Assembly: GCA_028288995.1 (NCBI GenBank)
Contig: JAQGHF010000004.1
Location: forward strand, 57,204 to 121,203
From: Candidatus Saccharimonadota bacterium
Lineage (GTDB): Bacteria > Patescibacteriota > Saccharimonadia > Saccharimonadales > Saccharimonadaceae
Length of the DNA stretch: 64,000 nucleotides
Direction of reading: 5' to 3'
Numbering within the stretch: the first letter of the stretch is position 1; every line of letters starts with the position of its first letter. The notes below the pieces were generated by a model that was not told the origin of the DNA, did not search any database, and saw nothing but the letters and a program-made list of their open reading frames with translations. The translations under genes and the position numbers were made by a program. Shown here one piece after another: positions 1 to 64,000 of this stretch.

Positions 1-686
1 TCGTGGTGCCGAGTTGCACCAATCGTTCCTTGCATCGCCTCTGCAAACTGACCCGCAATATACAGACCAAGTCCACTACTTTGTGGTCGTGCGTGGATTG
101 CTTGTGGCGAGTGTTTCAGCTTCTTTTGCAAGGCACGCCACATATCACTCGATAGTGCCGGACCAAAGTCGCGAATACCAACACGGACCGTTCCTGCTTT
201 TGTAAGCGCTTGAATCTGCATATGCACCGCTGTGCCCGGCTGGCTATAATGCAGTGCATTGTCACTAAAATTCATAATGATACGACGTAATAAGTCACGA
301 TTCGCAACCAGCAACAAAGGATGGGTTCGATGACTCACTGCAAGTGATCGTCCATGGGCTTCAAATAGTGGTGCAAGCTCCGTAGCGATGTCCTGACAAA
401 GCTGTTCAGGATTAATTGGTTCCAGCTCAAACAATGCATCCTCTAAGCGTGCAGAGCGTGTTAAGTCACTCGTTAAACGGAGCGCGCGCTCACTCGTCAG
501 TGTAATCTGCTGAATAAGACGATGCTGCTCGTCTGATACGTCTCCTGAGTCAAGTCGAAGCGCCAATTGACGCATCAGCGCAAGGGGAGATTTTAGCTCA
601 TGTGCCGCCGCAGTCAGTGACGATACTTCATGAGTAGTAACGCCATCCGCACCCATACCAACACCGAGTCCCTCACTCTTTTTCAT
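1..686 (-). CDS. Histidine kinase (HisKA + HATPase), no sensor or TM domain; 3' end runs off the window
   Basis: Manual translation from ATG at 686: MKKSEG...AAHELKSPLALMRQL (H-box), NFSDNALHYS (N-box), IRDFGP (G1), SGLGLYIA (G2). Absent from the ORF track because it is truncated by the window edge. Confidence 0.85.
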   Translation of the reverse strand, partial: MKKSEGLGVGMGADGVTTHEVSSLTAAAHELKSPLALMRQLALRLDSGDVSDEQHRLIQQITLTSERALRLTSDLTRSARLEDALFELEPINPEQLCQDIATELAPLFEAHGRSLAVSHRTHPLLLVANRDLLRRIIMNFSDNALHYSQPGTAVHMQIQALTKAGTVRVGIRDFGPALSSDMWRALQKKLKHSPQAIHARPQSSGLGLYIAGQFAEAMQGTIGATRHH

Positions 687-750
687 ATTCTCAGTGTAGC
701 ATCCGCTCATACCCCATGACAAAGATGAGCACTATGAAGTATAGAGGAGA

Positions 751-1422
751 TTATAAGTTGAATTTGATAGAGGCAACGAGCGCATCGAAATCAGGCTTAA
801 ATGTGTCTGCGTCAGTACGGATAGTTACTGTTTTGTCACGGATCTTAAACAGCACTGCAGAGCCACGAATGTCTTTCGTAAAGTTGCCGTCCAGCCGAGT
901 ACTATCAACACCATTGATCTTTACGGTGCTTGATTTTAGGGCACCCGTTTTCACTAGTGAGGTGTAGGCACTAAGAACAGTGTCGTAATCTTTCGTCTCA
1001 ATCGATACACGAAGTGCATACTGTGTTGCGTCAAGGATTGGAGGAACAGAGACGGGGTTGAGATACGCCTGGAAGGTTCCCGACGCAGCATCCTTACTAA
1101 CATAGGTGCTCCACGTTTTAGGGTAGTCGAAGCTCAGTGACCCAAAGTCTTCTGGACCAGCAAATGTGCGATTTGGCTTCTTGTCCTCAGCTTCAAACGT
1201 TGCCGCATCTTTATCGGCTTGCGCTTTCACAGCAGTAGTGACAGCGGTTGAAACTTTTGTATCAACATTATTTTTTTGATCAAAGTAGTTTATAAGTGCC
1301 CATCCGAACGCAGCACCAAGCCCAACCGTCGTGATAATAAAAACGACACCAAGGATCAGCCATACATTTGTTGCGCCAGATTCCCCAGATTTTGTTATTC
1401 GTGCCCCAAGATTATGATTCAT
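751..1422 (-). CDS. Membrane-anchored exported protein, possibly PsbP/DUF1795-like fold
   Basis: N-terminal TM helix; SLSFDYPKTWS motif resembling PsbP-like proteins. Confidence 0.55.
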   Translation of the reverse strand: MNHNLGARITKSGESGATNVWLILGVVFIITTVGLGAAFGWALINYFDQKNNVDTKVSTAVTTAVKAQADKDAATFEAEDKKPNRTFAGPEDFGSLSFDYPKTWSTYVSKDAASGTFQAYLNPVSVPPILDATQYALRVSIETKDYDTVLSAYTSLVKTGALKSSTVKINGVDSTRLDGNFTKDIRGSAVLFKIRDKTVTIRTDADTFKPDFDALVASIKFNL

Positions 1423-1436
1423 ATCGCCATTATACC

Positions 1437-1967
1437 TTAAGCATTTTTTGGCTGTAAAGGTTGGAATATATAAAGGTGGTACGCCTCATATGTATCGACT
1501 GCTGTAATTCGCTTAAATGGACTTGCGTAACAGAGGAGTTTTAATGGTTTGTTCAGTCGGTTCGCCTCGCGTTGCAAGAGCGCAATTAACTTACCTTCGT
1601 CACGATTCACTGCAAAGGCGTACACAATTGTCGTTTCGTCGGGTAGTTTTGCAAGCCAAAGATTCTGCAGGATCACTTTCACACGCGGATCACGCCATGA
1701 GAGTAGTCTCGAGATACCTACTAATATTGGGTTAATTTCAAATCCAACAGCTTTCGCACCGTACCTAGAGGCAATGCGAAGAATAATACCGTCTCCACTA
1801 CCAACATCAACCAGTAGATCAGAGGAGTTAATGGCAAAATACTCAAATGCTCGTTTCACATCTTTCCGATGGCTTGGGACATACGGCGCGCCGAGGAACA
1901 CCACCAGTCCAAAGAATACGAAGATACAGACGATAATAAAGATGATTGCGGCGGACAGCGAAATCAT
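1437..1967 (-). CDS. Membrane-anchored class I SAM-dependent methyltransferase
   Basis: N-terminal TM, GAPYVPS, motif I LVDVGSGDG, GFEINP. Confidence 0.8.
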   Translation of the reverse strand: MISLSAAIIFIIVCIFVFFGLVVFLGAPYVPSHRKDVKRAFEYFAINSSDLLVDVGSGDGIILRIASRYGAKAVGFEINPILVGISRLLSWRDPRVKVILQNLWLAKLPDETTIVYAFAVNRDEGKLIALLQREANRLNKPLKLLCYASPFKRITAVDTYEAYHLYIFQPLQPKNA

Positions 1968-1975
1968 GTATTCCC

Positions 1976-2185
1976 CTATTCCTCGGCGTCGAATCGTTTC
2001 TTAACAATCTTGATATCGTTTTTGAGTTTCGTGAGATCTTTTTCGATTTCTTCCGCGAGTGCTTCTGCTTCTTTAAATTTATCGAGTGCTGTTTCGAGTT
2101 TAAATGATGCTCCTTGAAACCATCCGACTAATTCGGAAAGGTTAGTTAACTTATCCTGTACTGATTGGTTACTTTTGTCTGACAT
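1976..2185 (-). CDS. xseB: Exodeoxyribonuclease VII small subunit
   Basis: 69 aa, LETALDKFKEAEALAEEI pattern, directly downstream of xseA. Confidence 0.85.
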   Translation of the reverse strand: MSDKSNQSVQDKLTNLSELVGWFQGASFKLETALDKFKEAEALAEEIEKDLTKLKNDIKIVKKRFDAEE

Positions 2186-3260
2186 CTTGTACCTCCGCTG
2201 TAATAATATGTTTCACTGTTTCAATTTCGAGTATTGCGCCGATCCTCTGCTCGCCTCTCAGCAGCGCATAGCCTCGCTTCAACACATTCTCGGGGTTAAG
2301 CTGTGCAACAGCAACCCGTAGCACACCCAACTGCTCAAAGGTTGCATCAAGTTTTTCCTGCATACGCGAGAATGCCGCATTCAAATTTTCTTTCGTCTGC
2401 CGTGAGTAACTATCGATCGCCTGCGTCAAAAGATAGCCGACTGAACTCGCCTGCGCCCTGCTACTGCGAATAATTTCTTGGCGATCTGGCACGAGAATCT
2501 GCGCTGCATTCGTTGGCGTTGCCGCACGTACATCGGAAATCATATCAGCAAGTGTGTGATCAACCTCATGCCCTACACCCACGAGCGTTGGAATACGACT
2601 CTCAGCAATTGCCCTGACCAGCGGCTCGTCGTTAAAGGTCGACAAATCTTCAGCACTGCCGCCTCCACGAATAATGACCAGTACTTCGGGTAGTACCTCC
2701 AGGCTATTGAAGTACCGAATTGCCCGAATAATCTGATCAGGTGCAGGCATACCTTGTACCTGGGTATGTGCGACATCAACCTCTAGTCCACCCCACCTTT
2801 CGTTAATGATTTTGACAAAGTCCGCGTATGCCGCCGATTCAGTGCTGGTGATAACAGCAATATGCTTCGGGACGCGTGGCAGTTGTCGTTTTCGTTCTTC
2901 AGCAAACAAGCCCTCTTTTTCAAGCTTCGCTTTCAACAGCTCAAAGCCTTTTTTGATTGAACCCTCACCCACCGGTTTTACGGCACGGATATTAAGATTG
3001 AAATATCCTTTCACATTGAGGCGTGGCGCCGCGACAACCACCACTCGCATCCCATCCTCAAGCGGCACACGCATCTGTGACAGCGCTGTAAAACAGTTCA
3101 CGATTGCACCGTCGTCTTTTAGCTTAAAACTCACCCATTTGCCCTGGGCAATGCGGAATTCAGCCACCTCTCCCTCTACTTGAACGGTCGGATAGGCATA
3201 TTCAAGTGTCTGATTGATGACCGCAACAAATTCGCTGACGCTAAGAAGAACGTTTTCCAT
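2169..3260 (-). CDS. xseA: Exodeoxyribonuclease VII large subunit
   Basis: OB-fold VEGEV, IAVITSTESAAYADF, RGGGSAEDLSTFNDE, GVGHEVD, AATPTNAA. Confidence 0.95.
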   Translation of the reverse strand: MENVLLSVSEFVAVINQTLEYAYPTVQVEGEVAEFRIAQGKWVSFKLKDDGAIVNCFTALSQMRVPLEDGMRVVVVAAPRLNVKGYFNLNIRAVKPVGEGSIKKGFELLKAKLEKEGLFAEERKRQLPRVPKHIAVITSTESAAYADFVKIINERWGGLEVDVAHTQVQGMPAPDQIIRAIRYFNSLEVLPEVLVIIRGGGSAEDLSTFNDEPLVRAIAESRIPTLVGVGHEVDHTLADMISDVRAATPTNAAQILVPDRQEIIRSSRAQASSVGYLLTQAIDSYSRQTKENLNAAFSRMQEKLDATFEQLGVLRVAVAQLNPENVLKRGYALLRGEQRIGAILEIETVKHIITAEVQDVRQK

Positions 3261-4296
3261 ATTTCAATACCGTAAATTGATAAAATACATACCCGAACAG
3301 AATCGTTCCAAGCACCAAAGTCACGCGTGCAAGCAGTGTTCCGGCGATGGCAACATCGGGTGGCACGTTACTTGAAGCAAGGAACGCAATCATAATTGCT
3401 TCGTAGATACCGGCACCACCAGGTGTGACCGAAATAGCGCTGGCAAGTGATGAAACACCGAATGCGACGAACAAAATCGCAGGACTGACTTCGTACCCTA
3501 GTGACCAAAATGCAATCCAAATCAGCGCAACATCAGCAAGGTTCGTAAAGATCGCCCAGACAAATGGCTTGATAAGGATGCGGGCATCTTTTCGGATCGA
3601 GAGATAATCTTGATGTAATTCGCCAAAGAAGTTCGGAAGTACATCACCCTTCAATACATGAGGTTTTTTGCCACGTGTCAGTTTACTCACTGTGCGATTC
3701 GCAAAACGCGTCAACGAATGTGAAACATTATTTAACCGTCGATTATTTCCAATAATGAAAATTGTCGCAAAAATAACACCAATACAGACAGCAACGATAA
3801 GACTCGCAAGAAAGATAATAAGGCGATTAATACGACCATCGGCGGCGAGGAATATCACCGCGAAAATAAGAATCATCACAAAAGCGACGAATGTCAGTGT
3901 AAAGCGAATCAGCTGCGAAATCGTCGAACGACTTGGCTTTACGCCGTACTTTCCGAGCACCCATCCTAAGTACGAAAAGCCTGCCGCACCCCCGCTGGGC
4001 AAAATGTGATTCACAAAATTAAGTTCGAGTGCGAAACGGGCAATGCGCCAACGCGAAACATCTTTCAATTCACCTTTTGAACGAAGATAGCTAAATATCA
4101 TACCGCCCGTTGCGTAGTAGCTAAATAATTGGACAGGCACAAGCAGTGCCAAAATTCGTAGGTCAACGTGATCAAGCAGCCGCCATGCTTTCATAATCTC
4201 TGGCCATGCAAAAATAACAACCACCGCTAAAAGCACGAGCGTTACAAGCGTCAACCATCCACGAAAAGATAACTTTAAAGACATCCCTTTTCCCAT
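3241..4296 (-). CDS. Lysylphosphatidylglycerol synthase TM / flippase-like membrane protein (UPF0104)
   Basis: Polytopic; NHILPSGGAAG and TPGGAGIYEA motifs. Start moved to ATG 4296, which has TATAAT 7 nt upstream. Confidence 0.8.
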   Translation of the reverse strand: MGKGMSLKLSFRGWLTLVTLVLLAVVVIFAWPEIMKAWRLLDHVDLRILALLVPVQLFSYYATGGMIFSYLRSKGELKDVSRWRIARFALELNFVNHILPSGGAAGFSYLGWVLGKYGVKPSRSTISQLIRFTLTFVAFVMILIFAVIFLAADGRINRLIIFLASLIVAVCIGVIFATIFIIGNNRRLNNVSHSLTRFANRTVSKLTRGKKPHVLKGDVLPNFFGELHQDYLSIRKDARILIKPFVWAIFTNLADVALIWIAFWSLGYEVSPAILFVAFGVSSLASAISVTPGGAGIYEAIMIAFLASSNVPPDVAIAGTLLARVTLVLGTILFGYVFYQFTVLKYGKRSS

Positions 4297-4343
4297 ACGG
4301 ATCATTATATAGCATCAGGTGTCGTATCAGGTATACTAAAGCT

Positions 4344-5522
4344 ATGCACATCGCCATCTTAGGTCGCCAGCCAGCCATCTCGATCGCCGAACTCGAACGA
4401 GTATACGGCGACGTTAGTTGGTTTTCTGAAATAAGCGCACTCGTTAATGCCGATTATATCGATATCACACGACTTGGTGGCAGCCAAAAAGCTGGTACCG
4501 TTGTTCTGCAAGTTCCTGGTCGCGATTGGCGAACAGCATCGATGAAAATCGTTCAGCACTACTCCGGGGCTTGGGCTCATAAAGAGGGCAAAATCACTCT
4601 TGGTATCAGTGCCTACGGATTTAATGAAGGTCCACGCGATATTCAAAAAACAGGTCTTGTCCTAAAAAGTAAACTAAAGTCGACTGGCACGAGCCTGCGC
4701 TTGATCCCAAACCAAGAATCTGTTCTTTCGACCGCAACGTCGCATCACAATAAACTTGGACTATCTGACAACAAAGTGGAACTTATCGTCGTGAAGGGTC
4801 AATCTGGCATCATCATTGCTGAAAGTACCGGTGCCCAAAACATTACCGCCCTCGCCGCTCGTGACCAAGGTCGTCCAAAACGCGATGCCTTCGTGGGTAT
4901 GCTTCCGCCAAAGCTTGCACAGATCATGATTAATCTTGCAGGACCACTCACTGCCGATCCAGACGCCGAACTTAAGCAGCCGCGTATCCTCGATCCATTC
5001 TGTGGCACCGGCGTTATTCTGCAAGAAGCCGGTCTGATGCGTTACGCTGTCTACGGCACTGACCTTGTAGAAAAAATGATCGACTTCTCTAGGACTAACC
5101 TCAAGTGGATTCAAGAAAAAGATAACCTCGACCTAAACGTTACACTACAGGTTGGTGACGCGATGACAACAACATGGGATATGCCTATCGACGCCGTTAT
5201 TGCCGAAGGCTACCTTGGACAACCGTTTAGTGCACCGCCATCGAACTCAAAACTTGTCGAAGTTCGTGGCAACACCAATCATATCCTTTCAGAGTTCTTA
5301 AAAAACCTGGCCAACCAAATTAAACCTGGCACGCCAGTCGTGCTTGCCGTTCCAGCTTGGAAAGATATCGACGGTCGCTTCACTCACCTGCCACTCATCA
5401 CAAAAGTTGACGAACTCGGCTACGAATACATCCAAATGCGCAACGTTCGCCCCGACCAACTACTTTATTTCCGCCCCGACCAAATCGTCGCCCGCGAAAT
5501 TCTTGTTCTCGTCAAGAAATAA
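4344..5522 (+). CDS. Trm11-like SAM-dependent (probably RNA) methyltransferase
   Basis: GMLPPKLAQIMINLA, ILDPFCGTGVILQEA, GTDL...M, EGYLG. Confidence 0.8.
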   Translation: MHIAILGRQPAISIAELERVYGDVSWFSEISALVNADYIDITRLGGSQKAGTVVLQVPGRDWRTASMKIVQHYSGAWAHKEGKITLGISAYGFNEGPRDIQKTGLVLKSKLKSTGTSLRLIPNQESVLSTATSHHNKLGLSDNKVELIVVKGQSGIIIAESTGAQNITALAARDQGRPKRDAFVGMLPPKLAQIMINLAGPLTADPDAELKQPRILDPFCGTGVILQEAGLMRYAVYGTDLVEKMIDFSRTNLKWIQEKDNLDLNVTLQVGDAMTTTWDMPIDAVIAEGYLGQPFSAPPSNSKLVEVRGNTNHILSEFLKNLANQIKPGTPVVLAVPAWKDIDGRFTHLPLITKVDELGYEYIQMRNVRPDQLLYFRPDQIVAREILVLVKK

Positions 5523-5589
5523 ACAGCTACAATTCAGTTAAGTATTACTACATCATATTTTTTGCTAGAGGTATATACTATAGTCCAGT

Positions 5590-6762
5590 ATGTTCAAGCC
5601 ATCACCGGAGTTTCAGAAACGCCTCGATAAAGACCGGGCGACCGACGAAATTGAAGCCAAAGCTATAAAGCACGAACAACGCCGCATGCGCACCTTAAAA
5701 GGTATCAGCAGCACGGCAATCTTCTTTACCTTTGCCAGCGTTCCGGTCGCTGAATACGCCGCGGATGTCCGTCACAACCAAGAGCTACAAGCAAACTCTA
5801 TTATTACCGTTGAAAAGTATGCCGATGCCCTACACCCCGAAAATCGCACACACGGAATCCTTAACATTGACGGATTCGGTTCTGAAAATGCAAATGTGCT
5901 CACCAAATACTTTGATCAAGCGATTCACAACGTTGAAGACGGTGTCGAATTAACCGTAGGCTACAATGATGCACCGCTAAAATACGAAAATATTGCCGAT
6001 AAAGCCATCGAGTTAGCGAATGAAGAAGGAATCACCTCCCTCTCGATTGTCGGCGAAAGTGGCGGTGGTCCGATCGCAATGGAAGTGCAAGAACGCATTC
6101 GAGAGAAGTCGAGCATCGCGGTCACCGCTATCTATCTCTTGTTTGCACCAAATGGCATCGGTGGGCTTCGCCAAGACCATCAAGATCAAATGAACTTTAT
6201 CGATGACGCGAAAGGCTTCCCTGGCATTACCTATTCCACGCCTATTCGCCTTGGTGCGGAAGTAGCTTTTCGATCTGGTGATTATACTGGGGGAACGTTT
6301 AGTCAAAATACAAACAACTTCTTCACGACTGTCCATGACGTCAGTAACTCGATTTCAGAACAGAAACTCCCAGGTACCTGGCTTATGGTCGACCAAGCGC
6401 TACAAATTGCAAATGCAGATCTCAAGACTCGCTTTGAGAATATGAAGAAAGCCCCTGCTTACGAAATGCGACCGACAATCGTATACATTGGTACTGATAA
6501 TGACCCTGTGGTTAATAACAAAAAATCTTCGGGTGAGATTAGTGACTATGCCAATGCTGCTCATATTCCCTATTTTTATCTCAATGTCTCTGGAGTCGTT
6601 CATGGACAACCACAATTCAATAACGATGCATATATAAAAGCTTTAGGTGGCGCAAAAACAGAAATCCAGGACAGTATTCATGCAGAGCAAGCCCGCGCCA
6701 GCCTTCACCGCATCACAAGCATAGCTCGCCCATACAATTCTGCCCAGACACCTCAAGGCTAA
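5590..6762 (+). CDS. Membrane-anchored protein, putative alpha/beta-hydrolase fold
   Basis: One N-terminal hydrophobic segment; GESGGG elbow; later DNDPVV and VVHGQ could supply Asp/His. Confidence 0.45.
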   Translation: MFKPSPEFQKRLDKDRATDEIEAKAIKHEQRRMRTLKGISSTAIFFTFASVPVAEYAADVRHNQELQANSIITVEKYADALHPENRTHGILNIDGFGSENANVLTKYFDQAIHNVEDGVELTVGYNDAPLKYENIADKAIELANEEGITSLSIVGESGGGPIAMEVQERIREKSSIAVTAIYLLFAPNGIGGLRQDHQDQMNFIDDAKGFPGITYSTPIRLGAEVAFRSGDYTGGTFSQNTNNFFTTVHDVSNSISEQKLPGTWLMVDQALQIANADLKTRFENMKKAPAYEMRPTIVYIGTDNDPVVNNKKSSGEISDYANAAHIPYFYLNVSGVVHGQPQFNNDAYIKALGGAKTEIQDSIHAEQARASLHRITSIARPYNSAQTPQG

Positions 6763-6823
6763 AAACTAAGACCGAGCGAGCCTGCGCATCAATCATTAAC
6801 TTTTTATTACCCCCCGTCACCTC

Positions 6824-6852
6824 TTGACTATTCCCCCATTTTCGAGTAAACT
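6824..6852 (+). promoter_or_regulatory. Sigma70-type promoter of rpmA
   Basis: TTGACT-17 nt-TAAACT. Confidence 0.7.
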
Positions 6853-6905
6853 AAATCAGATTGAATGAGTAGCGCGAACAGCACTGCCATAAGGAGAAAT
6901 AATAT

Positions 6906-7178
6906 ATGTCACACGTAAAAGCTGGTGGTTCAAGTAAAAATAACCGCAACAATGCCGGACAACGTCTTGGTGTGAAACGCTTTGGTGGCCAAACAGTAAA
7001 CACTGGTGAAGTACTTATTCGCCAGACTGGTAGCACTAAAGTTGCAGGACCTGGTACTTTTATCAGCCGTAACTTCACTATCCACGCTGCAAAAGACGGT
7101 ATTGTTACCTTCTCTAAAATTAAAAAGACTCGTTTCACAGGTAAAACTGCACAGCGAACTCAAGTTAGCGTTATCTAA
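6906..7178 (+). CDS. rpmA: 50S ribosomal protein L27
   Basis: SHVKAGGSSKNNRNNAGQRLGVKRFGGQ; SD AAGGAG. Confidence 0.97.
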   Translation: MSHVKAGGSSKNNRNNAGQRLGVKRFGGQTVNTGEVLIRQTGSTKVAGPGTFISRNFTIHAAKDGIVTFSKIKKTRFTGKTAQRTQVSVI

Positions 7179-7190
7179 TAACTCTCCTCT

Positions 7191-7228
7191 TATAAAATAA
7201 CCTCTCATTTCTGGGAGGTTATTTTATA
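7191..7228. terminator. Bidirectional intrinsic terminator between convergent genes
   Basis: TATAAAATAACCTC / GAGGTTATTTTATA inverted repeat. Confidence 0.75.
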
Positions 7229-7243
7229 TTCATAGCTCGAGAA

Positions 7244-8056
7244 CTACCCCTTTGTTTGATCTATCCGTTTGCGAAGGTCAAGATAAGTATTAGCAGCGGC
7301 CGTATATTCTCTTAGAAAACCTTGGTCAAAGCCATATGTAAGCTTTTTAAGCGCAGAGTCTCGTTCAGCATAGTTAATTGAGATTGCATACTGCCATGCA
7401 GCTGCGCGATCTTTATCAGACGATATTGAATCCTTTAACTCATTAAACTTGGCTTCAGCGACCTGAAACTGAGTCTCTAGGTCATTCGAAGGTGTAGCCT
7501 CTGGTGCAGGTTTGCCAGTTATCATCCCACCAGGGTTCGGAAGAGTTGGAATCTCTTGATCAACGATACGACGTGCAGCTTCACGCATGGCTTTAATCTC
7601 ATAAGAAGTGTATTTCCTGTCGATTTCCGATGGATCTTCAAGGCCTAAAACGTCTTCGATAGCCTCATCGGCGATGTCTTCCTGTGCGTCAGTGAGGAGC
7701 GCACTCTTAACCTCGGGTGCAATAGGAGCACTTTCTGGCTTTTTAACCGCAAACTCCGGAACCTTCATATATCCCTGTGTATCAGTATCCCAACCAGCTT
7801 TTTCGGCCGACTGTCGGTTTGGAGAAATAAGGTTCACTTTTTCACCCTGTTCATTGTAGAAGTAACCCTCAACAATGCCACGAAGCGCCTCACCTTCTAC
7901 TTGTTGGAAACTGACACTTTTTACCGCATCCTCAGTTCTGAACATGATAGGATCCTCCGCAGTTGGACGATTTTTATCCCACTTATTATTAAGCGCTTCC
8001 TCTGAGTATGGGTTTGGCTGCGGTTCCTGTGATGATGGTAAAGATTGTTCGCTCAT
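7244..8056 (-). CDS. Hypothetical acidic soluble protein
   Basis: 270-aa ORF filling the gap; no recognisable motif. Confidence 0.6.
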   Translation of the reverse strand: MSEQSLPSSQEPQPNPYSEEALNNKWDKNRPTAEDPIMFRTEDAVKSVSFQQVEGEALRGIVEGYFYNEQGEKVNLISPNRQSAEKAGWDTDTQGYMKVPEFAVKKPESAPIAPEVKSALLTDAQEDIADEAIEDVLGLEDPSEIDRKYTSYEIKAMREAARRIVDQEIPTLPNPGGMITGKPAPEATPSNDLETQFQVAEAKFNELKDSISSDKDRAAAWQYAISINYAERDSALKKLTYGFDQGFLREYTAAANTYLDLRKRIDQTKG

Positions 8057-8085
8057 GTTTGTTTTTTAAATCGCCTATTTTATTA

Positions 8086-8484
8086 TTACTCTTGTGGTTT
8101 TTCAGCCAACATCCCAAGATGGAACTTGACGCGCTCGATGACGTCGCCAATAACAACTTGCGACTTTACAAGATAATCGTTCACACCAAGCGCTTCAGCA
8201 CGTTCTTTATCCTTTGGCTGGCTGAGTGCGGTCAACATAATGACACGAACCTGTGCGGTCTCTGGAGTGTTACGAAGGATATCAAGGACGTCAAATCCAC
8301 TGATCTTTGGCATCATTGCATCCAGAAGGATCAGATCAGGTTTGAATTCGATAGCGGCAGACAAAGCGTCTTCACCGTTATACACGCCCTTCGTGTCAAA
8401 GCCTTCAATCTCGAGACGAGATTTATAAACCGAGGCCAGTGCTTCATCGTCTTCAACGAGTAGGATTTTTTTCTTGGCGTCCAT
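8086..8484 (-). CDS. Single-domain response regulator (receiver only)
   Basis: ILLVEDD, PDLILLDAMMP (phospho-Asp), MLTA, DYLVK. Confidence 0.93.
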   Translation of the reverse strand: MDAKKKILLVEDDEALASVYKSRLEIEGFDTKGVYNGEDALSAAIEFKPDLILLDAMMPKISGFDVLDILRNTPETAQVRVIMLTALSQPKDKERAEALGVNDYLVKSQVVIGDVIERVKFHLGMLAEKPQE

Positions 8485-8547
8485 ATTGCTTCAATTGTAC
8501 TACAGTGGCGAAGAAAAGCACAAGCTGTGTGCTTTACCTGCTCGCCT

Positions 8548-9777
8548 CTACTGTAGCAGCGCCTTTGCTGCATCAAGTTGAGGATCACGTCCGGCATTGA
8601 TATCGTCAGTTGAGATCGAGACCGCTTTATCTGGTGCAATGCCTTCTTTTGAGATGTTCTTGCCGTTTGGTGTGTACCATTTCGCAATTGTCACCTTCAG
8701 CTGTGCGCTATCTGGAAGCCCGATAAGTTTTTGGACACTTCCCTTACCAAACGTCTTCTCACCGACAAGTTTTGCCGTACCGTAATCTTGCAATGCGCCG
8801 GCGGTGATTTCACTTGCGCTTGCGCTGCTGGCGTTCACCAGAACAACCGTTGGGAGTCCAGCCAGGATTGGATCTGTGCCTGATTTTAGTTCGTCGACAA
8901 CTTTACCGTTGGTTTTTTCAGTCACGACAGTCTTATTGTTTTCCCATAGACCAACAACGTCCTGTGCGGCCGTCAGATAACCGCCACCGTTGCCACGAAG
9001 GTCAAGGATGACTGACTTTACGTTCTGACTCTTGAAGCTCGCTGCAGCTGACCGTGCGAGCTGACCAGTCTGGTCATCAAATCGAGAGATGGTCATAATA
9101 CCAATACCGCCAGACACAGTACTATAGACGCTTGGATTCGTTACTTCTGCACGGGTAATGGTAAAGTCTTTCGTTTCGGTGCCACGTGTCACCGTAATCT
9201 TCACAGTTGTACCAGCATCGCCACGGATCTTCGATACAATAGAGTCAATAGCATCTGTTGAAGCAACCGTGGTGTCGTTAATCTTTGCGATCACGTCACC
9301 AACAGCCATACCGGCTTTTTCAGCTGGATTATCGGCCAGTACTCGAATCACTGTAATCTGATTGTTGCGAAGGCTGAGTTCTACACCGATACCGCCGCCG
9401 ATAGTACCCGTCAGATCCTTATTAAAGTCACTTGCCTCTTTTGCGTTGAAATAGAGCGTATACGGATCACCGAGTGAATTAACCATCCCCTTGTTTGCCG
9501 CTTCAATCAGTGCTTTATCATCAATCGTGCCATCATAGTTCGCTTTAAGCGCCTGGTACGTCGCCTGAAGGCTTGATGTATCGAGTGTGCCAGCATACGC
9601 CTTGATACCAAACGCAGGTGCGATGGTGCTTATAATCTGGTTGTTGAATGTTCCGGTGATGTAGCCAAGTCCCAGGATAAAGATAAGTCCAATAGCAAGA
9701 ATTGATCCTGGAATACGGCGTGCATTTGTTTCTCGTACTTTTCGGACACGTCGTGGTATTAGTGAATGCTCGGCCAT
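8548..9777 (-). CDS. S41 C-terminal processing protease (CtpA-like) with PDZ domain
   Basis: DPYT, GIGV PDZ, LDLRGNGGG, SASASEI, TFGKGSVQ. Confidence 0.93.
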   Translation of the reverse strand: MAEHSLIPRRVRKVRETNARRIPGSILAIGLIFILGLGYITGTFNNQIISTIAPAFGIKAYAGTLDTSSLQATYQALKANYDGTIDDKALIEAANKGMVNSLGDPYTLYFNAKEASDFNKDLTGTIGGGIGVELSLRNNQITVIRVLADNPAEKAGMAVGDVIAKINDTTVASTDAIDSIVSKIRGDAGTTVKITVTRGTETKDFTITRAEVTNPSVYSTVSGGIGIMTISRFDDQTGQLARSAAASFKSQNVKSVILDLRGNGGGYLTAAQDVVGLWENNKTVVTEKTNGKVVDELKSGTDPILAGLPTVVLVNASSASASEITAGALQDYGTAKLVGEKTFGKGSVQKLIGLPDSAQLKVTIAKWYTPNGKNISKEGIAPDKAVSISTDDINAGRDPQLDAAKALLQ

Positions 9778-9912
9778 GTGTTTTATGTAACTCCCAAGAT
9801 TGATTTTCGTGATTGATATTCGTAGCTAAAAAAGATACGTTGCTTCCTACAATTATAGCGTATCTGGCTAAGAGTACGCTATAAAAGTTATGGTTTGCTT
9901 AAGAGATTATTA

Positions 9913-11124
9913 TTATGGTTTTACGTATTGATTAAAGAAGTTAGCGGATAGCCACATTTCACTATACATGCCGTATCCGGTACCGTAGTCGTAATTATAC
10001 TGGGTGACAAGAATCTTTCCACCATCAACCGCCTCAACATACGCGGTGTGTCCTGGGTTTCCCCAAAGTGATGCGACTGAGCCAGCTTGTGGGGTACTTC
10101 CGAGGTTTGTCCAACCGTGCTTACTCACAAGGTTTTGCGCAGTCTGTCCACCGTTACCTAGGTCATTGTAGTAAACGCCTGTGGCCTTCGCAACGCGGTA
10201 TGCTACATAGCTCACACATTGACGGCAACCATAGCCGTGACCATCACCGCCGTTGCCGTCGGATCCACCGGTTGACATATATCCAGACATCGGGCAGTTC
10301 GAACTGTTCCATGGGTAGTCCGGCAAAGAACCTCCGTCAACAAGTGTGTAACCACCGGTCGCATTAGATCGTGCACGTAGGGCAGCTTGGGTTGCTTTTG
10401 CAGCGGCGATTTGCGCAGAACTACTTTGAATCATTGTTTGATAATTCGCTTCGTTACTTTGTGTCTGGTTCAAGAGTGCTTGCTGTTCATTCTGCTTCGC
10501 GACAAGTGTATCGCGAGCATCTTTTTGTTGTGCAAGAACTTTATCAAGATCAGATTTCTGTGTATCGAGTTGGACCTTCAAGGCTTTCACCTTTACGATC
10601 GTGTCGTTCAACTGAGTCTTTACGGAGGTTCGGTACTCTTGCTTATTCAAAAAGTCACCAATATTAGTGCTGCTGGCAAGCAGTTCGATCGGTGAGGTGC
10701 TATCGTCAATATAAAGATCGGCAATCGTCTTTCCGAGAGCGTCTTGGTTCTGGGTAATTTGCGTCTGAGTGTCGGCGATATTAATAACAAGCTTGTCGGA
10801 CTGTGCTTGGTTCAAGTTAATTTGTGCCTGCAACGCGTTCTTTTCATTATCAAGCTGTGCAACAGCATTTTGTAATGTGTTCGCCTGAGCGTTCAATTGG
10901 TCGGCTTGTGCCTGGTACTTCGCCATATCCTGCGTCAGTGCAGCAATCTGGTCATCATATTGGTCAGCAGCAGCGGGTTTCACAGTTGGAAGTGTTCCAA
11001 TAACTGTGAGTACAGAGATACCTACCAAGAGAATACCCTTCGATATTCGAGAAATTGAGACTGGTGTGGTGGATCGCAGCTTCATATCTTTAATAATCCT
11101 AGCATAACCACTATACTTAGTCAA
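9913..11124 (-). CDS. PcsB/CwlO-like coiled-coil + CHAP peptidoglycan hydrolase
   Basis: Signal peptide, long coiled coil, RQCVSYV (Cys), GHTAYVE (His); follows ftsEX. Confidence 0.88.
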   Translation of the reverse strand: MTKYSGYARIIKDMKLRSTTPVSISRISKGILLVGISVLTVIGTLPTVKPAAADQYDDQIAALTQDMAKYQAQADQLNAQANTLQNAVAQLDNEKNALQAQINLNQAQSDKLVINIADTQTQITQNQDALGKTIADLYIDDSTSPIELLASSTNIGDFLNKQEYRTSVKTQLNDTIVKVKALKVQLDTQKSDLDKVLAQQKDARDTLVAKQNEQQALLNQTQSNEANYQTMIQSSSAQIAAAKATQAALRARSNATGGYTLVDGGSLPDYPWNSSNCPMSGYMSTGGSDGNGGDGHGYGCRQCVSYVAYRVAKATGVYYNDLGNGGQTAQNLVSKHGWTNLGSTPQAGSVASLWGNPGHTAYVEAVDGGKILVTQYNYDYGTGYGMYSEMWLSANFFNQYVKP

Positions 11125-11139
11125 TCGTCCTCAGCTCTG

Positions 11140-12123
11140 TTAAAGCTTCAGATATCGACGCGTCGCCATTAAGGATGAAATGATACCAATTAAGGCACCC
11201 ATAAAGATCATGCCAAGTAGGACAAATCCGGCATAGAACGTCAGTGCATCAATCGTTGGCTGAATGTTGAAATACATCTTGAGACCTGGTGCCGCAATAA
11301 TCACGATAGCCGCACCTAATCCAGTCGCAATCAATGCGGCAAAGAATCCGTAAACAATTGCTTCAACCACGAATGGACCACGAATAAATGAGCGCTCTGC
11401 CCCGATCAGCTTCATCATCTGAATCTCTTCACGACGGTTAAAGATGGCCATACGAATCGTATTGAAGATAATGAGTGTTGAAACAATCACAAAGACTGCA
11501 CTGACGACAATACCGATCTTTTGGGCAAAGTTAGCCGCATTTCCAATCGATTCGATTGTTGCACGACGCGTCCCTGCGAACGACGGTTGATGATCAGGAT
11601 CCTGGTTTGCCAGGAACGTCTGGTTCGTCTTCACAAAATCAGATAGTTGCGTTGTGTTATTAATATCCTGCACCTTCACGTTCAGTGTCCACGGAAATTT
11701 ATTCGTCGCCTGCTTTAATACCTCGAGCGATTGTGGATCAAGTTTGTTCTCCTGAATATACTTATCACGGGCTTGTTGTGGGGATACAGTATCAACGCTC
11801 AATACACTCGATTCTTTACCTAGGTCGGCAGCAACTTTCTTGGCGTCGTCTGGTGTCGTTTCGGTCTTGAGATAAATCGACATGCTGACGTTATCACGAA
11901 GACTCGTCAGCGTATCAATCAGGACATTACGAGAAACAACACTGGTAAAGATAACGAATAGTGTAATTGTCATCACAGCGGTTGCCGCAATAGTGAGCCA
12001 AGCGTTACGGGTAAAGTTATTAATACCGTATCGGCACATACGCATAAATGTCGTCCACTGCCTTCGGTGACGTTTTTGCTGCGCGTAGCTTTTTGAATCG
12101 AGTTTCTTTTTTCCCTTAGCCAT
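11140..12123 (-). CDS. ftsX: Cell division permease FtsX
   Basis: NFTRNAWLT, IFNTIRMAIFNRREEIQMMKLIGA, GPFVVEA. Confidence 0.92.
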   Translation of the reverse strand: MAKGKKKLDSKSYAQQKRHRRQWTTFMRMCRYGINNFTRNAWLTIAATAVMTITLFVIFTSVVSRNVLIDTLTSLRDNVSMSIYLKTETTPDDAKKVAADLGKESSVLSVDTVSPQQARDKYIQENKLDPQSLEVLKQATNKFPWTLNVKVQDINNTTQLSDFVKTNQTFLANQDPDHQPSFAGTRRATIESIGNAANFAQKIGIVVSAVFVIVSTLIIFNTIRMAIFNRREEIQMMKLIGAERSFIRGPFVVEAIVYGFFAALIATGLGAAIVIIAAPGLKMYFNIQPTIDALTFYAGFVLLGMIFMGALIGIISSLMATRRYLKL

Positions 12124-12141
12124 ATCTAAATCCTTGTGTCT

Positions 12142-12825
12142 TTACTGACGATAACTTCCTTCGGCTTGATCACCGGTTATTTTTCCGCCTTCAATCGTAA
12201 TTACTCGCCTTTTGAGCTTGTTGACGATGTCGACGTTGTGCGTCGTCAAGAGAACGGTCGTGCCATACTTATTAATCTTTTCAAGTAATCGAACGATATC
12301 CCAGCTGTGCTTTGGATCGAGGTTTCCTGTTGGCTCATCGGCGATAAGAATCTTTGGCTGACGCACCACTGCACGAGCAATCGCGACACGCTGACGTTCA
12401 CCACCGGAAAGCTGGTGTGGGAACTGCTTTTCTTTACCGGCAAGCCCAACGAGGTCAATCACCTTTGGAACAGTATTCTTAATTTCGCGCGTGGTCATAC
12501 CTGCAATCTCGAGGGCAAATGCAATATTCTCGAAAACAGTTCGTTGCGGCAACAATTTAAAGTCTTGGAAAACGACGCCAATCTTGCGACGAAGCATCGG
12601 AATCTGACTGTCCTTCAATGTATCGTAGTCAATACCACCAACAACGATCTTGCCACTGGTCGGCTTCTCTTCACGTGTGAGAAGTTTGAGGAGTGTCGAT
12701 TTGCCAGCACCTGAGGTACCAACAATGATGACAAATTCTCGGGGCTCAATAAACAGACTCAGCCGACTTAATGCCGGTGCTGTGTCCTTGCCGTATGTCT
12801 TGGTTACCCTATCTAGCAGAATCAT
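12142..12825 (-). CDS. ftsE: Cell division ATP-binding protein FtsE
   Basis: GTSGAGKST, GVVFQDFKLL, LSGGE, ADEPTGNLD; upstream of ftsX. Confidence 0.93.
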   Translation of the reverse strand: MILLDRVTKTYGKDTAPALSRLSLFIEPREFVIIVGTSGAGKSTLLKLLTREEKPTSGKIVVGGIDYDTLKDSQIPMLRRKIGVVFQDFKLLPQRTVFENIAFALEIAGMTTREIKNTVPKVIDLVGLAGKEKQFPHQLSGGERQRVAIARAVVRQPKILIADEPTGNLDPKHSWDIVRLLEKINKYGTTVLLTTHNVDIVNKLKRRVITIEGGKITGDQAEGSYRQ

Positions 12826-12901
12826 TTCTATAGTTAGTATAGCATAAACGTAAAGCCCCGTAAGGGGGTAATATCAATAGATACGAAGTAATTTGAATCA
12901 T

Positions 12902-12930
12902 CGGAGGGGTGCTTTTGGGGCACCCCTCCG
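12902..12930. terminator. GC-rich hairpin closing the Clp-N islet gene
   Basis: CGGAGGGGTGC-7 nt-GCACCCCTCCG, 11-bp stem; no clear U-tract. Confidence 0.5.
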
Positions 12931-12942
12931 GAAGACTCAGCG

Positions 12943-13398
12943 CTAGTTACCGGGTGTCTTCTTGAGCAGGACCTGAACAGCCCAGCGGTTGACGTCGAAC
13001 GCACGAAAGATTCTTTCGGCGCCTGGGTCCTGCTCCTCGATGATCGCTCGAAGCAGATGCACCGAACGAACGGGCGACCGAGCACCATCCTCCTCATAGG
13101 CGATGGCGACAGCGCGATCAAACGCGGCGTTGACTGATCGTCCGAATGGGATGATGGTCTGCTCGCGACGACCTTCGTAAGACGGGTAGAGCTCCTTCAG
13201 CGCGGTTCGTGCGCGGTCGACCGGACCAGCCTGCTGCGCAAGGACGCGTGATGCGCCATTGGCGTCAGGTCGGACGGCGTAGGCCACGACGATGTGTGCG
13301 ACCTCCATAGAAGCTTGCGACTGGAGTTTCACCTCCAGCGTCGCAAGGTCAATGACCCGAAGGGTTTCGGGCGTGGCGTTTGCTTCGGTGAGATACAT
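12943..13398 (-). CDS. Stand-alone Clp N-terminal (repeat) domain protein
   Basis: Two helical repeats (…AHIVVAY…; VRSVHLLRAII…GAERIF); strong SD AAAGGAG; ~60% GC in the two lines counted. Confidence 0.65.
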   Translation of the reverse strand: MYLTEANATPETLRVIDLATLEVKLQSQASMEVAHIVVAYAVRPDANGASRVLAQQAGPVDRARTALKELYPSYEGRREQTIIPFGRSVNAAFDRAVAIAYEEDGARSPVRSVHLLRAIIEEQDPGAERIFRAFDVNRWAVQVLLKKTPGN

Positions 13399-13678
13399 AC
13401 TACTCCTTTGATAGGTAGAACCGATATAAAGACTGAGTCTTCCGAGGCAATTTGCCTCGTATCTATAGATATAATTGTCAAAATGCCCGAAACCTCAATT
13501 TCGTACGTATATTATATCATACTTATGCTAAATAATCAATAGACGCATCCAATTTACCCCTACAATTCTTAGTGCACTAGTCAAAAAAATGTATTCCTTA
13601 CATTGCTTTGGTTAGTGCCCGAGATTATACGCTCTCGGGCAGCGTTATCGCGCTGGAGGGGCGATTCCCTACCGCTGT

Positions 13679-14260
13679 CTACCCCTGCACTAGCTTCTGA
13701 AACTGCTCAGGGGTCAAATTCACGGTAATACGCGTGTCAAGGGGATCACCAAGGTGATCTCCGAATTGCATATCAATGTTGTCCTGCAGTGTGTACCCGC
13801 TGTTCCAGTCGTCAAAATGGAACTTTCCAGCTGGCTTCACCCCAACTTCTTGGTGGAAGATGACGCGCTTCACTGGAACAGAAAGGATATACGAGTCACC
13901 ATTCGGCGCCTTGTAACCAATTCTGATAGTATCCTGCGTCTGGCTTGTAATGCTGCCAGCAAACAAGATGATTGCTCCATTGACAGACGGTTCGCTGTTG
14001 ATGGAGTTTGCGATAACAAGCGGTGACTCGCGATCATTGACAATGCCAACTTGGCGAGTCATGTCACGCATGTTAGCCACATGTTGCTGTGAATCCCATG
14101 TGGTCATGACAAGCACGCCGTAGGTTATCACTCCGCCGGCAACGATTAGCAGGATAGTCGTGATAACCATCCAAAAAGGTGGTCTCCACCTTTTTTTTCG
14201 TGACACAACGGATTGCACAGGTACTGCTGGTGAAGAACGAGTTTTCTTAACCCGAGACAT
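13679..14260 (-). CDS. Hypothetical single-pass membrane protein
   Basis: Basic N-terminus + TM. Start moved to ATG 14260 (SD GGAGGTG 6 nt upstream); TTGACT...TATAAT promoter upstream. Confidence 0.65.
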   Translation of the reverse strand: MSRVKKTRSSPAVPVQSVVSRKKRWRPPFWMVITTILLIVAGGVITYGVLVMTTWDSQQHVANMRDMTRQVGIVNDRESPLVIANSINSEPSVNGAIILFAGSITSQTQDTIRIGYKAPNGDSYILSVPVKRVIFHQEVGVKPAGKFHFDDWNSGYTLQDNIDMQFGDHLGDPLDTRITVNLTPEQFQKLVQG

Positions 14261-14347
14261 CCATATCACCTCCATAAAGTAGAAGATATCTCAGATACAT
14301 ATTATACATTATATTATTAAAAAGTCAATACATGCTTGGGTGGAGTG

Positions 14348-15433
14348 CTAGTTAGGTAGCTCTGGCGACTCAAGATATGCCGTCATAAATGGCTCAAGGT
14401 CGCCGTCAAGAACTCCCTGAGCATTATTTGTCTCATATTTAGTTCGTGTATCTTTCACGAGTGTATAGGGATGCAGGACGTAATTTCGAATCTGACTGCC
14501 CCAGTTGGCCGACTCCCCCGCCTGCAACTCAGTAATTGAGCTAGTGTGCTGATCCAGCTGCATCTTGGCAAGTTTCGAACGAAGCAGTTTCATGGCAGTT
14601 TCGCGGTTTTGTAGCTGCGAGCGTTCATTCTGAATCGCCACGACAATGCCGGTCGGAATATGCGTCACACGAACAGCACTATCGGTTGTATTGACCGATT
14701 GCCCACCATGACCACCGGCGCGGTAGACATCAATCTTTAAGTCTTTATCATCAATCTTCACTTCATCAGGTGTATCGATTTGTGGCAAGACTTCTACCAA
14801 CGCAAAGCTGGTCTGGCGAAGATTGTCACTATTAAAAGGGCTAAGGCGCACCAAGCGGTGTACACCATTTTCGCTGCGAAGTTTTCCATAAGCAAACGGA
14901 CCCGTCACTCCGATAACGACCGACTTCACACCTGCTTCTTCACCAGCGGAACGTTCAATTGTCGACGCCGACATGCCCGATTTTTCTGACCAGCGAAGAT
15001 ACATACGCTCCAGCATCTCTGTCCAATCTTGCGCATCTGTGCCACCAACACCAGCACTGAGGCGAAGAATCGCATTATGATCGTCGTACTCACCATCAAA
15101 TAATAGATCTTTTCGTAGAGCAGCAAATTCTTTTTCAAGGGCGATAATCTGCCCCTCAAACTCACCAAGAAGACTATCGTCATCAAGATCCATCAGTTCT
15201 ACCATATCGCTCGTCTGAGCATGTAGGGTGAGCCACGGGTCAACCATTGATTTAACGGCTGCAAGTTGTTTGCTGAGCGACTGCGCATGCGCAGGATTAT
15301 TCCAGATTTCAGGCGTTGCTAGTTGTGCTTCTAATGCTTCAACGTCGGCTTTCTTCTCATCAATATTCAAGCGAACAAGTGCGGCGTCCACTTGGGTTTC
15401 TAGTTCTTTCAGTCGTTTTATCAGAGGTTGCAT
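14348..15433 (-). CDS. prfB: Peptide chain release factor 2 (continuous ORF)
   Basis: GGTDAQDW, SPF anticodon-mimic motif, GGHGGQSVN (GGQ). Confidence 0.97.
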   Translation of the reverse strand: MQPLIKRLKELETQVDAALVRLNIDEKKADVEALEAQLATPEIWNNPAHAQSLSKQLAAVKSMVDPWLTLHAQTSDMVELMDLDDDSLLGEFEGQIIALEKEFAALRKDLLFDGEYDDHNAILRLSAGVGGTDAQDWTEMLERMYLRWSEKSGMSASTIERSAGEEAGVKSVVIGVTGPFAYGKLRSENGVHRLVRLSPFNSDNLRQTSFALVEVLPQIDTPDEVKIDDKDLKIDVYRAGGHGGQSVNTTDSAVRVTHIPTGIVVAIQNERSQLQNRETAMKLLRSKLAKMQLDQHTSSITELQAGESANWGSQIRNYVLHPYTLVKDTRTKYETNNAQGVLDGDLEPFMTAYLESPELPN

Positions 15434-15464
15434 GCTTCCCTTTACTATACAGGAAATTCTCCAC

Positions 15465-16775
15465 CTAAAGACTAGTTACTGCGGTGATAAACTGATCACC
15501 GCGATCGGCATAGTTTTTAAATAAGCCAAAACTTGCGGTGGCAGGACTTAGTAAGACAACAGATCCTTCTTTAGCGAGTTCATGCGCCCGTGCTACTACC
15601 TTTTCCATAGTTGGCGCTTCAATAATTTCAAAATTCGTAAAGCCCGCAGCCCGTAAGACTTCGGCAATATGTACGGCTTCATCACCGATAAGTAGCGCGT
15701 GAACCTCGTGCTGGGTGAGTTCTTTTGCAAGTTCCGAAAAATCAGAACCTTTTGATGAACCACCCAGAATAATCACTTTTGGCGTATCAAACGCACGAAG
15801 CGCAGCGATGGCAGACGTTGGTGTGGTTGCGATACTGTCGTCGTAGTAGTCAACACCACGGAAATTGCGAACGAATGCCAATCGATGTGGCAATCCGCGG
15901 AACGTTCGGAGTCCTGTTTCGATCACCTCTGGGTCTTTGGTGAATTTCCAGGCAGCATCAATCGCAGCTAACGCATTTGATTGATTGTGTACACCTGGTA
16001 TCTGTAAAGCATCGACTGAACAAATTTTTTGTTCACCATTATAAAAGTCCCTGTCTTTGATATGCGCGGTTAATTCGCTTGGAAAGCCTATCTTTATACC
16101 ACTTGAAAGCTCCGCAATTGAACGGGCGTATTCATTTTCTTGATTGTAGATAACAATGTCGTCCGCAGACTGGAACTTGGCAATATTCGCCTTTGCCCCG
16201 ACGTATTCTTCCATGTCTTTATGGACATCGAGGTGTTCCTGTTCAATAAATAATACTACTGCTGTCTCTGGTGAACGTTCGACATCCCATAATTGGAAGC
16301 TCGACAGTTCGTACACGACGATATCGCTTGGTTGAATATATTCAAGGACGTCTAGCGCTGGTTGACCAATATTGCCGACGAGATGAACCGTCCGCCCAGC
16401 CGCACGCAGGATTGAGGTAATCAGACTTGCGGTCGTTCCCTTCCCCTTTGAGCCTGTGACACCGATAATAGGAATCTTTACAGCAACACCTTCACGTTCT
16501 TTCGTACACTGTAAGAAGAACTCGTTCGTTGCTGACCAAATCTTACCATCAGTCTTAATCTTCCACGGTGGAATACCAGCGGAACGCATCACCAGCTCAA
16601 AGCCATCGAGTTTTTCGAATGCACCTGGTCCAAAGATAGTTTTAGCACCTTCAGGAAGGAGTTCTGGTGCGATTTCAACCTCATCAACTATCGTTATGTC
16701 GACCATAGGCATGCGTTTCCAGTACTTGTAGCTTGACTGTCCTTCAACCCCATAGCCCGCGATAGCAATCTTCAT
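15465..16775 (-). CDS. murD: UDP-N-acetylmuramoyl-L-alanine--D-glutamate ligase
   Basis: GVTGSKGKGTT, GNIG, ELSSFQL, LPHRL, DDSIAT, LLSPATASF. Confidence 0.92.
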   Translation of the reverse strand: MKIAIAGYGVEGQSSYKYWKRMPMVDITIVDEVEIAPELLPEGAKTIFGPGAFEKLDGFELVMRSAGIPPWKIKTDGKIWSATNEFFLQCTKEREGVAVKIPIIGVTGSKGKGTTASLITSILRAAGRTVHLVGNIGQPALDVLEYIQPSDIVVYELSSFQLWDVERSPETAVVLFIEQEHLDVHKDMEEYVGAKANIAKFQSADDIVIYNQENEYARSIAELSSGIKIGFPSELTAHIKDRDFYNGEQKICSVDALQIPGVHNQSNALAAIDAAWKFTKDPEVIETGLRTFRGLPHRLAFVRNFRGVDYYDDSIATTPTSAIAALRAFDTPKVIILGGSSKGSDFSELAKELTQHEVHALLIGDEAVHIAEVLRAAGFTNFEIIEAPTMEKVVARAHELAKEGSVVLLSPATASFGLFKNYADRGDQFITAVTSL

Positions 16776-16784
16776 AGTTCTATT

Positions 16785-18071
16785 CTACTCGGATTTGAAC
16801 AATCCTGTAAGCTTATCCCCTAGTTCAACAATTTCGTCGCGGTCACCACTACTAACAGCTGCGAGTACCCATGTATTGGCGTCAACAAAGCTCTGCGTCG
16901 TCGCCATGATCTTTTCACGCGTCACGCGGCGAATCAGATCAGGCACTTTGTCGTAATCTTTAATAAAGTCATCGGCAAAGTAGCGATTCGTGTAAAAACC
17001 GCTAATCTGCGAGACAGTCTGTGCGCCCATCTGATAACGCCCAAGTCCAAACGATTTTGCCGCATCGATTTCTTCGTCGGTGAGTTTACCATCAAGCACC
17101 GCTTGAATCTCAGTTGCAATAATATTGAAGAGTTCTGGCGCGGTATCGTGGTTTACTTGCCCAGAAATGTCCCAAGCGCTGTCAAAAAAGCCTGCACCGG
17201 TATATGAACCGACACTGTAGGCAAGCCCTTTAGAACGGGCTTTTCCGAAGATACGAGAGTGTGTCGTTCCCGTCAAAATGTGGTTCAAGTTGTGCATAGC
17301 GTCTAGCTCTTCATCAGAAAGTTCGCGTGGCACGCTGAGTGTAAATCCAAATGTTAAGTTGGTTGCGTCTTTACGACGAATTAAGGCAGGATGGGCGCTT
17401 TTTAGTTCGTCGCGTGGCACTTCAAAGCGTTCGCCTTCCGGAAGTTCAAATGCTTCAAGTTGACGAATGATCTCACCCTTACGACCGCGGAGTTTTCCAG
17501 CGATCACAAACCGCATATTATGCGTTGTGTGCGTACGACGGTGGTGTTCGCGAATATCATTTAAGGTGACATTGGCGATCGTTGGAATCGCCTGACGATA
17601 CGTCAGCACATCTTCACCAAGTAATTGCTGTACACGTGGCCACAAGATGCGGTGATGGTCGTTAAGATAATTCGTTAACTCGCTGCGAACATTCCCCTTC
17701 TCGGCTTCCATTTCAGTTGTGTTGAACTTTGGCTGACAGATACTGACCTTTTGTAATTCTAGGATACGATCCCATTCAAAGTCAGCACAGTCAGACTCAT
17801 AGACCATCGAGAGATCGCTGGTGTAGGCATTATGGTACGCGCCGTTCTTGGTAAACTCGGACTCAAAATCGTGCTCAGACTTAAACTGTGCGTTGGCACC
17901 AAAAGCCATGTGCTCCATGATGTGAGCAACTTGTTCAATATCTTTATTTTTCGCATACCGACTACCGGCTCGAAACTGAAACTGCATACTCATGACGGTT
18001 GCGCCGGGAATGTTTATAAGGAGGCCTTTTGCGCCATTTTTTAGTTTCACTTCTTCAACGGTGTGGTTCAT
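16785..18071 (-). CDS. M16 family zinc peptidase
   Basis: AHIMEHMAF (HxxEH), NAYTS, RIFGKARSKGLAYSV. Confidence 0.9.
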   Translation of the reverse strand: MNHTVEEVKLKNGAKGLLINIPGATVMSMQFQFRAGSRYAKNKDIEQVAHIMEHMAFGANAQFKSEHDFESEFTKNGAYHNAYTSDLSMVYESDCADFEWDRILELQKVSICQPKFNTTEMEAEKGNVRSELTNYLNDHHRILWPRVQQLLGEDVLTYRQAIPTIANVTLNDIREHHRRTHTTHNMRFVIAGKLRGRKGEIIRQLEAFELPEGERFEVPRDELKSAHPALIRRKDATNLTFGFTLSVPRELSDEELDAMHNLNHILTGTTHSRIFGKARSKGLAYSVGSYTGAGFFDSAWDISGQVNHDTAPELFNIIATEIQAVLDGKLTDEEIDAAKSFGLGRYQMGAQTVSQISGFYTNRYFADDFIKDYDKVPDLIRRVTREKIMATTQSFVDANTWVLAAVSSGDRDEIVELGDKLTGLFKSE

Positions 18072-18138
18072 AAGACGGTAACTTTTCTTTTACTAATTTA
18101 ATGTTGGTAAGGTTAATTCAGGGAAGCCGGTGTATCGG

Positions 18139-20763
18139 TTATTTGCGGCCGGTTTTACGGTTCTGACGCTGGCTCTTCTTTTTCTTACGAGCAGCGTTTT
18201 TCTTGTGGTTTGCTTCAGATGCAGTTTCAGCTTTCTGCACATTAAAGTCGCCATCACGGTTCGATTCACCAGAGGTGACTTCGTTCACACCCTTTTCGAC
18301 AGCATTTTCAGCAAGTCGAGTCAGTTCTGTTTCGTGGCGTTCTGCAGCGCGCGCAACAGCGTCTCGTGCAGATACGTGAGTAACAGCGCGGAGTACTTCA
18401 TCGCGGAGGGTCGCCTGGAGACTATCAAAGAGTTTTTGAGATTCACTTCGGTATTCAACGAGTGGGTCACGTTGTCCAACGCTTCGCCAGTGAATACCAT
18501 CACGAAGGTGCTGCATGTTCTCAAGGTGTTGCATCCAGAGTGTGTCGAGGACTTGAAGGTACACTTCACGCTCAACTTTACGAAGTGCGTCGATTTCGAT
18601 TTCCTCTTCTTTTGCTTTATAAAGTTTTGTGACTTCCTTTAGTGCAAGTTCGTAGCGAGCTTTGTCGTTTTTCTCGGCACCAATTGCCTTAAGGCGCTTG
18701 TCGCTGAGCGGGAAAATCTCTTCAAATTGTGCATTGAAATTCTTGTTGTTCTTGGCAGGAAGCAGTGTTAAGTCGTGCACTTTCGCTTCAATCAGACGTT
18801 CAATTTCGGTCTTGATATCCGCACCTTCAAGAATCTTGCGACGGATCGTATAGACGACACGACGATGACGATTAATCACGTTGTCGTACTGGACAACGTT
18901 CTTACGAATGTCAAAGTTGAAGCCTTCGACACGTTTCTGTGCTGCTTCAAGTGTGTTTGAGACCATCTTGTGTTGGATTGGTGTGTCATCATCCATACCA
19001 ATACGACCCATCAGGGTTGAGATACGCTCACCTTGGAAGATACGCATCAGGTCATCTTCGGTTGAGACGTAGAACTGGGTCAGTCCTGGGTCACCTTGAC
19101 GTCCACCACGACCACGAAGCTGATTGTCGATACGACGTGATTCGTGGCGTTCTGAACCAATCACAACCAGTCCACCGAGCTCAGTCACCCCTTTACCAAG
19201 CTTGATGTCGGTACCACGACCAGCGATATTGGTTGCGAGTGTAATTGCGCCCTTTTCACCAGCCTTTTCAATAATCGCTGCTTCACGTTCGTTGTTTTTC
19301 GCGTTCAAAATCTCAAACGGAACTTTAGATTTCTTGAGCCAGTCAGCAATCAGTTCATTCTTTGCGATTGAAGCTGATCCAACCAGCACAGGACGTCCTT
19401 CTTTGTGATATTCCACGATAACGTCTGCAATTGCCTTCAATTTCGCCTTTTCAGTACGGAAAATGAGATCTTGTTGGTCATCCCGCTTTATAGGCATGTT
19501 TGAAGGAATCTGGACAACATCGAGGCTGTAGATCTGTTGGAATTCCTCTGCCTCGGTAAAAGCAGTACCGGTCATACCAGAAAGTTTCTTGTACAAACGG
19601 AAGTAATTCTGGAATGAGACGGTCGCAAGCGTCATGCTTTCTTGAAGCACGTCTACTTTTTCTTTTGCCTCAATTGCTTGGTGAAGTCCTTCGTTGTAGC
19701 GACGACCTTGCATCAAACGACCAGTAAATTCGTCGACGATAATCACTTCACCGTCATTGCTCACCACGTAGTCTTTGTCGCGTTTGAAGAGTGTCTGTGC
19801 GCGCAGTGCTTGGTCAAGGTGATAGACAGAGCGAACGTATTCAGGACTGTAAAGGTTCTTGACACCAAGGAGGCGCTGAATCTTATCCACACCGTCATCG
19901 GTCAATGCAACCATCTTTCGCTTTTCATCAAGCGTGTAATCTTCTGGGACAAGGTTTGCTGCGACTTTCGCAAACTGGATGTAGCTTTCTGGGTTTTCGG
20001 CTGCAGGAGCGCTAATAATAAGTGGTGTACGAGCTTCGTCAATCAAAATCGAGTCAACCTCGTCGACGATCACGTAGTGAAGATCGCGTTGGCGAAGCAA
20101 CTCAACTTCGTCGACCATGTTATCGCGCAGGTAATCGAACCCAAATTCATTGTTTGTACCGTAAGTAATGTCTGCAGCGTAGGCTTCTTTTCGAGTTACC
20201 GGACGAAGGTGCGTGAGACGTGGATCGTCGTGTGACGCATCGGCAGTGTAGCTTGGGTCAAAGATAAATGAAGCGTCGTTAATAATAACGGCGGTTGAAA
20301 GACCAAGGAAGTGGTAGAGCTCACCCATCCATGCGGCGTCACGCTGCACAAGATAGTCGTTGACTGAGACAATGTGTACGCCTTTTTCCTCAAGCGCATT
20401 GAGGTAGGCAGGAAGTGTCGCAACCAGCGTCTTACCTTCACCGGTTTTCATTTCGGCAACGCTACCTTCGTGAAGAACCATACCGCCAATTAACTGAACA
20501 TCGAAGTGACGCATGCCAAGGATACGGGTGCTTGCTTCGCGAACAAGTGCAAATGCATCAGGAAGAATAGAGTCGAGCGACTCACCCTTTTTCTGAAGAC
20601 GCTTCTTCAGGACTTCTGTTTGTTTCTTAAGATCAGTCTTTGAGAGTTTTTTGTACTTCTCTTCAAGACCGTTAATCGTAACGACTTTTTTCTGTAGCCG
20701 CTTAATTGTTTTCGCTTGAGGATCACCAAAAATTTTGGTGAGTGCACCTTGTCTACTAATCAT
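18139..20763 (-). CDS. secA: Preprotein translocase ATPase SecA
   Basis: MKTGEGKT, DEVDSILIDEARTPLIIS, TNIAGRGTDI, RIDNQLRGR. Confidence 0.98.
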   Translation of the reverse strand: MISRQGALTKIFGDPQAKTIKRLQKKVVTINGLEEKYKKLSKTDLKKQTEVLKKRLQKKGESLDSILPDAFALVREASTRILGMRHFDVQLIGGMVLHEGSVAEMKTGEGKTLVATLPAYLNALEEKGVHIVSVNDYLVQRDAAWMGELYHFLGLSTAVIINDASFIFDPSYTADASHDDPRLTHLRPVTRKEAYAADITYGTNNEFGFDYLRDNMVDEVELLRQRDLHYVIVDEVDSILIDEARTPLIISAPAAENPESYIQFAKVAANLVPEDYTLDEKRKMVALTDDGVDKIQRLLGVKNLYSPEYVRSVYHLDQALRAQTLFKRDKDYVVSNDGEVIIVDEFTGRLMQGRRYNEGLHQAIEAKEKVDVLQESMTLATVSFQNYFRLYKKLSGMTGTAFTEAEEFQQIYSLDVVQIPSNMPIKRDDQQDLIFRTEKAKLKAIADVIVEYHKEGRPVLVGSASIAKNELIADWLKKSKVPFEILNAKNNEREAAIIEKAGEKGAITLATNIAGRGTDIKLGKGVTELGGLVVIGSERHESRRIDNQLRGRGGRQGDPGLTQFYVSTEDDLMRIFQGERISTLMGRIGMDDDTPIQHKMVSNTLEAAQKRVEGFNFDIRKNVVQYDNVINRHRRVVYTIRRKILEGADIKTEIERLIEAKVHDLTLLPAKNNKNFNAQFEEIFPLSDKRLKAIGAEKNDKARYELALKEVTKLYKAKEEEIEIDALRKVEREVYLQVLDTLWMQHLENMQHLRDGIHWRSVGQRDPLVEYRSESQKLFDSLQATLRDEVLRAVTHVSARDAVARAAERHETELTRLAENAVEKGVNEVTSGESNRDGDFNVQKAETASEANHKKNAARKKKKSQRQNRKTGRK

Positions 20764-20867
20764 TACGTACCCCCGCCTTTCAGGAAATTGTTCAGTCTAT
20801 TTGCTTTAGGTATTATTATACGATTTTATGGGGTAGTTAACAAGGATTTTAGACAACAATTATGGGG

Positions 20868-21245
20868 TTATTCGACCTGTTCTGCTGCCTGAGTACGCTT
20901 AAATCGACTGAGTGCGCGTCGATTCGCAACATGCGTAATCGTCTCCTGCTTGTATTTACGCATTTGGTTAACAAGCTTGGCTTCGACAATGTCGATAGCT
21001 GCGAACATATTCACGGTTGAGTCTTTCGCCGTGAGGCGTTTATCGGGAACGTTGATGATAATTTCGGCTTCATATTTGTTGCCGTGATCACGATTCACCT
21101 GTTTTAATTTCACGTCAGCAGTCACACTTTTTCGAGCATGCCGTGGCAGATATCTATCGAGTCGGGCGATTTTTCGCATGACATATTTCTGAACCTGGTC
21201 CCCTGCAATATATTTTACGCCGGTGATATCAATTGATGCTATCAT
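20868..21245 (-). CDS. hpf: Ribosome hibernation factor (HPF/RaiA)
   Basis: KIARLDRY, AEIIINVP...LTAK, MFAAIDIVEAKLVNQMRKYK; upstream of secA. Confidence 0.88.
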   Translation of the reverse strand: MIASIDITGVKYIAGDQVQKYVMRKIARLDRYLPRHARKSVTADVKLKQVNRDHGNKYEAEIIINVPDKRLTAKDSTVNMFAAIDIVEAKLVNQMRKYKQETITHVANRRALSRFKRTQAAEQVE

Positions 21246-21323
21246 CTACCCTCCGTTTCCGTCAGTTATTGATACTTTTAGTATACTCTCGTGGTACTTA
21301 GAGTGGGCTGTATTTTTATCTGA

Positions 21324-22622
21324 CTAGATAACTTCTTTTCCGCCAAGGTACGGACGAAGGGCTACTGGAACACGAATCGTCCCATCTGCATTCTGACCAT
21401 TTTCGATAATTGCAATCATTGCACGACCAAGTGCAAACGCAGTGGCATCATTGGTGTGGATCAATTCAAGTTCACCAGATTCGCGGCGGACACGAGTATT
21501 CAAACGACGCGCTTGGTAGTCAGTCATGTAATCGGCTGTGTGTGTTTCACGGTATTGCTGTTGGCCAGGAAGCCATGCCTCCATGTCGATACCACGTGCG
21601 TTTGGCTTACCGATATCAGCAGTACATTTTTGAATGACACGGTACGGTACTTCAAGTTGGGTTAAAAGATATTCTTGAATGGCAACAAAGAAGAGGTGCT
21701 CGTTCATGCCAGTTTCTTTCGTTGCAAAGCTTTCCATCTCGAGCTTATCGAATTGGTGCATGCGAAGAATGCCTTCCATGTCTTTTCCATAGGTTCCTGC
21801 CTCGCGGCGAAAGCTGGTTGCGTAGCCCAAGTAACGAACCGGTAAATCTGACTCTTCGAAGATTTCATTGGCGTGCATGCTGCCAAGCACATGCTCAGCA
21901 CTTCCCTGCAACCATAGGTCATCATTCTCAAGCTTGTAACGCTCATCCTGAGGCTCCAAACGATCCATAGCGTCATAGAGCTCTGTACGAATCATAAGTG
22001 GTGGCAGCACTGGCGTGAATGGCTTCAGTGATACGGCAACGTTTGCGTTTATCGCGATACCAGCCAACACTGTTTCGTCACTCAAGGCATTAATCACAAA
22101 TTGGACGATGGCGAGCTGCAAGCGAACAAGATCGCCCTTGATGTACGCAAATCGACTTCCGGCTACTTTGGCAGCACGCTCCTTATCAAGCCAACCGCGT
22201 TCATTTGCAATATCAGCATGGTTACGTGGTTCAAAATCAAACGTCGTGGGTGTGCCTACTGTTTTTGCGACGATATTCTCGTCTTCTGAGGCACCGACTG
22301 GCACATCTTCAGCAGCCATGTTCGGAACTTTTTTAAGGAGTGTTAAGAATTCAGTATCAACCACGTTCAAGGCAGTCTCTTTTTCCACAAGCTCAGCCTT
22401 TATGGCGCGACCTTCGTCGATCGTTGCCTGGTCGGGCTTGCCACCTTGCATCTTTGAGGCATTGGCATTACGTCGCTCACGCAGTTCATCGACTTGCTGC
22501 AACAAAGCTCGTTTTTCGGCATCCCGCTCCAAAATTCGCGCAATATCAACATCGTAGCCCTTTTTACGAGCATTTTCTTGAACAGCTTCAGGATTCTCCC
22601 GAACAAAGCGAATATCTAACAT
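21324..22622 (-). CDS. serS: Serine--tRNA ligase
   Basis: MLDIRFVREN, GSAEH, FRREAG, RMHQFDKLE, HTNDAT. Confidence 0.97.
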   Translation of the reverse strand: MLDIRFVRENPEAVQENARKKGYDVDIARILERDAEKRALLQQVDELRERRNANASKMQGGKPDQATIDEGRAIKAELVEKETALNVVDTEFLTLLKKVPNMAAEDVPVGASEDENIVAKTVGTPTTFDFEPRNHADIANERGWLDKERAAKVAGSRFAYIKGDLVRLQLAIVQFVINALSDETVLAGIAINANVAVSLKPFTPVLPPLMIRTELYDAMDRLEPQDERYKLENDDLWLQGSAEHVLGSMHANEIFEESDLPVRYLGYATSFRREAGTYGKDMEGILRMHQFDKLEMESFATKETGMNEHLFFVAIQEYLLTQLEVPYRVIQKCTADIGKPNARGIDMEAWLPGQQQYRETHTADYMTDYQARRLNTRVRRESGELELIHTNDATAFALGRAMIAIIENGQNADGTIRVPVALRPYLGGKEVI

Positions 22623-22654
22623 ACGACAATTATATAACAGATTCTAACAGATCC

Positions 22655-23938
22655 CTATTCGGTACGTAGGGCTTCAATTGGGTCAAGGCGTGAAGCTTTC
22701 CGAGCCGGCAAAATTCCCGCGCCAACAGATATGAGAATGAGTCCAACAATCACGATAGCAACCTGGGTCGGTGCAAACTTCAAAAGAGAAATGTCACCAA
22801 GATTCAGCGCCTTTGTAATCAATGGGTTTGCCAATGTTCCAACAATAAACGCGAAGCCAGAGCCAATGACACCGCCAAGGAATCCGACCCAAGCGGCTTC
22901 ATACTTGAATAGCCGTCCGACATCGCGTGCGCTCATACCAAGCGCTTTCATGAGACCAATCTGCTGCGTTCGCTCTAGGACACTGATGTACTGCGTATTA
23001 ATGATCCCGAAGACCGAGGTCAGTACTGCCAGCGCGCCAAAGCCAAGCAGAATACCGAGTAAGACATTAATGAAGGTATTAACCGTTCCAAGCACGTCTG
23101 CAGCAGTCTGCGCATCATAGCCTTTGCTAGCGAGAACACTCTTTATATCACTTGCCTTGCTTGCGTCCTTCACATGGACAGAAGTAAGTAAGAATTGACC
23201 ATAGGCTGACGTACCTTCGTTCACATATGTGTAAATATTTTTCGCTTCGTTAATTGAAATAAGCATTGAGCTTTGTGACCTAAACGCGAGTCCAGATTTG
23301 CTACTCACCGCCTTGACCACAAATGTATAGTCTTTGGTCTGTGGCACCTTTTCAAAACTCGTAGAAAGCTTGGTAGCGTTAATCACAACTGTTTTTCCGA
23401 CTGCATCAGCGGCATTGGCAAAGCCAAGTACCGCCGCGTAATCCTGAGTCAGGATAATCTCATTATCACCAAGCTCGCCGCTGACTGAACCGGCAGCATA
23501 CTCGAGTGCCACGCTTGGACTATATGTCGCCAGCGTTGCAACGTACTTTTTCTGACCCTCAGTTGTAATATAGTTTACTGACGGTTCATAGTTTGGAGTG
23601 ACACTTTCAACGCCATCAATCTTTTGAATATCGGCGATATCGGCATTTGAGATTGTTGCAACACTGCGACCAAGTGGACCTGTTGACGTTCCACCCGTAT
23701 TGGGAGCATATTCTTGAATAGCATTTGCCTGTGGTGCCTTTTTCGTCACAAGAAGTTCATTGACGTCCGTATTGGCTTTCACGATCGCATCTGTATAGTC
23801 ACGGCCCCCCTGTCCGCCTGCAAGACTTAAAGTAATCGTAAACGCACCAACGCCAATAGCGAGGCTTGTGAGAAGTGTTCGCGCTTTTGCCTGGCGAAGG
23901 CTTCGTCCAGCGCGTCGAATTGTATCAGAGATTTTCAT
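22655..23938 (-). CDS. MacB/FtsX-like ABC permease
   Basis: RTLLTSLAIGVG, SVLERTQQIGLMKALG, PARKASRLDPIEALR. Confidence 0.92.
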   Translation of the reverse strand: MKISDTIRRAGRSLRQAKARTLLTSLAIGVGAFTITLSLAGGQGGRDYTDAIVKANTDVNELLVTKKAPQANAIQEYAPNTGGTSTGPLGRSVATISNADIADIQKIDGVESVTPNYEPSVNYITTEGQKKYVATLATYSPSVALEYAAGSVSGELGDNEIILTQDYAAVLGFANAADAVGKTVVINATKLSTSFEKVPQTKDYTFVVKAVSSKSGLAFRSQSSMLISINEAKNIYTYVNEGTSAYGQFLLTSVHVKDASKASDIKSVLASKGYDAQTAADVLGTVNTFINVLLGILLGFGALAVLTSVFGIINTQYISVLERTQQIGLMKALGMSARDVGRLFKYEAAWVGFLGGVIGSGFAFIVGTLANPLITKALNLGDISLLKFAPTQVAIVIVGLILISVGAGILPARKASRLDPIEALRTE

Positions 23939-24642
23939 TATGCGATCTCCCCTTCGCTCGTCTCTTTCAAGCCTTTTGTTGAATAGATCTTACCATCAAC
24001 AATTTCGATCTGAGCATCACATTTACCCGCTAGATCGGGATCATGCGTCACAATGATCAGTGTTGCCTTGTTGGTTCGCGAATAATTAAAAAGGAAATCC
24101 TCGACAACCCCGCCGGTTACCGAGTCGAGGTTTCCGGTTGGCTCATCAGCAAACAAAATCTTTGGTTCATTGACGATAGCACGAGCGATTGCAAGACGCT
24201 GCTTTTGACCACCTGAAAGGTTGGCGGCTTTAACACGAATCTTGTCACCCAGTTCGACTGCAGCGAGCGCAGCCTCAACTTTCGCACGTCGTTGTCCTCT
24301 GGAGACTTCGGCAATTTCAAGTGGCAACACGACATTGTCATAGCAAGTTTCATTCGGCTGGATAAAGAAGCTCTGGAAAATAAAACTCATCTTTGATGCA
24401 CGAAAGGCATCAATCTTGCGCTGCTTTAACGTCAGAATATTTTCGCCATCAATAACCACTTCACCAATTTCAGGTCGATCAAGTCCGCTCATAGCATGCA
24501 TTAAAGTTGACTTACCACTTCCTGACTTCCCGATAATCGCAATTGTCATCCCGTCAGGAACGTCAAAACTAATATTGTCGAGTGCTAAAAAAGCATTCTG
24601 TTTTTTCCCGTACGTCTTTGTAATGCTCTTAATCTCAATCAT
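23938..24642 (-). CDS. ABC transporter ATP-binding protein (LolD/MacB type)
   Basis: GKSGSGKST, LSGGQ, ADEPTGNLD, VTHD. Confidence 0.94.
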   Translation of the reverse strand: MIEIKSITKTYGKKQNAFLALDNISFDVPDGMTIAIIGKSGSGKSTLMHAMSGLDRPEIGEVVIDGENILTLKQRKIDAFRASKMSFIFQSFFIQPNETCYDNVVLPLEIAEVSRGQRRAKVEAALAAVELGDKIRVKAANLSGGQKQRLAIARAIVNEPKILFADEPTGNLDSVTGGVVEDFLFNYSRTNKATLIIVTHDPDLAGKCDAQIEIVDGKIYSTKGLKETSEGEIA

Positions 24643-24659
24643 ATGTACCTACTATAGAG

Positions 24660-24691
24660 GAAAACCCCGCTAAGCGTTAGCAGGGTTTTCT
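24660..24691 (-). terminator. Probable terminator after lysS
   Basis: GAAAACCC-cGCTAA..TTAGC-aGGGTTTTC hairpin. Confidence 0.55.
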
Positions 24692-24714
24692 AAAGAACAG
24701 TCTGAACAAAAAAG

Positions 24715-26226
24715 TTAGTCAAATTTGATGTCGGGGTAGATTCCCTTTGTCACTTCGTCGTATTCGTAACGAAGTTGCGGGAACGGCACACCTTCGCGCG
24801 CGGTTACCCCTTCGAAGATCCAGAACACACGTTCACTATATCCCCAACCTACGGCTGGTGGCATACCGTATTCGAGCATTTCGATAAAGTCGATATCGAG
24901 CATCATCGCCTCATCGTCACCGCTATCACGCATCCCTTGTTGCTCTTTAAAGCGGTTCAGCTGGTCGATTGGGTCGTTTAACTCGGAGAATCCATTACCA
25001 AGTTCAGATCCAGCAATCACCGGTTGGAAACGCTGCACAACGTCGGCGTTGTTTGGATCAGTTTTCGCAAGCGGACTAATAAAGGTTGGTGTATTGACCA
25101 GCCAAACAGGTCCCGCGACGCCTTTACGAATATTCTTCCAAAGTTTATCGATACCGCGAGCACGATTTTCGGTCTTCTCTACTTCTAGTTTGTTGTCAGC
25201 GAGCGCTTTCTTCACGTCATCAAGAGATGATTCGAACACATCAATGCCGTATCGCTCTTTAATAACGGTTGCGTAGTCCCACACTTCCCATTCTTTACCC
25301 ATGTTGACGTCAAACTCGCCAAGCTTAAATTGCAGTGTTCCAAACGTCTTTTGCAGCACGTCTTTATACATTGCCTCCATGAAGTTTTTGCCATCCTGCC
25401 AGTTGGCGTACGCCCAGTACCACTCCATTGCAACGTGCTCTGGAAGGTGTTCATCACTATAGTTTTCGTTTCTGAAACGCGCACCGATATCATAGACTTT
25501 TTCAAAACCTGCGCCGATAAGACGTTTTAAGGGAAGTTCGTGACTAATACGTAGGTAAAAATCTTGATCCAAAGCGTCCATGTGCGTCACAAACGGAGTC
25601 GCATCGGCACCACCAGTGGTGTGTTCGAGGACTGGAACATTCACTTCAATAAAATCATTGTCATTAAGGAAATCACGAGTTGCTTGCCAGAACTTGCTAC
25701 GGCGCACAAAACGATCACGCACGTCCTGATTGACGTTCATGTCGATATAACGACGGCGCATGCGCTCTTCTTTGTTTGTAAAGCCTTCCTGTGCGCTTGG
25801 CATTGGACGAAGTGACTTTGTCAGCAAGCGAAGTTCTTTCACAAAGACAGATACTTCACCGGTTTTGCTCTTCCCTACTGATCCAACGGCTTCAATAAAG
25901 TCACCTGTATCAAGTAGCGGAAGGTCTTCAATGCCAAGACGGTTTGACTCCACATCACGCGGTTCAACCTCAGCTTCGTTGAGGTAAAGCTGCACTTGAC
26001 CGCTAAAGTCTTTGACAACAATAAATGCGAGCTTACCGAATTTACGAATCGCTAGGATACGCCCTGCAACCGTCACCGTTTGATTCTCGAGCGCATCGAA
26101 ATCAGAAATAACTACACCCGCATTGTGCGTGCGATGTGAATCAGCCGGATAAGGATTAAATCCAATAGTTTTTAGGTCTTCGAGTTTGCGAAGCCGTTCG
26201 TCGCGGAAGTCTTTTAGTGTTGCCAT
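24715..26226 (-). CDS. lysS: Lysine--tRNA ligase (class II)
   Basis: VAGRI..IRKFGK, GGADATPFVTH, LRISHELPLKRL, FRNE, ELGNGFSELNDP, GMPP. Confidence 0.97.
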   Translation of the reverse strand: MATLKDFRDERLRKLEDLKTIGFNPYPADSHRTHNAGVVISDFDALENQTVTVAGRILAIRKFGKLAFIVVKDFSGQVQLYLNEAEVEPRDVESNRLGIEDLPLLDTGDFIEAVGSVGKSKTGEVSVFVKELRLLTKSLRPMPSAQEGFTNKEERMRRRYIDMNVNQDVRDRFVRRSKFWQATRDFLNDNDFIEVNVPVLEHTTGGADATPFVTHMDALDQDFYLRISHELPLKRLIGAGFEKVYDIGARFRNENYSDEHLPEHVAMEWYWAYANWQDGKNFMEAMYKDVLQKTFGTLQFKLGEFDVNMGKEWEVWDYATVIKERYGIDVFESSLDDVKKALADNKLEVEKTENRARGIDKLWKNIRKGVAGPVWLVNTPTFISPLAKTDPNNADVVQRFQPVIAGSELGNGFSELNDPIDQLNRFKEQQGMRDSGDDEAMMLDIDFIEMLEYGMPPAVGWGYSERVFWIFEGVTAREGVPFPQLRYEYDEVTKGIYPDIKFD

Positions 26227-26247
26227 ATCAGTAGTAAGTATATCAAA

Positions 26248-27651
26248 TTAATTAATCTTTAACTTCGAAATGCCAAAGATCGTTTTGATTAATGCTTTCT
26301 TCTTTTGAATGGGCAGCTGGCCTTTGATAGTTATCTTGTCATGAATAGTTGGCAAATTCGTCGAATGATATGCCTTGCGAAGCCGCTCATAAGCCTTTTT
26401 GTCATACATTGACCAAAACTCTTGTTCAGTAAAGTATGAGTACGCATATGACCACTTTTTTCCTTCCAACTGCAATACGCGCTGCTCGATGGCTCGATTC
26501 TTCTCGACGAATTCGCCATAGTTCGTAATCCCGGCACCCCAGACACCAACATTAATAATCGACGTCGTCTTGAGATTGTTCAATTGAAATGTTGCTTTGG
26601 TATCAACCAACATTGGGCAGAGCCATAGTGGATACGTGTGCAATTCTTGATCGACAAACTGACAAAATTTCACGAAATTTTTTGCTGGCAGTACAAGATC
26701 TTGCACAATGTGCTGTTGCGACTGTCCGCTTTCTTGTAATGCTTGATACAGTTTTCGAGTGTTTAATAATGGATTAAGTATGAACCGTGTCACTCGGTTG
26801 TATGGAACCTTAAACATCGAGAAAGCAAACCGTCCTACCCAAAACGCACCACGATCATAGCGAAACAGATAGTCCTCAAGCGGCACAGTTTCTTTCCAAC
26901 CCTTCACATGTGTCAAAACGGATGACTCAACATGCAAGTAATACCATTGATCGCGTGCACGGTGGAACTTTACTATAGTGCCAACCGCCCTATTGCTTAG
27001 AACCCCTTTAATAATGACGCCCCTGTCTTTTGAGAACATGATGCCATCGATAAAATCGTTTGTCTTATTGCGACTGAGCGATTCGATAACTTTTTTTGCT
27101 TCGCTAAAGTTGTGAACAACGACGTATTCAAGTACCACGTACTTCTTTGCAGGAATGAGTTGCAATTCCGCGACCGTCAGGATACCCAGCGTTCCTGCAG
27201 TACCAGGGACACCATAAAATAGATCGGGGTGTTTGTCTGTGGCTGTCTGTAGAACTTCACCATTGCCTGTAATGATTTCATGCGACGTGACTGTTTGATT
27301 AAAAGCACCCCATTTGAACGAGCTGCTCTCACCACCATTCCCTTGAATTGCGCCACCAACCGTAATACCCGGAAATTCCATAACAACAGGTGGGATAAGA
27401 CCACGCCGTAGTGTCGCCCGAACTAACTTGTCCATCGAAACGTTTGGCTCAACGTGCGCGAGGCGTTTCTTCACATCGATAGCGAGAATGCTGTGTAAGT
27501 CCGAGATATCAACGAACTCATTCTTTTTAAACTGCAGGACACGTGTAGAGTTCGTGCTGCCATGAAATACTCTAAAAGGCGTTTTGCTTTTAGAAAACGC
27601 GGCGATTTGTGCTGAGATACGAGCTACTTTGGCTGCGTGTATATCATCCAT
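26248..27651 (-). CDS. FAD-linked oxidoreductase, Delta(24)-sterol reductase (DHCR24/DWF1)-like
   Basis: VEPNVSM, PVVMEFPGITVGG, YLFRYDRGAFW, IVQDLVLP, YPLWLCP, NVGVWG, GKKWSYAYSYF. Confidence 0.8.
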   Translation of the reverse strand: MDDIHAAKVARISAQIAAFSKSKTPFRVFHGSTNSTRVLQFKKNEFVDISDLHSILAIDVKKRLAHVEPNVSMDKLVRATLRRGLIPPVVMEFPGITVGGAIQGNGGESSSFKWGAFNQTVTSHEIITGNGEVLQTATDKHPDLFYGVPGTAGTLGILTVAELQLIPAKKYVVLEYVVVHNFSEAKKVIESLSRNKTNDFIDGIMFSKDRGVIIKGVLSNRAVGTIVKFHRARDQWYYLHVESSVLTHVKGWKETVPLEDYLFRYDRGAFWVGRFAFSMFKVPYNRVTRFILNPLLNTRKLYQALQESGQSQQHIVQDLVLPAKNFVKFCQFVDQELHTYPLWLCPMLVDTKATFQLNNLKTTSIINVGVWGAGITNYGEFVEKNRAIEQRVLQLEGKKWSYAYSYFTEQEFWSMYDKKAYERLRKAYHSTNLPTIHDKITIKGQLPIQKKKALIKTIFGISKLKIN

Positions 27652-27676
27652 AGAGCTTATTTTAACAGAGATAGGT

Positions 27677-28132
27677 CTAGTTAATTTCAGCGATCTTATA
27701 GGTCACGCTACCCTTAGGTGTCGTGATAGTTGCGTCGTCACCGACTTTTTTGCCAAAAAGCGCTTCACCAATTGGTGATTCGTTGCTGATCTTACCCTCA
27801 AGTGGGTTAGCTTCAACAGGACCGACAATTGTATAAGTTACTGTTTTGCCGTCAGTTGTTAGTTCAACTTTGCTTCCAAGGTCGATAATCGTCTTGCGAC
27901 CACCCTTGATGATGTCCGCATTATTGATAATGTCTTCAATTTCAGCAATTCGAGTTTCAAGAAGACCCTGCTCTTCACGGGCGGCGTCGTATTCAGCGTT
28001 TTCGCTAAGGTCACCAAAGTCACGAGCTTCAGCAATCTTGTCAGCAACATCGCCACGACGTGACTTTAAAGCAGCCAACTCGATCTCGAGTTCCTTTTTT
28101 CCTTCAGCAGTGATTTGATAATGTTTCTTCAT
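27677..28132 (-). CDS. greA: Transcription elongation factor GreA
   Basis: EARDFGDLSENAEYDAA, ISNESPIGEAL. Confidence 0.97.
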   Translation of the reverse strand: MKKHYQITAEGKKELEIELAALKSRRGDVADKIAEARDFGDLSENAEYDAAREEQGLLETRIAEIEDIINNADIIKGGRKTIIDLGSKVELTTDGKTVTYTIVGPVEANPLEGKISNESPIGEALFGKKVGDDATITTPKGSVTYKIAEIN

Positions 28133-28230
28133 AAATTCTCTTTCTTGAAATAGGTGCCTGCAGATTAAAAATTTCTTTTTAAGGCGCCCTACACCACATA
28201 TAGCGTAGGACGCCTGCTTTGCATCTCTAT

Positions 28231-29469
28231 TTAGCTTAGTTTATCAAGCAGATCTTCACCTGTCAATAGTTCTGATTCGCCGCTGGCTCGTGGTGTAAAT
28301 TCAAATTTTTGGTCGGCAATAAGTCGCTCACTAATTGTTACCCGATACGGGATCCCAAGAAGCTCTGCATCTGCGAACTTAGCGCCAGCTCGCTCGTTGC
28401 GATCATCGTACAATACCTCGATTCCTTTTGAGGTCAATTCATCATACAGTGCATCAGCCTGAGTTGCAACATCTCCGATACTCACAAGGTACACTTTGAA
28501 CGGTGCAACGGTCTCTGGCCAGACAAGTCCTTTGTCGTCAGCAAACTTCTCGATAATAACGCCCATAACCCTTGTGATACCGATACCATACGAACCTAGG
28601 AAGATAGGCACTTTCTTGTCGTTTTCATCCGTGTAATAGATACCCATTTGTTCAGATTTGTCGGTACCGAAATTAAAGATATTACCGACTTCAGCGCTCT
28701 TTGTTTTGGTCAACTCATCGCGAGTTACCCCAAGTGTTGCAAGTGTTTCGTCGTTTAATACTTCTTCATTAACAGCGATCCCCTTTTCACGGTTCACATA
28801 GATAATGTCTTCACCGGCTTCACAGATTGTCTGGAATTCATGACTAAACTGTGTAAATGCACCACCGCTCGCAAAAGTGACATACGTATCATCACCAAGA
28901 CCGAGGCGATCGTAGACTTTCTTATACGCAGCAATGGTCGCTTGGTAGAATGTTTCGTGCTGATCGGCATCCGTACTCAGTGAGTACATGTCTTTCATCA
29001 CAAACTCACGTCCACGCATAATACCGCTCTTTGCACGTACTTCGTTACGAAGCTTCGTTTGGAACTGGTAGACATTGGCAGGAAGATCTTTATAACTCTT
29101 GATGTAATTCTTCATCATTGTCATGATAGCTTCTTCGTGTGACCAGGCGAGTCCCACTTCAGTATCATCTTTTAACTTCGTCTTAAACCAGATGTCAACG
29201 ACGCTATCATCCCAACGAGTGGTGATTTCCCAATCCTCTTTTGGCTGGAGATTCGTCATGATCAATTCTTGACCACCAATAGCATTCATTTCTTCGCGAA
29301 CAATTTTTTTAATATTTTCAACAACCCGAAGACCAAGCGGTGTGTAGGCATAGACACCCGCCATAACTTTGTAAATGTATCCTGCACGAATCAGAAGCTG
29401 CGCGTTTTTCGCAACTTCATCAGCTGGCGCGTCTTTACTGGTCTTTGTAAATAATTGTGAAATTCTCAT
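28231..29469 (-). CDS. proS: Proline--tRNA ligase (short, no INS editing domain)
   Basis: LLIRAGY, HEE, YQFQTKLRNEVR, GREFVMKDMYS, GSYGIGITR. Confidence 0.95.
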   Translation of the reverse strand: MRISQLFTKTSKDAPADEVAKNAQLLIRAGYIYKVMAGVYAYTPLGLRVVENIKKIVREEMNAIGGQELIMTNLQPKEDWEITTRWDDSVVDIWFKTKLKDDTEVGLAWSHEEAIMTMMKNYIKSYKDLPANVYQFQTKLRNEVRAKSGIMRGREFVMKDMYSLSTDADQHETFYQATIAAYKKVYDRLGLGDDTYVTFASGGAFTQFSHEFQTICEAGEDIIYVNREKGIAVNEEVLNDETLATLGVTRDELTKTKSAEVGNIFNFGTDKSEQMGIYYTDENDKKVPIFLGSYGIGITRVMGVIIEKFADDKGLVWPETVAPFKVYLVSIGDVATQADALYDELTSKGIEVLYDDRNERAGAKFADAELLGIPYRVTISERLIADQKFEFTPRASGESELLTGEDLLDKLS

Positions 29470-29488
29470 ATCTTCTCCCTACTTTAAT

Positions 29489-30244
29489 TTAAAGGAGTGG
29501 ATTAATAAAGAGGAAGTAGAACGCAATGCCGTTTTTGATCATGTGTAACACGATCGATGGCCATAGTCGACCGGTCTGAATACGGAGCAAACACAGGATG
29601 ATACTAAGCGCGAAGACATCAACACCAACATTCCATTCGAAGTGAACAATGCCAAATAAAAGACTGGTGATAAGGATCGATGCCCAGACAGGAACATACT
29701 TTCGGAGCTTTCCTAACAGATAACCGCGGAACAAAATTTCTTCCGAGACAGGTGCAATGATAACGAGCGTGACGAATGCCAAAATGTATTCATAGCCGTG
29801 ACTGAGACCAGAAAAGCCTGTGTTTTGCACTTGATTGACGTTATAGAACGGGAAGTGCGCAGCGATCGATGTCAGGACAAACGACAGAAGTATATAGACA
29901 ATAAACGCAGCTGGCGCGAGTAACAAATCTGTCCACGTTAGGTGATGATCAAAGCCAAGTTCTTGTTTCGATGTCCGATATTTCATCACCAGCCACGGAA
30001 GTCCGATGACAATGCCAAGTGACAGCAGATAAATGACAATAGATCCAATCGTTTGAATCGACGACTCATCAATATTTTTTAGAGGAATTTTTAAGAAGTC
30101 TAATAGATACAGAAGCAGCCCGACAATCACCTGCGCCACCATGAATCCAACGAACACCCATACAGGGAGCGCAAGGGCCATCCACGACTTGAATCCCTGT
30201 GGCTTTACAAAGAGTTTACTTAAAGAGTTTCGCCACATCACCAA
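29489..30244 (-). CDS. CPBP (Abi/CAAX) intramembrane glutamic endopeptidase
   Basis: APVSEEILFRG, FGIVH, SIVLHMIKN. Confidence 0.92.
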   Translation of the reverse strand: MVMWRNSLSKLFVKPQGFKSWMALALPVWVFVGFMVAQVIVGLLLYLLDFLKIPLKNIDESSIQTIGSIVIYLLSLGIVIGLPWLVMKYRTSKQELGFDHHLTWTDLLLAPAAFIVYILLSFVLTSIAAHFPFYNVNQVQNTGFSGLSHGYEYILAFVTLVIIAPVSEEILFRGYLLGKLRKYVPVWASILITSLLFGIVHFEWNVGVDVFALSIILCLLRIQTGRLWPSIVLHMIKNGIAFYFLFINPLL

Positions 30245-31355
30245 TAGTTACCACTACGATTAGTATCATAAGCACCGAGAACCCAATCGCCTGAATCTTT
30301 TCCTCGCGCTCTTTGGTCAGCTTCTTCTTACGAAGCTTGTAGAGCACCATGACAAACCAACGTCCTCCATCGAGGGATGGAATAGGAAGCGTGTTCATGA
30401 CTGCGAGTGTCAGTGAAATAATCGCAGCGAGGAATAATACTTCAATAGGACCAGCTTTACTGGCTGCCGGGAAAATTGTGCCAAGAATACCGATTGGACC
30501 AGCGACGCTGTCCCCTGCTGCCGCGAGATCAGTGCTGGCGGTATTACGTGTCGCCTGGTTTGGACTCAGTTGCCCGACAAGACCAGATGCAAGGTTACCA
30601 AGAAGTTGTCCAAGACCTTGAATCGTGACCCACGTAAACTGCCCAGTCGTCGCAATACCAACGATTGGCGCAGACCATGTTGCGCGAATCGATTGCTGCT
30701 GCGAAAGTGTTGAACCAAAGACCGCAGCATCAGCATCGCGAAGCGTCACATTGGTCGTCTCGTTCTTACCATCACGGACATATTGAATCGCGACTGTCTT
30801 ACCCTTATTCTCTTTCGTAAGCGCAATAAACTCATTAGTACTATCGATTGGTTCCCCGTTGAGGGCGGTGATCTTATCGCCGCTTTTCAGACCTGCTTTT
30901 GCTGCTGGGTAATCTTTTACGAGTGATGAGAGTGCGACCGGCTCCGTCACTTGGTATGTGTCGGCTGGAACGACGAACTGGTTTGGAATAATTTTAGGAA
31001 GACCGACAAGTGCCAATACTGTCAGTAAAAACGCTGCAACAATCCAGTTAACAAGCACACCGGCAAGGAGAATTTTTGTCTTTTGCCAAAACGTTGCTGC
31101 ACCATAGTCACCTTTTTTATTCGCCGCATCGTGCTCGCCTTGCAGCTTTACGAATCCACCCAGTGGCAACCAGTTAAGACTGAAGACAACACCGTTCTTT
31201 AGTTTTTTACTCCATGCACGTGGCGGAAAGCCGATACCGAATTCTTCAAGAACCACGCCATTACGACGCGCAATAATGCCGTGTCCCAGCTCGTGCACTG
31301 CTACCAAAATAACCAGTACAACAATTCCTATGATGATGCCCAATAGTAAATCCAT
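30216..31355 (-). CDS. rseP: RseP-like M50 protease with PDZ domain
   Basis: VHELGH, LPLGGFVK, NTLPIPSLDGG. Confidence 0.92.
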   Translation of the reverse strand: MDLLLGIIIGIVVLVILVAVHELGHGIIARRNGVVLEEFGIGFPPRAWSKKLKNGVVFSLNWLPLGGFVKLQGEHDAANKKGDYGAATFWQKTKILLAGVLVNWIVAAFLLTVLALVGLPKIIPNQFVVPADTYQVTEPVALSSLVKDYPAAKAGLKSGDKITALNGEPIDSTNEFIALTKENKGKTVAIQYVRDGKNETTNVTLRDADAAVFGSTLSQQQSIRATWSAPIVGIATTGQFTWVTIQGLGQLLGNLASGLVGQLSPNQATRNTASTDLAAAGDSVAGPIGILGTIFPAASKAGPIEVLFLAAIISLTLAVMNTLPIPSLDGGRWFVMVLYKLRKKKLTKEREEKIQAIGFSVLMILIVVVTIGDVAKLFK

Positions 31356-31373
31356 ATGTGTTTTAGCCCCTCA

Positions 31374-32093
31374 TTATGATCCGAAGCGCCGTTGCCGACG
31401 CGAATATTCCTTTATTATAGCGGTGACATCATCTTTTGTCATTTCTGGCCACATCTTATCGAGAAAAATAATTTCACTATACGCTGCGCGCCATAACATA
31501 AAGTTACTGAGTCGCATCTCACCACTGGTACGAACGATTAAGTCCATCGGTGGCACATCGGGCAGGTAGAGATTTTCAGCGATCAATTCTGATGTCACGT
31601 CTTCTTCTTTTGCGCCGCTATGAACAATTTTCTTGACCGCATCGACGATTTCTTGTTGCCCACCATAATTAAAACAGAGTGCAAAGACACCGCCAGTATT
31701 ACTCTTCGTCGCCTCTTCGGCAGCAGCCATTGCTTTGACAATCTTTGGATCGACACCAACCCGAGACCCAATAATACGAAGCTGCACGTTATATTTGTTA
31801 AACAACGGTACGTCAGCAGTCACTACTTTTAGGGTCAGGGTCATCAAGCGTTTCACTTCATCGGCACTTCGTTTCCAATTTTCTGTCGAGAATACGTAGG
31901 CAGACATATATTCAGCGCCCGCTTCAAGCGTCGCGATGCCAACATCTTTTAAGGCGTTATATCCCGCAAGGTGACCTTCGTAAACCGGCAGTCCGTGTTT
32001 TTTCGCCCAACGACGATTACCATCGACGATATAGCCCACGTGACGTGGAATTGCTGGCCCTTCAACGGGAACATCAGCGCGATCTTGTGGCAT
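31374..32093 (-). CDS. uppS: Undecaprenyl diphosphate synthase
   Basis: HVGYIVDGNRRWA, FSTENWKR, RTSGEMRLSNF. Confidence 0.96.
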   Translation of the reverse strand: MPQDRADVPVEGPAIPRHVGYIVDGNRRWAKKHGLPVYEGHLAGYNALKDVGIATLEAGAEYMSAYVFSTENWKRSADEVKRLMTLTLKVVTADVPLFNKYNVQLRIIGSRVGVDPKIVKAMAAAEEATKSNTGGVFALCFNYGGQQEIVDAVKKIVHSGAKEEDVTSELIAENLYLPDVPPMDLIVRTSGEMRLSNFMLWRAAYSEIIFLDKMWPEMTKDDVTAIIKEYSRRQRRFGS

Positions 32094-32647
32094 TAGAGAG
32101 TAAGAATATCCTTCTCTTTTTCCTTGAACGCTGCGTCAAGTTTGGCGTTTGAACTGGCGACACTGGCATCAATAGATTTTTCGATGTCCTTCATGTCGTC
32201 TTCTGAGACTTCCTTGAGTTCTTTTTTGCGTTTCGCCTCTTTTAAAGCGTCCTGGCGAACGTTTCGAAGGGCAATACGAGCTTCTTCAACCTTTTCGCTA
32301 GTTTGCTTTACAAGCAGCTTACGACGCTCTTCAGTCAGCGGTGGAATTGGGACACGAATAACTCGCCCGTCGTCACTTGGATTCAGTCCCAGTGCTTGAT
32401 CTTGGCGAATGCCGGCAGCAATCGCTTGGATGTTGCTTGGGTCAAACGGTGTCACGGTCAAAAGCTGTGGTTCCGGCGCAGTGACGTTCGCAACTTGGTT
32501 CAGTGGCATTCTCTGACCATACGCTTCAACATGAACGCTATCCAGCATGCCAGGGTGCGCGCGTCCGGTACGGACTTTCTTTAGTTCATCCTCAAAGTGT
32601 GCAACGGCTGCATTAAATCGATCTTCATAGGGTTTCGTGTCAAACAT
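32093..32647 (-). CDS. frr: Ribosome recycling factor
   Basis: VRTGRAHP, NPSDDG, PPLTEERR, RNVRQDA. Confidence 0.96.
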   Translation of the reverse strand: MFDTKPYEDRFNAAVAHFEDELKKVRTGRAHPGMLDSVHVEAYGQRMPLNQVANVTAPEPQLLTVTPFDPSNIQAIAAGIRQDQALGLNPSDDGRVIRVPIPPLTEERRKLLVKQTSEKVEEARIALRNVRQDALKEAKRKKELKEVSEDDMKDIEKSIDASVASSNAKLDAAFKEKEKDILTL

Positions 32648-32667
32648 AATACTATTAGTATAGCAGG

Positions 32668-33018
32668 CTAATAGTCGATTTCGGCAGTGGTCGCACGAAG
32701 AATAACCCTACCCGTCATCCGAGCTCGTTCGGCACCAGTTTCAATACCGTTTCGATTTGTGACGAGAACATAATCCGTTGTGTCCTGTTCCCCATTTCCT
32801 AGATCTTCACGAAGTGCATACACTTCACCTTCGGCATCACGTTCTTGGAGAAGACGAACGATACGTTCGTTCGAATCGAGTAAAATATCTTGCCTGGGCT
32901 GAGGGTCCATAAGACCAATTGCAATTGTCGCTAAGATTCCACGCGCGGTGAAATGATTTTCACCACGGTCAAACTTTTGCTCAACTCTACTTACAATGCG
33001 TTCACTCAGCTCAGGCAT
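32668..33018 (-). CDS. Hypothetical protein at the usual pyrH position
   Basis: 116-aa ORF between tsf and frr; GAG/GAGA SD-like sequence upstream. Confidence 0.55.
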   Translation of the reverse strand: MPELSERIVSRVEQKFDRGENHFTARGILATIAIGLMDPQPRQDILLDSNERIVRLLQERDAEGEVYALREDLGNGEQDTTDYVLVTNRNGIETGAERARMTGRVILRATTAEIDY

Positions 33019-33030
33019 ATATGCTCTCGA

Positions 33031-33627
33031 TTAATCGTTAACGCCAAGTTCGATTCGCTTGAAACGACGAACGATAATATTCTCACCAACTTGACCGATA
33101 GTCTGCTTGAGGTATGTACCGACGGTCATAGAATCGTCCATGATGTACTGCTGGTTCAAAAGTACTTTTTCAGCAAAGTACTTCTTTACCTGTCCATCGA
33201 TGATCTTTTCAGCGATGTCAGCTGGCTTACCTTTGGTAGAGCCGCTTTCGATTGCTTCGTTTCGGACTCGTTCAAGCTCCTCGGCTGGAATCTCGTCTTC
33301 AGTCACATAGACAGGTGACATAGAGGCAACCTGCAACGAAATCATGTGAGCGAATTCTTTGAATCCATTAGTACGTGCAACGAAGTCAGTTTCACAGTTT
33401 ACTTCGACAAGAACGCCGATACGACCACCGTGAACGTAGCTGTCGATCACACCTTCAAGTGCTTCGCGGTCAGCTTTCTTTTCAGCCTTCGTCAGACCTT
33501 TTTTGCGCATTTCTTCAAGTGCCTTGTCAAAGTCACCGTCGGCAGCAACGAGTGCTACTTTCGCGTCAGTCAGACCAACGCCGGTCAGTTCTTTGAGCTT
33601 CTTGATATCATCAATTGAGACGGCCAT
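33031..33627 (-). CDS. tsf: Elongation factor Ts (short form)
   Basis: IKKLKELTGVG, VEVNCETDFVA, LLNQQYIMD. Confidence 0.96.
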   Translation of the reverse strand: MAVSIDDIKKLKELTGVGLTDAKVALVAADGDFDKALEEMRKKGLTKAEKKADREALEGVIDSYVHGGRIGVLVEVNCETDFVARTNGFKEFAHMISLQVASMSPVYVTEDEIPAEELERVRNEAIESGSTKGKPADIAEKIIDGQVKKYFAEKVLLNQQYIMDDSMTVGTYLKQTIGQVGENIIVRRFKRIELGVND

Positions 33628-33630
33628 AAT

Positions 33631-34374
33631 TTATTTGTCCTCCCCTTTTTCAGCTCCTGCGTCTTCCTGGGCGACGACTGGCTTCGCTTTGCTTTGACCT
33701 TCAACGATTGCTTGGCTGACGTAGTCGAGTAAAAGATGTACACCCTTGATCGCGTCGTCATTCGCTGGAATCACGTAGTCAACGAGTGTTGGATCTGCGT
33801 TTGTATCAACAACAGCAACAACTGGGACGCCAATTGTCTTTGCTTCTTTGATGGCATTGATATCACCAAGTACATCGATGATAAAGACAGCGCCTGGCTT
33901 GCCGCTTAGGTTCTTGATACCACCGTACTTTAGATTCAGTTCGTCGATTTCCTCTTGGAAACGTTGGATCTCAAGCTTGTTGTACTTCTTTTCAAGTTCA
34001 CCTGATACCATTCGCTTTTCAAGATCTTTAAGTTTCTTGATCTGCGCAGAGATAGTACCGACGTTTGTGAGTGTTCCACCAAGCCATCGGTTGATCATGT
34101 ATGGTTGATTAAGGGCTTCAGCTGCAGCTTTGACTGCATCCTTCGTGTGCTTCTTTGTTGCAACGAAAAGAATTGATTTACCGCTTGCAGCGACCTTTGT
34201 TAAGAAAGGAAGTGCGGCTTCAAGACCTTCAACAGTTTTGTTGAGGTCAATGATGTGGTTATCCTGACGTTTGCTGTGGATGTATGGCGCCATTTTAGGG
34301 TGCCAGCGGCTTGTTTTGTGTCCAAAGTGGACACCGGCTTCAAGCAATGCCTTAATATCGACAGATACTGCCAT
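33631..34374 (-). CDS. rpsB: 30S ribosomal protein S2
   Basis: LLEAGVHFGHKTSRWHPKM, RWLGGTLTN, IPANDDA. Confidence 0.98.
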   Translation of the reverse strand: MAVSVDIKALLEAGVHFGHKTSRWHPKMAPYIHSKRQDNHIIDLNKTVEGLEAALPFLTKVAASGKSILFVATKKHTKDAVKAAAEALNQPYMINRWLGGTLTNVGTISAQIKKLKDLEKRMVSGELEKKYNKLEIQRFQEEIDELNLKYGGIKNLSGKPGAVFIIDVLGDINAIKEAKTIGVPVVAVVDTNADPTLVDYVIPANDDAIKGVHLLLDYVSQAIVEGQSKAKPVVAQEDAGAEKGEDK

Positions 34375-34384
34375 AATTGTTGAA

Positions 34385-34470
34385 CTCCTTGTTCCTCACC
34401 TTCCGCCCCAATTCTTTATAAGTATTTAGGAGTTATGCGGAAAGTTGTGTCATTAAATAGTGTTACCTTA
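34385..34470 (-). promoter_or_regulatory. Possible S2 autoregulatory leader
   Basis: Minus strand: TATACT box, then a TTCCGC...GCGGAA helix before SD AAGGAG. Inferred from position and known rpsB leaders. Confidence 0.4.
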
Positions 34471-34616
34471 TGAGTATACCACTCCTTCACCCCTTAGTCA
34501 ACAGAGGTCACTCTTCCTGACCCTCACTTGGCAGCTATACGTCACCATTATATAATAATAGTGCTCAGACAGAGTGAACCTTCCCACTACGAGAACCAGA
34601 AATGAGGTGGTGCGTC

Positions 34617-35159
34617 ATGATTGACGTTCCTAAAGAGAAAGCAGTCGAGGAACTCGAAATTCGGCTGGTGACGTTGGCGGATGCCGGAGCACAACTCACC
34701 GATCTTACTAGTGAGGTCGACAGGAAGATGCAGGCAGTTCGCGCCGAGTACGCACCGCGTATCGACCAGTTGACCGAACTGCGCGAGATAACAGTGACAG
34801 AAATCACTGCAATCTTCCAGCAGCATCGCGACTCCCTCACCGAAGAGACGGGTAAAACCGCTACGTTGCGCGGCGGCACGCTGAGTGCGAGACTGAGTAA
34901 AGAAGCGCTCGAGATTGTCGATGCGACAAAACTCGAGAAGTTCCTACGACGCAAAGGTCGTTGGCTGAAATACACCATACAACCCGCGCGTCGCATCGAC
35001 AAAATAGCGCTCAAAAAGGATCGTGCCCTCATCGAGAGTGCTCCCAATGATACGGTGCACTTCACACGGGACGAGAATCTGATCATCAAGCTACCCAAGT
35101 TGCAGCTAGAGATCAAGCGGATCCTCCATCCACTACGCAGTTCCCTCAAAAAGAGCTAG
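34617..35159 (+). CDS. Mu Gam-like host-nuclease inhibitor / DNA end-binding protein
   Basis: N-terminal coiled coil, then KTATLRGGTLSAR, LEKFLRRKG, IDKIAL, matching the Mu Gam layout. Start moved to ATG 34617 (SD GAGGTGG). Confidence 0.75.
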   Translation: MIDVPKEKAVEELEIRLVTLADAGAQLTDLTSEVDRKMQAVRAEYAPRIDQLTELREITVTEITAIFQQHRDSLTEETGKTATLRGGTLSARLSKEALEIVDATKLEKFLRRKGRWLKYTIQPARRIDKIALKKDRALIESAPNDTVHFTRDENLIIKLPKLQLEIKRILHPLRSSLKKS

Positions 35160-35160
35160 C

Positions 35161-35212
35161 ATACCCTGCTTCGCTCGAGGCAATGCCTCGCGGAGCGGGG
35201 TATTACCTTTTT
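35161..35212 (+). terminator. Intrinsic terminator after the gam-like gene
   Basis: ATACCCTGCTTCG...CGGAGCGGGGTAT stem (with GU pairs), inner CGAGGC/GCCTCG, followed by T-run. Confidence 0.7.
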
Positions 35213-35220
35213 CTTACCTC

Positions 35221-35249
35221 TAGACAAAACGACCAAAAACAGATACAAT
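35221..35249 (+). promoter_or_regulatory. Sigma70-type promoter of rpmE2
   Basis: TAGACA-17 nt-TACAAT, 10 nt before ATG. Confidence 0.65.
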
Positions 35250-35259
35250 AGTCCAGATT

Positions 35260-35586
35260 ATGAAGACTAACCTACATCCAAGTGACTACCGCCCTGTCGT
35301 ATTTAGCGACGAAACGGCTGATTTTGCTTTCTTGACTCAGTCAACTGCGCAAACAACCGATACTATTAAATGGGAAGATGGTAACGAATACCCTCTCGTT
35401 AAGTTGCACATTTCAAGTGCTTCTCACCCATTCTTTACCGGTGAAGAAAAGATCATCGACACCGAAGGTCGTGTCGACCGATTTAAGAACCGCGCCGCAG
35501 CAGCAGTTGCCCGCAAAACAGAGCTTGCCAACAAAGCAAAGAAAACTGCCGCAAACAAAGCTAAAAAATCTACTAGCGAAAACTAG
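35260..35586 (+). CDS. rpmE2: 50S ribosomal protein L31 type B (Zn-independent)
   Basis: [29 protein letters not shown]; no Cys. Confidence 0.95.
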
Positions 35587-35595
35587 CCACACTAT

Positions 35596-35630
35596 AAAAA
35601 AGAGCCTTATATCTGATAAGGCTCTTTTTT
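35596..35630. terminator. Intrinsic terminator after rpmE2
   Basis: AAAAAGAGCCTTAT / ATAAGGCTCTTTTT. Confidence 0.8.
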
Positions 35631-35682
35631 GTTAGAATAAAGGAGTAACAACCTAAGGTAATTACTTTAGAAACTATCAATT

Positions 35683-36753
35683 ATGCCAAAGATCAATCTC
35701 AATATCGAAGAACTACAGGCCGAGAAACAAGAACTCGATGCCTTTTTGGCGCGTCCTGATGCCTATGCTGACCCTGATTATTCGAAAAAAAATAAGCGAT
35801 TCATCGAAGTACAGACAATTCTTGAAAAAGCATTGCTTCGCGAATCCCTTGAGGCACAGATTGTCGATGCCAAAGAAATGGCTGGCGGTAATGACGAACT
35901 TGCCGATCTTGCAAAGCTAGAAATCGAAGAAAACACCCAAAAACTGGCTGACCTTGAAGAAGAACTCTTTACAATGCTGGCGCCAAAAGATCCTAACGAC
36001 GACAAAAACGTCATTATTGAAATCCGTGCTGGCGCTGGTGGTGACGAAGCCAGTCTTTTTGCTGCAGAACTGTATCGTATGTACCTTCGCTACTGCGAAA
36101 TGCACAACCTCAAGACCGAACTGATCAGCGAAAGCGCCAACGACACCGGTGGCTACAAAGAAGTTATCTTCAGCGTTCGTGGCGACGCTGTCTACTCTCA
36201 ATTAAAGTATGAATCTGGTGTTCACCGCGTGCAACGCGTCCCCGCAACCGAATCACAAGGTCGTATTCACACCAGTACAGTCACCGTTGCCGTCCTTCCT
36301 GAAGCCGAGGAAACGGACCTTGAAATTAATCCAAGTGATCTTCGTATCGATATCTACCGCTCAGGTGGTCATGGTGGTCAGTCGGTCAACACAACCGACA
36401 GCGCCGTTCGTATTACCCACGTTCCATCGGGACTCGTCGTGATTAACCAAGACGAAAAGTCACAGCTCAAAAACAAAGAAAAAGCCATGAGTGTCCTTCG
36501 GAGTCGCTTGTTACAGATTAAGACTGATGCAGAAAACGCAAAGCTCGATGCCGAACGTCGTAATTTGATCGGTTCTGGCGATCGTTCTGAAAAGATTCGA
36601 ACTTACAACTTCCCCCAAGATCGTATTACCGACCACCGCATTGGTTACAGCCGAAGTGGTATTCCTCAAGCATTAAACGGATCAATCGATGATCTCGTAG
36701 AAAACCTTCAAGCATATGAACGAGAACTCGCTGCCTCAAGCGCTAGCAATTAA
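35683..36753 (+). CDS. prfA: Peptide chain release factor 1
   Basis: [16 protein letters not shown] (PxT), [17 protein letters not shown]. Confidence 0.97.
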
Positions 36754-37576
36754 CGATTGGCTGGCTGACGCGACTCGTCAGTTGGTATTTGCTGGGATTC
36801 CTAGTGCTCGCCTTGATAGCGAGCTGATCCTGGCACACACGCTCCGTAAAAATCGAAGTTATCTCCACGCACATCCCGAAGAGCCAGTCACCGACCGTTC
36901 TGTTGAAATTGCCAATGCTCGGCTTTCGCTGCGTATCGAACGCGTGCCAGTTGCCTATATCATTGGTCACAAAGAGTTTTATGGTCGCCAATTCTCTGTG
37001 ACGACTGCAACACTGATACCTCGTCCTGAATCTGAAGCATTACTAGAGCTTTTGAAACAAGTTATTCCACGAAATATTTCACTTCTAAAAGATAGTCCGC
37101 TGCGACTTATCGATGTCGGAACTGGGAGTGGTAACCTCGGTATTACTGCAAAACTACTCTATCCAGAGCTAAACGTCACTCTCGGTGATGTGAGTCGCCA
37201 CGCACTAAGAATTGCCGAAAAAAATGCCAAAGAGCTGCAAGCAGATGTGACTATTCTTCAAAGTAATCTTCTGGCTGACTATCCGTTCACGGCTAATATT
37301 ATTATCGCTAACCTCCCCTACGTTGATATACAGTGGGAACGCTCACCAGAAACTGAACATGAACCTGCAAGCGCCCTTTTCGCAGCAAACAATGGCAAAG
37401 CATTAATCTACGAACTGCTTGTGCAGACAAAAGACAAACTAGTAAACGGTGGTTCACTTATCCTTGAAGCTGACCCGTTGCAGCATGCTGATATTATTAG
37501 CGAAGCAAAAAAATATGGCTTGCTGCTTTCTGGACAAGATGGCTACGGGATATTACTCGAGAAAATTGCTCCTTGA
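36716..37576 (+). CDS. prmC: Release factor glutamine methyltransferase
   Basis: [33 protein letters not shown]. Confidence 0.93.
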
Positions 37577-37584
37577 TGAGGCGG

Positions 37585-38385
37585 TTAGATCGCTGTACCA
37601 ACGCGGTTGAAGACAAGAACTAATACAGCGATAATACTCAGTGTAAAAAGAAGGGGCAAAATAATATCACTGGTACGAATTTTTTGGTGATGATAAAACG
37701 AGTCGTATGACTTATATCCAACGAAGCCAATCAAGACTGCAATAATCGAGACTTGTGGCACCAGAAGACTTGTCACGACCGGGAGAGAATAGGCAATCGC
37801 CCAGTGGTATGCGACCCAACCGATCTCAGCAGAAATAATACTCCATGTCAGGCTGAGGAATAATGCGTGTGTTTCGTCGTCATATGTATTAAGGATGTGG
37901 TTTGCCGCACTATAGCCAATCAACCACATACCGACAACGACAATAGATGCTGGCCAGTTAAACGATATCGTAAAGAGTGCCGCTGTACCAAGGAGGACCG
38001 CAATCCCTGCCTGTGCAGCAACGTAACTTCGCTTTGAGCGAGGCTTAATAATAAGCAGCCACACGATGTAGAGTGCGGTCGCAACACCAAGAAGGATGAA
38101 CTTTCGGAAATCGGTAAGGTTTGATGTATCGATTGTATAGAGGTGCAGCACAACACTGACGCTGACGATGATATCAATGAGGTTTGAACGAATATTCACA
38201 AACCAATACCTTGCGCGAACAGCAAGCACGCGCCACTTACTAATAAGCACGAGACCCAGCGCCAACGGAATCGATTCGGTATAGTGAATCACGACAACCA
38301 ACGCCACTGCGAAAGCGACGTTAAGAACCGTGTATACCACTTCACTCACAAATGAGCGACGTCGAACTAGTTTCAAGAACTCCAT
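37585..38385 (-). CDS. Polytopic membrane protein of unknown function
   Basis: About 8 hydrophobic segments; TATAAT box just upstream. Confidence 0.7.
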   Translation of the reverse strand: MEFLKLVRRRSFVSEVVYTVLNVAFAVALVVVIHYTESIPLALGLVLISKWRVLAVRARYWFVNIRSNLIDIIVSVSVVLHLYTIDTSNLTDFRKFILLGVATALYIVWLLIIKPRSKRSYVAAQAGIAVLLGTAALFTISFNWPASIVVVGMWLIGYSAANHILNTYDDETHALFLSLTWSIISAEIGWVAYHWAIAYSLPVVTSLLVPQVSIIAVLIGFVGYKSYDSFYHHQKIRTSDIILPLLFTLSIIAVLVLVFNRVGTAI

Positions 38386-38415
38386 ATTATAGCTATTATA
38401 CCACGGGCAAATGAG

Positions 38416-40074
38416 TTATTGAGCTGGACCAATAATCACAACGAAATCGGTTGTTCCTACGACGCTGACTGGAGGCGTCGTCGTCAGTAGTGTCACACCG
38501 TACAGTTGTTTAAGCTTTGCAGCAGTCAGTGGCTTGTTTTTCGCAACTTGATAGATAGTGACTGCAGGATAGGTACCACTTGGCGCATTATCAACACTAT
38601 CAACAGTGAATCCCTTAGCGATCAACTTATCTGCTTCAGATTGTGCCATACCTGCTGCTGAACCACCATTCAGTACCATGACGTGCGGATTTTCTTTGAC
38701 AAAAGGTTCCTGGGTGATCATCTTGTTTAAGTATGCCTGCAGATCACTATACTGATATTGACCCTGTACCGGTTGGCCAGATCCATCGAATATTGCTTCG
38801 CCTGTTTTGTGGAGGTCGATTGAGGTGATCTTGTCTGATGGAATATCTTTTGCAAGTCCCATAAGGGTACGGATTTCTTTCGTTTGAATGTTCGTGCGAA
38901 GGTTCTTGCCCAGTGCATCAAGCAATCCGCTCACCGAACCAACGTTCGTCAACACACCGGTACTTAGTGCCTTTTCACGGATTGCTAGGAGAATCTTCTG
39001 TTGGTTACGTTCACGGTCAAAGTTCGACTGTGCCAGTCCGTATGTCGGCATGGCATCACCACGAGCCTGCGCAAGGTAGAGCGCGTGTTCGGCATCAAGT
39101 GTCTGATTGCCTGGGTTATAGTCGATAAAGTGACCATTTGGCGGACAGACGGTTTTACGTTTTGCGTAATTAGGACCGCACTTCCAGTCAAAGTTGCTAT
39201 CCATAATACCAATGTTTGGTTGCTGTCCCTGACCCTGGTCACCTTCGATATTAACAGTAATGCTGCCCCCAATTGCGTTGACAACGTCACGCATTACCGT
39301 GTAGTTAACGTGGACACCATACTGGATATCCATACCGACAATATTGCCAATAAATGCTTGTGTCTTCGTCAAACGATCTTGTTCCGAAGCATCATCGGTA
39401 CCGCTGTTCGCACAACTAAAGTACACGTTGATCTTTCCTGAATAGCCAGAGACACACGCTTCGCCATACTGCACCACGAGGTCTCGTGGAATACTAAAGG
39501 TAAAGGCGTCCTTTGTCGTCTGGTTCACGCTCAGTACCATAATCGTGTCTGTTAGATTTGCTCCTTGGTGACCCGGGTCATCTTCCGACGTACCAAGAAT
39601 CAAGAAGTTGCTTCGTCCATTTGCATCTTGCTTCAATGGTTCTGTCTTTACCAAATCAAGAAAACTTCCCTTAAAGACAGAGTCACTGGCATTTATGGCC
39701 TTAAATACAAGGTAACCACCAATCGCGAGGAAAATAATAAGTAAGCCGATCAGCACCCATTTAATAATGCGTCGAGCTTTGCTCTTTGGCTTCTTATTAG
39801 CTTTCTTATCACGGCGTTTTTCAGCACGGCGTTTTCGGCGACTACCACGCTCTCCATCAGGGTCGTCTATTTCACGAAGTGAATCATCGATATCAGATCG
39901 ACCGATAATTTTGCTTTCACGAGGAACGCCAACCACTTCCCTAGCATCACTGTCTCCAGTGTGGAGTGATCGGTCAATCGGTTCTTCTTTTTCTTCGTTG
40001 TGAAGACTCCCAAGTTGGGCGCCGGGACGACGTGGAATAAAACCATCAATGGAAGTTTGTGTACGCTTCTTCAT
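38416..40074 (-). CDS. LCP family glycopolymer transferase with C-terminal LytR_C domain
   Basis: NFLILG, TDTIMVLS, SIPRDL, KIN, YLAQAR, DFDRERNQQ-like segment, VMVLNG. Confidence 0.92.
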   Translation of the reverse strand: MKKRTQTSIDGFIPRRPGAQLGSLHNEEKEEPIDRSLHTGDSDAREVVGVPRESKIIGRSDIDDSLREIDDPDGERGSRRKRRAEKRRDKKANKKPKSKARRIIKWVLIGLLIIFLAIGGYLVFKAINASDSVFKGSFLDLVKTEPLKQDANGRSNFLILGTSEDDPGHQGANLTDTIMVLSVNQTTKDAFTFSIPRDLVVQYGEACVSGYSGKINVYFSCANSGTDDASEQDRLTKTQAFIGNIVGMDIQYGVHVNYTVMRDVVNAIGGSITVNIEGDQGQGQQPNIGIMDSNFDWKCGPNYAKRKTVCPPNGHFIDYNPGNQTLDAEHALYLAQARGDAMPTYGLAQSNFDRERNQQKILLAIREKALSTGVLTNVGSVSGLLDALGKNLRTNIQTKEIRTLMGLAKDIPSDKITSIDLHKTGEAIFDGSGQPVQGQYQYSDLQAYLNKMITQEPFVKENPHVMVLNGGSAAGMAQSEADKLIAKGFTVDSVDNAPSGTYPAVTIYQVAKNKPLTAAKLKQLYGVTLLTTTPPVSVVGTTDFVVIIGPAQ

Positions 40075-40177
40075 AAATACTTACCCTACTATACCCGACC
40101 AAGCTTAATTTATGAAGTATGACATAAGCATATTTAATGTAGAGTCCACCTGCCCCGTGATATAATTGACCAAGTTA

Positions 40178-40783
40178 ATGGAAGCAACCTATTTCACTCG
40201 CCACCCGTTTGCAAAAGACATCATTGGAATTGTCATTTTTATTGTCTGCGTCGTTATCGGCACGATTCTTATCAACACATTCGTATTCCGCAGCTTTAAC
40301 GTGGTTGGTCCAAGCATGGAGTCAACACTCTACACCGGCGATCGGTTGATCGTCGACCGCTTACCTGTCACCTGGGCACAGCTTCAAAATAAAACCTACA
40401 CTCCAAAGCGTGGTCAAATTATCGTTTTTAAAAACCCCCACTACAGCGTAGGTACTGAGGATGAATTTATCGTCAAACGTGTTATCGGTCTTCCTGGTGA
40501 GCACGTCGTGCTAAAAGATGGTCACTACACCGTCTATAACAACCAATTCCCGAATGGCTTTAATCCAGACGACAATAATCATGGTGAACCAGGTTCTCCA
40601 ACCAGTGGCGAAGTCGACCAAGTTGTTCCTGCCGGCGAGATCTTCGTTTCTGGTGATCACCGCCAAGGCAACTATTCTTACGACTCACGTAACGGGCTGG
40701 GAACGATTCCACTATACGATGTGATTGGTCCTGCTGAACTTCGTATTTATCCGTTCAATAAGATCCGAACATTCCCGACCTAA
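40178..40783 (+). CDS. lepB: Signal peptidase I
   Basis: GPSMESTL, IVKRVIGLPG, GDHRQGNYSYDSR; ATG 40178 preferred over TTG 40166. Confidence 0.93.
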   Translation: MEATYFTRHPFAKDIIGIVIFIVCVVIGTILINTFVFRSFNVVGPSMESTLYTGDRLIVDRLPVTWAQLQNKTYTPKRGQIIVFKNPHYSVGTEDEFIVKRVIGLPGEHVVLKDGHYTVYNNQFPNGFNPDDNNHGEPGSPTSGEVDQVVPAGEIFVSGDHRQGNYSYDSRNGLGTIPLYDVIGPAELRIYPFNKIRTFPT

Positions 40784-40804
40784 GCAAAGAACTTCACAAA
40801 TGTG

Positions 40805-41278
40805 CTAATGTCCCCGTATAGTTACCCACGCGCGCCGGTCTCTTTTTGGTATATCAACCGGGGTTAATTGATGAACTTTCGAAATACCGATAAGTGTTGC
40901 ATACCGCTTATCTCGCTTTTCACTCCAAAATGTTTCATCAACACAAATAGCATCTGTGTATTCTTCTTTGATAAGTTCTATAGGATATTCAGTCAAATCA
41001 AAATCTTTGATCCATGCAATCGTAAAACACCCAACAATGGGTCCGGCTTTTAAGAATACGAGATCGCCTACAGTCGCTTGTTTATACGGTGCAATACGAT
41101 TCAGCGTAAATCTTGATTCAGCCGTTTTAGAACCGTCAAATATACAGGATAAGTACGGCTCGACCATAACTGCGATATGGATAGCATGTGGTTTCTTGAG
41201 ATCAAGGTGAAACCAGTCTTCAAACTGATGTTTTGCACCAGTAATTGTCGATAGTATTTTGGCGGAAAATTCGTTCAT
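40805..41278 (-). CDS. ASCH/PUA-like domain protein
   Basis: EPYLSCIFDGSKTAESR (GxKxxExR), VGDLVFLK; AT-rich. Confidence 0.7.
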   Translation of the reverse strand: MNEFSAKILSTITGAKHQFEDWFHLDLKKPHAIHIAVMVEPYLSCIFDGSKTAESRFTLNRIAPYKQATVGDLVFLKAGPIVGCFTIAWIKDFDLTEYPIELIKEEYTDAICVDETFWSEKRDKRYATLIGISKVHQLTPVDIPKRDRRAWVTIRGH

Positions 41279-41336
41279 CTCTTCTCATCATATCAAAACA
41301 AAAAACTGCTTCGGAACAAGGTTAAGATTTTGCTAC

Positions 41337-42230
41337 CTATTCGCCAAGTAGCTTTTGAAGGCGATCTAAGTCCTTTTCATCGGTGAACTTAATCACGATC
41401 GTGCCGGCACCTTTATTGTTGACTCGGATGTTCACGTCAGTCTTGAGGCGGCTGCGAAGCGTCACGATTTTTTGTTCGTGGCGGGATTCGTTTTCTTTGA
41501 CGGTCTGTACTTTTGGCTGGCTTTTGCCGTTCTTAGCGTTCACGACGTATTGTTCAACTTTACGCGCACTCCACTCTTCAGCAATAATACGGGGCACTAC
41601 TTCATTCACGAATGCTTCGTCCCAGGATATCAGCGGGCGCGCTTGCCCTTCAGTCAATTTTCCTTCAGCGATAAGTTCACGAACGTTCTTTGGTAATTTT
41701 AAGAGTCGCATCGTGTTCTGCACGGCACTTTGTGACTTGTTCACGCGCTTTCCGATGGCTTCATTGGTCAGGTTAAATTGGTCACGAAGTTTTTGGTATG
41801 AGGTTGCGATTTCGATCGTGTTAAGATCACGACGCTGTAGGTTTTCAATTAGTGATACTTCGAGCTTGTTCTGGCCAGTCATCGATCGTATAAGTGCAGG
41901 GATGGTGGTCAGACCAGCAATCTGAGACGCACGAAAACGACGCTCACCGGCAACAATTTGATAGCCGCCATTCAATTTTGTAACAATAATTGGCTGCAAG
42001 ACGCCATGTTCTCTCACCGATTCAGCAAGTTCATTCAAGGCATCTTGATCAAAGGTACGACGTGGTTGATCCGGATCGGCGGTGATGTCAGAAAGCTTCA
42101 AGTTCTTTAACTCACTCACCTGTTCATCAATCTGTTTTGTCGTGTCGAAAGAATCATCCAATAGATCGATAGGGATCAGTGATTCAAAGCCTCGTCCGAG
42201 ACCTCGTGATGGACCTTTTTTCTGTGCCAT
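41337..42230 (-). CDS. parB: Chromosome partitioning protein ParB
   Basis: GLGRGFESLI, DQPRR, IVAGERRFRA, IENLQRRDLN. Confidence 0.96.
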   Translation of the reverse strand: MAQKKGPSRGLGRGFESLIPIDLLDDSFDTTKQIDEQVSELKNLKLSDITADPDQPRRTFDQDALNELAESVREHGVLQPIIVTKLNGGYQIVAGERRFRASQIAGLTTIPALIRSMTGQNKLEVSLIENLQRRDLNTIEIATSYQKLRDQFNLTNEAIGKRVNKSQSAVQNTMRLLKLPKNVRELIAEGKLTEGQARPLISWDEAFVNEVVPRIIAEEWSARKVEQYVVNAKNGKSQPKVQTVKENESRHEQKIVTLRSRLKTDVNIRVNNKGAGTIVIKFTDEKDLDRLQKLLGE

Positions 42231-43015
42231 TACTTTCGTTCTCCAACAGCAACAGAAGTCCTCTGAATAACCTCTTTAGCGAGTGCTTTATAGGCACGTG
42301 AACCTTTTGAGAATTTATCGTAGACACCAATCGGCACACCGTGACTTGGTGCTTCAGCGAGGCGAATATTGCGTGGAATCGTAATATCAAAGACTTTTCC
42401 CGGGAAGTGACGCTTAATCTCTTCATGAACTTGGTTACTGAGTGTTGTTCGACTATCAAGCATTGTCGGTAGCACGCCGAGTAGTTCAAGTCCTGGATTC
42501 ATTCCCTTACGGACCAATTTCATCGTCTCGAGAAGCTGTCCTAAGCCCTCTAACGCGTAAAACTCTGCCTGAACTGGCAGTAACACGTATTTTGCGGCAA
42601 TCAGCCCATTAACGGTTAAGAGGCTGAGGCTCGGTGGACTGTCGATAATAATGTAGTCATAGGCACCATTACTTGCTTCAACGGCATTTCGAAGCCGTGA
42701 AAATTTCTTGTCAGCCTGCGCTAATTCCACCTCTGTGTTTGCAAGGATCGAAGTGGTTGGTGCGAGCCATAAGTTCTTGTGCTCGGTCGGAACAACCACC
42801 GAAGCAAGGTCGTTGCCGCCAATAACAACATCTGTCATTGTTGTGGTCAGTTCAGCCTTATTTACCCCAAGCCCACTGGTTGCGTTCCCTTGTGGATCAA
42901 AGTCGATCAAAAGGGTCTTTTTATCAGCCTTGGCGAGGAAATACGCCAAGTTAATAGCGGTGGTTGTCTTACCAACGCCCCCCTTCTGATTGGTCACTGC
43001 GATAACGATCGACAC
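42230..43015 (-). CDS. parA: Chromosome partitioning ATPase ParA/Soj
   Basis: NQKGGVGKTTT, DFDPQGNA, IDSPPSL, IPRNIRLAEAPSHG. Confidence 0.96.
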   Translation of the reverse strand: MSIVIAVTNQKGGVGKTTTAINLAYFLAKADKKTLLIDFDPQGNATSGLGVNKAELTTTMTDVVIGGNDLASVVVPTEHKNLWLAPTTSILANTEVELAQADKKFSRLRNAVEASNGAYDYIIIDSPPSLSLLTVNGLIAAKYVLLPVQAEFYALEGLGQLLETMKLVRKGMNPGLELLGVLPTMLDSRTTLSNQVHEEIKRHFPGKVFDITIPRNIRLAEAPSHGVPIGVYDKFSKGSRAYKALAKEVIQRTSVAVGERK

Positions 43016-43145
43016 TTCTGTATATATTCCCTATTCTTTGTACCTATTGTAGCACGAGCACCTTCGATTCAAGGGGGTTTTTCGGGGGTATATGACCGAG
43101 AAAACGTGCAAAATAGATTCCCTAGGATCTATTTCAACCCAACGC

Positions 43146-43176
43146 AAAAAGAAACCCCCGGTGGGAGTTTCTTTTT
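43146..43176 (-). terminator. Terminator after rplU
   Basis: AAAAAGAAAC...GTTTCTTTTT hairpin. Confidence 0.65.
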
Positions 43177-43216
43177 AAAGAGTGTTTTCGAGGTCATATT
43201 AACCTCGGAAACCGGC

Positions 43217-43525
43217 TTACTTGATCGAAGTAATTTCGATCTTGCTGTACTTTTGGCGGTGTCCGTTTTCCTTGTGTACGCGCTTTTTAGCTTTGTAACG
43301 GATAACACGGATTTTGTCACCCTTTACGAGGTCATCAATGACCTTCGCGGTAACTTTCACATCTTTGACAGTTGGCGTACCAATAGTGACGTTGTCACCA
43401 TCGATAAGCAACAGTGCGTCCAGAGTGAGCTCTTTAGTTCCTTCCTGGAGGAGGTCCACCAGTAGGGTCTCTTTTTCGGTGACAATAAATTGTTTTCCAC
43501 CGATCTTAACGACTGCTTTTGTCAT
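43217..43525 (-). CDS. rplU: 50S ribosomal protein L21
   Basis: AVVKIGGKQF, GHRQKYSKIEI. Confidence 0.96.
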   Translation of the reverse strand: MTKAVVKIGGKQFIVTEKETLLVDLLQEGTKELTLDALLLIDGDNVTIGTPTVKDVKVTAKVIDDLVKGDKIRVIRYKAKKRVHKENGHRQKYSKIEITSIK

Positions 43526-43631
43526 GTTGTTCCTTTAATTATGTAACAATTCAGTTGTTCACTATAACAGATGTAGGGCTGAATTTCAAGAGAAGGTGCT
43601 GCGCTTGTGGTTACCTAGCTATATCAATGGA

Positions 43632-44555
43632 CTAGATCGAGCCACCACCGGTCGCAAAGACGATAACCAGCGCCAAGCCAACCGTTCCAGCTAGCGTATA
43701 CATCCCGTGATGGAGTTTCCAACTCCGTCGCCACGCAACCGGAAGTTTGTTTCGATAGTGATGCGCTGCAATGGCAACCGCACCGACGAGCGTCAGCAAC
43801 GCTAAGGTTCCTAGCGTTGCTGGAGTCAGCGATTGTAGCGCCGTTCCAAAGTATGTCAGCGGGTTTCCAATCCCTTGTTCAATCGGTGCCGCATAGACAA
43901 TAGCTGGTTTGCTATTTTTCACACCCTCAACCGCTGCCGTTGCTGGAGCACCGTAATACGCCACAACAAGCGTCGTTGGGCGACCATCAAGGGTGCCGTC
44001 TACCACCGCAAGTCCGATGTCCTGATATTTGGTGTTCAAAATATTTGCTCGGTGCGTTGGCGATGCCATCCACGCATCCACGGTCGCTTGTGCGGTTGCA
44101 TAATTCTTCGCGAGATTCTCGCCTGCGACGTCATAATTATAGCCCGCATCCCCTAACCACTTCCATGGCGTTACTCCTGTTGGTGAGGTATGCGCCCAGT
44201 AATTATTCACAAACATATCTTTTGCTTTCGCAAAGGCTGCGTTATTCAATGCGTCGTTTACTTTCAAGTTTGGCAGTGATGACTGTGCGCGTGCAGTGTT
44301 TGTGTCAGTCAAAAGATCACTGGCACTAATACTCGACACACGACCGAGTACTTCAACTCGTCCCGAAGAGACAAACCCATACGCAAGCTGCATAAGTACA
44401 GCCAACACTAATACAGCCGTTATACCATGGAGTCTGACCAAATGTGGTCGGTAATGGTTCCCTTTATGAGGGACCAGTGCATGCTTTAGGTGTGTACGGA
44501 CTTGTGTTTGAAGTGTTGTCTTTTTATGACTACTGCGTTTTTGTGTTGTTCTCAC
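43632..44555 (-). CDS. CAP/SCP domain membrane protein
   Basis: KAKDMFVNNYWAH, AGENLA, WMASPTHRANIL; TM segments at both ends. Confidence 0.9.
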   Translation of the reverse strand: MRTTQKRSSHKKTTLQTQVRTHLKHALVPHKGNHYRPHLVRLHGITAVLVLAVLMQLAYGFVSSGRVEVLGRVSSISASDLLTDTNTARAQSSLPNLKVNDALNNAAFAKAKDMFVNNYWAHTSPTGVTPWKWLGDAGYNYDVAGENLAKNYATAQATVDAWMASPTHRANILNTKYQDIGLAVVDGTLDGRPTTLVVAYYGAPATAAVEGVKNSKPAIVYAAPIEQGIGNPLTYFGTALQSLTPATLGTLALLTLVGAVAIAAHHYRNKLPVAWRRSWKLHHGMYTLAGTVGLALVIVFATGGGSI

Positions 44556-44625
44556 GCTGACAATAGCATACCACTTACGTTTCGGTTTGAAAAGAAAACT
44601 CCCCTACTTTAAGAATTGCTTTTAA

Positions 44626-47523
44626 CTAAGCTTGTCCTTCGTCTCGACGACGAATCGCAGCGATGATGTACCAAGCAATAGCAGCAAGTGCAGCGATAAT
44701 CAAAATCCACCAGTACCACGCAAGTCCAAAGATGGTTCCCTTGTTCGCATCCGAGTTAACTGCGGCAGCGGCAAGTTTGTTGTCAGTGACGCCCTTTACG
44801 CTAGTGTCACCTGTTGGTAAGGTGTCAGTGGTTGCACCAAGGACAGCTGCGGCAGCAGGGTTAGTGATGATTGGAGTCACAGTGGTTGTTGGTGTTGTTG
44901 CGGGCGGAGCAACAGCAACAATCACGTCTGCAGATTGAGTCGTTGAGTTACCGTTTACGTCCGCAGCAGTGATTACAAATGAGTAAGTTGCATTCGGGAG
45001 AGCTACGGGTACAGTAAAGCTAAATGCACCGTTATTGTTTGTCACTGCAAAGTCAGCTCCATTGAAGGTTGCGAGGAGCGTTGCGTTACCATCATTTACC
45101 GTACCAGTAATCGTTGGCTGATTACCAGTTATGTCAGTCTGTGGAGCAATCGTAACAGTTGGAGCTGTGTTGTCGATAGTAATAACTACTTCACTGGTTG
45201 TGCTGTTACCAGCGGCGTCAGTACCAACCAATGTTGCGATGTATGTGCCGCTCGCTACGCTAGTTGTGTTCCAGTCGTATGATGTGAAGCTCGTGCCACT
45301 ATCGGTAGCAAGTGGCGTTTGACCGGTATTACCAATCGAAAGTGTGTATGAGACTGCATCACCAGTTGTACCCGTAATAGTAACTGGTTTATGATTACCA
45401 AATACCGCACCGTTTGAAGGTGTTGAAATTGTCACCGTTGGTGGTGTCTGATCGATCACAACCGTTCCAACTGATTCAGGACCAGCTGGGCTTCCGGCAT
45501 TATCAAGTGCACGAACGTGAAGTTGGTATGTACCAGCAGAAGGTGCTGTTGTTGCAACACTTGTTGCTGTCACGTCGGTCCAATCCGTAATAATCGTGCT
45601 TCCATTTGTGAACTGGTACTGGTATCCCTTTACACCAGAGGCATTAGCAGCAGGTATTGGCAGGTCAGTTGCAGCAGTCCAAGTCCAGTTGCTTGTGAGG
45701 CTGTTAGTTAGCGCTGTTGTCGTTGGTGTTCCGGGAGCAGTTGGTGGTGTCTGTGGTGTTGAGAAAGCAGGCGTTGAAACAATTGCGTTACCAGCAAGGT
45801 CTCGCACGTTGCTGACACCCCATAGTTGTTCACCAGAAACATACCAGCCTAGAGTCGTAAAGCTAACAGTTGCCGTTTTTGTCGCGGCATCATACGTAAC
45901 GTCAGCGTGACCAGTCAGTGGACCTGAACCACCAGCACCAGGCCAGTTAGCGAGGAAGTAGTTTGCTGGGTTTTGAGCATCAGCAACTTGCACTGCTTCA
46001 CTATAGTGAACTTTGAAGCTTGTACCAGCCGAGCCGACAATCGGGAATTCTAATGTCGCGGTTGGCTTTTGCGTGTCAAGAATGACAGACCAGATGTCGC
46101 TCCACTGACTATAGTTTCCAGCAGCATCTTTTGCACGGACTTGGTAGAACCATGCGCCGTCCCCTGCACCACTAGAGTGGATCATAGACGTCGCAAGTAC
46201 ACCAGAGTGCCAAATGCTGGCACCATTCAATACTTGATTAGAATCACGTGAAGGATCTTGTGATGCTTGGAATTCATAAGTAAGTGGTGACGCATCGACA
46301 GCATCGTTCCAGTCGAAATCAAATTCATTTGTGTTAAGAGAAGCTCCGTTTGACGGCAATGCTAATACTGGTTTGGTTGGTGCAGTCGTATCAACAGTGA
46401 CACCATTAATAGCACTCCAATCACTCCAGTTTCCGTAGTTATCACCGGCACGAACCTGCCAGTAGTAGGTTGCCTGTGGTGTGCCATTATTATGACGAGT
46501 AATCGTTGTTGCACCTAATTCGTAATTTGATGCAGTATCGCTGGCGTCTTGGTATATCAATGCGCCGAGTGTTGTTGCATCAACCTTGGTGTTAGAAGTA
46601 CGGTACTCATACTTCGTCGCACCCGTTACCGCACCCCATGTCATTGAAAAGTTTGGATCGTTTGTGACGACACCATCTGCTGGCGTTAAGTTTGTTGGAG
46701 CATCAATATCTGAAGCCTTAATGTTGATAGCTAAGTGATTTGGAGACCAGCCAGCATCAGATATAAGACCACCGCTATACCCAGGGTACGTCGTATCCCA
46801 GTACATAGTGTCAGTATTGTAGTCTGTCCCGGTGCTTGGTCCACTCGTTGGAAGGCTGACGTTCAAAGAATCATAAGGACCAGTTGAACCAATTGGGTGA
46901 ACACCGAAAGTACTGGTATCGTAAGCAACTGTTGCGATCACATCAGTCGGCAGTACAGCAGCGTTCGCTGTAAAATCGAAATCAACATTAAATGCTTTTC
47001 CGTTATTACAGGTTGCAGTCGCAGCGTCGTACCACTTGCCAAGGTCAGTACCGCTACAGTGAGTAGGATCTGCTGAAGGTCGGTAGAGGGCATTAACGGT
47101 CTGGGTTTTGGTTGTAATAAGTGTATCGACAGTTCCATCAGGATTAACTGCATAGAGATTCACTGTTACAGGATGAGCAAACGTTGCACCGACGGCGCTG
47201 ACGCAGTCATTTGTGCTCCAAGTACCTGTTTGACAAGCCCATGAGCTCAAACTCACGGTGACAGTATCAAGATGTCGACCACTCCCCGCAAGTGTCAGAC
47301 GGTCGCCAAACTCCTTAGTTGAAGTCGCTTCATACCCAAGACTTGGATAATTAGCAGACTGAGTAGCGGGAATACCTCGATACACATAGCTACTGGTTAC
47401 CGCATCTGCCTTTTGGCTAAATAAAAACGGCACACTGGCCGTAAGAGTACTCACCACTAGCATAGCTGCTAGCGCAAAATTTGTTAGTCGTTGGGTCCGT
47501 TTGCTCGCAAAAAACTTCATCAC
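44626..47523 (-). CDS. Large surface protein with FN3/Ig-like repeats and a C-terminal membrane anchor
   Basis: Signal peptide; repeated W-x-V-R-A-x-D-x-x-G-N and D-x-T-x-P-T linkers; Thr-rich stalk; TM + RRR. Confidence 0.88.
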   Translation of the reverse strand: MMKFFASKRTQRLTNFALAAMLVVSTLTASVPFLFSQKADAVTSSYVYRGIPATQSANYPSLGYEATSTKEFGDRLTLAGSGRHLDTVTVSLSSWACQTGTWSTNDCVSAVGATFAHPVTVNLYAVNPDGTVDTLITTKTQTVNALYRPSADPTHCSGTDLGKWYDAATATCNNGKAFNVDFDFTANAAVLPTDVIATVAYDTSTFGVHPIGSTGPYDSLNVSLPTSGPSTGTDYNTDTMYWDTTYPGYSGGLISDAGWSPNHLAINIKASDIDAPTNLTPADGVVTNDPNFSMTWGAVTGATKYEYRTSNTKVDATTLGALIYQDASDTASNYELGATTITRHNNGTPQATYYWQVRAGDNYGNWSDWSAINGVTVDTTAPTKPVLALPSNGASLNTNEFDFDWNDAVDASPLTYEFQASQDPSRDSNQVLNGASIWHSGVLATSMIHSSGAGDGAWFYQVRAKDAAGNYSQWSDIWSVILDTQKPTATLEFPIVGSAGTSFKVHYSEAVQVADAQNPANYFLANWPGAGGSGPLTGHADVTYDAATKTATVSFTTLGWYVSGEQLWGVSNVRDLAGNAIVSTPAFSTPQTPPTAPGTPTTTALTNSLTSNWTWTAATDLPIPAANASGVKGYQYQFTNGSTIITDWTDVTATSVATTAPSAGTYQLHVRALDNAGSPAGPESVGTVVIDQTPPTVTISTPSNGAVFGNHKPVTITGTTGDAVSYTLSIGNTGQTPLATDSGTSFTSYDWNTTSVASGTYIATLVGTDAAGNSTTSEVVITIDNTAPTVTIAPQTDITGNQPTITGTVNDGNATLLATFNGADFAVTNNNGAFSFTVPVALPNATYSFVITAADVNGNSTTQSADVIVAVAPPATTPTTTVTPIITNPAAAAVLGATTDTLPTGDTSVKGVTDNKLAAAAVNSDANKGTIFGLAWYWWILIIAALAAIAWYIIAAIRRRDEGQA

Positions 47524-47656
47524 ACACTCCTTAGATTATTTCTACGAAAAGACTGCCCACGACGCTGGTCTTACTTAAACACAACTCTCTCAACTTTTGT
47601 ATTTTTCTTAACTTTACCATCTTCACGACATACTAGCAATGAAATTTAAACTAAAT

Positions 47657-48232
47657 CTAAGAATGTTGAGCGACTCGTCGATGCGTCTGAAACCTCTCCA
47701 TAACGAGGCGTCCTAACACGACAATTGCAGCAATCGCCAACACCCACCAATACCAGGCAACACCAAAAATCTTCCATCCCTGCGAACTTGGCTGCAAGGG
47801 TGTCTGGATCGCAGCCCCAAGAACAGCAGCATCACTTTTGCCTCCAATGGTCGGCAAACTATAGCTGACAAAATCCCGTGACATTGCTGGCATGGTACTT
47901 TTTGCGTCACTTACAGGCACAATAGTAGGCAGCTGTTGATCAGGCATATTCACTGCGGTAAAAGATGTAGTAGCAGGTTGTGAAGCAGGTTGGTTCGAGG
48001 GTGCCGTCGGAGTCGCAGCTTTATTTGAGGGACCTGTCTCCGCAGTTGTTGACTTACCTGATCCAGACTCAGATGCTGGAGTCGGGGTTTGTTGAGCAGC
48101 AGGCGCAGGCTGGCATTGAACACCCAACAACCCAACGACACCACAAGTCGTCTTATATAAAAGACTCTCGGCCTGAGTAGGTCGAGAGGAAGCTCCAGAG
48201 ATGATAGCTGATACAAGCATAACACTTAGCAA
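47657..48232 (-). CDS. Small exported Ser/Thr/Pro-rich protein with a C-terminal anchor like the neighbouring adhesin
   Basis: Signal-like N-terminus, CGVVGLLGVQC, low-complexity stalk, IFGVAWYWW-TM-HRR. True start may lie further upstream (see findings). Confidence 0.75.
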   Translation of the reverse strand: MLSVMLVSAIISGASSRPTQAESLLYKTTCGVVGLLGVQCQPAPAAQQTPTPASESGSGKSTTAETGPSNKAATPTAPSNQPASQPATTSFTAVNMPDQQLPTIVPVSDAKSTMPAMSRDFVSYSLPTIGGKSDAAVLGAAIQTPLQPSSQGWKIFGVAWYWWVLAIAAIVVLGRLVMERFQTHRRVAQHS

Positions 48233-48353
48233 AAATATCGTGATTTTTGCTCCTCGCAGGATTGGTGTCGCACGATTTCGCTGCTTGATAACTGTCCTCC
48301 CTTTTCAACGCACTACTAGTAGTACTTTGCTCTACCAGTATACCACAAGCAGC

Positions 48354-48746
48354 TTAAGCGGGAGAACCTTCACCCCTTTCAAGGGCATGAATCCGTTCAT
48401 GATCAAGACCATAGTAATGGGCAATTTCGTGCCACAATGTACGTTTGACCTGCGCGTATAATTGCTGGGAATCTGTAGCAATCATCATCATTGAGTGTTT
48501 AAACAACGTGATTTTATCAGGCAAGACGAAGGTGTAATTGCCGCCACGTTTCGTCAATGGAATACCTTCGTATAGTCCAAGTAGGATATTCCCCTCACGC
48601 AGCCCAGATTTCTTAATCTGATATTCGTCGGGGTCATCGGCATATAAAATCGCAACGTTGTTTAAGCCCTTAATGTATTCTTGGGGCAGTTCGTCCATAG
48701 CCTGGCTAATCAGGCGATCAAATTCTTCGTCAGTAAGTTCCATCAA
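48354..48746 (-). CDS. Minimal zincin-like metallopeptidase
   Basis: LLGLYEGIP, PDKITLF, WHEIAHYYG (HExxH). Confidence 0.88.
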   Translation of the reverse strand: MMELTDEEFDRLISQAMDELPQEYIKGLNNVAILYADDPDEYQIKKSGLREGNILLGLYEGIPLTKRGGNYTFVLPDKITLFKHSMMMIATDSQQLYAQVKRTLWHEIAHYYGLDHERIHALERGEGSPA

Positions 48747-48762
48747 TATACTTAGTATAGTT

Positions 48763-48987
48763 CTATTGATCCGAAAACGTAAGCTTTTCAGAATCCTTTT
48801 TTAAGTCGTTCATCACCATGTCCCACTCTTCATCAAGCACAGATTCATCAATATCTGCTTCCAGATCAATGGTTTCATCATGTTCGTATTCGTCTAACGG
48901 GCTAACGCTATCATCGTCAGTTGGCTCAACGGGTTGTAGTTGGAGGAATTGTAAAATAGACATATGTTTGTATTTATTTAATAACAT
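48763..48987 (-). CDS. Small acidic hypothetical protein
   Basis: 74-aa Asp/Glu-rich ORF filling the gap. Confidence 0.5.
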   Translation of the reverse strand: MLLNKYKHMSILQFLQLQPVEPTDDDSVSPLDEYEHDETIDLEADIDESVLDEEWDMVMNDLKKDSEKLTFSDQ

Positions 48988-49035
48988 GTCTATTTAAGCA
49001 TAAATAGTATTAAAAGTCAACAACTCCCCCGTTGA

Positions 49036-49752
49036 CTACAGGTTCGCGCCAACAAGATGACCAATGAGGTATGTGACCGCCATCGCGACACCGCCACCGA
49101 TAAAGACACGGAGCGCCGCAACAACCCTGTTGCCGCCACCGATAAATGCACCAATCATGCCAGAAATCGCCAGTGCAACTAACGACACAACGACGATCAG
49201 CGTTGCACCGTCTCCGCTCAAATTTGTATTGGCAAAGATTGCTGCCAAGATTGGGACGAGTGATCCGAGAGCAAATGCCAAGGCGGACGTTACCGCTGCC
49301 TGGAATGGATTTACTTTCATATGCGTCGTGATACCTAGCTCATCGCGAGCATGTGCATCGACAGCGTCGTTATTTTGTAGCTGGATGGCTACTTCTCTTG
49401 CAAGTTGTGGTTCAAGACCACGTGACTCATATATATCAGCAAGTTCAGCCAGTTCACCTTCAGGGTTATCTTTCAGTGCTCGCTTTTCAATTTCGATGTC
49501 CGCACGCTGGGCATCTTTTTGCGATGCTACCGACACGTACTCACCTGCTGCCATCGAGAATGCACCAGCAACCAGCGATGCGATACCGGTCGTTAGGATG
49601 ATCTTGTAATCGGCATTTGCAGCCGTCAGTCCCAACATAATACTAGACGTCGAAACGATACCATCATCAACCCCAAGCACCGCAGCGCGCAGCCAGTTTG
49701 ATCGATCCGAACGGTGGATTTCGGTTGGGTGTGGACTCGTTTTTTCTACCAT
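49036..49752 (-). CDS. VIT1/CCC1 family Fe/Mn transporter
   Basis: WLRAAVLGVDDGIVS, SMAAGEYVSV, HARDELG. Confidence 0.93.
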   Translation of the reverse strand: MVEKTSPHPTEIHRSDRSNWLRAAVLGVDDGIVSTSSIMLGLTAANADYKIILTTGIASLVAGAFSMAAGEYVSVASQKDAQRADIEIEKRALKDNPEGELAELADIYESRGLEPQLAREVAIQLQNNDAVDAHARDELGITTHMKVNPFQAAVTSALAFALGSLVPILAAIFANTNLSGDGATLIVVVSLVALAISGMIGAFIGGGNRVVAALRVFIGGGVAMAVTYLIGHLVGANL

Positions 49753-49770
49753 AATCTTATGATACTACGG

Positions 49771-52700
49771 TTAGTTCTTTTGAAGGCTTAGTTGAAGCGT
49801 TTTGCCTTCAATTGTCAGCGTTTCAGCGTGCGCATATTCGCCGGTTGAGATTGCCCCCGCTAATGTTTCAGCCGCAATTGCTGATCCAAATTCTGTAATC
49901 GCTTGCGCCAGTTCTTCATCTTCAGTCGTGAGGCTGAGGTCAATATGATCGTCAACGTTCAAGCCCGCATTTTTACGAGCTGCCTGTGCGTAGCGAATGA
50001 TTTCACGAGCGTAGCCTTCGCGTTTTAATTCTGGCGTTATTTCAAGGTCGAGCGCTAACTCGTTACCCTGAATAACTTTTTTGACATTCAATTCTTCAAT
50101 CAGGACATCTTCGAAGTTTACGAACTCACCAAGTGTCGGCACCGTAATGCTCGCAAGCGGTTGGCGAATCTTCATCTTTGATGACGCACGAATGCTAAGT
50201 GCCTGATTGACGTACTCGCGAACGGTTTCCATGTCTTTGACGACTAACTCGTTGATGTGACCAACCTCTGGCCAATTTGTGAGGTGAACACTTTCTTCAC
50301 CGGTGAGATTACGGTACAGTTCTTCAGACAAGAATGGCACAAATGGAGCCAAAGCCTGGCTAAGACGAACTAGTACGTAGTGGAGCGTTTGGTAGGCATT
50401 ATTCTTGTCGGTATCGTCCTCCGATTTCCAGAAACGGCGACGTGAACGGCGAACAAACCAGTTACTCGCATCGTCGATGAATGGCAAGATCGGCTTCACG
50501 GCATTTGGAATATCGTAGCCGTCCATGTTCTTTTCAATCTCTTCGATAAGTTGGTGCAACCGACTGACGACCCATTGGTCGAGTGGGTTTGTGAGGTTTT
50601 CTGACGGGTCTTCGAGCTTGCCGTCTTGACTTGGAATGAACTCCCAGCCATCAACTTCAGCATACAGCGTAAAGAAATCGTACATGTTCCATACCATGCT
50701 GAGTTTTCGCGCGACGTCCCCCACTTCCCTGTCTTTCAGGGCAAAATCTTCACCGGAAAGCAGTGGGCTTGAAAGCAGTGTAAAGCGAAGGCTATCAGCA
50801 CTATACTGATCCATCAATAGGTTCGGATCGGTAAAGTTGCCCTTGCTCTTACTCATCTTGAGACCGTCGTTACCTGCGACATTTCCAGTAACAATCACGT
50901 TCTTAAATGCGTTGTGACCAAATAAACCGACGTTCACAGCGTGCACATAATAGAACCAAGCACGAACTTGACCAACGTACTCAACGATAAAGTCACCCGG
51001 GAAATTAGCTTCAAATTTTTCAACGTTTTCAAAAGGATAATGGAACTGCGCGAATGGCATTGAGCCAGACTCAAACCACCCATCGAGGACTTTGTCGATA
51101 CGTGTGTAGTGCACACCATCGAGGTCAAATTCGACGTCATCAACCCATGGGCGGTGATAATCTTCAAGTTCGACGCCCGAGAGTTCTTTTAGTTCAGCGT
51201 AGCTTCCGACCACTTTGACGAGTTCGTTGCCGTCTTTGTCAGTTCCCTTCCAGACTGGCATTGCCGTTGCCCAGAATCGGTCACGTGATAAGTTCCAGTC
51301 GGGTGCAGTTTCAATTGTTTTTTCAAAACGACCGTGTTTGATATGCGGTGGGAACCAATTAATGTGTTCAGCGTTCTCGTCGAGCATCTGCTGGCGCTGG
51401 TTATCAATATTAAAGAACCAACTTGGGTGCGCGCGGTACATCAAACGATGCCCAGTACGTGGATTGTGTGGATATTCGTGACGAATATAATCAATTTTCC
51501 ACACAACGCCGCGTTCTAATAAGGTCTTGGCGATAGTTTTGTTAATCGCCCACACTTCCTCACCAATCCAGTCACCTTCGGTGTACACACCGTATTCATC
51601 AAGCACATGAACGATTGGAATGTTGTTTTCTTTTGCGAAGATAAAGTCCTCTTCACCGTAAGCGGGTGCAAGGTGCACGATACCGGTACCAGATTCGGTC
51701 GTCACGTAATCGGCTGACCAGACTTTGTGGGCGTTTTCACCGCGATCTGCGAAGAGTGGCTCGTATTCGAGACCAACAAGCTCATCGCCCTTGAGGCTAC
51801 GCACAATTTCATATTCTAGTGGCTGATGTTTTTCGTCGGTAAATACTTTTGCAGCAAGATCTTTGGCGACAATCAATTGTTCATCACCAATCTTCACTTC
51901 GACATATTCCACTTCACTATTTACTGCGAGTGCTACGTTAGCGGGAAGCGTCCATGGCGTTGTTGTCCACGCAAGCAAAGAGCTACCAGAAAGGCTATCG
52001 TCAACGATGACACCCTCGGCTAATTGCTTTACTCGACTCTCAATTTGCGCACGTGCATCACGATTTTTCTCCCAGCTTTCACCGCGAGGATCGAGAACAT
52101 TCCACCATACGACGTTGTCAGCATTCAGCCAATCAGGAGTTTGCTCTTTTTCGGCAATATTTACGACAAGATCGTACTGCTGCAGCATGTCTTCAGTAAG
52201 TTTTTGACGTTTGTGACCTGTTACATCAACCCCTACCTCTTCCATAGTTGCCGTCGTTTTAATACTGCCTGGCTTCAATTCACCCAGTATGTCTTCGAGC
52301 GCAACGAGTGTCGTTGCCTCTTCCCAGTGCGCGTCAGGATTGACGCCCGCAGACTCGGCACTGGCTGTTTCTGTGAAATGATTGTAGAAACCCTGAGCAA
52401 AGTGCGAACGACCAGCATTTGAGTAACAGACGAAAAGCACTTTCGCCTCTTTCGACAAATTTGCGGGTTTAGAGTGGTTCTTTAACTTGAATTTCACATA
52501 CACGCTCGGATCCGTGACATTCACATACGCCCCAGCATCCATCGTCACTTCAGCTTTTGAAAGTGGTGTTGCCCACTGCGTGTCATACATAAGGACGCGT
52601 TCACCTTCGTAGATTTTGCCTTTTTCGTAGAGTTCTTTGAATGCCCACCAGACTGACTCCATATAGTCTTTGTCCATCGTGCGGTACGCGCCTTTAAAGT

Positions 52701-53130
52701 CGACCCAGCGACCAATGCGGTCGATTGTATCTTCCCAAAGCGCAGCGTTTGAGACCATACTTTCACGGGCAGTCGTAATGTAATCAGCAAGGCTAATCTT
52801 CTCACCCACGTCGTGACGACTGGTAATACCGAGTTTTTTCTCGATAAAGTTTTCAGCTGGTAGTCCGTGTGTATCCCAACCCCAGACACGCTCGACATGC
52901 TTCCCCTTCATCGTTTGGTAACGCGGCACGGCATCTTTCACAATCGAACTAAGGAGTGTTCCATGGTGCGGCACGCCGGTAATAAACGGAGGACCATCGT
53001 AAAAGACATACGAATTATCTATCGGTCGTTGATCGACTGATTTTTCGAAAGTTTTGTTATCTTTCCAGTAACGAATAATGTCTTTTTCGTATTCGAGTGC
53101 GCGGCGGCGTGTGCCTGATTTGAATTTCAC
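49771..53130 (-). CDS. ileS: Isoleucine--tRNA ligase type 2 with an inserted LMW-PTP/ArsC-like domain
   Basis: FYDGPPF, GWDTHGLP, WTTTPWTLPAN, WNLSRDRFW, GQVRAWFY, KMSKS; GTG start with SD AAGGAG. Confidence 0.96.
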   Translation of the reverse strand: MKFKSGTRRRALEYEKDIIRYWKDNKTFEKSVDQRPIDNSYVFYDGPPFITGVPHHGTLLSSIVKDAVPRYQTMKGKHVERVWGWDTHGLPAENFIEKKLGITSRHDVGEKISLADYITTARESMVSNAALWEDTIDRIGRWVDFKGAYRTMDKDYMESVWWAFKELYEKGKIYEGERVLMYDTQWATPLSKAEVTMDAGAYVNVTDPSVYVKFKLKNHSKPANLSKEAKVLFVCYSNAGRSHFAQGFYNHFTETASAESAGVNPDAHWEEATTLVALEDILGELKPGSIKTTATMEEVGVDVTGHKRQKLTEDMLQQYDLVVNIAEKEQTPDWLNADNVVWWNVLDPRGESWEKNRDARAQIESRVKQLAEGVIVDDSLSGSSLLAWTTTPWTLPANVALAVNSEVEYVEVKIGDEQLIVAKDLAAKVFTDEKHQPLEYEIVRSLKGDELVGLEYEPLFADRGENAHKVWSADYVTTESGTGIVHLAPAYGEEDFIFAKENNIPIVHVLDEYGVYTEGDWIGEEVWAINKTIAKTLLERGVVWKIDYIRHEYPHNPRTGHRLMYRAHPSWFFNIDNQRQQMLDENAEHINWFPPHIKHGRFEKTIETAPDWNLSRDRFWATAMPVWKGTDKDGNELVKVVGSYAELKELSGVELEDYHRPWVDDVEFDLDGVHYTRIDKVLDGWFESGSMPFAQFHYPFENVEKFEANFPGDFIVEYVGQVRAWFYYVHAVNVGLFGHNAFKNVIVTGNVAGNDGLKMSKSKGNFTDPNLLMDQYSADSLRFTLLSSPLLSGEDFALKDREVGDVARKLSMVWNMYDFFTLYAEVDGWEFIPSQDGKLEDPSENLTNPLDQWVVSRLHQLIEEIEKNMDGYDIPNAVKPILPFIDDASNWFVRRSRRRFWKSEDDTDKNNAYQTLHYVLVRLSQALAPFVPFLSEELYRNLTGEESVHLTNWPEVGHINELVVKDMETVREYVNQALSIRASSKMKIRQPLASITVPTLGEFVNFEDVLIEELNVKKVIQGNELALDLEITPELKREGYAREIIRYAQAARKNAGLNVDDHIDLSLTTEDEELAQAITEFGSAIAAETLAGAISTGEYAHAETLTIEGKTLQLSLQKN

Positions 53131-53142
53131 GTTTACTCCTTT

Positions 53143-53343
53143 AAAAAATAAAAATCACTTCTTCTGAATGTCAGAGTCCCTGAATGAGGACGGTTCCATC
53201 TGACTTCCAAAAGAAGTGATTCTTCTTCTAGCGCTTAGTTGATCGCTGTGTCGCCGCGTTCACGTTCGGTTCTACTGTCCCCAAAATAGTATCAAGGATT
53301 TCTTCCGAAGACTCGTGGCTGATGACCACTCAATCGTCTTGCC
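53143..53343 (-). ncRNA. ileS T-box riboswitch, ultrashort-Stem-I (actinobacterial class II-like)
   Basis: Stem I 53308-53340 with AUC in the terminal loop; CUUCGGAAGAA and CAGUAGAACCGAACG blocks; antiterminator GUCAGA-UGGAACC-GUCC / GGAC-UCUGAC; TAAAAT at 53347-53352. Confidence 0.88.
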
Positions 53344-53400
53344 CCTATTTTAGCGCACCCCTACCGCTAAAGTAAAGTGAGTAAAGTCACATGAACAGTA

Positions 53401-54024
53401 CTATGCAAACAGCGCTTGACCGAACTTCAGGAAGACCAGGATAACCATCAACGCGATCCATGCCAGCACGATCATTTGGTGGAAGCCACTTTTGAGGAAA
53501 TACTGCACTTTTGTGTTCAGCGTATCCTTCAATTTGAAGGTGTTTTCTTTCAAGTTAAAGTGAAGATAACTCGCAAGCATGACGGTCATCGACGTCGTCA
53601 CAACCAAGCACCATGGACACAACACTTGGATGACGTACACACTTTGGAAGAAGAGCCAGTAAGAAAACAGGAAGCCGAGAAATAGTGCAATAATTGATGA
53701 GATCAAGAACCAACGAGGCAACTTTGTCCCTGAAAGCCCCAGCACGGCGATGGTGATAAGCACAGGAAATGCTATCAGACCGATAATCATATTCGGGAAG
53801 CCAAAGACGTGTGATTGCCAGGTTTCCATGACCTTAGAACAGTTCAGTACGATATTGATGCTGCACGAAAGCACTGCGTTTGGATCTTGTAAAACCTTAA
53901 ACTTATCAAGCGTCAACACAAATGCCGCAATCAGTGCCGCAATACCCCCAAGTAGCATGAAGCCAAATGTAACGTAACGATAACCCTTTCCGTTTGCACC
54001 TTTTTTGAATAATTTATTGAACAT
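53401..54024 (-). CDS. Vitamin K epoxide reductase (VKOR) family disulfide-formation protein
   Basis: SCSINIVLNCSKV, FGFPN, CPWC. Confidence 0.93.
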   Translation of the reverse strand: MFNKLFKKGANGKGYRYVTFGFMLLGGIAALIAAFVLTLDKFKVLQDPNAVLSCSINIVLNCSKVMETWQSHVFGFPNMIIGLIAFPVLITIAVLGLSGTKLPRWFLISSIIALFLGFLFSYWLFFQSVYVIQVLCPWCLVVTTSMTVMLASYLHFNLKENTFKLKDTLNTKVQYFLKSGFHQMIVLAWIALMVILVFLKFGQALFA

Positions 54025-54274
54025 AATAGCTTACCTCACTTATCGTTGGGAGCGGCAGTCCAGCCCACGTATTTTGCATCACTCCTTCATCAGAGATCGC
54101 AATGAGCATCGGAAGTTCCATAATGTCGTAGGTCTGTGTAAAATCGATGCCAACAGGAGATTCGGGGTCCACCGTCTCTAGGTCATGTCCGGTTTGGCGC
54201 TTAAAATCGGCAATATAATCAATCACCTGACGTGCGTAATCGGTCTGCTCTTTGTAGACCACTACCACGCGCAT
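54014..54274 (-). CDS. Small thioredoxin-like-fold protein without CxxC
   Basis: Start moved to ATG 54274 (MRVVVVYK...YDIMELP), just after the nrdR stop; the longer track ORF overlaps nrdR. Confidence 0.6.
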   Translation of the reverse strand: MRVVVVYKEQTDYARQVIDYIADFKRQTGHDLETVDPESPVGIDFTQTYDIMELPMLIAISDEGVMQNTWAGLPLPTISEVSYYVQ

Positions 54275-54278
54275 AAAC

Positions 54279-54743
54279 TTAGGCAGCCTTCTTTTGTTCG
54301 TTCGCTTGCTTTCGTTGTTCGAGGATTTTGACGAAGTCGTCAAGTGTTTTAAAGTCCTGGTAGACGCTTGCGAAACGGACATACGCAACTTCATTTCGAA
54401 GCGCGAGCTCATCAAGTACTTTGTCGCCAATTTGCTTTGAGGTAATTTCGTTTTCGCCCAGTGCGTACAGTCCATCTTCGATTTCGTCGATCATTTCTTC
54501 TACTTCAACTTCCGAGTCAAAGAATTTTCCGACCGATCGTTTTACCGCAATCGAAAGTTTGTCGCGATCAAATAATGTGCGCGAACCGTTCTTTTTAATA
54601 ACGGCGAGGTTTGGCTTTTCAATACGCTCATAGGTGGTAAACCGTTTACCATCTGGTGATTCACGACGACGACGAATAGTGACACCATCACTGACTTCGC
54701 GTGATTCGATAACCCGACTGTCACCAATGTTTAATTGTGCCAC
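54279..54743 (-). CDS. nrdR: Transcriptional repressor NrdR lacking Zn-ribbon cysteines
   Basis: RVIESR, IRRRRE, RFTTYER, ATP-cone, VAYVRFASVY. Confidence 0.93.
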   Translation of the reverse strand: MAQLNIGDSRVIESREVSDGVTIRRRRESPDGKRFTTYERIEKPNLAVIKKNGSRTLFDRDKLSIAVKRSVGKFFDSEVEVEEMIDEIEDGLYALGENEITSKQIGDKVLDELALRNEVAYVRFASVYQDFKTLDDFVKILEQRKQANEQKKAA

Positions 54744-54749
54744 GTGTGT

Positions 54750-55946
54750 TTACTCCTCTGACTTTTTATTGCGCTTCTTGCGGCGACGGAGAAATGCAGG
54801 CGTGTCAGATTCGTCTTCGTGCTCTACAGGCTGACTCCACATGTTTTCTTGGTTTTCCTCATTAAAGATTGCCGCTGCTTCTGTGTGATCAAGATTCATA
54901 TCGACATTGCCGACAACTTCTTCGGTCATACGGTCGTTCAGATGTGCAGTATCAGCTTCTTGTTGTTCTGTCTCGGTTTCCTGGAAATAGGCTGAGTCAA
55001 AACCAGTTGCAATCACGGTAATGATGAGTTCATCTTCAATTTCTGGCTTCAATGTTGCACCAAAAATGATGTTTGCGTCAGGTGATACAGCGCTGGTGAT
55101 GATTTCAGCAGCTTCCTGGATTTCAGACATGCTCATGTCGTAGCCACCGGTGACGTTGAAGAGAACACCCTTCGCGCCATCGATAGAGACTTCGATGAGT
55201 GGTGACTCAATCGCTTGCTGTGCGGCTTGGGCGGCACGGTTATCGCCACTTGCGCGACCAATACCCATAAGCGCTGAACCAGCATTGCTCATAATCGCCT
55301 TTACGTCAGCGAAGTCGAGGTTGATCAGACCGTGTTCGGTGATCAGTTCAGAAATACCCTGAACGCCTTGTCGAAGGACATCATCCGCAATTTTAAAAGT
55401 TTCGAGGAGTGGAGTTCGTCGATCAATCGTCTGTAGCAAACGGTCGTTCGGGATAGTAATTAATGTATCCACATGTCGACGAAGTTGAGAGATTGCCCAG
55501 TCAGCGTTTTGACGGCGCTTTTCACCTTCAAAACTAAATGGCTTTGTGGCAACACCAACGACGAGGATACCAAGTTCACGGGCGACTTCAGCCACAACGT
55601 AGCCAGCACCCGAACCTGTACCACCACCAGCACCGATAGTCACAAAGACCATGTCGGCACCTTGCAGTGCATCTTTAATTTCATCACGAGATTCGTTTGC
55701 AGCTGCTTCACCTACCGCAGGATCTGCACCTGCACCAAGACCACCAGTTGTACTGTGTCCTAGATGAATCTTTGTATCTGCTTTTGAATTGTGGAGTGCC
55801 TGCGCATCGGTGTTCATTGCAATAAATTGCACACCAGAAAGACCAGCGTCCTTCATGCGATTAACGGCTGAACCACCGGCACCACCAACACCAACCACTT
55901 TTATGCTGGCAAACGTCTGTATATCACTTGGCTTTACTTCAGGCAT
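54750..55946 (-). CDS. ftsZ: Cell division protein FtsZ
   Basis: [16 protein letters not shown] tubulin motif, NLDFADV, PAFLRRR tail; start moved to MPEVKP at 55946. Confidence 0.98.
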
Positions 55947-56029
55947 GTCGTCCCTTAATCTCCTTAGGTCTTCTCTTCTTACTTTTCCTAGTATACCATC
56001 TTGGCGCATGGAATAAAGGGTTGCGCAAA

Positions 56030-57265
56030 CTACGCTTTAAATCGAGCAAATAATTTAGTCAGGATGCCTTGGACATCCTTAACCGCATGACCAGATTTCT
56101 TACTCTGACCACGGTTATTTACTACGATACGTTCTGCATCAAAAAGCATCAGTCCAATTGCAGTGGCAAATGAAGGTTTTTCAATATCATCAGCAACACC
56201 ACCGTAACCAGTTGGCTTACCAACACGTGCAGCGAGTCCGAGGAAATTCTTCGCGTACTCAGCAATATGCTTGAGTTGTGCGCCGCCACCAGTCAGAACA
56301 ACACCACTTGGAAGCTTGCCTGCGCGACCAGCTTTCTTCAGTTGATGCTGAATTGCTTCAAAAATTTCTTCTAGGCGAGCTTCGACGATTTCGTCGATAT
56401 CACTCGTTTTAAATGTCAGCACTTCCCCATCGTGTTTCAAGCTGATGCCGGCTTCTTCTTTACGAACCACTGCAGAGGCGTGCTCAAGTTTAATCTTCTC
56501 GGCAACTTCAGGATCAGTCTTCAGACCGATCGCAAGGTCGTTGGTGATGTTTGTGCCACCAATAGGAATAACGCCCGTGTACTGGAGATCACCTTCTTCG
56601 TAGACAGCGATACTGGTCGTTGCACCGCCCATATCTATGACAGCAACACCGTTTTCAAGTTGTTGTTCACCAAGCACCGCACGTGCCGCCGCAATAGCCG
56701 AGGCAACGACTGAATTTGGATGTACTTTGGCAGTTTCAGCTGCTTTCTGCACGTTCACGAGATATGGAGTCAGCCCTGAGATAACATGTGCATCAATTTC
56801 AAGGCGCGTGCCCGTCATGCCGAGTGGATCTTTGATGTTATCTTGACCATCAAGTTTATAAGCATGTGGAATGACGTCAAGGATTTCGCGGTTCGCAGGG
56901 ATTTTGCCAAGTGTGGCAACTTCTTCAATGCGAGCTAAGTCGTCGCGAGTAATTTCGTGATCAGCAGCCCCAACGGCAACCATGCCATCAGCGTGTGTAC
57001 TCAGAATGTGTGCACCGTTGACGCTAATCGTCGCAGCGTCGACTTGGTAGCCGCTCATTCGTTCAGCTTCACCAAGCGCATCATCAATCGCTTGCGCTGG
57101 ACCGTTTAAGTTAACGACAACGCCTTTGCGCATGCCGGTATTTGGAACTTGACCGACGCCAACAATAGTTGGAACCCCTGTTGAACCATCGATGTGTGCC
57201 ACTACGGTTCTGACAGTTGTTGTTCCAACGTCAATTCCGACGGCGTAGGTAGAACCTTCTTGCAT
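56030..57265 (-). CDS. ftsA: Cell division protein FtsA
   Basis: [24 protein letters not shown]-terminal amphipathic helix; start moved to MQEGS at 57265. Confidence 0.95.
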
Positions 57266-57342
57266 GAAGCTTAGTATAGCGCTTACGTCTGTTGTTGCAA
57301 AGTCATAAAACTTGGAAATAGCCAATAAATGTTGAGTAGCGC

Positions 57343-57462
57343 CAACAATCCGCCACTTACTTCCCTTCGGAGGTCGCTCTATGGGGAACTAAAGTTCGCC
57401 CATGGCGCTTGGCTCGCCCTTTCGGGGACATCCTCCTTAGTTAAGTAAGTGGCGGATTGTTG
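57343..57462. repeat. Palindromic structured element, copy 1
   Basis: Perfect 20-bp arms (57343-57362 / 57443-57462) enclosing a 72-nt core (57366-57437). Confidence 0.9.
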
Positions 57463-57470
57463 AGATGCGC

Positions 57471-57986
57471 TCAAATTAATTTTTTTGCCGCAATGAGTAA
57501 CGTTAGATCTCTTTTAACGATTGATGTTCCTGAGTAATCATCAGTTTTACTGTTCTCAAGCAGTACAATCGCTTCATCAATATTTTTCGCCCATCGTATT
57601 TCAAAGCCGTTCGCTAATTCCTCATCAGTAAAATTAGGTTCAGCTTTTTCACCAATTTGTTTTGCTAAATAACAATACGATGTTTGTTTTAGTTGCTTTT
57701 CACCTAAATACTGAACAATTTCACCAACTTCACCAATAACTTGAGCTTTACATCCGATTTCCTCAAGCAGCTCACGAGCTAGCGCTTGCTTCACGTCCTC
57801 ACCATCTTCGATGCCACCGCCAGGTAACTTGTAATAATTGTGATTCCCTACTTTTAGTAACGCAACTTGATTCAAGTCGTCCAATACGATTGCTCGGGCA
57901 GCGGTACGTGTTCGAAAACCATTTGGGTCAACATCAATGACTCCTTCGTAAAGGTCAGAGTCACGAATTGTAGGTAATATGTTCAT
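57471..57986 (-). CDS. NUDIX hydrolase
   Basis: Nudix box GGGIEDGEDVKQALARELLEEIG. Confidence 0.93.
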   Translation of the reverse strand: MNILPTIRDSDLYEGVIDVDPNGFRTRTAARAIVLDDLNQVALLKVGNHNYYKLPGGGIEDGEDVKQALARELLEEIGCKAQVIGEVGEIVQYLGEKQLKQTSYCYLAKQIGEKAEPNFTDEELANGFEIRWAKNIDEAIVLLENSKTDDYSGTSIVKRDLTLLIAAKKLI

Positions 57987-58328
57987 TTAGCGACCAACAA
58001 ACACACTGACAGCAGTTACTACGATAAATAGAGCAAGGACAACGGCTACTGCGGCGAGAAAAACCTTACTCGGTTTTTTAAAATATTTTCGTTCTGTGAT
58101 TGGGATTATCTTAACGGGAGCAACATTCGTTGCTTCAGGCATTAAGTGATCTTTGATTTCCTCAAGATCCTGCTGAAGCTTAAACGTTGCTGTTTGCACC
58201 TGCCAGGCACGAAGAATAAAGACGATCAGCAACACAAAAAGGATCAGTCCGATGAGTACAGCTAACGCTGCCATACCTTCGAGCGTTAGAAAGAAGCGAT
58301 TTAAATTATCAGGATAAGATTGATTCAT
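57987..58328 (-). CDS. Hypothetical two-TM membrane protein
   Basis: Two hydrophobic helices; ATG 58328 has TATACT 6 nt upstream. Confidence 0.65.
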   Translation of the reverse strand: MNQSYPDNLNRFFLTLEGMAALAVLIGLILFVLLIVFILRAWQVQTATFKLQQDLEEIKDHLMPEATNVAPVKIIPITERKYFKKPSKVFLAAVAVVLALFIVVTAVSVFVGR

Positions 58329-58364
58329 ACTTGAAGTATAGCATCGAAATTCGCACAACTTTGC

Positions 58365-58487
58365 TCCATCCTTTTCTCACCGTTTTCTAGAGGAGGATGT
58401 CCCCTCACGGGGCGAGCCAAGCGCCATGGGCGAACTTCAGTTCCCCATAGAGCGGCCTCCGAAAGAGAATGGTGAGAAAAGGATGGA
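58365..58487. repeat. Palindromic structured element, copy 2 (core inverted relative to copy 1)
   Basis: Perfect 17-bp arms (58365-58381 / 58471-58487) enclosing a 73-nt core (58391-58463). Confidence 0.9.
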
Positions 58488-58488
58488 A

Positions 58489-59244
58489 TTACAGCTGCGT
58501 TAAAATCTCAGCGCCATCCTCAGTAATAAGCACCGTGTGCTCAAAATGAGCCGCAAGGCTGCCATCACGAGTCGAGATTGTCCAACCGTCGTCTTCTTGT
58601 TTGATGCGTTCACCGCCAAGCGTTGCCATTGGTTCAATTGCGATCGTATCGCCCGGCGTTAAGAATGTGCCAGTTCCCTTTTTGCCGTAGTTTGGCACTT
58701 CAGGTGCTTGGTGCATTTCGTGACCAACACCGTGACCGACGAGTTCGCGGATAACACCGAGTTTCGCTTCTTTCAGAACCTTCTCAACAGCCGCGCCAAT
58801 ATCACCAGTTCGCACTGGACCTTTAATGGCATCAATCCCTGCGTAAAGACTTCGTTCGGTTGCATTGATTAAGTGCTTTTGGGCACCGTTTGGCTCGCCG
58901 CCAACGACCGTCGTAAAGGCACTATCAGTCTTCATACCTTTGTACGTAATGACTAAATCAAAGCTAACGATATCACCTTTTTGTAGGATGTAATCGGTTG
59001 GAATACCATGCACAATCTGCTCGTTTGTTGAGATACAAATGGCTGCAGGAAACTCTACTTCGGGAGTTTTATACGTTGCGATTGCACCAAGTCGCATAAT
59101 TTCTTTATCCACCCAAGCATCGAGTTCTTTTTCGCTGACACCAGGGACAATTTGCTTTTTAAGACCATCGAAAACAGTCGCGAGGATCTTACCGCCATCG
59201 CGCATTGCTTGAATTTCTTCAGGGGTTTTTTGTGGACCTATCAT
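58489..59244 (-). CDS. map: Methionine aminopeptidase type I
   Basis: CISTNEQIVHGIP, DSAFT, GHGVG..MHQAP, AIEPM, AAHFEHT. Confidence 0.96.
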   Translation of the reverse strand: MIGPQKTPEEIQAMRDGGKILATVFDGLKKQIVPGVSEKELDAWVDKEIMRLGAIATYKTPEVEFPAAICISTNEQIVHGIPTDYILQKGDIVSFDLVITYKGMKTDSAFTTVVGGEPNGAQKHLINATERSLYAGIDAIKGPVRTGDIGAAVEKVLKEAKLGVIRELVGHGVGHEMHQAPEVPNYGKKGTGTFLTPGDTIAIEPMATLGGERIKQEDDGWTISTRDGSLAAHFEHTVLITEDGAEILTQL

Positions 59245-59786
59245 GCGAGTTCTCGACTTGTCAGTTCTGCAACAACGCGGTCGTGCACTTGTCCCACTGT
59301 GCCCGTTCCATCGATGTGAACAATCGGAACATTTTGTTCAGTAAGGTAATTCAGCACTGGGTACATTTCTTGGCGATAAATTTTGAGACGTTCGTCGATT
59401 GCTTCTGGTGTATCGTCGGCACGTCCACGAATTGCGAGACGCTTTAAGAGTTCTTCGCGTGGTACTTCGAGGACAATCACGAGCGCAACCGAACGACCAT
59501 GCTCTGGCCGACTGTCAACAAGCCACTGTGCCTGCGGTAGTAGCCGTGGAAAGCCATCAAGAATCAATTGATCAATGTTCGCCGCGTGTGAGATCGCTTC
59601 GCCCATAATCTTTGTAATGGCTTCGTGCGGCACCATTTTTCCCTCGTGCATCACATGCAAAAGGTCAACGTCTTTGGTGTCACGAAGCAATTGTCCGGCA
59701 CTTAACCAGCGCCAACCCATACGGGCAGCTAAGATTTGTCCCTGGACACTTTTTCCTGCGCCGGCAGGTCCGAAAAATACAATCAT
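59241..59786 (-). CDS. adk: Adenylate kinase (short LID)
   Basis: GPAGAGKS, ILDGFPR, RGRADD. Confidence 0.88.
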   Translation of the reverse strand: MIVFFGPAGAGKSVQGQILAARMGWRWLSAGQLLRDTKDVDLLHVMHEGKMVPHEAITKIMGEAISHAANIDQLILDGFPRLLPQAQWLVDSRPEHGRSVALVIVLEVPREELLKRLAIRGRADDTPEAIDERLKIYRQEMYPVLNYLTEQNVPIVHIDGTGTVGQVHDRVVAELTSRELA

Positions 59787-59806
59787 ATCTCTATAGTATA
59801 GGGCGG

Positions 59807-60265
59807 TTAAAGATTAGCCAATGCTTCTTTGACAAGACGAGCAATTGTGCCGCCATCAGCACTGTTGCCGAGTTGGCTTTTAACTGCGCCGATAACTTGA
59901 CCCATCATTGCTGAGTTAGTAGCGCCAGTAGCAACAATTGCTTCATCAACAGCAATTTTAATATCTGCTTCCGAGGTTTGCTCGGGCAAGTATTTCTCCA
60001 GAACTTTTGATTCCGCACGTTCTGTTTGTGCAAGTTCTGGGCGCTCGGCACCATCGTAAATCGCAGCACTTTCAGCGCGCTTTTTCACTTCACGAATAAG
60101 GATTTTTTCAATCTCAGCATCAGCCAGACCAACGTCACGCTTCTTTTGTGCTACTTCTTCGTTCAGCACGGCTGCTTTGAAATCACGCAGCACACTCGCA
60201 GTAAAACGATCGCCGCTCAAAAGAGCGGCTTTGATATCGTTATCGAATTGTTGCTTTAAAGCCAT
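59807..60265 (-). CDS. GatB/YqeY domain protein
   Basis: EVKKRAESAAIY, LEKYLP, MGQVIG, ADGG; next to rpsU. Confidence 0.92.
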   Translation of the reverse strand: MALKQQFDNDIKAALLSGDRFTASVLRDFKAAVLNEEVAQKKRDVGLADAEIEKILIREVKKRAESAAIYDGAERPELAQTERAESKVLEKYLPEQTSEADIKIAVDEAIVATGATNSAMMGQVIGAVKSQLGNSADGGTIARLVKEALANL

Positions 60266-60269
60266 GAAC

Positions 60270-60485
60270 CTACTTTAGGCCTAGGCGGGCTTTGTTTAGC
60301 TTGTCAGCTTTGCGCTCTTTGCGAATAATCGCTTTTGCACGGCGTTCAGGCTTGCTGATTGGCTTTGCGAATCGCATTGAAGCCTTCGCTTCTGCGAGGA
60401 CACCACTTTGCAAAACCTTTCGGTTGAAACGACGAATAATATTCTCGTTTGCTTCTCGTTCGTCTTTACGTGTTACTTGTACCAT
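60270..60485 (-). CDS. rpsU: 30S ribosomal protein S21
   Basis: ENIIRRFNRKV..SGVL, RFAKP; TTGTCA-17-TACAAT promoter upstream. Confidence 0.88.
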   Translation of the reverse strand: MVQVTRKDEREANENIIRRFNRKVLQSGVLAEAKASMRFAKPISKPERRAKAIIRKERKADKLNKARLGLK

Positions 60486-60539
60486 ATGTGATGTATTGTA
60501 ACAGATGTAACTAAGGTTGACAAGTGTTTAGAGGCACCA

Positions 60540-60591
60540 AAGAAAAAGAGTCCGCACTTGAGAGAGCGGACTCAATCTCTTGTGCGGACTC
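60540..60591 (-). terminator. Intrinsic terminator with a duplicated 5' arm
   Basis: Minus strand GAGTCCGCAC..GAGTCCGC..GTGCGGACTC-TTTTTCTTT. Confidence 0.7.
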
Positions 60592-60605
60592 GTACCTGGT
60601 AACGA

Positions 60606-61007
60606 TTACGAATCCATTCTGTGATAGTGAGGCCGTGGCGATTCGACGTAGACCTTGTACTCCTTGCGGACATACGAGATCGTTTCGTCTTCGTTCACAA
60701 CCTCGTCGTAGGTGCAGCCTCTGAAGACGTACGAGCCACTCAGCTCATCCATCACACCAAAGCTGGTGATTTCCACAAGCGTCACCTCCTCGGTTTCGAC
60801 ATCCGCATGAGCGCGAAGCTGACCATCCTCGGTAGTACTGACACTGTCGAATTCCCAGCCGATCACCCACGTCAGAGTAATGCCTGCGTCGTCTTGAATC
60901 GCCTTCGCAACCTGCTCGGCGCTTGGCCATGCAAGAACACTGTCTGAACTCAGAGAGATGTTCTTCAACGCCTTGTCGGCGTCCTTGTTAATCGTTGATA
61001 CTACCAA
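60606..61007 (-). CDS. Hypothetical acidic protein (islet)
   Basis: 133-aa ORF, TTG start with SD-like AAAGGTG, own terminator. Confidence 0.55.
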   Translation of the reverse strand: MVVSTINKDADKALKNISLSSDSVLAWPSAEQVAKAIQDDAGITLTWVIGWEFDSVSTTEDGQLRAHADVETEEVTLVEITSFGVMDELSGSYVFRGCTYDEVVNEDETISYVRKEYKVYVESPRPHYHRMDS

Positions 61008-61083
61008 TGTACATTCACCTTTCGCCTAGAGCATCGCGGAATTTCCGAAATGAAGTCTGTGAATTAGGTATATTATACAACTA

Positions 61084-62763
61084 TTAGTCAATTATTTCAA
61101 GGTGTAAAAGTTGTCCCTCAACATTCCGCCTACCGTTCCATTCGTTCACATCCACGGTGTACCAAACTGTCACGGTTTCACCTGGCTCGGCAAAGAAATG
61201 ATCGGGCGCATTAAAGGCGATCATGTCGATTTTTCGACCAGCCATATCGAGGCTGAGTTTGACGTGCTGGCTGTCCGCGCCCATTTTTCGCTGGTTCACA
61301 ACGACGACGTTATTGGATTTTAAGATCGGTTGCGGATTGCCACTACCGAATGGTTCAAGCTGCTTTAACGAATCGACGAGTGCTTCGTCCAGGTCGTGAA
61401 ATGCGGCGTCACTATCTGCTTTTGGTAGCAATAATAACGGCTGATTAATCAATTTCTGCTGTTTGTAAAAGTCATTTACGCGTTTTCGGAAGGCTGGAAT
61501 ATTTGCGGTTGGTAATGTCACGCCAGCAGCAAGTTTATGCCCCCCACCCTTGGTAATAATGTCGTCGGAAGCACGAATTGCATCGGCTGCACTAAAATCA
61601 CCGTAACTTCTAGCAGAACCTTTCGATTCTTCACCCATTTCTTCCAATACGTAGGTTGGTTTCTTATATTTTTCAAGAAGTTTCGCTGCAACAATCCCCA
61701 CGATACCGTGGTTCCAGCCCACGGAACTCACGACCAACACTGGCAACGAGGCGTATTCCTCCGCCTGAATAATTGCCGCCTTTAAAATTTCATCCTGTTC
61801 TGCTCGGCGTGCTTTATTCATTGCATCCAGTTGATTCGCAATCTCCAAAGCTTTCAAACCATCAGTTGCGGTGAGAAGATCAAGCGAATGCTGCGCCGTC
61901 TCCATACGCCCTGAGGCGTTCATACGTGGACCGAGTCCAAATCCCAGGCTTCGTGCGTTTAGGCTCTCTGGGCGGACGCTAGCAACCGCCATGAGCGCTT
62001 TTAGACCGGGTCGCCTGGTCTGCGACAAGACTTTCAGTCCCCAGAAGACGTGCATACGATTTTCATCGATGAGTGTGACGACATCACAGACGGTTCCGAG
62101 TGCTACCAAATCGAGCAGCCATTTTTCTTGACCCTTCGGTAATCCTTCAAGGACAGTCTGCAACGCTTGCACTAATTTGAAAGCAACACCAACCCCAGGA
62201 ATATCAAGGAACGGATAAAGTTTTTTGTCGGCGTCGGGCTTTAATAAAAACCCTTCGTAACTATCAGGATTATCATGCAAAAGCCGCTTCGGGTTGATCG
62301 TCGCAATCGCTGGCGGCGGTGTATCAGCGACATTATGGTGGTCAGTCACAATAACGTCGGCGCCAAGTTCGTTGGCGCGAGCAATTTCAACGTGGCTCAA
62401 ACTTCCACAGTCAACGGTCAGAATAAGCTCTGCACCAGTAGCAGCAATCTTCTCGACCGCATCAACCGTTAGCCCATAACCCTCGACGAAACGATTTGGA
62501 ATAAATGCCGAGACGTTCTCGAAACCGAAGCTCCCAAGCGCATCAATCAGCAGTGTTGTCGCGGTCAATCCATCAATGTCATAGTCACCGTAAATCGTAA
62601 TCTTCTGTTGCTTGTCGTGGGCAACGACGAGGCGATCCACGGCTGTTTGCATGTCAGGCAACAGGAACGAATCGTGCTTTTTTTCGTAATCCGGCGACAA
62701 AAAAACAGCCCGATTCTCGGGCGTAATTCCTCTTGCTTTTAAGATGTTTTCAAATAATGACAT
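61084..62763 (-). CDS. recJ: Single-stranded-DNA exonuclease RecJ
   Basis: YGDYDIDG, PNRFVEGYG, VDCG, DHH, GSAR, GGHKLAAG. Confidence 0.96.
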   Translation of the reverse strand: MSLFENILKARGITPENRAVFLSPDYEKKHDSFLLPDMQTAVDRLVVAHDKQQKITIYGDYDIDGLTATTLLIDALGSFGFENVSAFIPNRFVEGYGLTVDAVEKIAATGAELILTVDCGSLSHVEIARANELGADVIVTDHHNVADTPPPAIATINPKRLLHDNPDSYEGFLLKPDADKKLYPFLDIPGVGVAFKLVQALQTVLEGLPKGQEKWLLDLVALGTVCDVVTLIDENRMHVFWGLKVLSQTRRPGLKALMAVASVRPESLNARSLGFGLGPRMNASGRMETAQHSLDLLTATDGLKALEIANQLDAMNKARRAEQDEILKAAIIQAEEYASLPVLVVSSVGWNHGIVGIVAAKLLEKYKKPTYVLEEMGEESKGSARSYGDFSAADAIRASDDIITKGGGHKLAAGVTLPTANIPAFRKRVNDFYKQQKLINQPLLLLPKADSDAAFHDLDEALVDSLKQLEPFGSGNPQPILKSNNVVVVNQRKMGADSQHVKLSLDMAGRKIDMIAFNAPDHFFAEPGETVTVWYTVDVNEWNGRRNVEGQLLHLEIID

Positions 62764-63065
62764 TAGGCCTGATTGGGAGTAGTTCGCTTTGGCCGAGTCG
62801 CTTGTTGCTGAGACTTAATAACGATACTCTGTAGTTCCTTAAAGATTGGGAACTGTTTGTTAGTTGCGTAGATCTTGGTGTTACCCTGCTTCTCGCTGGT
62901 AAGGAACCCGACTTTTTCGAGACGCTTCAATTCGCGCTGAATATTTCCTGGATCTTCTTTAATAAGTTTGGCAAGACCACGAACATGAGTACGGAAATCA
63001 GGGTACTTGGCGTATACCACCACAATTTTTCGTCGCACCCGAGATGTAATAAATACGTCTAACAT
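62763..63065 (-). CDS. Winged-helix DNA-binding protein coupled to recJ
   Basis: HVRGLAKLIKEDPGNIQRELKRLEKVGFL; TAATG stop/start overlap with recJ. Confidence 0.8.
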   Translation of the reverse strand: MLDVFITSRVRRKIVVVYAKYPDFRTHVRGLAKLIKEDPGNIQRELKRLEKVGFLTSEKQGNTKIYATNKQFPIFKELQSIVIKSQQQATRPKRTTPNQA

Positions 63066-63141
63066 GTTTCCCCTTAATTAACCTCTCGTTCACATTCACT
63101 GTAACGTTGATTTTTATTCTACACTTTTTCACTATCTACGG

Positions 63142-63798
63142 TCAACGCCAATTCAGGACTATTTTATTAATTTTGGCGACTGTTTCCTCGTGAGATGGAA
63201 TCGTATTCTGATTATAATAATGATTCGTATCGAGATAGTTTTCCTTCACATCCAGAATGTGGAGCTCGTCCGCAAGCATGTGGAGCTTGTCGACTGCCTG
63301 CACTGACGCAACCGGGGCGGCAATGACGAGGCGCGAAATTCGAATCGGTTTTAAGAAATCGATTGCCGCGTCGAGTGCTGCACCGCTGTTAAACCCATCT
63401 GCCACCAAAATCACAACATGATCCCGAAGCATTTCGTGATCGATAAGTCCCCCATCACCAAGTAAACGGTTGATCTTTTGGAATGCTTCGCGCTTCTGCT
63501 CCTCGAGATACCCGTGATATTCACTGGTGTACTCCTCCATCTCACCTTCTGTGAATGAGCTATTAAGACTAAAAGATCCGTCCTGAGAGACAGCACCAAA
63601 ACTCATACTTTCGCCTGGAATATCAATGCTCTCAACGAGCAGCATCGTCAGGATACTATGAAGTGCCGCAGCGATTTGCTCACCAACAAGAACACCACCA
63701 TCACTTAAGGCAACCACCGCACAGTTCTCATAGCGATAGCGTTCTAATAGGTCCGCGGCAAGCTTTGCTCCGGCTTCTTCTCGACTCTCAAAATACAT
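63142..63798 (-). CDS. Type I phosphoribosyltransferase-family protein
   Basis: FESREEAG..LA, VALSDGG, VILVADGFNSG (degenerate PRPP loop). Confidence 0.82.
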   Translation of the reverse strand: MYFESREEAGAKLAADLLERYRYENCAVVALSDGGVLVGEQIAAALHSILTMLLVESIDIPGESMSFGAVSQDGSFSLNSSFTEGEMEEYTSEYHGYLEEQKREAFQKINRLLGDGGLIDHEMLRDHVVILVADGFNSGAALDAAIDFLKPIRISRLVIAAPVASVQAVDKLHMLADELHILDVKENYLDTNHYYNQNTIPSHEETVAKINKIVLNWR

Positions 63799-63849
63799 AT
63801 GCTTATATTAGCATGATTATTGCCTCGCAGAAGGCGCTATACTAGGTAC

Positions 63850-64000
63850 ATGTCCAGGGAGTTACATTACTACGAGGTTGCGCCTTTACGCATTATTCGA
63901 GCCGGCAGCTCGACCTTTACGTATGCCTCCGTAGAGCCGTTACTAGTTGGTCACATCGTCACGATCGAAGTCGGTAAAAAGATCCTCGTTGGAGTGATTA
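63850..64000 (+). CDS. priA: Primosomal protein N' N-terminus (partial)
   Basis: Manual translation MSRELHYYEVAP...FTYAS...VGHIVTIEVGKKILVGVI resembles the PriA 3'-binding domain; only ~50 codons visible. Confidence 0.6.
   Translation, partial: MSRELHYYEVAPLRIIRAGSSTFTYASVEPLLVGHIVTIEVGKKILVGVI

What the first reader, a model, noticed from the sequence alone, without database searches (positions are those of the whole stretch)
26248..27651. Sterol Delta(24)-reductase-like flavoprotein inserted between greA and lysS
Seen: beyond the FAD-binding PCMH domain, the C-terminal motifs (YLFRYDRGAFWVG, TRKLYQAL, IVQDLVLP, PLWLCP, NVGVWG, NRAIE...GKKWSYAYSYFTEQEFWSMYD...LRKAY..LPTIHDK) follow DHCR24/DWF1. 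From memory they look closer to fungal homologs than to generic bacterial FAD oxidases. Established: CPR generally lack lipid biosynthesis. Inference: horizontal acquisition and possible remodelling of scavenged sterols or other lipids.
Basis: partly seen in the sequence, partly recalled or inferred. Interest (0 to 1): 0.65.

Follow-up and report, generated by a model that had tools for sequence, protein, structure and literature searches.

The report
Anchor-less DHCR24/BfaA-family reductase of CPR bacteria
A soil Saccharibacterium encodes a full-length relative of the cholesterol-pathway enzyme DHCR24, but it is an old gene shared across these tiny symbiotic bacteria, probably passed from them to filamentous fungi rather than the reverse, and its substrate is more likely a non-sterol lipid such as a polyprenyl carrier.

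Summary
The 467-aa ORF sits at 26248-27651 (-), every quoted motif is present, and it aligns end to end with human DHCR24 (30% identity, E 1e-69). It lacks the N-terminal membrane anchor.

- **Age:** the gene is not a recent acquisition. Relatives occur in many Patescibacteria/CPR classes and some Woesearchaeota. Composition and codon usage are native, and the junctions are real.
- **Position:** greA-X-lysS is confined to relatives of at least 76% identity. Elsewhere the same gene sits in other places.
- **Direction:** in ML trees the fungal clade is sister to Saccharimonadales inside the CPR radiation (100/99). A tree holding CPR together without fungi is rejected (p-AU 0.031). This favours an ancient CPR-to-fungus transfer.
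- **Function:** animal DHCR24 and actinobacterial BfaA, which reduces 10-methylene acyl chains, both fall outside this clade. Sterol reduction is unlikely.

My best guess, still inferred, is NADPH/FAD reduction of the omega-end isoprene units of polyprenyl-phosphate carriers. One clean operon (X-UppS-polyprenyl synthase) supports it. So does the match between the fungal clade and the fungi that make omega-saturated dolichols.

The parts
26248..27651 (-). Gene X: 467-aa anchor-less flavoprotein of the DHCR24/DWF1/BfaA family (stop codon at 26248-26250)
   Evidence: ORF. Aligns end to end with human DHCR24, 30% identity, E 1e-69, and with M. smegmatis BfaA, 28% identity, E 7e-53. AF2 model pLDDT 91, pTM 0.90.
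27244..27636 (-). FAD-binding PCMH domain (residues 6-136)
   Evidence: Pfam PF01565 FAD_binding_4, E 2.8e-17. PDB sequence hits to cytokinin oxidases and DprE1 are limited to this region. Universally conserved here: R37, T97, G99, G100, G104, E108, S111, G115, G131.
26329..27054 (-). C-terminal cap/substrate domain carrying the DHCR24/BfaA signature motifs (about residues 200-441)
   Evidence: No Pfam model matches it, but it aligns with DHCR24 and BfaA. Y261, R264, F270, W271, D318, P341, P346, G369, E389, G397, Y402 and F412 are conserved in Saccharimonadales, other CPR, fungi, animal DHCR24 and BfaA.
26251..26328 (-). Basic C-terminal tail (residues 442-467, IKGQLPIQKKKALIKTIFGISKLKIN), a possible amphipathic membrane-association helix
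   Evidence: Sequence. A helix is predicted at 450-458, with pLDDT about 80. The protein has no transmembrane segment: maximum 19-residue hydropathy is 1.36, against 2.0 in the animal N-terminal anchor. The membrane role is inferred.
27677..28132 (-). greA, the upstream neighbour (25-nt gap)
   Evidence: Pfam GreA_GreB_N and GreA_GreB. No terminator or promoter signal above chance at the junction.
24715..26226 (-). lysS, the downstream neighbour (21-nt gap)
   Evidence: Pfam tRNA-synt_2 and tRNA_anti-codon.
31374..32093 (-). uppS (cis-prenyltransferase), four genes upstream in the same co-directional string uppS-rseP-Rce1-proS-greA-X-lysS
   Evidence: ORF. The orthologous gene in the syntenic loci L004 and L086 is Pfam Prenyltransf. 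This is weak contextual evidence only, because uppS-rseP-proS is a common housekeeping block.

Best explanation
Gene X encodes a soluble or peripherally membrane-associated two-domain VAO/PCMH flavoenzyme. It belongs to the family that contains animal DHCR24, plant DWF1 and actinobacterial BfaA. It is one member of a large uncharacterised subfamily that is ancient and widespread in Patescibacteria/CPR and in some DPANN archaea. A Pezizomycotina-wide fungal clade is sister to the Saccharimonadales clade within that subfamily, which points to an ancient CPR-to-fungus transfer. In this narrow Saccharimonadales lineage the gene has been relocated between greA and lysS and is probably co-transcribed with them.

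By analogy with the assayed relatives, it should use NADPH-reduced FAD to saturate a C=C bond at a branched (tertiary) carbon of a lipid. The most likely substrate is the omega-end isoprene unit or units of the polyprenyl-phosphate glycan carrier. That group has the same chemistry as the sterol delta24(25) bond. Shown here: family membership, distribution, phylogeny, native composition, variable position and real junctions. Inferred: the chemistry. Speculative, roughly one chance in three: the polyprenyl substrate.
For: **Family membership**
- End-to-end homology to DHCR24 and to BfaA.
- 27 residues are conserved across all five groups, including twelve in the C-terminal domain.
- The AF2 model is confident. 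The closest solved folds are DprE1 and cytokinin oxidases, matched over the full length.

**Old in CPR**
- 3805 hits; every organism name given among the top 120 is Saccharibacteria or Patescibacteria.
- 227 species genomes carry a relative; the best 80 come from more than 12 CPR classes plus Woesearchaeota.
- Composition is native and there are no flanking repeats.

**Position is lineage-specific**.

**Phylogeny** (LG+C20 PMSF, bootstrap/SH-aLRT)
- CPR+DPANN+fungi 98/91; Saccharimonadales+fungi 100/99; fungi 100/100.
- Animal DHCR24 and BfaA fall outside.
- CPR held together without fungi is rejected, p-AU 0.031.

**Chemistry**: BfaA is NADPH-dependent and reduces 10-methylene acyl chains (PMC7791843).

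**Polyprenyl lead**
- The Levyibacteriota operon is X, then UppS after 54 bp, then a polyprenyl synthase after 6 bp.
- Single cases of a Bac_transf, DAG-kinase-like, GT2 or PAP2 neighbour.
- Polyprenyl-phosphate carriers are a lipid class shared by bacteria, archaea and fungi (my own knowledge).
- Filamentous ascomycetes, but not S. cerevisiae, make dolichols saturated at the omega end, and that paper names no enzyme (PMC6628320).
- The fungal clade is Pezizomycotina-wide, and Aspergillus and Neurospora carry an extra DHCR24 homolog (PMC2817430).
Against: - Gene context is mostly uninformative. Among 138 immediate neighbours there are 154 Pfam families, and the commonest are histidine kinases (7) and EamA transporters (4). 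The polyprenyl link rests on one operon and a few single cases.
- I found no lipid data for CPR polyprenols.
- I could not verify that the Aspergillus, Neurospora or Trichoderma homologs belong to this particular fungal clade.
- The AU test is only moderately significant, and I defined the group after seeing the tree.
- Most of the 55 clusters in the 'fungal' clade are unnamed metagenome proteins. Only 4 of those 55 clusters were looked up by name, plus about 30 named Pezizomycotina relatives of one of them.
- Many VAO-family enzymes are oxidases, so a reductase direction is inferred, not shown.
- The whole genome could not be searched for sterol, Cfa-type or isoprenoid genes, because the genome search was shut (notice).
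Confidence: 0.55

Rival explanations
1. One reading: a sterol delta24-reductase acquired horizontally from a fungus or other eukaryote, used to remodel scavenged sterols such as desmosterol-type intermediates.
For: Full-length homology to DHCR24. JGI and UniProt automatic names say 'delta24-sterol reductase'. The nearest non-CPR relatives are fungal. CPR bacteria scavenge lipids (established knowledge).
Against: - The clade is separate from animal DHCR24.
- There is no N-terminal anchor.
- The gene is old and widespread in CPR and in Woesearchaeota from soil and groundwater.
- Fungi nest inside CPR, not the reverse.
- Composition is native.
- No sterol genes are linked to it in the window or in any of 83 loci.
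- Pezizomycotina use the unrelated ERG4 for their own sterol reduction (PMC2817430).
- A family member, BfaA, has a non-sterol substrate.
Confidence: 0.05
2. A BfaA-like enzyme that saturates methylene-branched or otherwise branched alkenes on the acyl chains of host-derived phospholipids. Hosts of Saccharibacteria are often Actinobacteria that make 10-methyl fatty acids.
For: 28% identity to BfaA over the full length, E 7e-53. Like BfaA, the protein lacks a membrane anchor and has the same size. BfaA acts on phospholipid-bound chains with NADPH (PMC7791843). A GDSL lipase lies nearby in two Saccharibacteria loci.
Against: - BfaA always sits in an operon with the BfaB methyltransferase (PMC7791843 Table S1). 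No Cfa/BfaB-type gene lies in the window or in 84 of 85 loci.
- The BfaA clade lies outside the CPR+fungal clade on a long branch.
- The reading does not explain presence in archaea and in fungi.
Confidence: 0.12
3. A reductase of some other isoprenoid with a terminal isopropylidene group, scavenged from or shared with the host. Examples: a menaquinone side chain, a carotenoid, squalene or a hopanoid precursor, or archaeal prenyl lipids in DPANN.
For: The chemical logic is the same as for the preferred reading. There is a sub-threshold lycopene-cyclase-like neighbour in L077 (23.3 bits against a cut-off of 27). An unverified earlier scan note proposes isoprenoid or quinone saturation for a Marine Group III archaeal relative.
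Against: No quinone, carotenoid or squalene genes recur near the gene. CPR and DPANN generally lack respiratory quinones (established knowledge, not tested here). No single such lipid is common to CPR, DPANN and Pezizomycotina.
Confidence: 0.15
4. An oxidase or dehydrogenase rather than a reductase, for example a DprE1-like oxidation of a lipid-linked sugar or another alcohol or amine substrate.
For: The best NCBIfam and PDB matches are DprE1 and cytokinin oxidases. Most VAO/PCMH enzymes are oxidases (PMC9602106, citing Ewing et al. 2017). An SDR sits directly upstream in L085, the DprE1/DprE2 pairing logic. An unverified earlier scan note places a look-alike in a CPR polyprenyl-phosphate-pentose operon.
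Against: The DprE1 match scores 57 bits against a cut-off of 500 and covers only the FAD domain. The C-terminal domain and its conserved residues are those of DHCR24 and BfaA, both reductases. Structural identity to DprE1 is only 15-19%.
Confidence: 0.1

Closest known systems
Animal DHCR24 (seladin-1) and plant DWF1/DIMINUTO, delta24-sterol reductase, EC 1.3.1.72, KEGG K09828
   Same: Same two-domain architecture and end-to-end homology (30% identity, E 1e-69). The FAD-domain glycines and the C-terminal residues Y261, R264, W271, D318, P341/P346 (PxWLCP), Y402 and F412 are shared. From memory, Y402 aligns with human Y471 and R37 with human R103, both sites of desmosterolosis mutations.
   Different: There is no N-terminal transmembrane anchor. 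It forms a separate, well-supported clade. It has no sterol-pathway context. The hosts are CPR bacteria that are not known to hold sterols. Twelve positions are fixed differently from animals and/or BfaA, for example F263 where animals have H and G268 where animals have S.
BfaA (M. tuberculosis Rv3719; T. curvata enzyme assayed), NADPH-dependent FAD reductase of 10-methylene acyl chains in tuberculostearic acid synthesis (PMC5660069, PMC7791843)
   Same: Bacterial, about 465 aa, without an anchor. Full-length homology (28% identity, E 7e-53). Same conserved core residues. It shows that this family works on non-sterol membrane lipids.
   Different: BfaA is always paired with the BfaB methyltransferase, and here no such partner is linked. 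BfaA is a distant clade on a long branch.
Pezizomycotina 'Delta(24)-sterol reductase' homologs (automatic names; for example Exophiala dermatitidis, Aureobasidium pullulans), uncharacterised
   Same: These are the closest non-CPR relatives: 43-47% identity, sister clade at 100/99. They also lack the N-terminal anchor, and the N-terminal motif VARISAQIAAF...HGSTNSTR is nearly identical.
   Different: They are eukaryotic nuclear genes on megabase-scale contigs, 490-560 aa with extensions. No function has been tested in either group.
DprE1 (decaprenylphosphoryl-beta-D-ribose oxidase) and cytokinin oxidases, the nearest solved structures
   Same: Same VAO/PCMH two-domain fold over the full length, TM 0.6-0.7. 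Both act on substrates that carry an isoprenoid group.
   Different: Only 15-19% identity. Sequence similarity is limited to the FAD domain. They are oxidases with different cap-domain residues.

Membership tests
VAO/PCMH flavoprotein superfamily | FAD_binding_4 (PCMH-type) domain | tested here: met
   PF01565, E 2.8e-17, 63 bits against a cut-off of 26.4, residues 6-136.
VAO/PCMH flavoprotein superfamily | Two-domain fold: FAD domain plus cap/substrate domain | tested here: met
   AF2 pLDDT 91, pTM 0.90. Foldseek gives full-length matches to DprE1 and CKX, E about 1e-20, TM 0.6-0.7.
DHCR24/DWF1/BfaA family (KEGG K09828-type) | Homology over the whole length, including the C-terminal domain that Pfam does not model | tested here: met
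   Query 4-441 aligns to human 66-511, E 1e-69. Query 5-428 aligns to BfaA 12-449, E 7e-53.
DHCR24/DWF1/BfaA family (KEGG K09828-type) | Conserved core residues shared by assayed members | tested here: met
   27 residues are at least 90% conserved and identical in Saccharimonadales, other CPR, fungi, animal DHCR24 and BfaA.
Sterol delta24-reductase proper (DHCR24/DWF1 orthologue, EC 1.3.1.72) | Branches with animal or plant DHCR24/DWF1 | tested here: not met
   Animals form a separate 100/100 clade outside the 98/91 CPR+DPANN+fungal clade. Plant DWF1 was not included.
Sterol delta24-reductase proper (DHCR24/DWF1 orthologue, EC 1.3.1.72) | N-terminal transmembrane anchor (ER membrane) | tested here: not met
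   Maximum 19-residue hydropathy is 1.36 with no N-terminal extension. Animal DHCR24 reaches 2.0 at residues 5-50.
Sterol delta24-reductase proper (DHCR24/DWF1 orthologue, EC 1.3.1.72) | Linked or co-occurring sterol synthesis or uptake genes | tested here: inconclusive
   None among the neighbours in the window or in 83 loci. The whole genome could not be searched because the genome search was shut.
Sterol delta24-reductase proper (DHCR24/DWF1 orthologue, EC 1.3.1.72) | NADPH-dependent reduction of the sterol delta24 bond | not testable with these tools
   Needs an enzyme assay or complementation.
BfaA (10-methylene acyl-chain reductase) | Operon with the Cfa-like methyltransferase BfaB | tested here: not met
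   tblastn with BfaB and E. coli Cfa found no hit in the window or in 84 of 85 loci. The one hit is a short generic methyltransferase-domain match in L044.
BfaA (10-methylene acyl-chain reductase) | Branches with actinobacterial BfaA | tested here: not met
   BfaA is a 100/100 clade on a branch of length 1.34, outside all the other sequences.
DprE1 (NCBIfam NF053785) | Score above the equivalog cut-off over the full length | tested here: not met
   57 bits against a cut-off of 500, and only residues 46-171 match.

The most novel reading that the evidence does not exclude
One enzyme subfamily saturates the omega-end isoprene units of polyprenyl-phosphate glycan carriers in CPR bacteria and DPANN archaea. 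An ancient transfer from a Saccharibacteria-like CPR bacterium to the ancestor of Pezizomycotina gave filamentous fungi the enzyme, so far unidentified in the papers I could search, that makes their unusual poly-saturated dolichols. I found no report of a gene transfer from CPR bacteria to a eukaryote, so this would also be a new kind of case.
Probability: 0.22. Interest if true: 0.8.

Novelty: new variant of a known kind. Interest (0 to 1): 0.55.

Why it matters
- **CPR lipid biology:** CPR bacteria and DPANN archaea are thought to do almost no lipid chemistry of their own. A conserved lipid-type C=C reductase found across many of their classes marks a lipid-tailoring step these reduced symbionts have kept, and it is a simple target for expression and assay.
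- **Annotation:** the gene is auto-annotated 'delta24-sterol reductase' in thousands of metagenome proteins. That name is probably wrong for this clade and could lead to false inferences of sterol metabolism in CPR.
- **Gene transfer:** the sister relationship with a Pezizomycotina-wide clade suggests an ancient interdomain transfer out of the CPR.
- **An open question made testable:** it offers a concrete candidate for the enzyme that saturates the omega end of dolichols in filamentous fungi.

Tried and rejected
- **Operon partners.** BLAST clustering of 1077 neighbour ORFs and Pfam profiling of 138 immediate neighbours found no dominant partner. Only a two-component system (about 14 of 83 loci) and an ABC ATPase (12 of 83) recur, probably through shared synteny. 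I dropped the planned far-neighbour control as unnecessary.
- **BfaB/Cfa partner.** Searched by tblastn: absent.
- **Signs of recent transfer.** GC, GC3 and codon usage, flanking repeats and promoter or terminator signals showed nothing.
- **RNA genes.** Rfam and tRNA scans of the window gave no hits.
- **PDB by sequence.** Only the FAD domain matches. The fold search also returned no DHCR24 or BfaA structure.
- **Literature.** Nothing on Saccharibacteria, Patescibacteria or CPR together with DHCR24 or sterol reductase. Nothing on CPR-to-Pezizomycotina transfer. No enzyme is named for omega-end dolichol saturation.
- **Not available.** The supplementary DHCR24 tree of PMC2817430 is not held. 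Whole-genome searches for oxidosqualene cyclase, Cfa or isoprenoid genes were impossible because the genome search and the fetch from genomes were shut.
- **Rejected as unsafe to use.** MAG labels such as Gammaproteobacteria, Propionibacteriales, Spirochaetaceae, Pristimantibacillus and Acidoferrum are not good evidence for non-CPR hosts. These sequences nest among CPR sequences, several are on short contigs, and mis-binning or mislabelling is likely.
Full report
**Observation.** It lies 25 nt downstream of greA and 21 nt upstream of lysS, inside a co-directional string uppS-rseP-Rce1-proS-greA-X-lysS-ABC-FtsX. Every quoted motif is in the translation. Pfam sees only the N-terminal FAD_binding_4 domain, residues 6-136, E 2.8e-17. 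NCBIfam and the PDB sequence search likewise match only that domain, to DprE1 and cytokinin oxidases. The C-terminal half is nevertheless homologous to DHCR24. Against human DHCR24 the alignment runs from query residue 4 to 441 and human residue 66 to 511, with 30% identity and E 1e-69. I wrote the human sequence from memory as a probe; the real mammalian database entries it retrieved were 95-97% identical to it. The roughly 55-residue N-terminal membrane anchor of DHCR24 is missing, and the protein has no predicted transmembrane segment. The AlphaFold2 model is confident, pLDDT 91 and pTM 0.90. Its closest solved folds are full-length matches to DprE1 and cytokinin oxidases at 15-19% identity, and the PDB search returned no DHCR24-type structure.

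**The junctions are real and the gene looks native.** An independently assembled 73-kb contig from a soil-metagenome run covers 25900-28000 without a single difference. The same greA-X-lysS order is present on two unrelated metagenome contigs whose X proteins are 76% identical to this one. GC (0.437), GC3 (0.457) and codon-usage distance (0.040) fall within the range of the housekeeping neighbours. No direct or inverted repeats flank the gene. No promoter or terminator signal exceeds the shuffled expectation.

**Distribution.** The family is very large.
- The word-indexed search returned 3805 hits. The top 120 are full-length proteins of about 466 aa at 49-79% identity. Every organism name given is Saccharibacteria, Saccharimonadales or Patescibacteria, and JGI's automatic name is 'delta24-sterol reductase'.
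- The exhaustive search of 1.84 billion cluster representatives gave 4377 hits, 602 of them below 1e-30.
- A scan of one genome per prokaryotic species found 227 genomes with a relative. The best 80 are almost all CPR: Saccharibacteria, Daviesbacteria, Levybacteria, Doudnabacteria, Kaiserbacteria, Nomurabacteria, Magasanikbacteria, Liptonbacteria, Berkelbacteria, Parcubacteria/Paceibacterota and Minisyncoccia. At least two are Woesearchaeota, and a few are MAGs with odd labels, on mostly short contigs, that nest among CPR sequences.

This is an old CPR (and DPANN) gene, not a one-off insertion.

**Position.** The position between greA and lysS is shared only by relatives of at least 76% identity (window, L004, L086). 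Elsewhere the neighbours differ:
- at 75% identity, a DUF218 gene and a CtpB-like peptidase gene;
- at 66-68%, NUDIX and pheS, or Ham1 and EamA;
- further out, PAP2, GDSL lipase or two-component systems.

So 'inserted between greA and lysS' describes a lineage-specific relocation of a resident gene.

**Relationship to fungi.** The nearest named clusters outside CPR are from Aureobasidium, Aplosporella, Exophiala and Plectosphaerella. They are 43-47% identical to the query, against 28-32% for animal DHCR24. A search with the Exophiala protein shows that the fungal group spans Pezizomycotina: Chaetothyriales, Dothideomycetes, Leotiomycetes, Orbiliomycetes, Lecanoromycetes and Sordariomycetes. 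These are genes on megabase-scale contigs, so they are not contamination.

The direction of transfer is the opposite of what was inferred. FastTree, IQ-TREE LG+G4 and IQ-TREE LG+C20+F+G4 (PMSF) trees all agree, whether rooted on animal DHCR24 or on BfaA. They give a CPR+DPANN+fungal clade (98/91), and within it the main Saccharimonadales clade, which holds the query, is sister to a monophyletic fungal clade (100/99; fungi 100/100). Diverse other CPR and Woesearchaeota branch outside that pair. Forcing the CPR/DPANN sequences into one group without fungi costs 23.9 log-likelihood units and is rejected (p-AU 0.031). That is moderate evidence, because I defined the group after seeing the tree. 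The most economical reading is one ancient transfer from a Saccharibacteria-like CPR lineage to an ancestor of Pezizomycotina.

**What the family does.** Two kinds of member with experimental evidence were compared here.
- DHCR24 reduces the sterol delta24(25) bond with NADPH (summarised in PMC9602106).
- BfaA of actinomycetes reduces the 10-methylene group on phospholipid-bound acyl chains to 10-methyl. It uses NADPH and not NADH (PMC7791843 and PMC5660069).

Using the BfaA sequences printed in the supplement of PMC7791843, the window protein is 28% identical to M. smegmatis BfaA over its full length, E 7e-53. Twenty-seven residues are conserved and identical in Saccharimonadales, other CPR, fungi, animal DHCR24 and BfaA. 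Twelve of them lie in the C-terminal domain: Y261, R264, F270, W271, D318, P341, P346, G369, E389, G397, Y402 and F412. I therefore infer the same chemistry: NADPH-reduced FAD delivering hydride to a C=C at a branched carbon. Both assayed enzymes lie outside the CPR+fungal clade, so neither substrate can simply be transferred to this protein.

**Which substrate.**
- *Sterols are unlikely.* The clade is separate from DHCR24, there is no anchor and no linked sterol genes. The gene occurs in archaea and across soil and groundwater CPR. Pezizomycotina already use the unrelated ERG4 for their own sterol reduction (PMC2817430).
- *A BfaA-type role is unlikely.* BfaA always sits in an operon with the BfaB methyltransferase, and no Cfa/BfaB-type gene lies in the window or in 84 of 85 loci.
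- *Gene context is mostly silent.* The 138 immediate neighbours fall into 154 Pfam families with no dominant partner.
- *One locus is clear.* In a Levyibacteriota genome X is followed 54 bp later by UppS and 6 bp after that by a trans-polyprenyl diphosphate synthase. Single cases elsewhere put X beside a polyprenyl-phosphate sugar transferase and a DAG-kinase-like lipid kinase, a GT2 and a PAP2 phosphatase.

Polyprenyl-phosphate glycan carriers are a lipid class common to bacteria, archaea and fungi. Their omega-terminal isoprene unit has the same chemistry as the sterol delta24(25) bond (my own knowledge). Filamentous ascomycetes (A. fumigatus, A. niger, A. nidulans, T. reesei, N. crassa), but not S. 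cerevisiae, make dolichols with extra saturated units at the omega end (PMC6628320). Neither that paper nor a 2026 review names the enzyme. Desmond and Gribaldo noted that Aspergillus and Neurospora carry an extra DHCR24 homolog outside the canonical fungal pathway. These pieces fit a polyprenyl omega-end reductase. The fit is circumstantial, and I rate it at about one in three.

**Comparison and novelty.** The protein is a member of the VAO/PCMH superfamily and of the DHCR24/DWF1/BfaA family. It is not an orthologue of DHCR24 or of BfaA, and it fails the DprE1 model by a wide margin: 57 bits against a cut-off of 500. I found no paper that links CPR bacteria to this family or reports a CPR-to-fungus transfer. 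It is an AI note and not independent evidence. I class the finding as a new variant of a known kind: an uncharacterised, mainly CPR/DPANN subfamily with a fungal offshoot, probably with its own substrate.

**Limits.**
- The genome search and the fetch from genomes were shut, so I could not test the whole genome for sterol, Cfa-type or isoprenoid genes.
- Most members of the 'fungal' clade and of the deeper branches are unnamed metagenome proteins.
- Plant DWF1 was not in the trees.
- The reductase direction, the membrane role of the basic C-terminal tail and the substrate are all inferred.

Noticed in passing
L058 6001-7329 and L063 6001-7323 (both from OY969576.1, a 1.9-Mb 'uncultured bacterium' chromosome): Two nearly identical copies of the flavoprotein gene lie 1.2 Mb apart in one genome. 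Each is preceded by a Replic_Relax (replication-relaxation) gene, which suggests that in some CPR the gene rides on a repeated mobile or integrative element, a possible vehicle for its spread.
   Followed up: partly
L054 5989-9280 (Candidatus Levyibacteriota, JACOXU010000001.1): A tight three-gene operon: the DHCR24-like flavoprotein, then UppS (cis-prenyltransferase), then a trans-polyprenyl diphosphate synthase, with gaps of 54 and 6 bp. This is the clearest functional context found for the family.
   Followed up: partly
P0121, P0128, P0139, P0140, P0168 (metagenome proteins of 888-916 aa): Proteins about twice the normal length match the query in two stretches. They may carry two tandem DHCR24-like modules or be fusions. 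Origin and meaning are unknown.
   Followed up: no
L064 (Propionibacteriales MAG), L049/L069/L071 ('Gammaproteobacteria' MAGs), L076 (Spirochaetaceae MAG), L020, L037: CPR-type copies of the gene sit on contigs, several of them short, that are binned or labelled as non-CPR organisms. This is probably mis-binning or mislabelling. The Propionibacteriales case could reflect co-binning of a Saccharibacteria epibiont with its actinobacterial host.
   Followed up: no
window 27652-27676: The 25-nt greA-X spacer has no Shine-Dalgarno sequence but holds a TAAAAT hexamer ending 7 nt before the ATG. That is compatible with a -10-only promoter and a leaderless mRNA, as another first-reader note on this genome suggests. 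The consensus promoter scan did not flag it.
   Followed up: partly
window 1-64000: No tRNA gene and no Rfam family reach threshold anywhere in the 64 kb.
   Followed up: no
P0227 (Legionella busanensis, WP_115330483.1) and P0236 (Syssomonas multiformis transcriptome): A Legionella protein branches deep in the family, near the root between BfaA and DHCR24. A sequence from a protist transcriptome falls at the base of the CPR+fungal clade and may come from prey or a contaminant.
   Followed up: no
L014 3205-4056, L015, L017, L089 2731-3582, L003 8354-9304: An EamA/DMT-family transporter gene lies directly or nearly directly downstream of the flavoprotein gene in several Saccharimonadales loci (4 of the 138 immediate neighbours, plus L003 at the second gene downstream). 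It could be a recurring partner or just shared synteny.
   Followed up: partly

Follow-up and report, generated by a model that had tools for sequence, protein, structure and literature searches.

A tryptophan-rich C-terminal module at a conserved surface-protein locus of Saccharimonadales looks like a dedicated membrane anchor

The window analysed here is a 64,000-nt stretch of DNA from a soil Saccharibacterium, in which two neighbouring genes encode proteins with similar C-terminal tails. Along the reverse strand, which carries all features given below for this locus, the gene for a small carrier (47657..48232, 191 aa as listed) is followed by that for a large carrier (44626..47523, 965 aa) and, 70 nt downstream of the latter, by the gene for a CAP/YkwD-domain membrane protein with three membrane helices (43632..44555; Pfam CAP, E=3.7e-19). 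These three genes are tightly adjacent, with gaps of 70-133 nt. On their upstream side lies the gene for a cytoplasmic Zincin_1 protein with an HExxH motif (48354..48746; Pfam PF06262, E=1.4e-24), a conserved neighbour with a homologue in 35 loci. A scan for promoters and terminators gave nothing above shuffled controls, and a search of sequencing runs returned soil DNA metagenomes only, with no RNA.

The large carrier begins with a Sec-type signal peptide (residues 1-41, 47401..47523; read from the sequence by inspection) that ends in an AxA-like 'ADA', continues through a mosaic Ig-like ectodomain with matches to Pfam Big_13, Big_3_3 and Big_7, and passes via a Thr/Pro linker into the tail module, which comprises residues 885-965 plus the stop codon (44626..44871; tail HMM E=5.4e-30). 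Within the tail are an [VI]LG motif, V894-L895-G896 (44836..44844); a second motif of the V[KEQ]G type, V909-K910-G911 (44791..44799); the core IFGLAWYWW, residues 931-939 (44707..44733); the predicted membrane helix FGLAWYWWILIIAALAAIAWYIIAAI (44653..44730), based on hydropathy and on an AlphaFold2 helix with pLDDT 83-96 that follows a disordered stretch; and an RRR cluster (44644..44652), placed on the cytoplasmic side, with the protein ending five residues further on. A sequence search of the PDB with the 965-aa protein produced a single weak match (E=0.004). When compared with its orthologues, the large carrier displays mosaic similarity, with the N-terminus and the tail conserved. Residues 1-44 are 86-91% identical in the proteins of loci L003 and L007, as against 43-49% for the ectodomain; overall, ectodomain identity is 43-59%, with partial coverage, compared with 71-90% for the CAP neighbour, and the signal peptide and tail are likewise far less diverged. 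A rapidly diversifying Ig-like protein at a conserved locus makes this a candidate adhesin or antigen locus.

The small carrier (tail HMM E=3.6e-17) consists of a signal peptide, a C-x10-C loop, a Pro/Ser/Thr-rich stretch and the tail module (47657..47863), the latter containing TIGG, an AAVLGA motif (47816..47824), the core IFGVAWYWW (47744..47770), a membrane helix and HRR. By inspection, the signal peptides of both carriers have a K/R-rich n-region, a hydrophobic core and an ADA or TQA site. For the small protein, AlphaFold2 predicts an N-terminal helix and a C-terminal helix (residues 150-189) only, and structure prediction for the small protein and the tail yields a membrane helix and disorder only. 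For the small gene, a start 57 nt upstream of the listed one is probable: a strong Shine-Dalgarno sequence precedes a non-canonical ATC there (GGAGG, 6-nt spacer, ATC; 48287..48300), and the in-frame upstream peptide is conserved in orthologues. In the CAP protein, a VLG motif lies 14 residues past the first membrane helix (44343..44351), with V69 and G71 invariant and L70 kept in at least 90% of 24 orthologues, and an AAVEG motif (43923..43937), of the form AV[EQA]G, stands about 35 residues ahead of the second. V-x-G motifs are present in the large, small and CAP proteins, and related V[LE]G motifs near the CAP helices had already been remarked upon in an earlier note on this DNA.

That note had also described the ends of the 965-aa and 191-aa proteins, which re-translation of the ORFs confirmed, and had held that nothing but the tail is similar between them. 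BLASTP agrees: the tail alone aligns (21/66 identities, E=5e-8), and nothing else falls below E=0.9. In a six-frame translation of the whole 64-kb window, W[YF]WW occurs twice only, both times at these tails. The two carrier genes being adjacent, the shared tail might be an accident of recent local duplication or gene conversion, or else hydrophobic low-complexity sequence, and as such meaningless in itself; indeed, unrelated 49-aa Oscillospiraceae proteins have a similar helix start, LGLAWYWW. However, the tail DNAs of the two genes differ at many synonymous sites, e.g. GGACTTGCGTGGTAC versus GGTGTTGCCTGGTAT, and the identity of small to large tails is not raised within one genome (0.28) over that between genomes (0.29). 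Both observations rule out recent duplication or gene conversion and indicate an old paralogy under purifying selection. Given, in addition, that the module is conserved in 885 representatives and in more than 40 species, with stalk motifs outside the helix kept too, an accidental origin is very improbable.

Those representatives come from an exhaustive profile search of 1.84 billion representatives, in which 885 cluster representatives matched at E<=1e-3 and 149 at E<=1e-10. It replaced word-indexed protein searches with tail alignments, which had returned 4 and 7 short proteins only, since their index favours short proteins. Among the matches listed, the tail ended five residues or fewer from the C-terminus in all 150, in proteins of 80-1441 aa. 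The tail is a conserved module, some 80 residues long and strictly C-terminal in position, and it is far from restricted to this pair; occurrence in the pair only is what the earlier note had named as a ground for refuting its reading. In the tail that the two carriers share, [VI]LG comes first and V[KE]G second; a single membrane helix then starts with G-x-A-W-[YF]-W-W, and RRR closes the protein. In a per-position profile built on 152 tails (representatives), VLGA, near which the earlier note had proposed to look for cleavage, is not the best-conserved element. It is G-x-A-W-[YF]-W-W, itself the start of the membrane helix, that is invariant: G(-3), W0, W2 and W3 are the same throughout, and A(-1) is found in 135/152. 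An [VI]LG motif occurs no more than 75 residues upstream of the core in 135/152 tails, most commonly at a distance of 40-44 residues, and 103/152 have two or more phi-x-G-x-[STDNE] motifs; these stalk motifs, outside the membrane helix, are conserved as well. Towards the end, R22 is present in 142/152 tails and R24 in 128/152, and the distance from core to C-terminus is 28-30 residues in 133/152. Strong conservation runs from end to end of the helix and on through RRR; an inner W/W belt is kept, as are small residues and Trp at defined helix positions. AlphaFold2 predicts one long, confident helix that begins about 10 residues before WYWW, the remainder being disordered. A motif of the [VI]LG type is also kept in distant lineages whose tails have no WYWW. 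No Pfam or NCBIfam model matches the tail, and literature searches for the tail motif or for a sorting signal of Patescibacteria found nothing relevant. The tail is apparently a so far undescribed C-terminal module, and 'dedicated membrane anchor' seems a better description of it than 'general sorting signal'.

The genomic distribution of the module is narrow. Across 56 genomes, nearly all of them Saccharimonadales and including a closed genome of 1.04 Mb, the exact core is found at one locus per genome, with one to three clustered carriers; copies that have diverged from this core may lie elsewhere in a genome. The locus contains one large mosaic Ig-like protein, none to two small tail-only paralogues and, directly downstream, the three-helix CAP-domain membrane protein, and its conserved neighbours are IleRS, the Zincin_1 gene and ParAB. 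One or more small paralogues are present in about a quarter of loci, with approximately 70-75% having none; where they occur, they form a conserved family with cytoplasmic ends of their own. The CAP gene is next, on the same strand, in 35/40 loci. In a sample found via the CAP gene alone, a tail protein lay directly upstream in 45/68 loci; the CAP gene persists at loci without the large gene, which weakens the case for CAP as a strictly dedicated partner. The earlier note's suggestion of a possibly undescribed sorting or anchoring signal therefore stands in part: a conserved, apparently undescribed C-terminal module of motif, helix and basic end does exist, but its use as a genome-wide system, with a linked enzyme, finds no support.

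The format itself does resemble that of cleaved sorting signals. PGF-CTERM, the signal of archaeosortase A and of archaeal S-layer glycoproteins, is well conserved and present in few copies; it and PEP-CTERM, the signal of exosortase, belong to Haft's TIGRFAM/NCBIfam families. As in these, the 152-tail profile has a motif at the start of a conserved helix, an Arg cluster and the protein end, with a Thr-rich stalk ahead, few substrates per genome and a substrate that is a major surface protein. The WYWW tail differs, however, in its motif, G-x-A-W-[YF]-W-W, and no homologue of archaeosortase or exosortase was detected in the window ORFs scanned, nor was there an HMM match. Several unrelated carriers scattered around the genome, which are characteristic of CTERM-type signals, were likewise not found with the exact core in the 56 genomes. 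With LPXTG/sortase signals (TIGR01167) the tail has in common the extreme C-terminal position, a Thr/Pro-rich stretch, a hydrophobic helix and a short basic end, as well as its occurrence on Ig-like surface proteins of a monoderm-type cell. In contrast to them, it lacks an LPXTG pentapeptide ahead of the hydrophobic segment and has its conserved motif inside the helix start, and it sits on one to three carriers at one locus, whereas LPXTG is found on many proteins around the genome; no sortase was seen among the approximately 40 window ORFs scanned, and the TIGR01167 HMM did not match. Two candidate sortase motifs, 'TLPTGD' in the 965-aa protein and 'SLPTIGG', were rejected, as neither is conserved in homologues; the 'LPTGD' of the former, some 27 residues upstream of the core, is absent from them. 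A motif followed by a membrane helix and RRR is also the make-up of MYXO-CTERM (formerly GC_trans_RRR), JDVT-CTERM and Synerg-CTERM, the signals of CPBP-type 'myxosortases', and a CPBP gene is present in the window; yet no WYWW tail contains a Cys or a Gly-Cys motif. Overall, no NCBIfam CTERM model or TIGR01167 matched the tails at E<=10, and no CTERM model matched the whole proteins at E<=1.

The CPBP/Rce1-like intramembrane protease, which the earlier note had located at 29489, adding that proteases of this family process some such signals, is indeed encoded there (29489..30244, reverse strand; PF02517, E=1e-22). Its best NCBIfam matches are the sorting-type proteases MrtJ and MrtS. However, it scores below every curated sorting-type cut-off (MrtJ, 51.7 versus 75 bits; MrtS, 50.8 versus 130; Mrt_core, 42.7 versus 100), and its gene lies 14.4 kb from the carriers, among housekeeping genes and adjoining RseP-type and ProRS-type genes, which disqualifies it as a linked processing enzyme. 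Sortase, exosortase, archaeosortase and rhombosortase were all absent from the approximately 40 of roughly 60 window ORFs that were scanned for families. The window also encodes, at 37585..38385, a conserved six-helix protein with no assigned family.

These data bear on whether the tail could be a cleaved, dedicated sorting signal (a 'WYWW-CTERM'), such that a membrane enzyme recognizes G-x-A-W-Y-W-W and/or [VI]LG and removes the helix. The ectodomain would then be released, or attached to lipid, cell wall or surface layer, with the small protein as a second substrate, and the enzyme might be some intramembrane protease, the genomic CPBP, a rhomboid or the adjacent CAP membrane protein. The tripartite format, the strict C-terminal position with its fixed short end past RRR, the occurrence of the tail on otherwise unrelated proteins, and the Thr/Pro-rich stalk ahead of it, as in sortase and archaeosortase substrates, all favour this idea, as do the affinity of the CPBP protein for MrtJ and MrtS and the retention of [VI]LG both in distant lineages without WYWW and, invariantly, beside the first CAP helix. 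Set against it are the one to three carriers per genome at a single locus, the lack of an adjacent candidate enzyme together with the distance and sub-cut-off scores of CPBP and the absence of sortase and exosortase from the ORFs scanned, the persistence of the CAP gene at loci without the large gene, which is unlike a dedicated enzyme, the conservation through the whole helix, and the lack of a match to any curated CTERM model. On balance, a cleaved sorting signal is unlikely.

Conservation that extends through the entire helix and RRR, at a fixed distance from the C-terminus, fits a part that stays functional, and not a mere recognition tag. The carriers also have the features of a plain type-I anchor, namely an N-terminal Sec signal peptide (by inspection) and one C-terminal helix whose positive charges lie on the inside. 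In our judgement, the chance is even that a hypervariable surface protein retains the tail as a type-I anchor, made up of a stalk and a helix with Trp belts. On this model, which is built from sequence features, Sec would export the carriers by way of their N-terminal signal peptides, and one unusually conserved helix would tether them to the cytoplasmic membrane in type-I topology. The helix would place a Trp/Tyr belt, G-x-A-W-Y-W-W, at the outer interface and a W-W/F pair at the inner interface, with small residues along its length; RRR would act as a stop-transfer cluster, followed by an end of only about five residues. Two short linear motifs, [VI]LG-x-x-T and V-[KE]-G-x-[ST], lie ahead of the helix in an acidic, Thr-rich stalk that is predicted to be disordered. 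The Trp belts may serve to resist pull-out or to pack helices. The module belongs to one syntenic Saccharimonadales locus at which the Ig-like ectodomain of the large protein is swapped and diverges fast, as might be expected of an adhesin or antigen, and the small tail-only paralogues are probably its neighbours within the membrane. However, cleaved sorting signals have exactly this format, with a motif at the helix start, a membrane helix, an Arg cluster and the protein end right after it, and PGF-CTERM signals are similarly well conserved and few in number. Moreover, the [VI]LG-type motifs, conserved in the stalk, invariant in CAP and surviving without WYWW, would also suit an enzyme recognition site.

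In the same class of organisms, the single C-terminal helix of the saccharibacterial envelope proteins PamC, PamD and PamR has been read as a permanent membrane tether; these, too, have a Sec signal peptide and an Ig/FnIII-type ectodomain (bioRxiv 10.64898/2026.03.03.709456). The Pam proteins, compared here by description, differ in being encoded at another locus. The neighbourhood shows that the present locus is not the Pam pilus operon of M. amalyticus, as the pam operon adjoins ATP synthase genes.

The tail might instead be mainly an assembly signal, by which the large protein, the small protein and perhaps the three CAP helices pack into a membrane complex or lattice, while the V-x-G motifs of the stalk bind a partner that the proteins share, for instance the cell wall or the CAP domain. 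The small residues and Trp conserved at defined helix positions, the tail-only paralogues that form a family with their own cytoplasmic ends, the closely spaced genes with no predicted terminators above chance, and the V-x-G motifs in all three proteins are compatible with such a role, as is the description of DalA, a bacterial CAP-domain protein, as peptidoglycan-binding (PMC10470522). Yet most loci are without a small paralogue, and no co-variation of small and large tails is visible. In the loci found via the tail, W at -7 appeared in the large or the small protein but never in both (Fisher p=0.001); this complementarity failed in the independent sample, as L093, L094 and L113, found via CAP, have both. 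Assembly as the main role is a possibility that we regard as improbable, and any partnership between the large carrier and its small or CAP neighbour is a tentative proposal. Less probable again, Saccharimonadia might have a dedicated system of sorting or processing that is new, in which an envelope enzyme, possibly the adjacent CAP protein with the same invariant VLG motif beside its own first membrane helix, would recognize [VI]LG/V-x-G and/or G-x-A-W-Y-W-W and shed or re-attach the surface protein, the tail-only proteins being co-substrates or regulators. Were that so, the format of VLG, helix and basic end in distant lineages without WYWW would be the ancestral signal, more widespread in Patescibacteria.

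In Saccharibacteria, which live attached to host bacteria, host range is likely to be determined by surface proteins; to our knowledge, little is known about how surface proteins are retained in these wall-poor, outer-membrane-free cells. The present analysis defines a recognizable, searchable C-terminal module and flags one conserved Saccharimonadales locus with a rapidly diversifying Ig-like surface protein. If the tail is processed, it would represent a new sorting system in a phylum with none described; if it is retained, it would exemplify a Trp-belt helix of unusual conservation, one that may withstand being pulled out by mechanical force. Either way, a family model of the tail would better annotate several hundred proteins now called 'hypothetical' or 'Ig-like domain-containing'.

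The C-terminal module shared by two adjacent surface proteins (the tail) is probably a C-terminal helix anchor in the format of a sorting signal, and it marks a surface-protein locus that is conserved across Saccharimonadales and evolves fast. In the window, it is encoded within three consecutive genes on the reverse strand, namely a small carrier ORF of 191 aa (47657..48232), a large carrier ORF of 965 aa that follows after a 133-nt gap (44626..47523) and, after a further 70 nt, a CAP-domain protein of 307 aa (43632..44555). Translation of the ORFs returned the two tail sequences as the earlier note had given them, and its statement that the proteins are alike in the tail only was confirmed by BLASTP, in which only the last ~66 residues align (pairwise E=5e-8) and no match outside the tail falls below E=0.9. 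W[YF]WW occurs twice in a six-frame translation of the whole window, both times at these tails. Many synonymous differences separate the tail DNAs of the small and large genes and, across the eight genomes that have both, small-versus-large tail identity is 0.28 within a genome and 0.29 between genomes, while small tails are 0.41 identical among themselves. The synonymous divergence and the near-equal identities rule out chance or recent conversion as the source of the likeness, which is an old paralogy maintained by selection on the protein.

The anatomy of the tail was assessed by a position-specific count over 152 sequences (150 listed by an exhaustive profile search and two from word-indexed searches), aligned on W[YF]WW and numbered from the first W as 0. 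G(-3), W0, W+2 and W+3 are invariant, which is partly due to alignment and search on these letters; conservation elsewhere was not so imposed. A(-1) is present in 135/152 tails, +1 is Y in 131 and F in the other 21, and the helix is strongly conserved at L+5, I+6, A+8, A+9, A+11, W+15, W/F+16, I+17 and A+20, after which come R+22, R+23 and R+24, with the protein ending 28-30 residues past the first W in 133/152. Upstream of the core lies an acidic, Thr/Asn-rich stretch containing two short motifs, [VI]LG-x-x-T (135/152 tails, most commonly 40-44 residues before the core) and V-[KEQ]-G-x-[ST]-[TD]; the I/V-F/L-G of the core is a third copy of their phi-phi-G pattern. Given the tail with a nine-sequence alignment and the small protein as a single sequence, AlphaFold2 returned for both a single long helix from ~10 residues before WYWW to the end (pLDDT 83-96), with the regions ahead of it at pLDDT <50. 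By inspection, both carriers have a Sec-type signal peptide at the N-terminus, and the predicted topology is type I, with the ectodomain outside, one helix and ~8 residues inside. Neither Pfam-A (2025) nor NCBIfam 20.0 has a model covering the tail, no match to it was obtained at E<=10 when whole proteins or tails alone were scanned, and full-text literature searches brought up no account of it.

The earlier note had considered that the motif might occur in this pair only, which is not so, as a nine-tail profile run over 1.84 billion representatives matched 885 proteins at E<=1e-3, 149 of them at E<=1e-10; each of the 150 matches listed, in proteins of 80-1441 aa, ends no more than five residues from the C-terminus. 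A scan for [FL]G[LIV]AWYWW across 185,579 species, each represented by a single genome, gave 56 confirmed loci, every one in a different genome and nearly all labelled Microsaccharimonas, Saccharimonas, Saccharimonadales or Saccharibacteria; the few labelled otherwise are probably mis-binned, since their synteny is the same. No genome of the scan, including the closed 1.04-Mb CP011211 and contigs of 0.7-0.9 Mb, yielded a second tail locus, and further scattered carriers, if common, should have shown, because the exact octapeptide is present in 83/152 representatives. By an HMM from the 152 tails, 36 loci have one carrier and 12 have two. About a dozen scan matches, comprising 49-aa Oscillospiraceae/Acetatifactor proteins and one Nonlabens protein, are unrelated and have only the helix start in common. 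These ~49-aa proteins (MFLGLAWYWWLVIVAALIISIPFKVKFMKWWSKRQQEKK..; L042, L046-L048, L051, L053 and L056-L058, from Oscillospiraceae, Acetatifactor and Eubacterium) have the LGLAWYWW helix start at their N-terminus, belong to no Pfam family and are otherwise unlike the tail; convergence probably accounts for the shared octapeptide.

The conserved gene order is IleRS, a 74-aa acidic protein, Zincin_1 (HExxH), the small carrier where present, the large carrier, the CAP protein, L21, ParA and ParB. CAP is the next same-strand gene in 35 of the 40 loci with sufficient sequence, and at least one exception reflects an ORF-calling artefact. Metagenome contigs were scanned with the CAP-protein alignment, to avoid bias from tail-based locus finding, and a tail-HMM protein lies directly upstream of CAP in 45 of the 68 loci with upstream room; all 80 CAP-based loci include 34 with one tail protein, 12 with two and one with three, and at one locus a second carrier lies downstream of CAP. 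At some of the remaining loci, Zincin_1 or IleRS abuts CAP, and the large gene is therefore absent from the locus. At the related loci L124 and L127, the protein upstream of CAP ends in another module, the two-helix 'IPAVGA..TEDWT..W.D.WT.L'; there and at L031 (1333..3198), a conserved end with two hydrophobic stretches (..IPAVGAxxAxLTxEDWTLxxxWxDxWTxL..) replaces the WYWW tail. In the most distant lineages (L134, L136 and L138/L139), the upstream protein ends 'EVLGAST..helix..K/R', without WYWW, and cores are degenerate at L090, L106 and L123. The [VI]LG-plus-helix-plus-basic format therefore predates the WYWW core and is more widespread; it may also reach further across Patescibacteria than does the present tail family. 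The CAP protein of these distant lineages is ~42% identical, and its neighbours (3..608, 1688..2923 and 4165..5433, respectively) end '..EVLGAST / SVLGAKTT .. helix .. K/R'. Between IleRS and the tail genes, the conserved pair consists of the very acidic 74-aa protein (48763..48987) and the 130-aa Zincin_1 protein (48354..48746), both on the reverse strand, the latter found in 35 loci. IleRS itself (49771..53130, 1119 aa) has an inserted low-molecular-weight phosphatase/ArsC-like domain at 52018..52440 on the reverse strand (PF01451 LMWPc; E=1.7e-9 over residues 231-371, exceeding the gathering score) with the motif VCYSNAGRS. The enzyme has much the same length in L005, at 1131 aa, and in L032, at 1118 aa, but only 955-977 aa in L001, L004 and L007.

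The large carrier contains Big_13, Big_3_3 and Big_7 Ig-like domains (Pfam) and is a mosaic against its positional orthologues. In the closest relatives (L003 and L007), identity is 86-91% over the first ~44 residues, and the tail is 68-79% identical, while the ectodomain aligns only piecemeal, at 43-59% identity; orthologues in L005 and L024 have only the signal peptide and tail in common with it, and those in L006, L013, L030 and L031 only the tail. In the same genomes, the CAP neighbour is 71-90% identical. Clusters of tail proteins at 90% identity are nearly all singletons, named, where the source gives any name, 'hypothetical' or 'Ig-like domain-containing protein [Candidatus Saccharimonadales]'. 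In P0001 (L001 10001..10899, 115 aa), a small-type signal peptide (MLGFVFVAVLTSGIFTRPTWAE) is joined directly to a large-type linker and tail, and a 5'-truncated CAP gene overlaps its end; given its location within the terminal 1 kb of a Logan contig, this is either an assembly chimera or a natural deletion variant without the entire ectodomain.

A possible but less probable reading of the tail is a dedicated sorting signal that is cleaved off, the format being that of known CTERM signals and [VI]LG behaving like a conserved recognition element. PGF-CTERM signals combine low copy number with a well-conserved helix, and the tail resembles them in both respects. As a candidate enzyme, the earlier note had pointed to a CPBP gene, which does exist (CPBP/Rce1-like, 29489..30244, adjoining an RseP-type M50 protease and a class-II aminoacyl-tRNA synthetase read as ProRS); it lies away from the carriers, and its best NCBIfam matches are sorting-type proteases that all fall under their cut-offs (MrtJ 51.7 versus 75, MrtS 50.8 against 130, Mrt_core 42.7 against 100). 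Neither this gene nor those for an S26 signal peptidase (40166..40783), an LCP protein (38416..40074), an S41/Ctp protease (8548..9777) or a conserved 266-aa protein with six predicted membrane helices and no Pfam or NCBIfam match (37585..38385, reverse strand) adjoins the carriers, and no sortase, exosortase, archaeosortase or rhombosortase was found among the ~40 window ORFs scanned. The six-helix protein, ~6 kb from the tail genes, has homologues in 29 of the related loci. The data are best fitted by a lineage-specific stalk-and-anchor domain that would be kept in the membrane and tether a single hypervariable surface protein together with its small paralogues, because the tail is limited to one locus, the whole helix and cytoplasmic stub are conserved, aromatic belts lie at both interfaces, no linked enzyme was found, and the C-terminal helix anchors of the Pam proteins of a cultured Saccharibacterium give precedent (10.64898/2026.03.03.709456). 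From general membrane-protein knowledge, the Trp belts of such an anchor might raise pull-out resistance or mediate helix packing.

The CAP neighbour consists of a basic cytoplasmic N-terminus, in which a VPHKGNxYRPHLxR motif is conserved, TM1, an outside CAP domain and two C-terminal helices, which are separated by a conserved AHxYRxKLPxxWRxSWxxHHG loop. Related motifs beside its helices, as the earlier note remarked, are indeed present: VLG lies 12-15 residues past TM1 (V69 and G71 invariant and L70 at least 90% conserved in 24 orthologues), and a less strict A-V-[EQA]-G stands after the CAP domain, ~35 residues ahead of TM2. This whole arrangement, from the basic N-terminus to the two C-terminal helices, is an unusual architecture and is seen at 43632..44555 (reverse strand) and in 39 orthologues. 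V-x-G motifs stand in helix-adjacent stretches of all three neighbouring envelope proteins, and none was found in a disordered juxtamembrane stretch of the other predicted membrane proteins of the window; they could serve in binding or modification, or act as a recognition site.

The small protein forms a separate family. Its signal peptide ends (S/P)RPxxAE, and it has a C-x10-C loop, a stretch rich in Pro, Ser and Thr, a PPLE..ELP motif and its own version of the tail ('P-phi-Q-A-S-x-E-G-W-K-phi-F-G') and of the short cytoplasmic end. The region upstream of its gene was compared between the window (48287..48300, reverse strand), L002, L004 and L005. In the window, a 6-nt spacer separates GGAGG (48300..48296) from ATC (48289..48287, reverse strand), and the gene seems to start at this non-canonical AUC; the equivalent codon is AUA in L004 and L005. 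Orthologues conserve the in-frame peptide KQRNRATPILRGAKITIF that precedes the listed TTG start, and this peptide provides the basic n-region otherwise missing from the signal peptide, and from the AUC start the small protein would be 210 aa long.

Follow-up and report, generated by a model that had tools for sequence, protein, structure and literature searches.

The ileS gene in the window (the whole stretch of 64,000 nucleotides analysed here) encodes the isoleucyl-tRNA synthetase (IleRS) of a Saccharibacteria (TM7; CPR) genome, with a complete, folded domain of the LMW phosphatase superfamily inserted in frame. The domain belongs to the ArsC-like branch and has a single cysteine. This small phosphatase/arsenate-reductase-type unit is apparently active, and we lean towards considering it an autonomous single-Cys phosphatase that is carried by an essential gene and would act outside aminoacylation and editing. 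The initial annotation had recognized an intact LMW-PTP/ArsC-like domain in IleRS, and the full-length LMWPc match, the AF2 fold and the continuous ORF all bear this out. The features that we refer to below are the following, all on the reverse strand:

49771..53130 (-), ileS ORF, 1119 aa, type-2 (eukaryote-like) IleRS
52483..53130 (-), N-terminal part of IleRS, aa 1-216, Rossmann half, with DPSVYVKFKL as its last strand
52957-52968 (-), HIGH-type motif HHGT, aa 55-58
51979..52482 (-), 168-aa insert, aa 217-384, with no counterpart in the closest IleRS homologues; PDB 8c8u bridges this point with ~3 residues
52444..52482 (-), N-terminal linker KNHSKPANLSKEA, aa 217-229, variable and Lys-rich
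52018..52440 (-), LMWPc (PF01451) domain, aa 231-371, matching the whole profile, and with an LMW-PTP/ArsC fold in AF2
52405..52428 (-), P-loop CYSNAGRS (C235, N238, R241, S242), with the Cys and Arg of CX5R(S)
52126..52140 (-), TPDWL motif, aa 331-335, a Saccharibacteria-clade signature
52075..52092 (-), DPRGES, aa 347-352, loop of the Asp-Pro general acid, with D347 invariant in 57/57
51979..52023 (-), C-terminal tail LAEGVIVDDSLSGSS, aa 370-384, with a conserved [IV]DD
51937..51978 (-), LLAWTTTPWTLPAN, aa 385-398, first strand of CP1 and Thr-rich editing motif, where IleRS resumes
50845..50859 (-), KMSKS motif, aa 758-762; catalytic signature of the host intact

The host is otherwise a normal, intact type-2 IleRS. 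Its reading frame is continuous in the ORF list and starts at a GTG codon with AAAGGAG 7 nt upstream. The protein scores 774.9 bits against TIGR00392, above the equivalog threshold (621.4). It aligns over its full length (656 bits) with the nearest solved structure, the type-2 IleRS2 of Priestia megaterium (PDB 8c8u), and shares with this enzyme and that of T. thermophilus (1ile) the HIGH, KMSKS and Thr-rich editing motifs, the latter being WTTTPWT at aa 388-394. The difference lies in the connection between the ...VKFKVKNRD strand and FLGWTTTPWT, which takes ~3 residues in 8c8u and 168 in the window IleRS.

Alignment against homologues that have no insert was used to delimit the extra sequence (aa 217-384, window 51979-52482). 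The original estimate of ~150 residues between DPSVYVKFKL (aa 207-216) and the start of CP1 thus becomes 168, and all the peptides that had been quoted are present: KVLFVCYSNAGRSHFAQGF at aa 230-248, AESAGV at aa 258-263, QKLTEDMLQQYDLVV at aa 309-323 and WNVLDP at aa 343-348. The coordinates first given for the domain, 52005-52450, agree with those of the Pfam LMWPc match (52018-52440). The insert lies at the hinge on the N-terminal side of the CP1 editing domain, directly before the WTTTPWT start of CP1, and its junctions read KL/KNHS and SGSS/LLAW. In P0001, a relative with no insert, the connection is KNED-YS. This same point also takes unrelated short or low-complexity inserts in other IleRSs. 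At the opposite end from the linker, the [IV]DD of the tail is found also in free-standing homologues, so that the tail is part of the domain and not a mere linker.

The assignment to the superfamily is clear. The Pfam LMWPc profile is covered from end to end (1-144/144; 38.5 bits versus a cut-off of 23.2, E 1.7e-9), and the AF2 model of the domain (pLDDT 86.8) has the LMW-PTP/ArsC alpha/beta fold, with Foldseek matches of probability 1.00 and TM 0.6-0.8 to pI258 ArsC, Wzb, YwlE and the A. fulgidus ArsC. The C-X5-R-(S/T) P-loop is there as C235-YSNAG-R241-S242 and the general acid as D347-P348, as had been read from the sequence. We compared 57 aligned Saccharibacteria-type domains, which share 33-70% identity. 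C235, N238, R241, S242 and D347 are invariant wherever covered and whatever the genomic context (55-57 of 57; for the P-loop the count is 55, since two of the domains are truncated there), and free-standing orthologues keep the same catalytic residues. Besides, the domain has dN/dS values of 0.08-0.27, compared with 0.003-0.09 in the IleRS sequence on either side, which indicates that the domain is under purifying selection. The proposal of a catalytically competent phosphatase thus gains indirect support from invariant residues and selection. The same conservation would also fit a role in binding phosphate with no hydrolysis.

The best matches in both sequence and fold are within the ArsC-like branch (Synechocystis 2l17, S. 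aureus pI258 1ljl, A. fulgidus 1y1l and C. glutamicum ArsC2 3rh0), with which the insert shares the fold, the CX5R(S) P-loop with its Asn and the Asp-Pro general-acid loop. Unlike these enzymes, it has only the P-loop Cys and lacks the resolving ones, is nested in IleRS outside any ars locus, shows TPDWL and [IV]DD motifs of its own and is longer, at 168 aa. Its scores also fall far under the NCBIfam cut-offs of the branch. The Trx-coupled ArsC of the pI258 type was discarded, as the relay of Cys10, Cys82 and Cys89 is missing (there is exactly one Cys in the 168 aa, in keeping with the early remark that the extra cysteines were not evident, and the equivalent loop is NIAEKEQTPDWL) and the scores were 37.4 versus 174.3 bits for TIGR02691 and 44.2 versus 215 for NF010053. 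The Grx-coupled hybrid type of Synechocystis (TIGR02689; Cys8/Cys80/Cys82) was rejected as well, with 48.1 versus 157.6 bits and Cys80 and Cys82 missing in the alignment with 2l17. In the mycothiol-dependent ArsC1/2 of C. glutamicum the one catalytic Cys works with a low-molecular-weight thiol and the redoxin of this thiol; for the insert, what is seen is a single Cys and a fold that matches 3rh0. Classical LMW-PTPs (Wzb 7dhd/2wmy) and YwlE (4kk3) have the same fold and the same Cys/Arg/Asp catalytic set. The former were nevertheless set aside, given 15.5 and 19.8 bits versus 243 and 247 for the Wzb/Etp models (NF007520, NF008486), G240 in place of the second P-loop Cys and DPRGES in place of the DPYY tyrosines. 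In the arginine phosphatase YwlE, a Thr at P-loop position C+4 sets the specificity for phospho-Arg; the insert has Ala239 there and its relatives A, G, S, I or V, and this candidate was rejected too.

We scanned Saccharibacteria genomes. The domain was found in frame in ileS in 41 species, 36 of them with the insert at the site of the window and 5 at three other loops, figures that come from a census biased by scan patterns built from IleRS-embedded copies. The four loops (before CP1, inside CP1, the HRPWVD hairpin and ~20 aa before KMSKS) are widely separated along the IleRS sequence. In related genomes the domain is also a separate gene directly upstream of ileS, overlapping its start. Finally, free-standing copies lie far from ileS, between atpA and atpG of the ATP-synthase operon, in 5/5 long contigs; this operon is outside the window. 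Still other genomic contexts were seen as well. Only one copy per assembly was detected over ~47 Saccharibacteria assemblies. Other searches were less suited to the count: a query with the insert only, against a word-indexed protein database, gave 2 matches and missed embedded copies, and profile searches are biased toward short proteins. The closest relatives of the window IleRS, at 92% identity, have no insert, which indicates that IleRS does not need it. Such patchy presence among close relatives probably reflects recombination between ileS alleles, or else repeated loss. Sliding nucleotide identity between the window and L005, which lacks the insert, drops only slightly past the insert, where the variable CP1 sequence begins, and this is too little to decide on recombination. 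The trees are NJ trees that carry no support values.

Other guests appear in the same hosts. NUDIX, Ser_hydrolase, GNAT and His_Phos_1 domains are found in related IleRSs, and in oral TM7 LMWPc, NUDIX and hydrolase domains come together in one giant IleRS. In the atp operons the guests are NUDIX, NYN, methyltransferase and FMN_red genes. A conserved LMWPc-NUDIX pair was considered and dropped, as the NUDIX partners of the different contexts are not orthologous and share nothing significant outside the Nudix box.

Since related genomes have the same domain in at least four IleRS loops, or else as a gene of its own within the atp operon, it looks like an independent enzyme. The domain is nested in a permissive surface loop of IleRS, at the N-terminal hinge of CP1, and would act as an autonomous Cys-based phosphohydrolase, with C235 as the nucleophile, the P-loop and R241 binding the phosphate and D347 as the general acid. 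What ties it to IleRS would be expression and dosage rather than chemistry. Saccharibacteria appear to place small accessory enzymes into essential, constitutively expressed units, either inserted in frame in ileS or as coupled ORFs, which lie within the atp operon or immediately before ileS, and a guest gene housed in this way would need no promoter of its own. The position next to CP1 looks accordingly like a permissive loop and not a mechanistic placement. The link with the editing site or with RNA binding implied at first is not upheld, given that the domain also occurs at three other, distant IleRS loops and that the atp operon has it as a free gene. Against autonomy, no other host comes near IleRS in frequency (41 species and four sites, to which the upstream position is added). 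Such a preference is not obviously expected of a random hitch-hiker, and a genuine functional tie with IleRS or with tRNA-Ile could lie behind it.

Such a tie would mean that the domain is functionally coupled to IleRS and acts in cis on something that the synthetase handles, for example by clearing a phosphate or pyrophosphate block from the 3' end of tRNA-Ile, by hydrolysing an acyl-phosphate, an adenylate-like compound or an inhibitor, or by dephosphorylating IleRS itself. The repeated association with ileS (independent insertions at four sites, 41 species, and an upstream gene coupled to ileS in translation), the location of the window insert at the CP1 hinge, where the 3' end of the tRNA shuttles, and the conserved catalytic residues are what one would expect. 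On the other hand, four sites so far apart argue against one fixed geometry, and the free copies in the atp operon, the IleRSs of 92% identity that are devoid of insert and the unrelated enzymes inserted in IleRS all point away from coupling. No LMWP-family enzyme is known to act on tRNA. The full-length AF2 model (75-sequence alignment; pTM 0.47, catalytic-core pLDDT <50) is unusable for locating the P-loop with respect to the sites of synthesis and editing. Overall we regard coupling as unlikely.

Improbable too, in our judgement, is an arsenate reductase that happens to be fused to IleRS. Among characterised proteins, those closest to the domain in sequence and fold are indeed ArsC proteins (Synechocystis 2l17/2l19, pI258 1ljl/1jf8 and C. 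glutamicum 3rh0), and more distant relatives of the domain exist as fusions with ArsR or GNAT, of the kind found in ars loci. The conserved TPDWL, however, falls where Trx/Grx-coupled ArsC hold their resolving cysteines, and the NCBIfam scores stay at 37-48 bits for cut-offs of 157-215. No ars gene was detected among the two genes at each side of ileS or the Pfam-annotated genes of related loci, the neighbours being instead VKOR, NrdR, FtsZ, VIT1 and atp genes. A single-Cys ArsC requires mycothiol/mycoredoxin or a similar thiol, and Saccharibacteria are not known to make such thiols.

It is a quite improbable reading that the domain provides built-in repair or protection for isoleucylation, either tethered to IleRS or supplied from the coupled upstream gene. 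Its targets would be a phosphate-type block on the acceptor end of tRNA-Ile or on IleRS, or a phosphorylated IleRS inhibitor coming from the actinobacterial hosts. If true, this role would be the reason why the domain entered IleRS at four loops.

Very improbable is a non-catalytic module (a pseudo-enzyme, a spacer or a phosphate/RNA-binding domain) kept for structural reasons. The dN/dS of the domain is above that of the IleRS core, and unrelated filler sequence is tolerated at the same site. Nonetheless, this value is well under 1, the Cys nucleophile, the P-loop Asn, Arg and Ser and the Asp do not vary across sequences as divergent as those aligned here, and the free-standing orthologues retain them.

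The public run X1, assembled independently, gives a 4721-nt contig (depth 13.2) that covers 51500-53000, and so both junctions, with 0 mismatches and 0 gaps, and the same architecture appears in ~40 independent MAGs from unrelated studies. The patchy distribution of the insert among close relatives might suggest a chimeric assembly, a frameshift, an intein or another self-splicing or mobile element, a prospect we hold to be negligible and reject, in view of this contig, the continuous ORF, the many MAGs, the lack of Hint, intein or endonuclease Pfam matches in the ileS product and the missing Cys/Ser...His-Asn-Cys/Ser/Thr signature at the junctions.

Aminoacyl-tRNA synthetases with extra domains are already known. 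Our literature search found no paper describing a bacterial IleRS whose catalytic body houses a complete Cys-phosphatase/ArsC-type enzyme. The wider pattern in Saccharibacteria (four IleRS loops, the upstream gene, atpA-atpG and the other guests) is more interesting than the single case. If the guests are autonomous, they would be a clear natural example of essential genes used as expression platforms in ultra-small genomes, and would indicate that domain insertion is tolerated at defined loops of a class I synthetase, something of use to protein engineers. Should the domain act on IleRS or tRNA-Ile instead, its function would be quality control or anti-toxin defence of a new kind. Annotation is also affected, as NCBI labels such insert-bearing proteins only as 'class I tRNA ligase family protein'. 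A comparable case is NF040702 ('isoleucine--tRNA ligase, N-acetyltransferase domain-containing'), likewise an IleRS with an unrelated enzyme domain; there the guest is appended, whereas that of the window is an LMWPc domain nested inside the catalytic body, and the window IleRS reaches only 274.6 bits against this model (cut-off 1999). In one relative a GNAT gene overlaps the ileS start.

We have analyzed the ileS gene of this genome, a member of the Saccharibacteria (TM7) related to Ca. Microsaccharimonas, and its product carries a complete LMWPc domain in frame, just ahead of the CP1 editing domain. The features involved are:

49771-53130, minus strand: ileS ORF, 1119 aa
51979-52482, minus strand: insert in IleRS (aa 217-384), by alignment with insert-less homologues
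52018-52440, minus strand: LMWPc domain (PF01451, aa 231-371), by Pfam, full profile (1-144/144)

Pfam matches the domain at 38.5 bits (gathering score 23.2) over nearly the region given in the initial annotation of an LMW-PTP/ArsC-like domain (52005-52450), and the peptides quoted there are all present, each in its place. In the best solved homologue of the synthetase, Priestia megaterium IleRS2 (8c8u), about three residues lead from the strand ...VKFKVKNRD to FLGWTTTPWT, whereas the window protein has the insert there. A public soil-metagenome run, assembled independently, yielded a 4721-nt contig (depth 13.2) that matches 51500-53000 with 0 mismatches and 0 gaps and spans both insert junctions, which are therefore real. 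Together with Pfam and the junction alignment, this excludes for practical purposes an artefact or an intein.

The host protein is an isoleucyl-tRNA synthetase, as indicated by its TIGR00392 score (774.9 bits, cut-off 621.4), its Pfam domains (tRNA-synt_1, Anticodon_1 and DUF5915) and its intact motifs (HHGT at aa 55-58, KMSKS at 758-762 and the Thr-rich editing motif WTTTPWT at 388-394). Public annotation calls these IleRSs 'class I tRNA ligase family protein' or 'isoleucine--tRNA ligase'. Translation starts at a GTG located 7 nt downstream of AAAGGAG, and the gene order FtsZ-NrdR-small ORF-VKOR-ileS-VIT1 is common to the window and its relatives. An AF2 model of the full-length protein (75-sequence alignment) was confident for the LMWPc, CP1 and anticodon-binding parts, with pLDDT below 50 over the Rossmann catalytic core (aa 44-200 and 680-770). 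Nearby, a 153-aa ORF and the NrdR ORF (54014-54475 and 54279-54743, both minus strand) share about 200 nt. In relatives, the product of the gene between NrdR and VKOR measures just 85-86 aa and has no Pfam match; the real start of the 153-aa ORF is therefore probably internal.

Modelled alone with nine homologues, the insert gave a mean pLDDT of 86.8, and Foldseek matched it to pI258 ArsC, Wzb, YwlE, A. fulgidus ArsC and C. glutamicum ArsC2 (probability 1.00, TM 0.6-0.8). Together with the P-loop C235-Y-S-N238-A-G-R241-S242 and the general acid D347-P348, this bears out the LMW-PTP/ArsC signatures first read from the sequence. In sequence, the closest proteins of solved structure are the glutaredoxin-coupled ArsC of Synechocystis and other ArsCs. 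Where Trx- and Grx-coupled ArsCs have their resolving-cysteine loop the insert has NIAEKEQTPDWL, with TPxWL as a conserved signature of its clade, and it contains exactly one cysteine; the additional ones of Trx-coupled ArsC are missing, as had been noticed. Every curated subfamily model scored below its cut-off: ars_reduc_gluta (48 bits, cut-off 157.6), two Trx-ArsC models (37-44 bits, cut-offs 174-215) and the Wzb/Etp-type LMW-PTP models (15-20 bits, cut-off about 245). The insert thus belongs to the ArsC-like side of the LMWP superfamily and to none of the characterised subfamilies.

In an alignment of 57 Saccharibacteria-type LMWPc domains, embedded or free, D347 was invariant in all 57, and C235, N238, R241 and S242 in the 55 that include the P-loop, two being truncated in that region. 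R308, Y319, W334, N339 and W343 were likewise invariant, and the same residues were so among 18 sequences with 33-63% identity to the window's domain. The dN/dS values (Nei-Gojobori) were 0.08-0.27 for the domain, from pairs with unsaturated dS, and 0.003-0.09 for the 200 IleRS codons upstream. The domain is under constraint, weaker than that on the synthetase core.

Scanning a single genome for each GTDB species gave 70 loci. We located the embedded copies by reading the ORFs and by mapping the window protein, in three parts, onto the loci, and Pfam confirmed the four architectures. Each assembly was listed once in the scan, so no genome with two copies was seen.

Insertion sites of LMWPc in IleRS (species genomes; loci)
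Site 1, pre-CP1 as in the window: 36; L008-L039, L041, L046, L047, L049
Site 2, HRPWVD-WFESGS hairpin: 2; L045, L048
Site 3, about 20 residues ahead of KMSKS: 2; L040, L043
Site 4, within CP1: 1; L044

Free copies were also found. At L001 and L002 a free LMWPc lies between VKOR and an ileS without insert, its stop overlapping the ileS start codon. In all five long contigs, from different lineages, a free LMWPc sits between atpA and atpG of the F1Fo ATP-synthase operon. These operons (L042:1398-8687; L079, L081, L082, L083) are broken up by small unrelated genes whose start and stop codons overlap: NUDIX, NYN, a methyltransferase, an FMN_red/flavodoxin-like gene and ORFs without assignment. Another free copy adjoins an ABC transporter, and the one closest to the oral-type embedded copies (L084:615-2175) has a GDSL lipase on one side and a NUDIX gene on the other. 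The NUDIX neighbours of LMWPc in these different contexts are not orthologous to one another.

The most economical reading, which we moderately favour, is that the domain would be an autonomous Cys-based phosphohydrolase whose gene is lodged in essential, constitutively expressed units, here a permissive IleRS loop; in formal terms it could be a single-Cys arsenate reductase. A genuine functional coupling to IleRS or tRNA-Ile, the main rival, would explain the striking preference for this host, but it seems unlikely given four insertion sites far apart, the copies in the atp operon and fully functional insert-less orthologues. An ordinary ArsC role is likewise unlikely, with the cysteines missing and no ars gene among the neighbours examined. 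A non-catalytic role is very improbable since the catalytic set is invariant. A full-text literature search found no description of LMWPc in IleRS. An aaRS with a guest domain is of a known kind, and here the guest comes from the LMWP superfamily.

The window IleRS core is 92.5% identical to the insert-less P0001 and P0002 and 71-76% to six insert-bearing homologues (P0016, P0052, P0072, P0091, P0092, P0113), whose inserts share 48-64% identity with that of the window. Among the insert-bearing relatives found, the partial L033 is nearest, with 87% identity in its N-part and 72% in the insert. An NJ tree of the core, built without the insert columns, places the window inside a crown clade made up of 67 sequences that lack the insert, and the insert-bearing lineages are basal. 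In the domain's own NJ tree, free copies are intermixed with those embedded at sites 1-4; the site 2 and site 3 copies, from closely related hosts, are sisters. With the caveat that both trees lack support values, several independent insertions or relocations would be needed, plus either recombination between insert-bearing and insert-less ileS alleles or many precise losses. At L031/L035 and L034/L039, the dS of LMWPc and that of the adjacent IleRS N-terminal segment differ about 10-fold, in both directions (L031 vs L035, 2.3 in the domain and 0.26 in the flank), which suggests that some ileS pairs are mosaics produced by recombination within the gene.

Saccharibacterial IleRS is a general host of small enzymes, and the main interest lies in this wider domain accretion together with the multi-site, multi-context pattern of LMWPc. 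In oral-type IleRSs of 1300-1760 aa (L012; L009-L030, L047), a NUDIX and/or a PF06821 serine hydrolase follow LMWPc at the same site, and some have an additional alpha/beta-hydrolase-like module in CP1. The 1747-aa protein of L012:4287-9527 (plus strand) carries LMWPc, NUDIX and PF06821 successively at site 1 and a second hydrolase-like module in CP1. That of L044:398-5104 (plus strand, 1569 aa) has LMWPc and an alpha/beta hydrolase in CP1, and His_Phos_1 (PF00300, 152 bits) ahead of the anticodon-binding domain. A GNAT acetyltransferase domain lies in CP1 at L041:4311-6929 (plus strand), and at L006:5457-6011 GNAT is a gene of its own that overlaps the start of ileS; NCBIfam includes a model named 'ileS_w_GNAT'. 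Site 1 also takes unrelated short or low-complexity inserts; where LMWPc is at site 2 or 3 (L040:2964-6752, L043:2871-6722, L048:3168-6959), site 1 instead holds 40-60 Ser/Pro-rich low-complexity residues.
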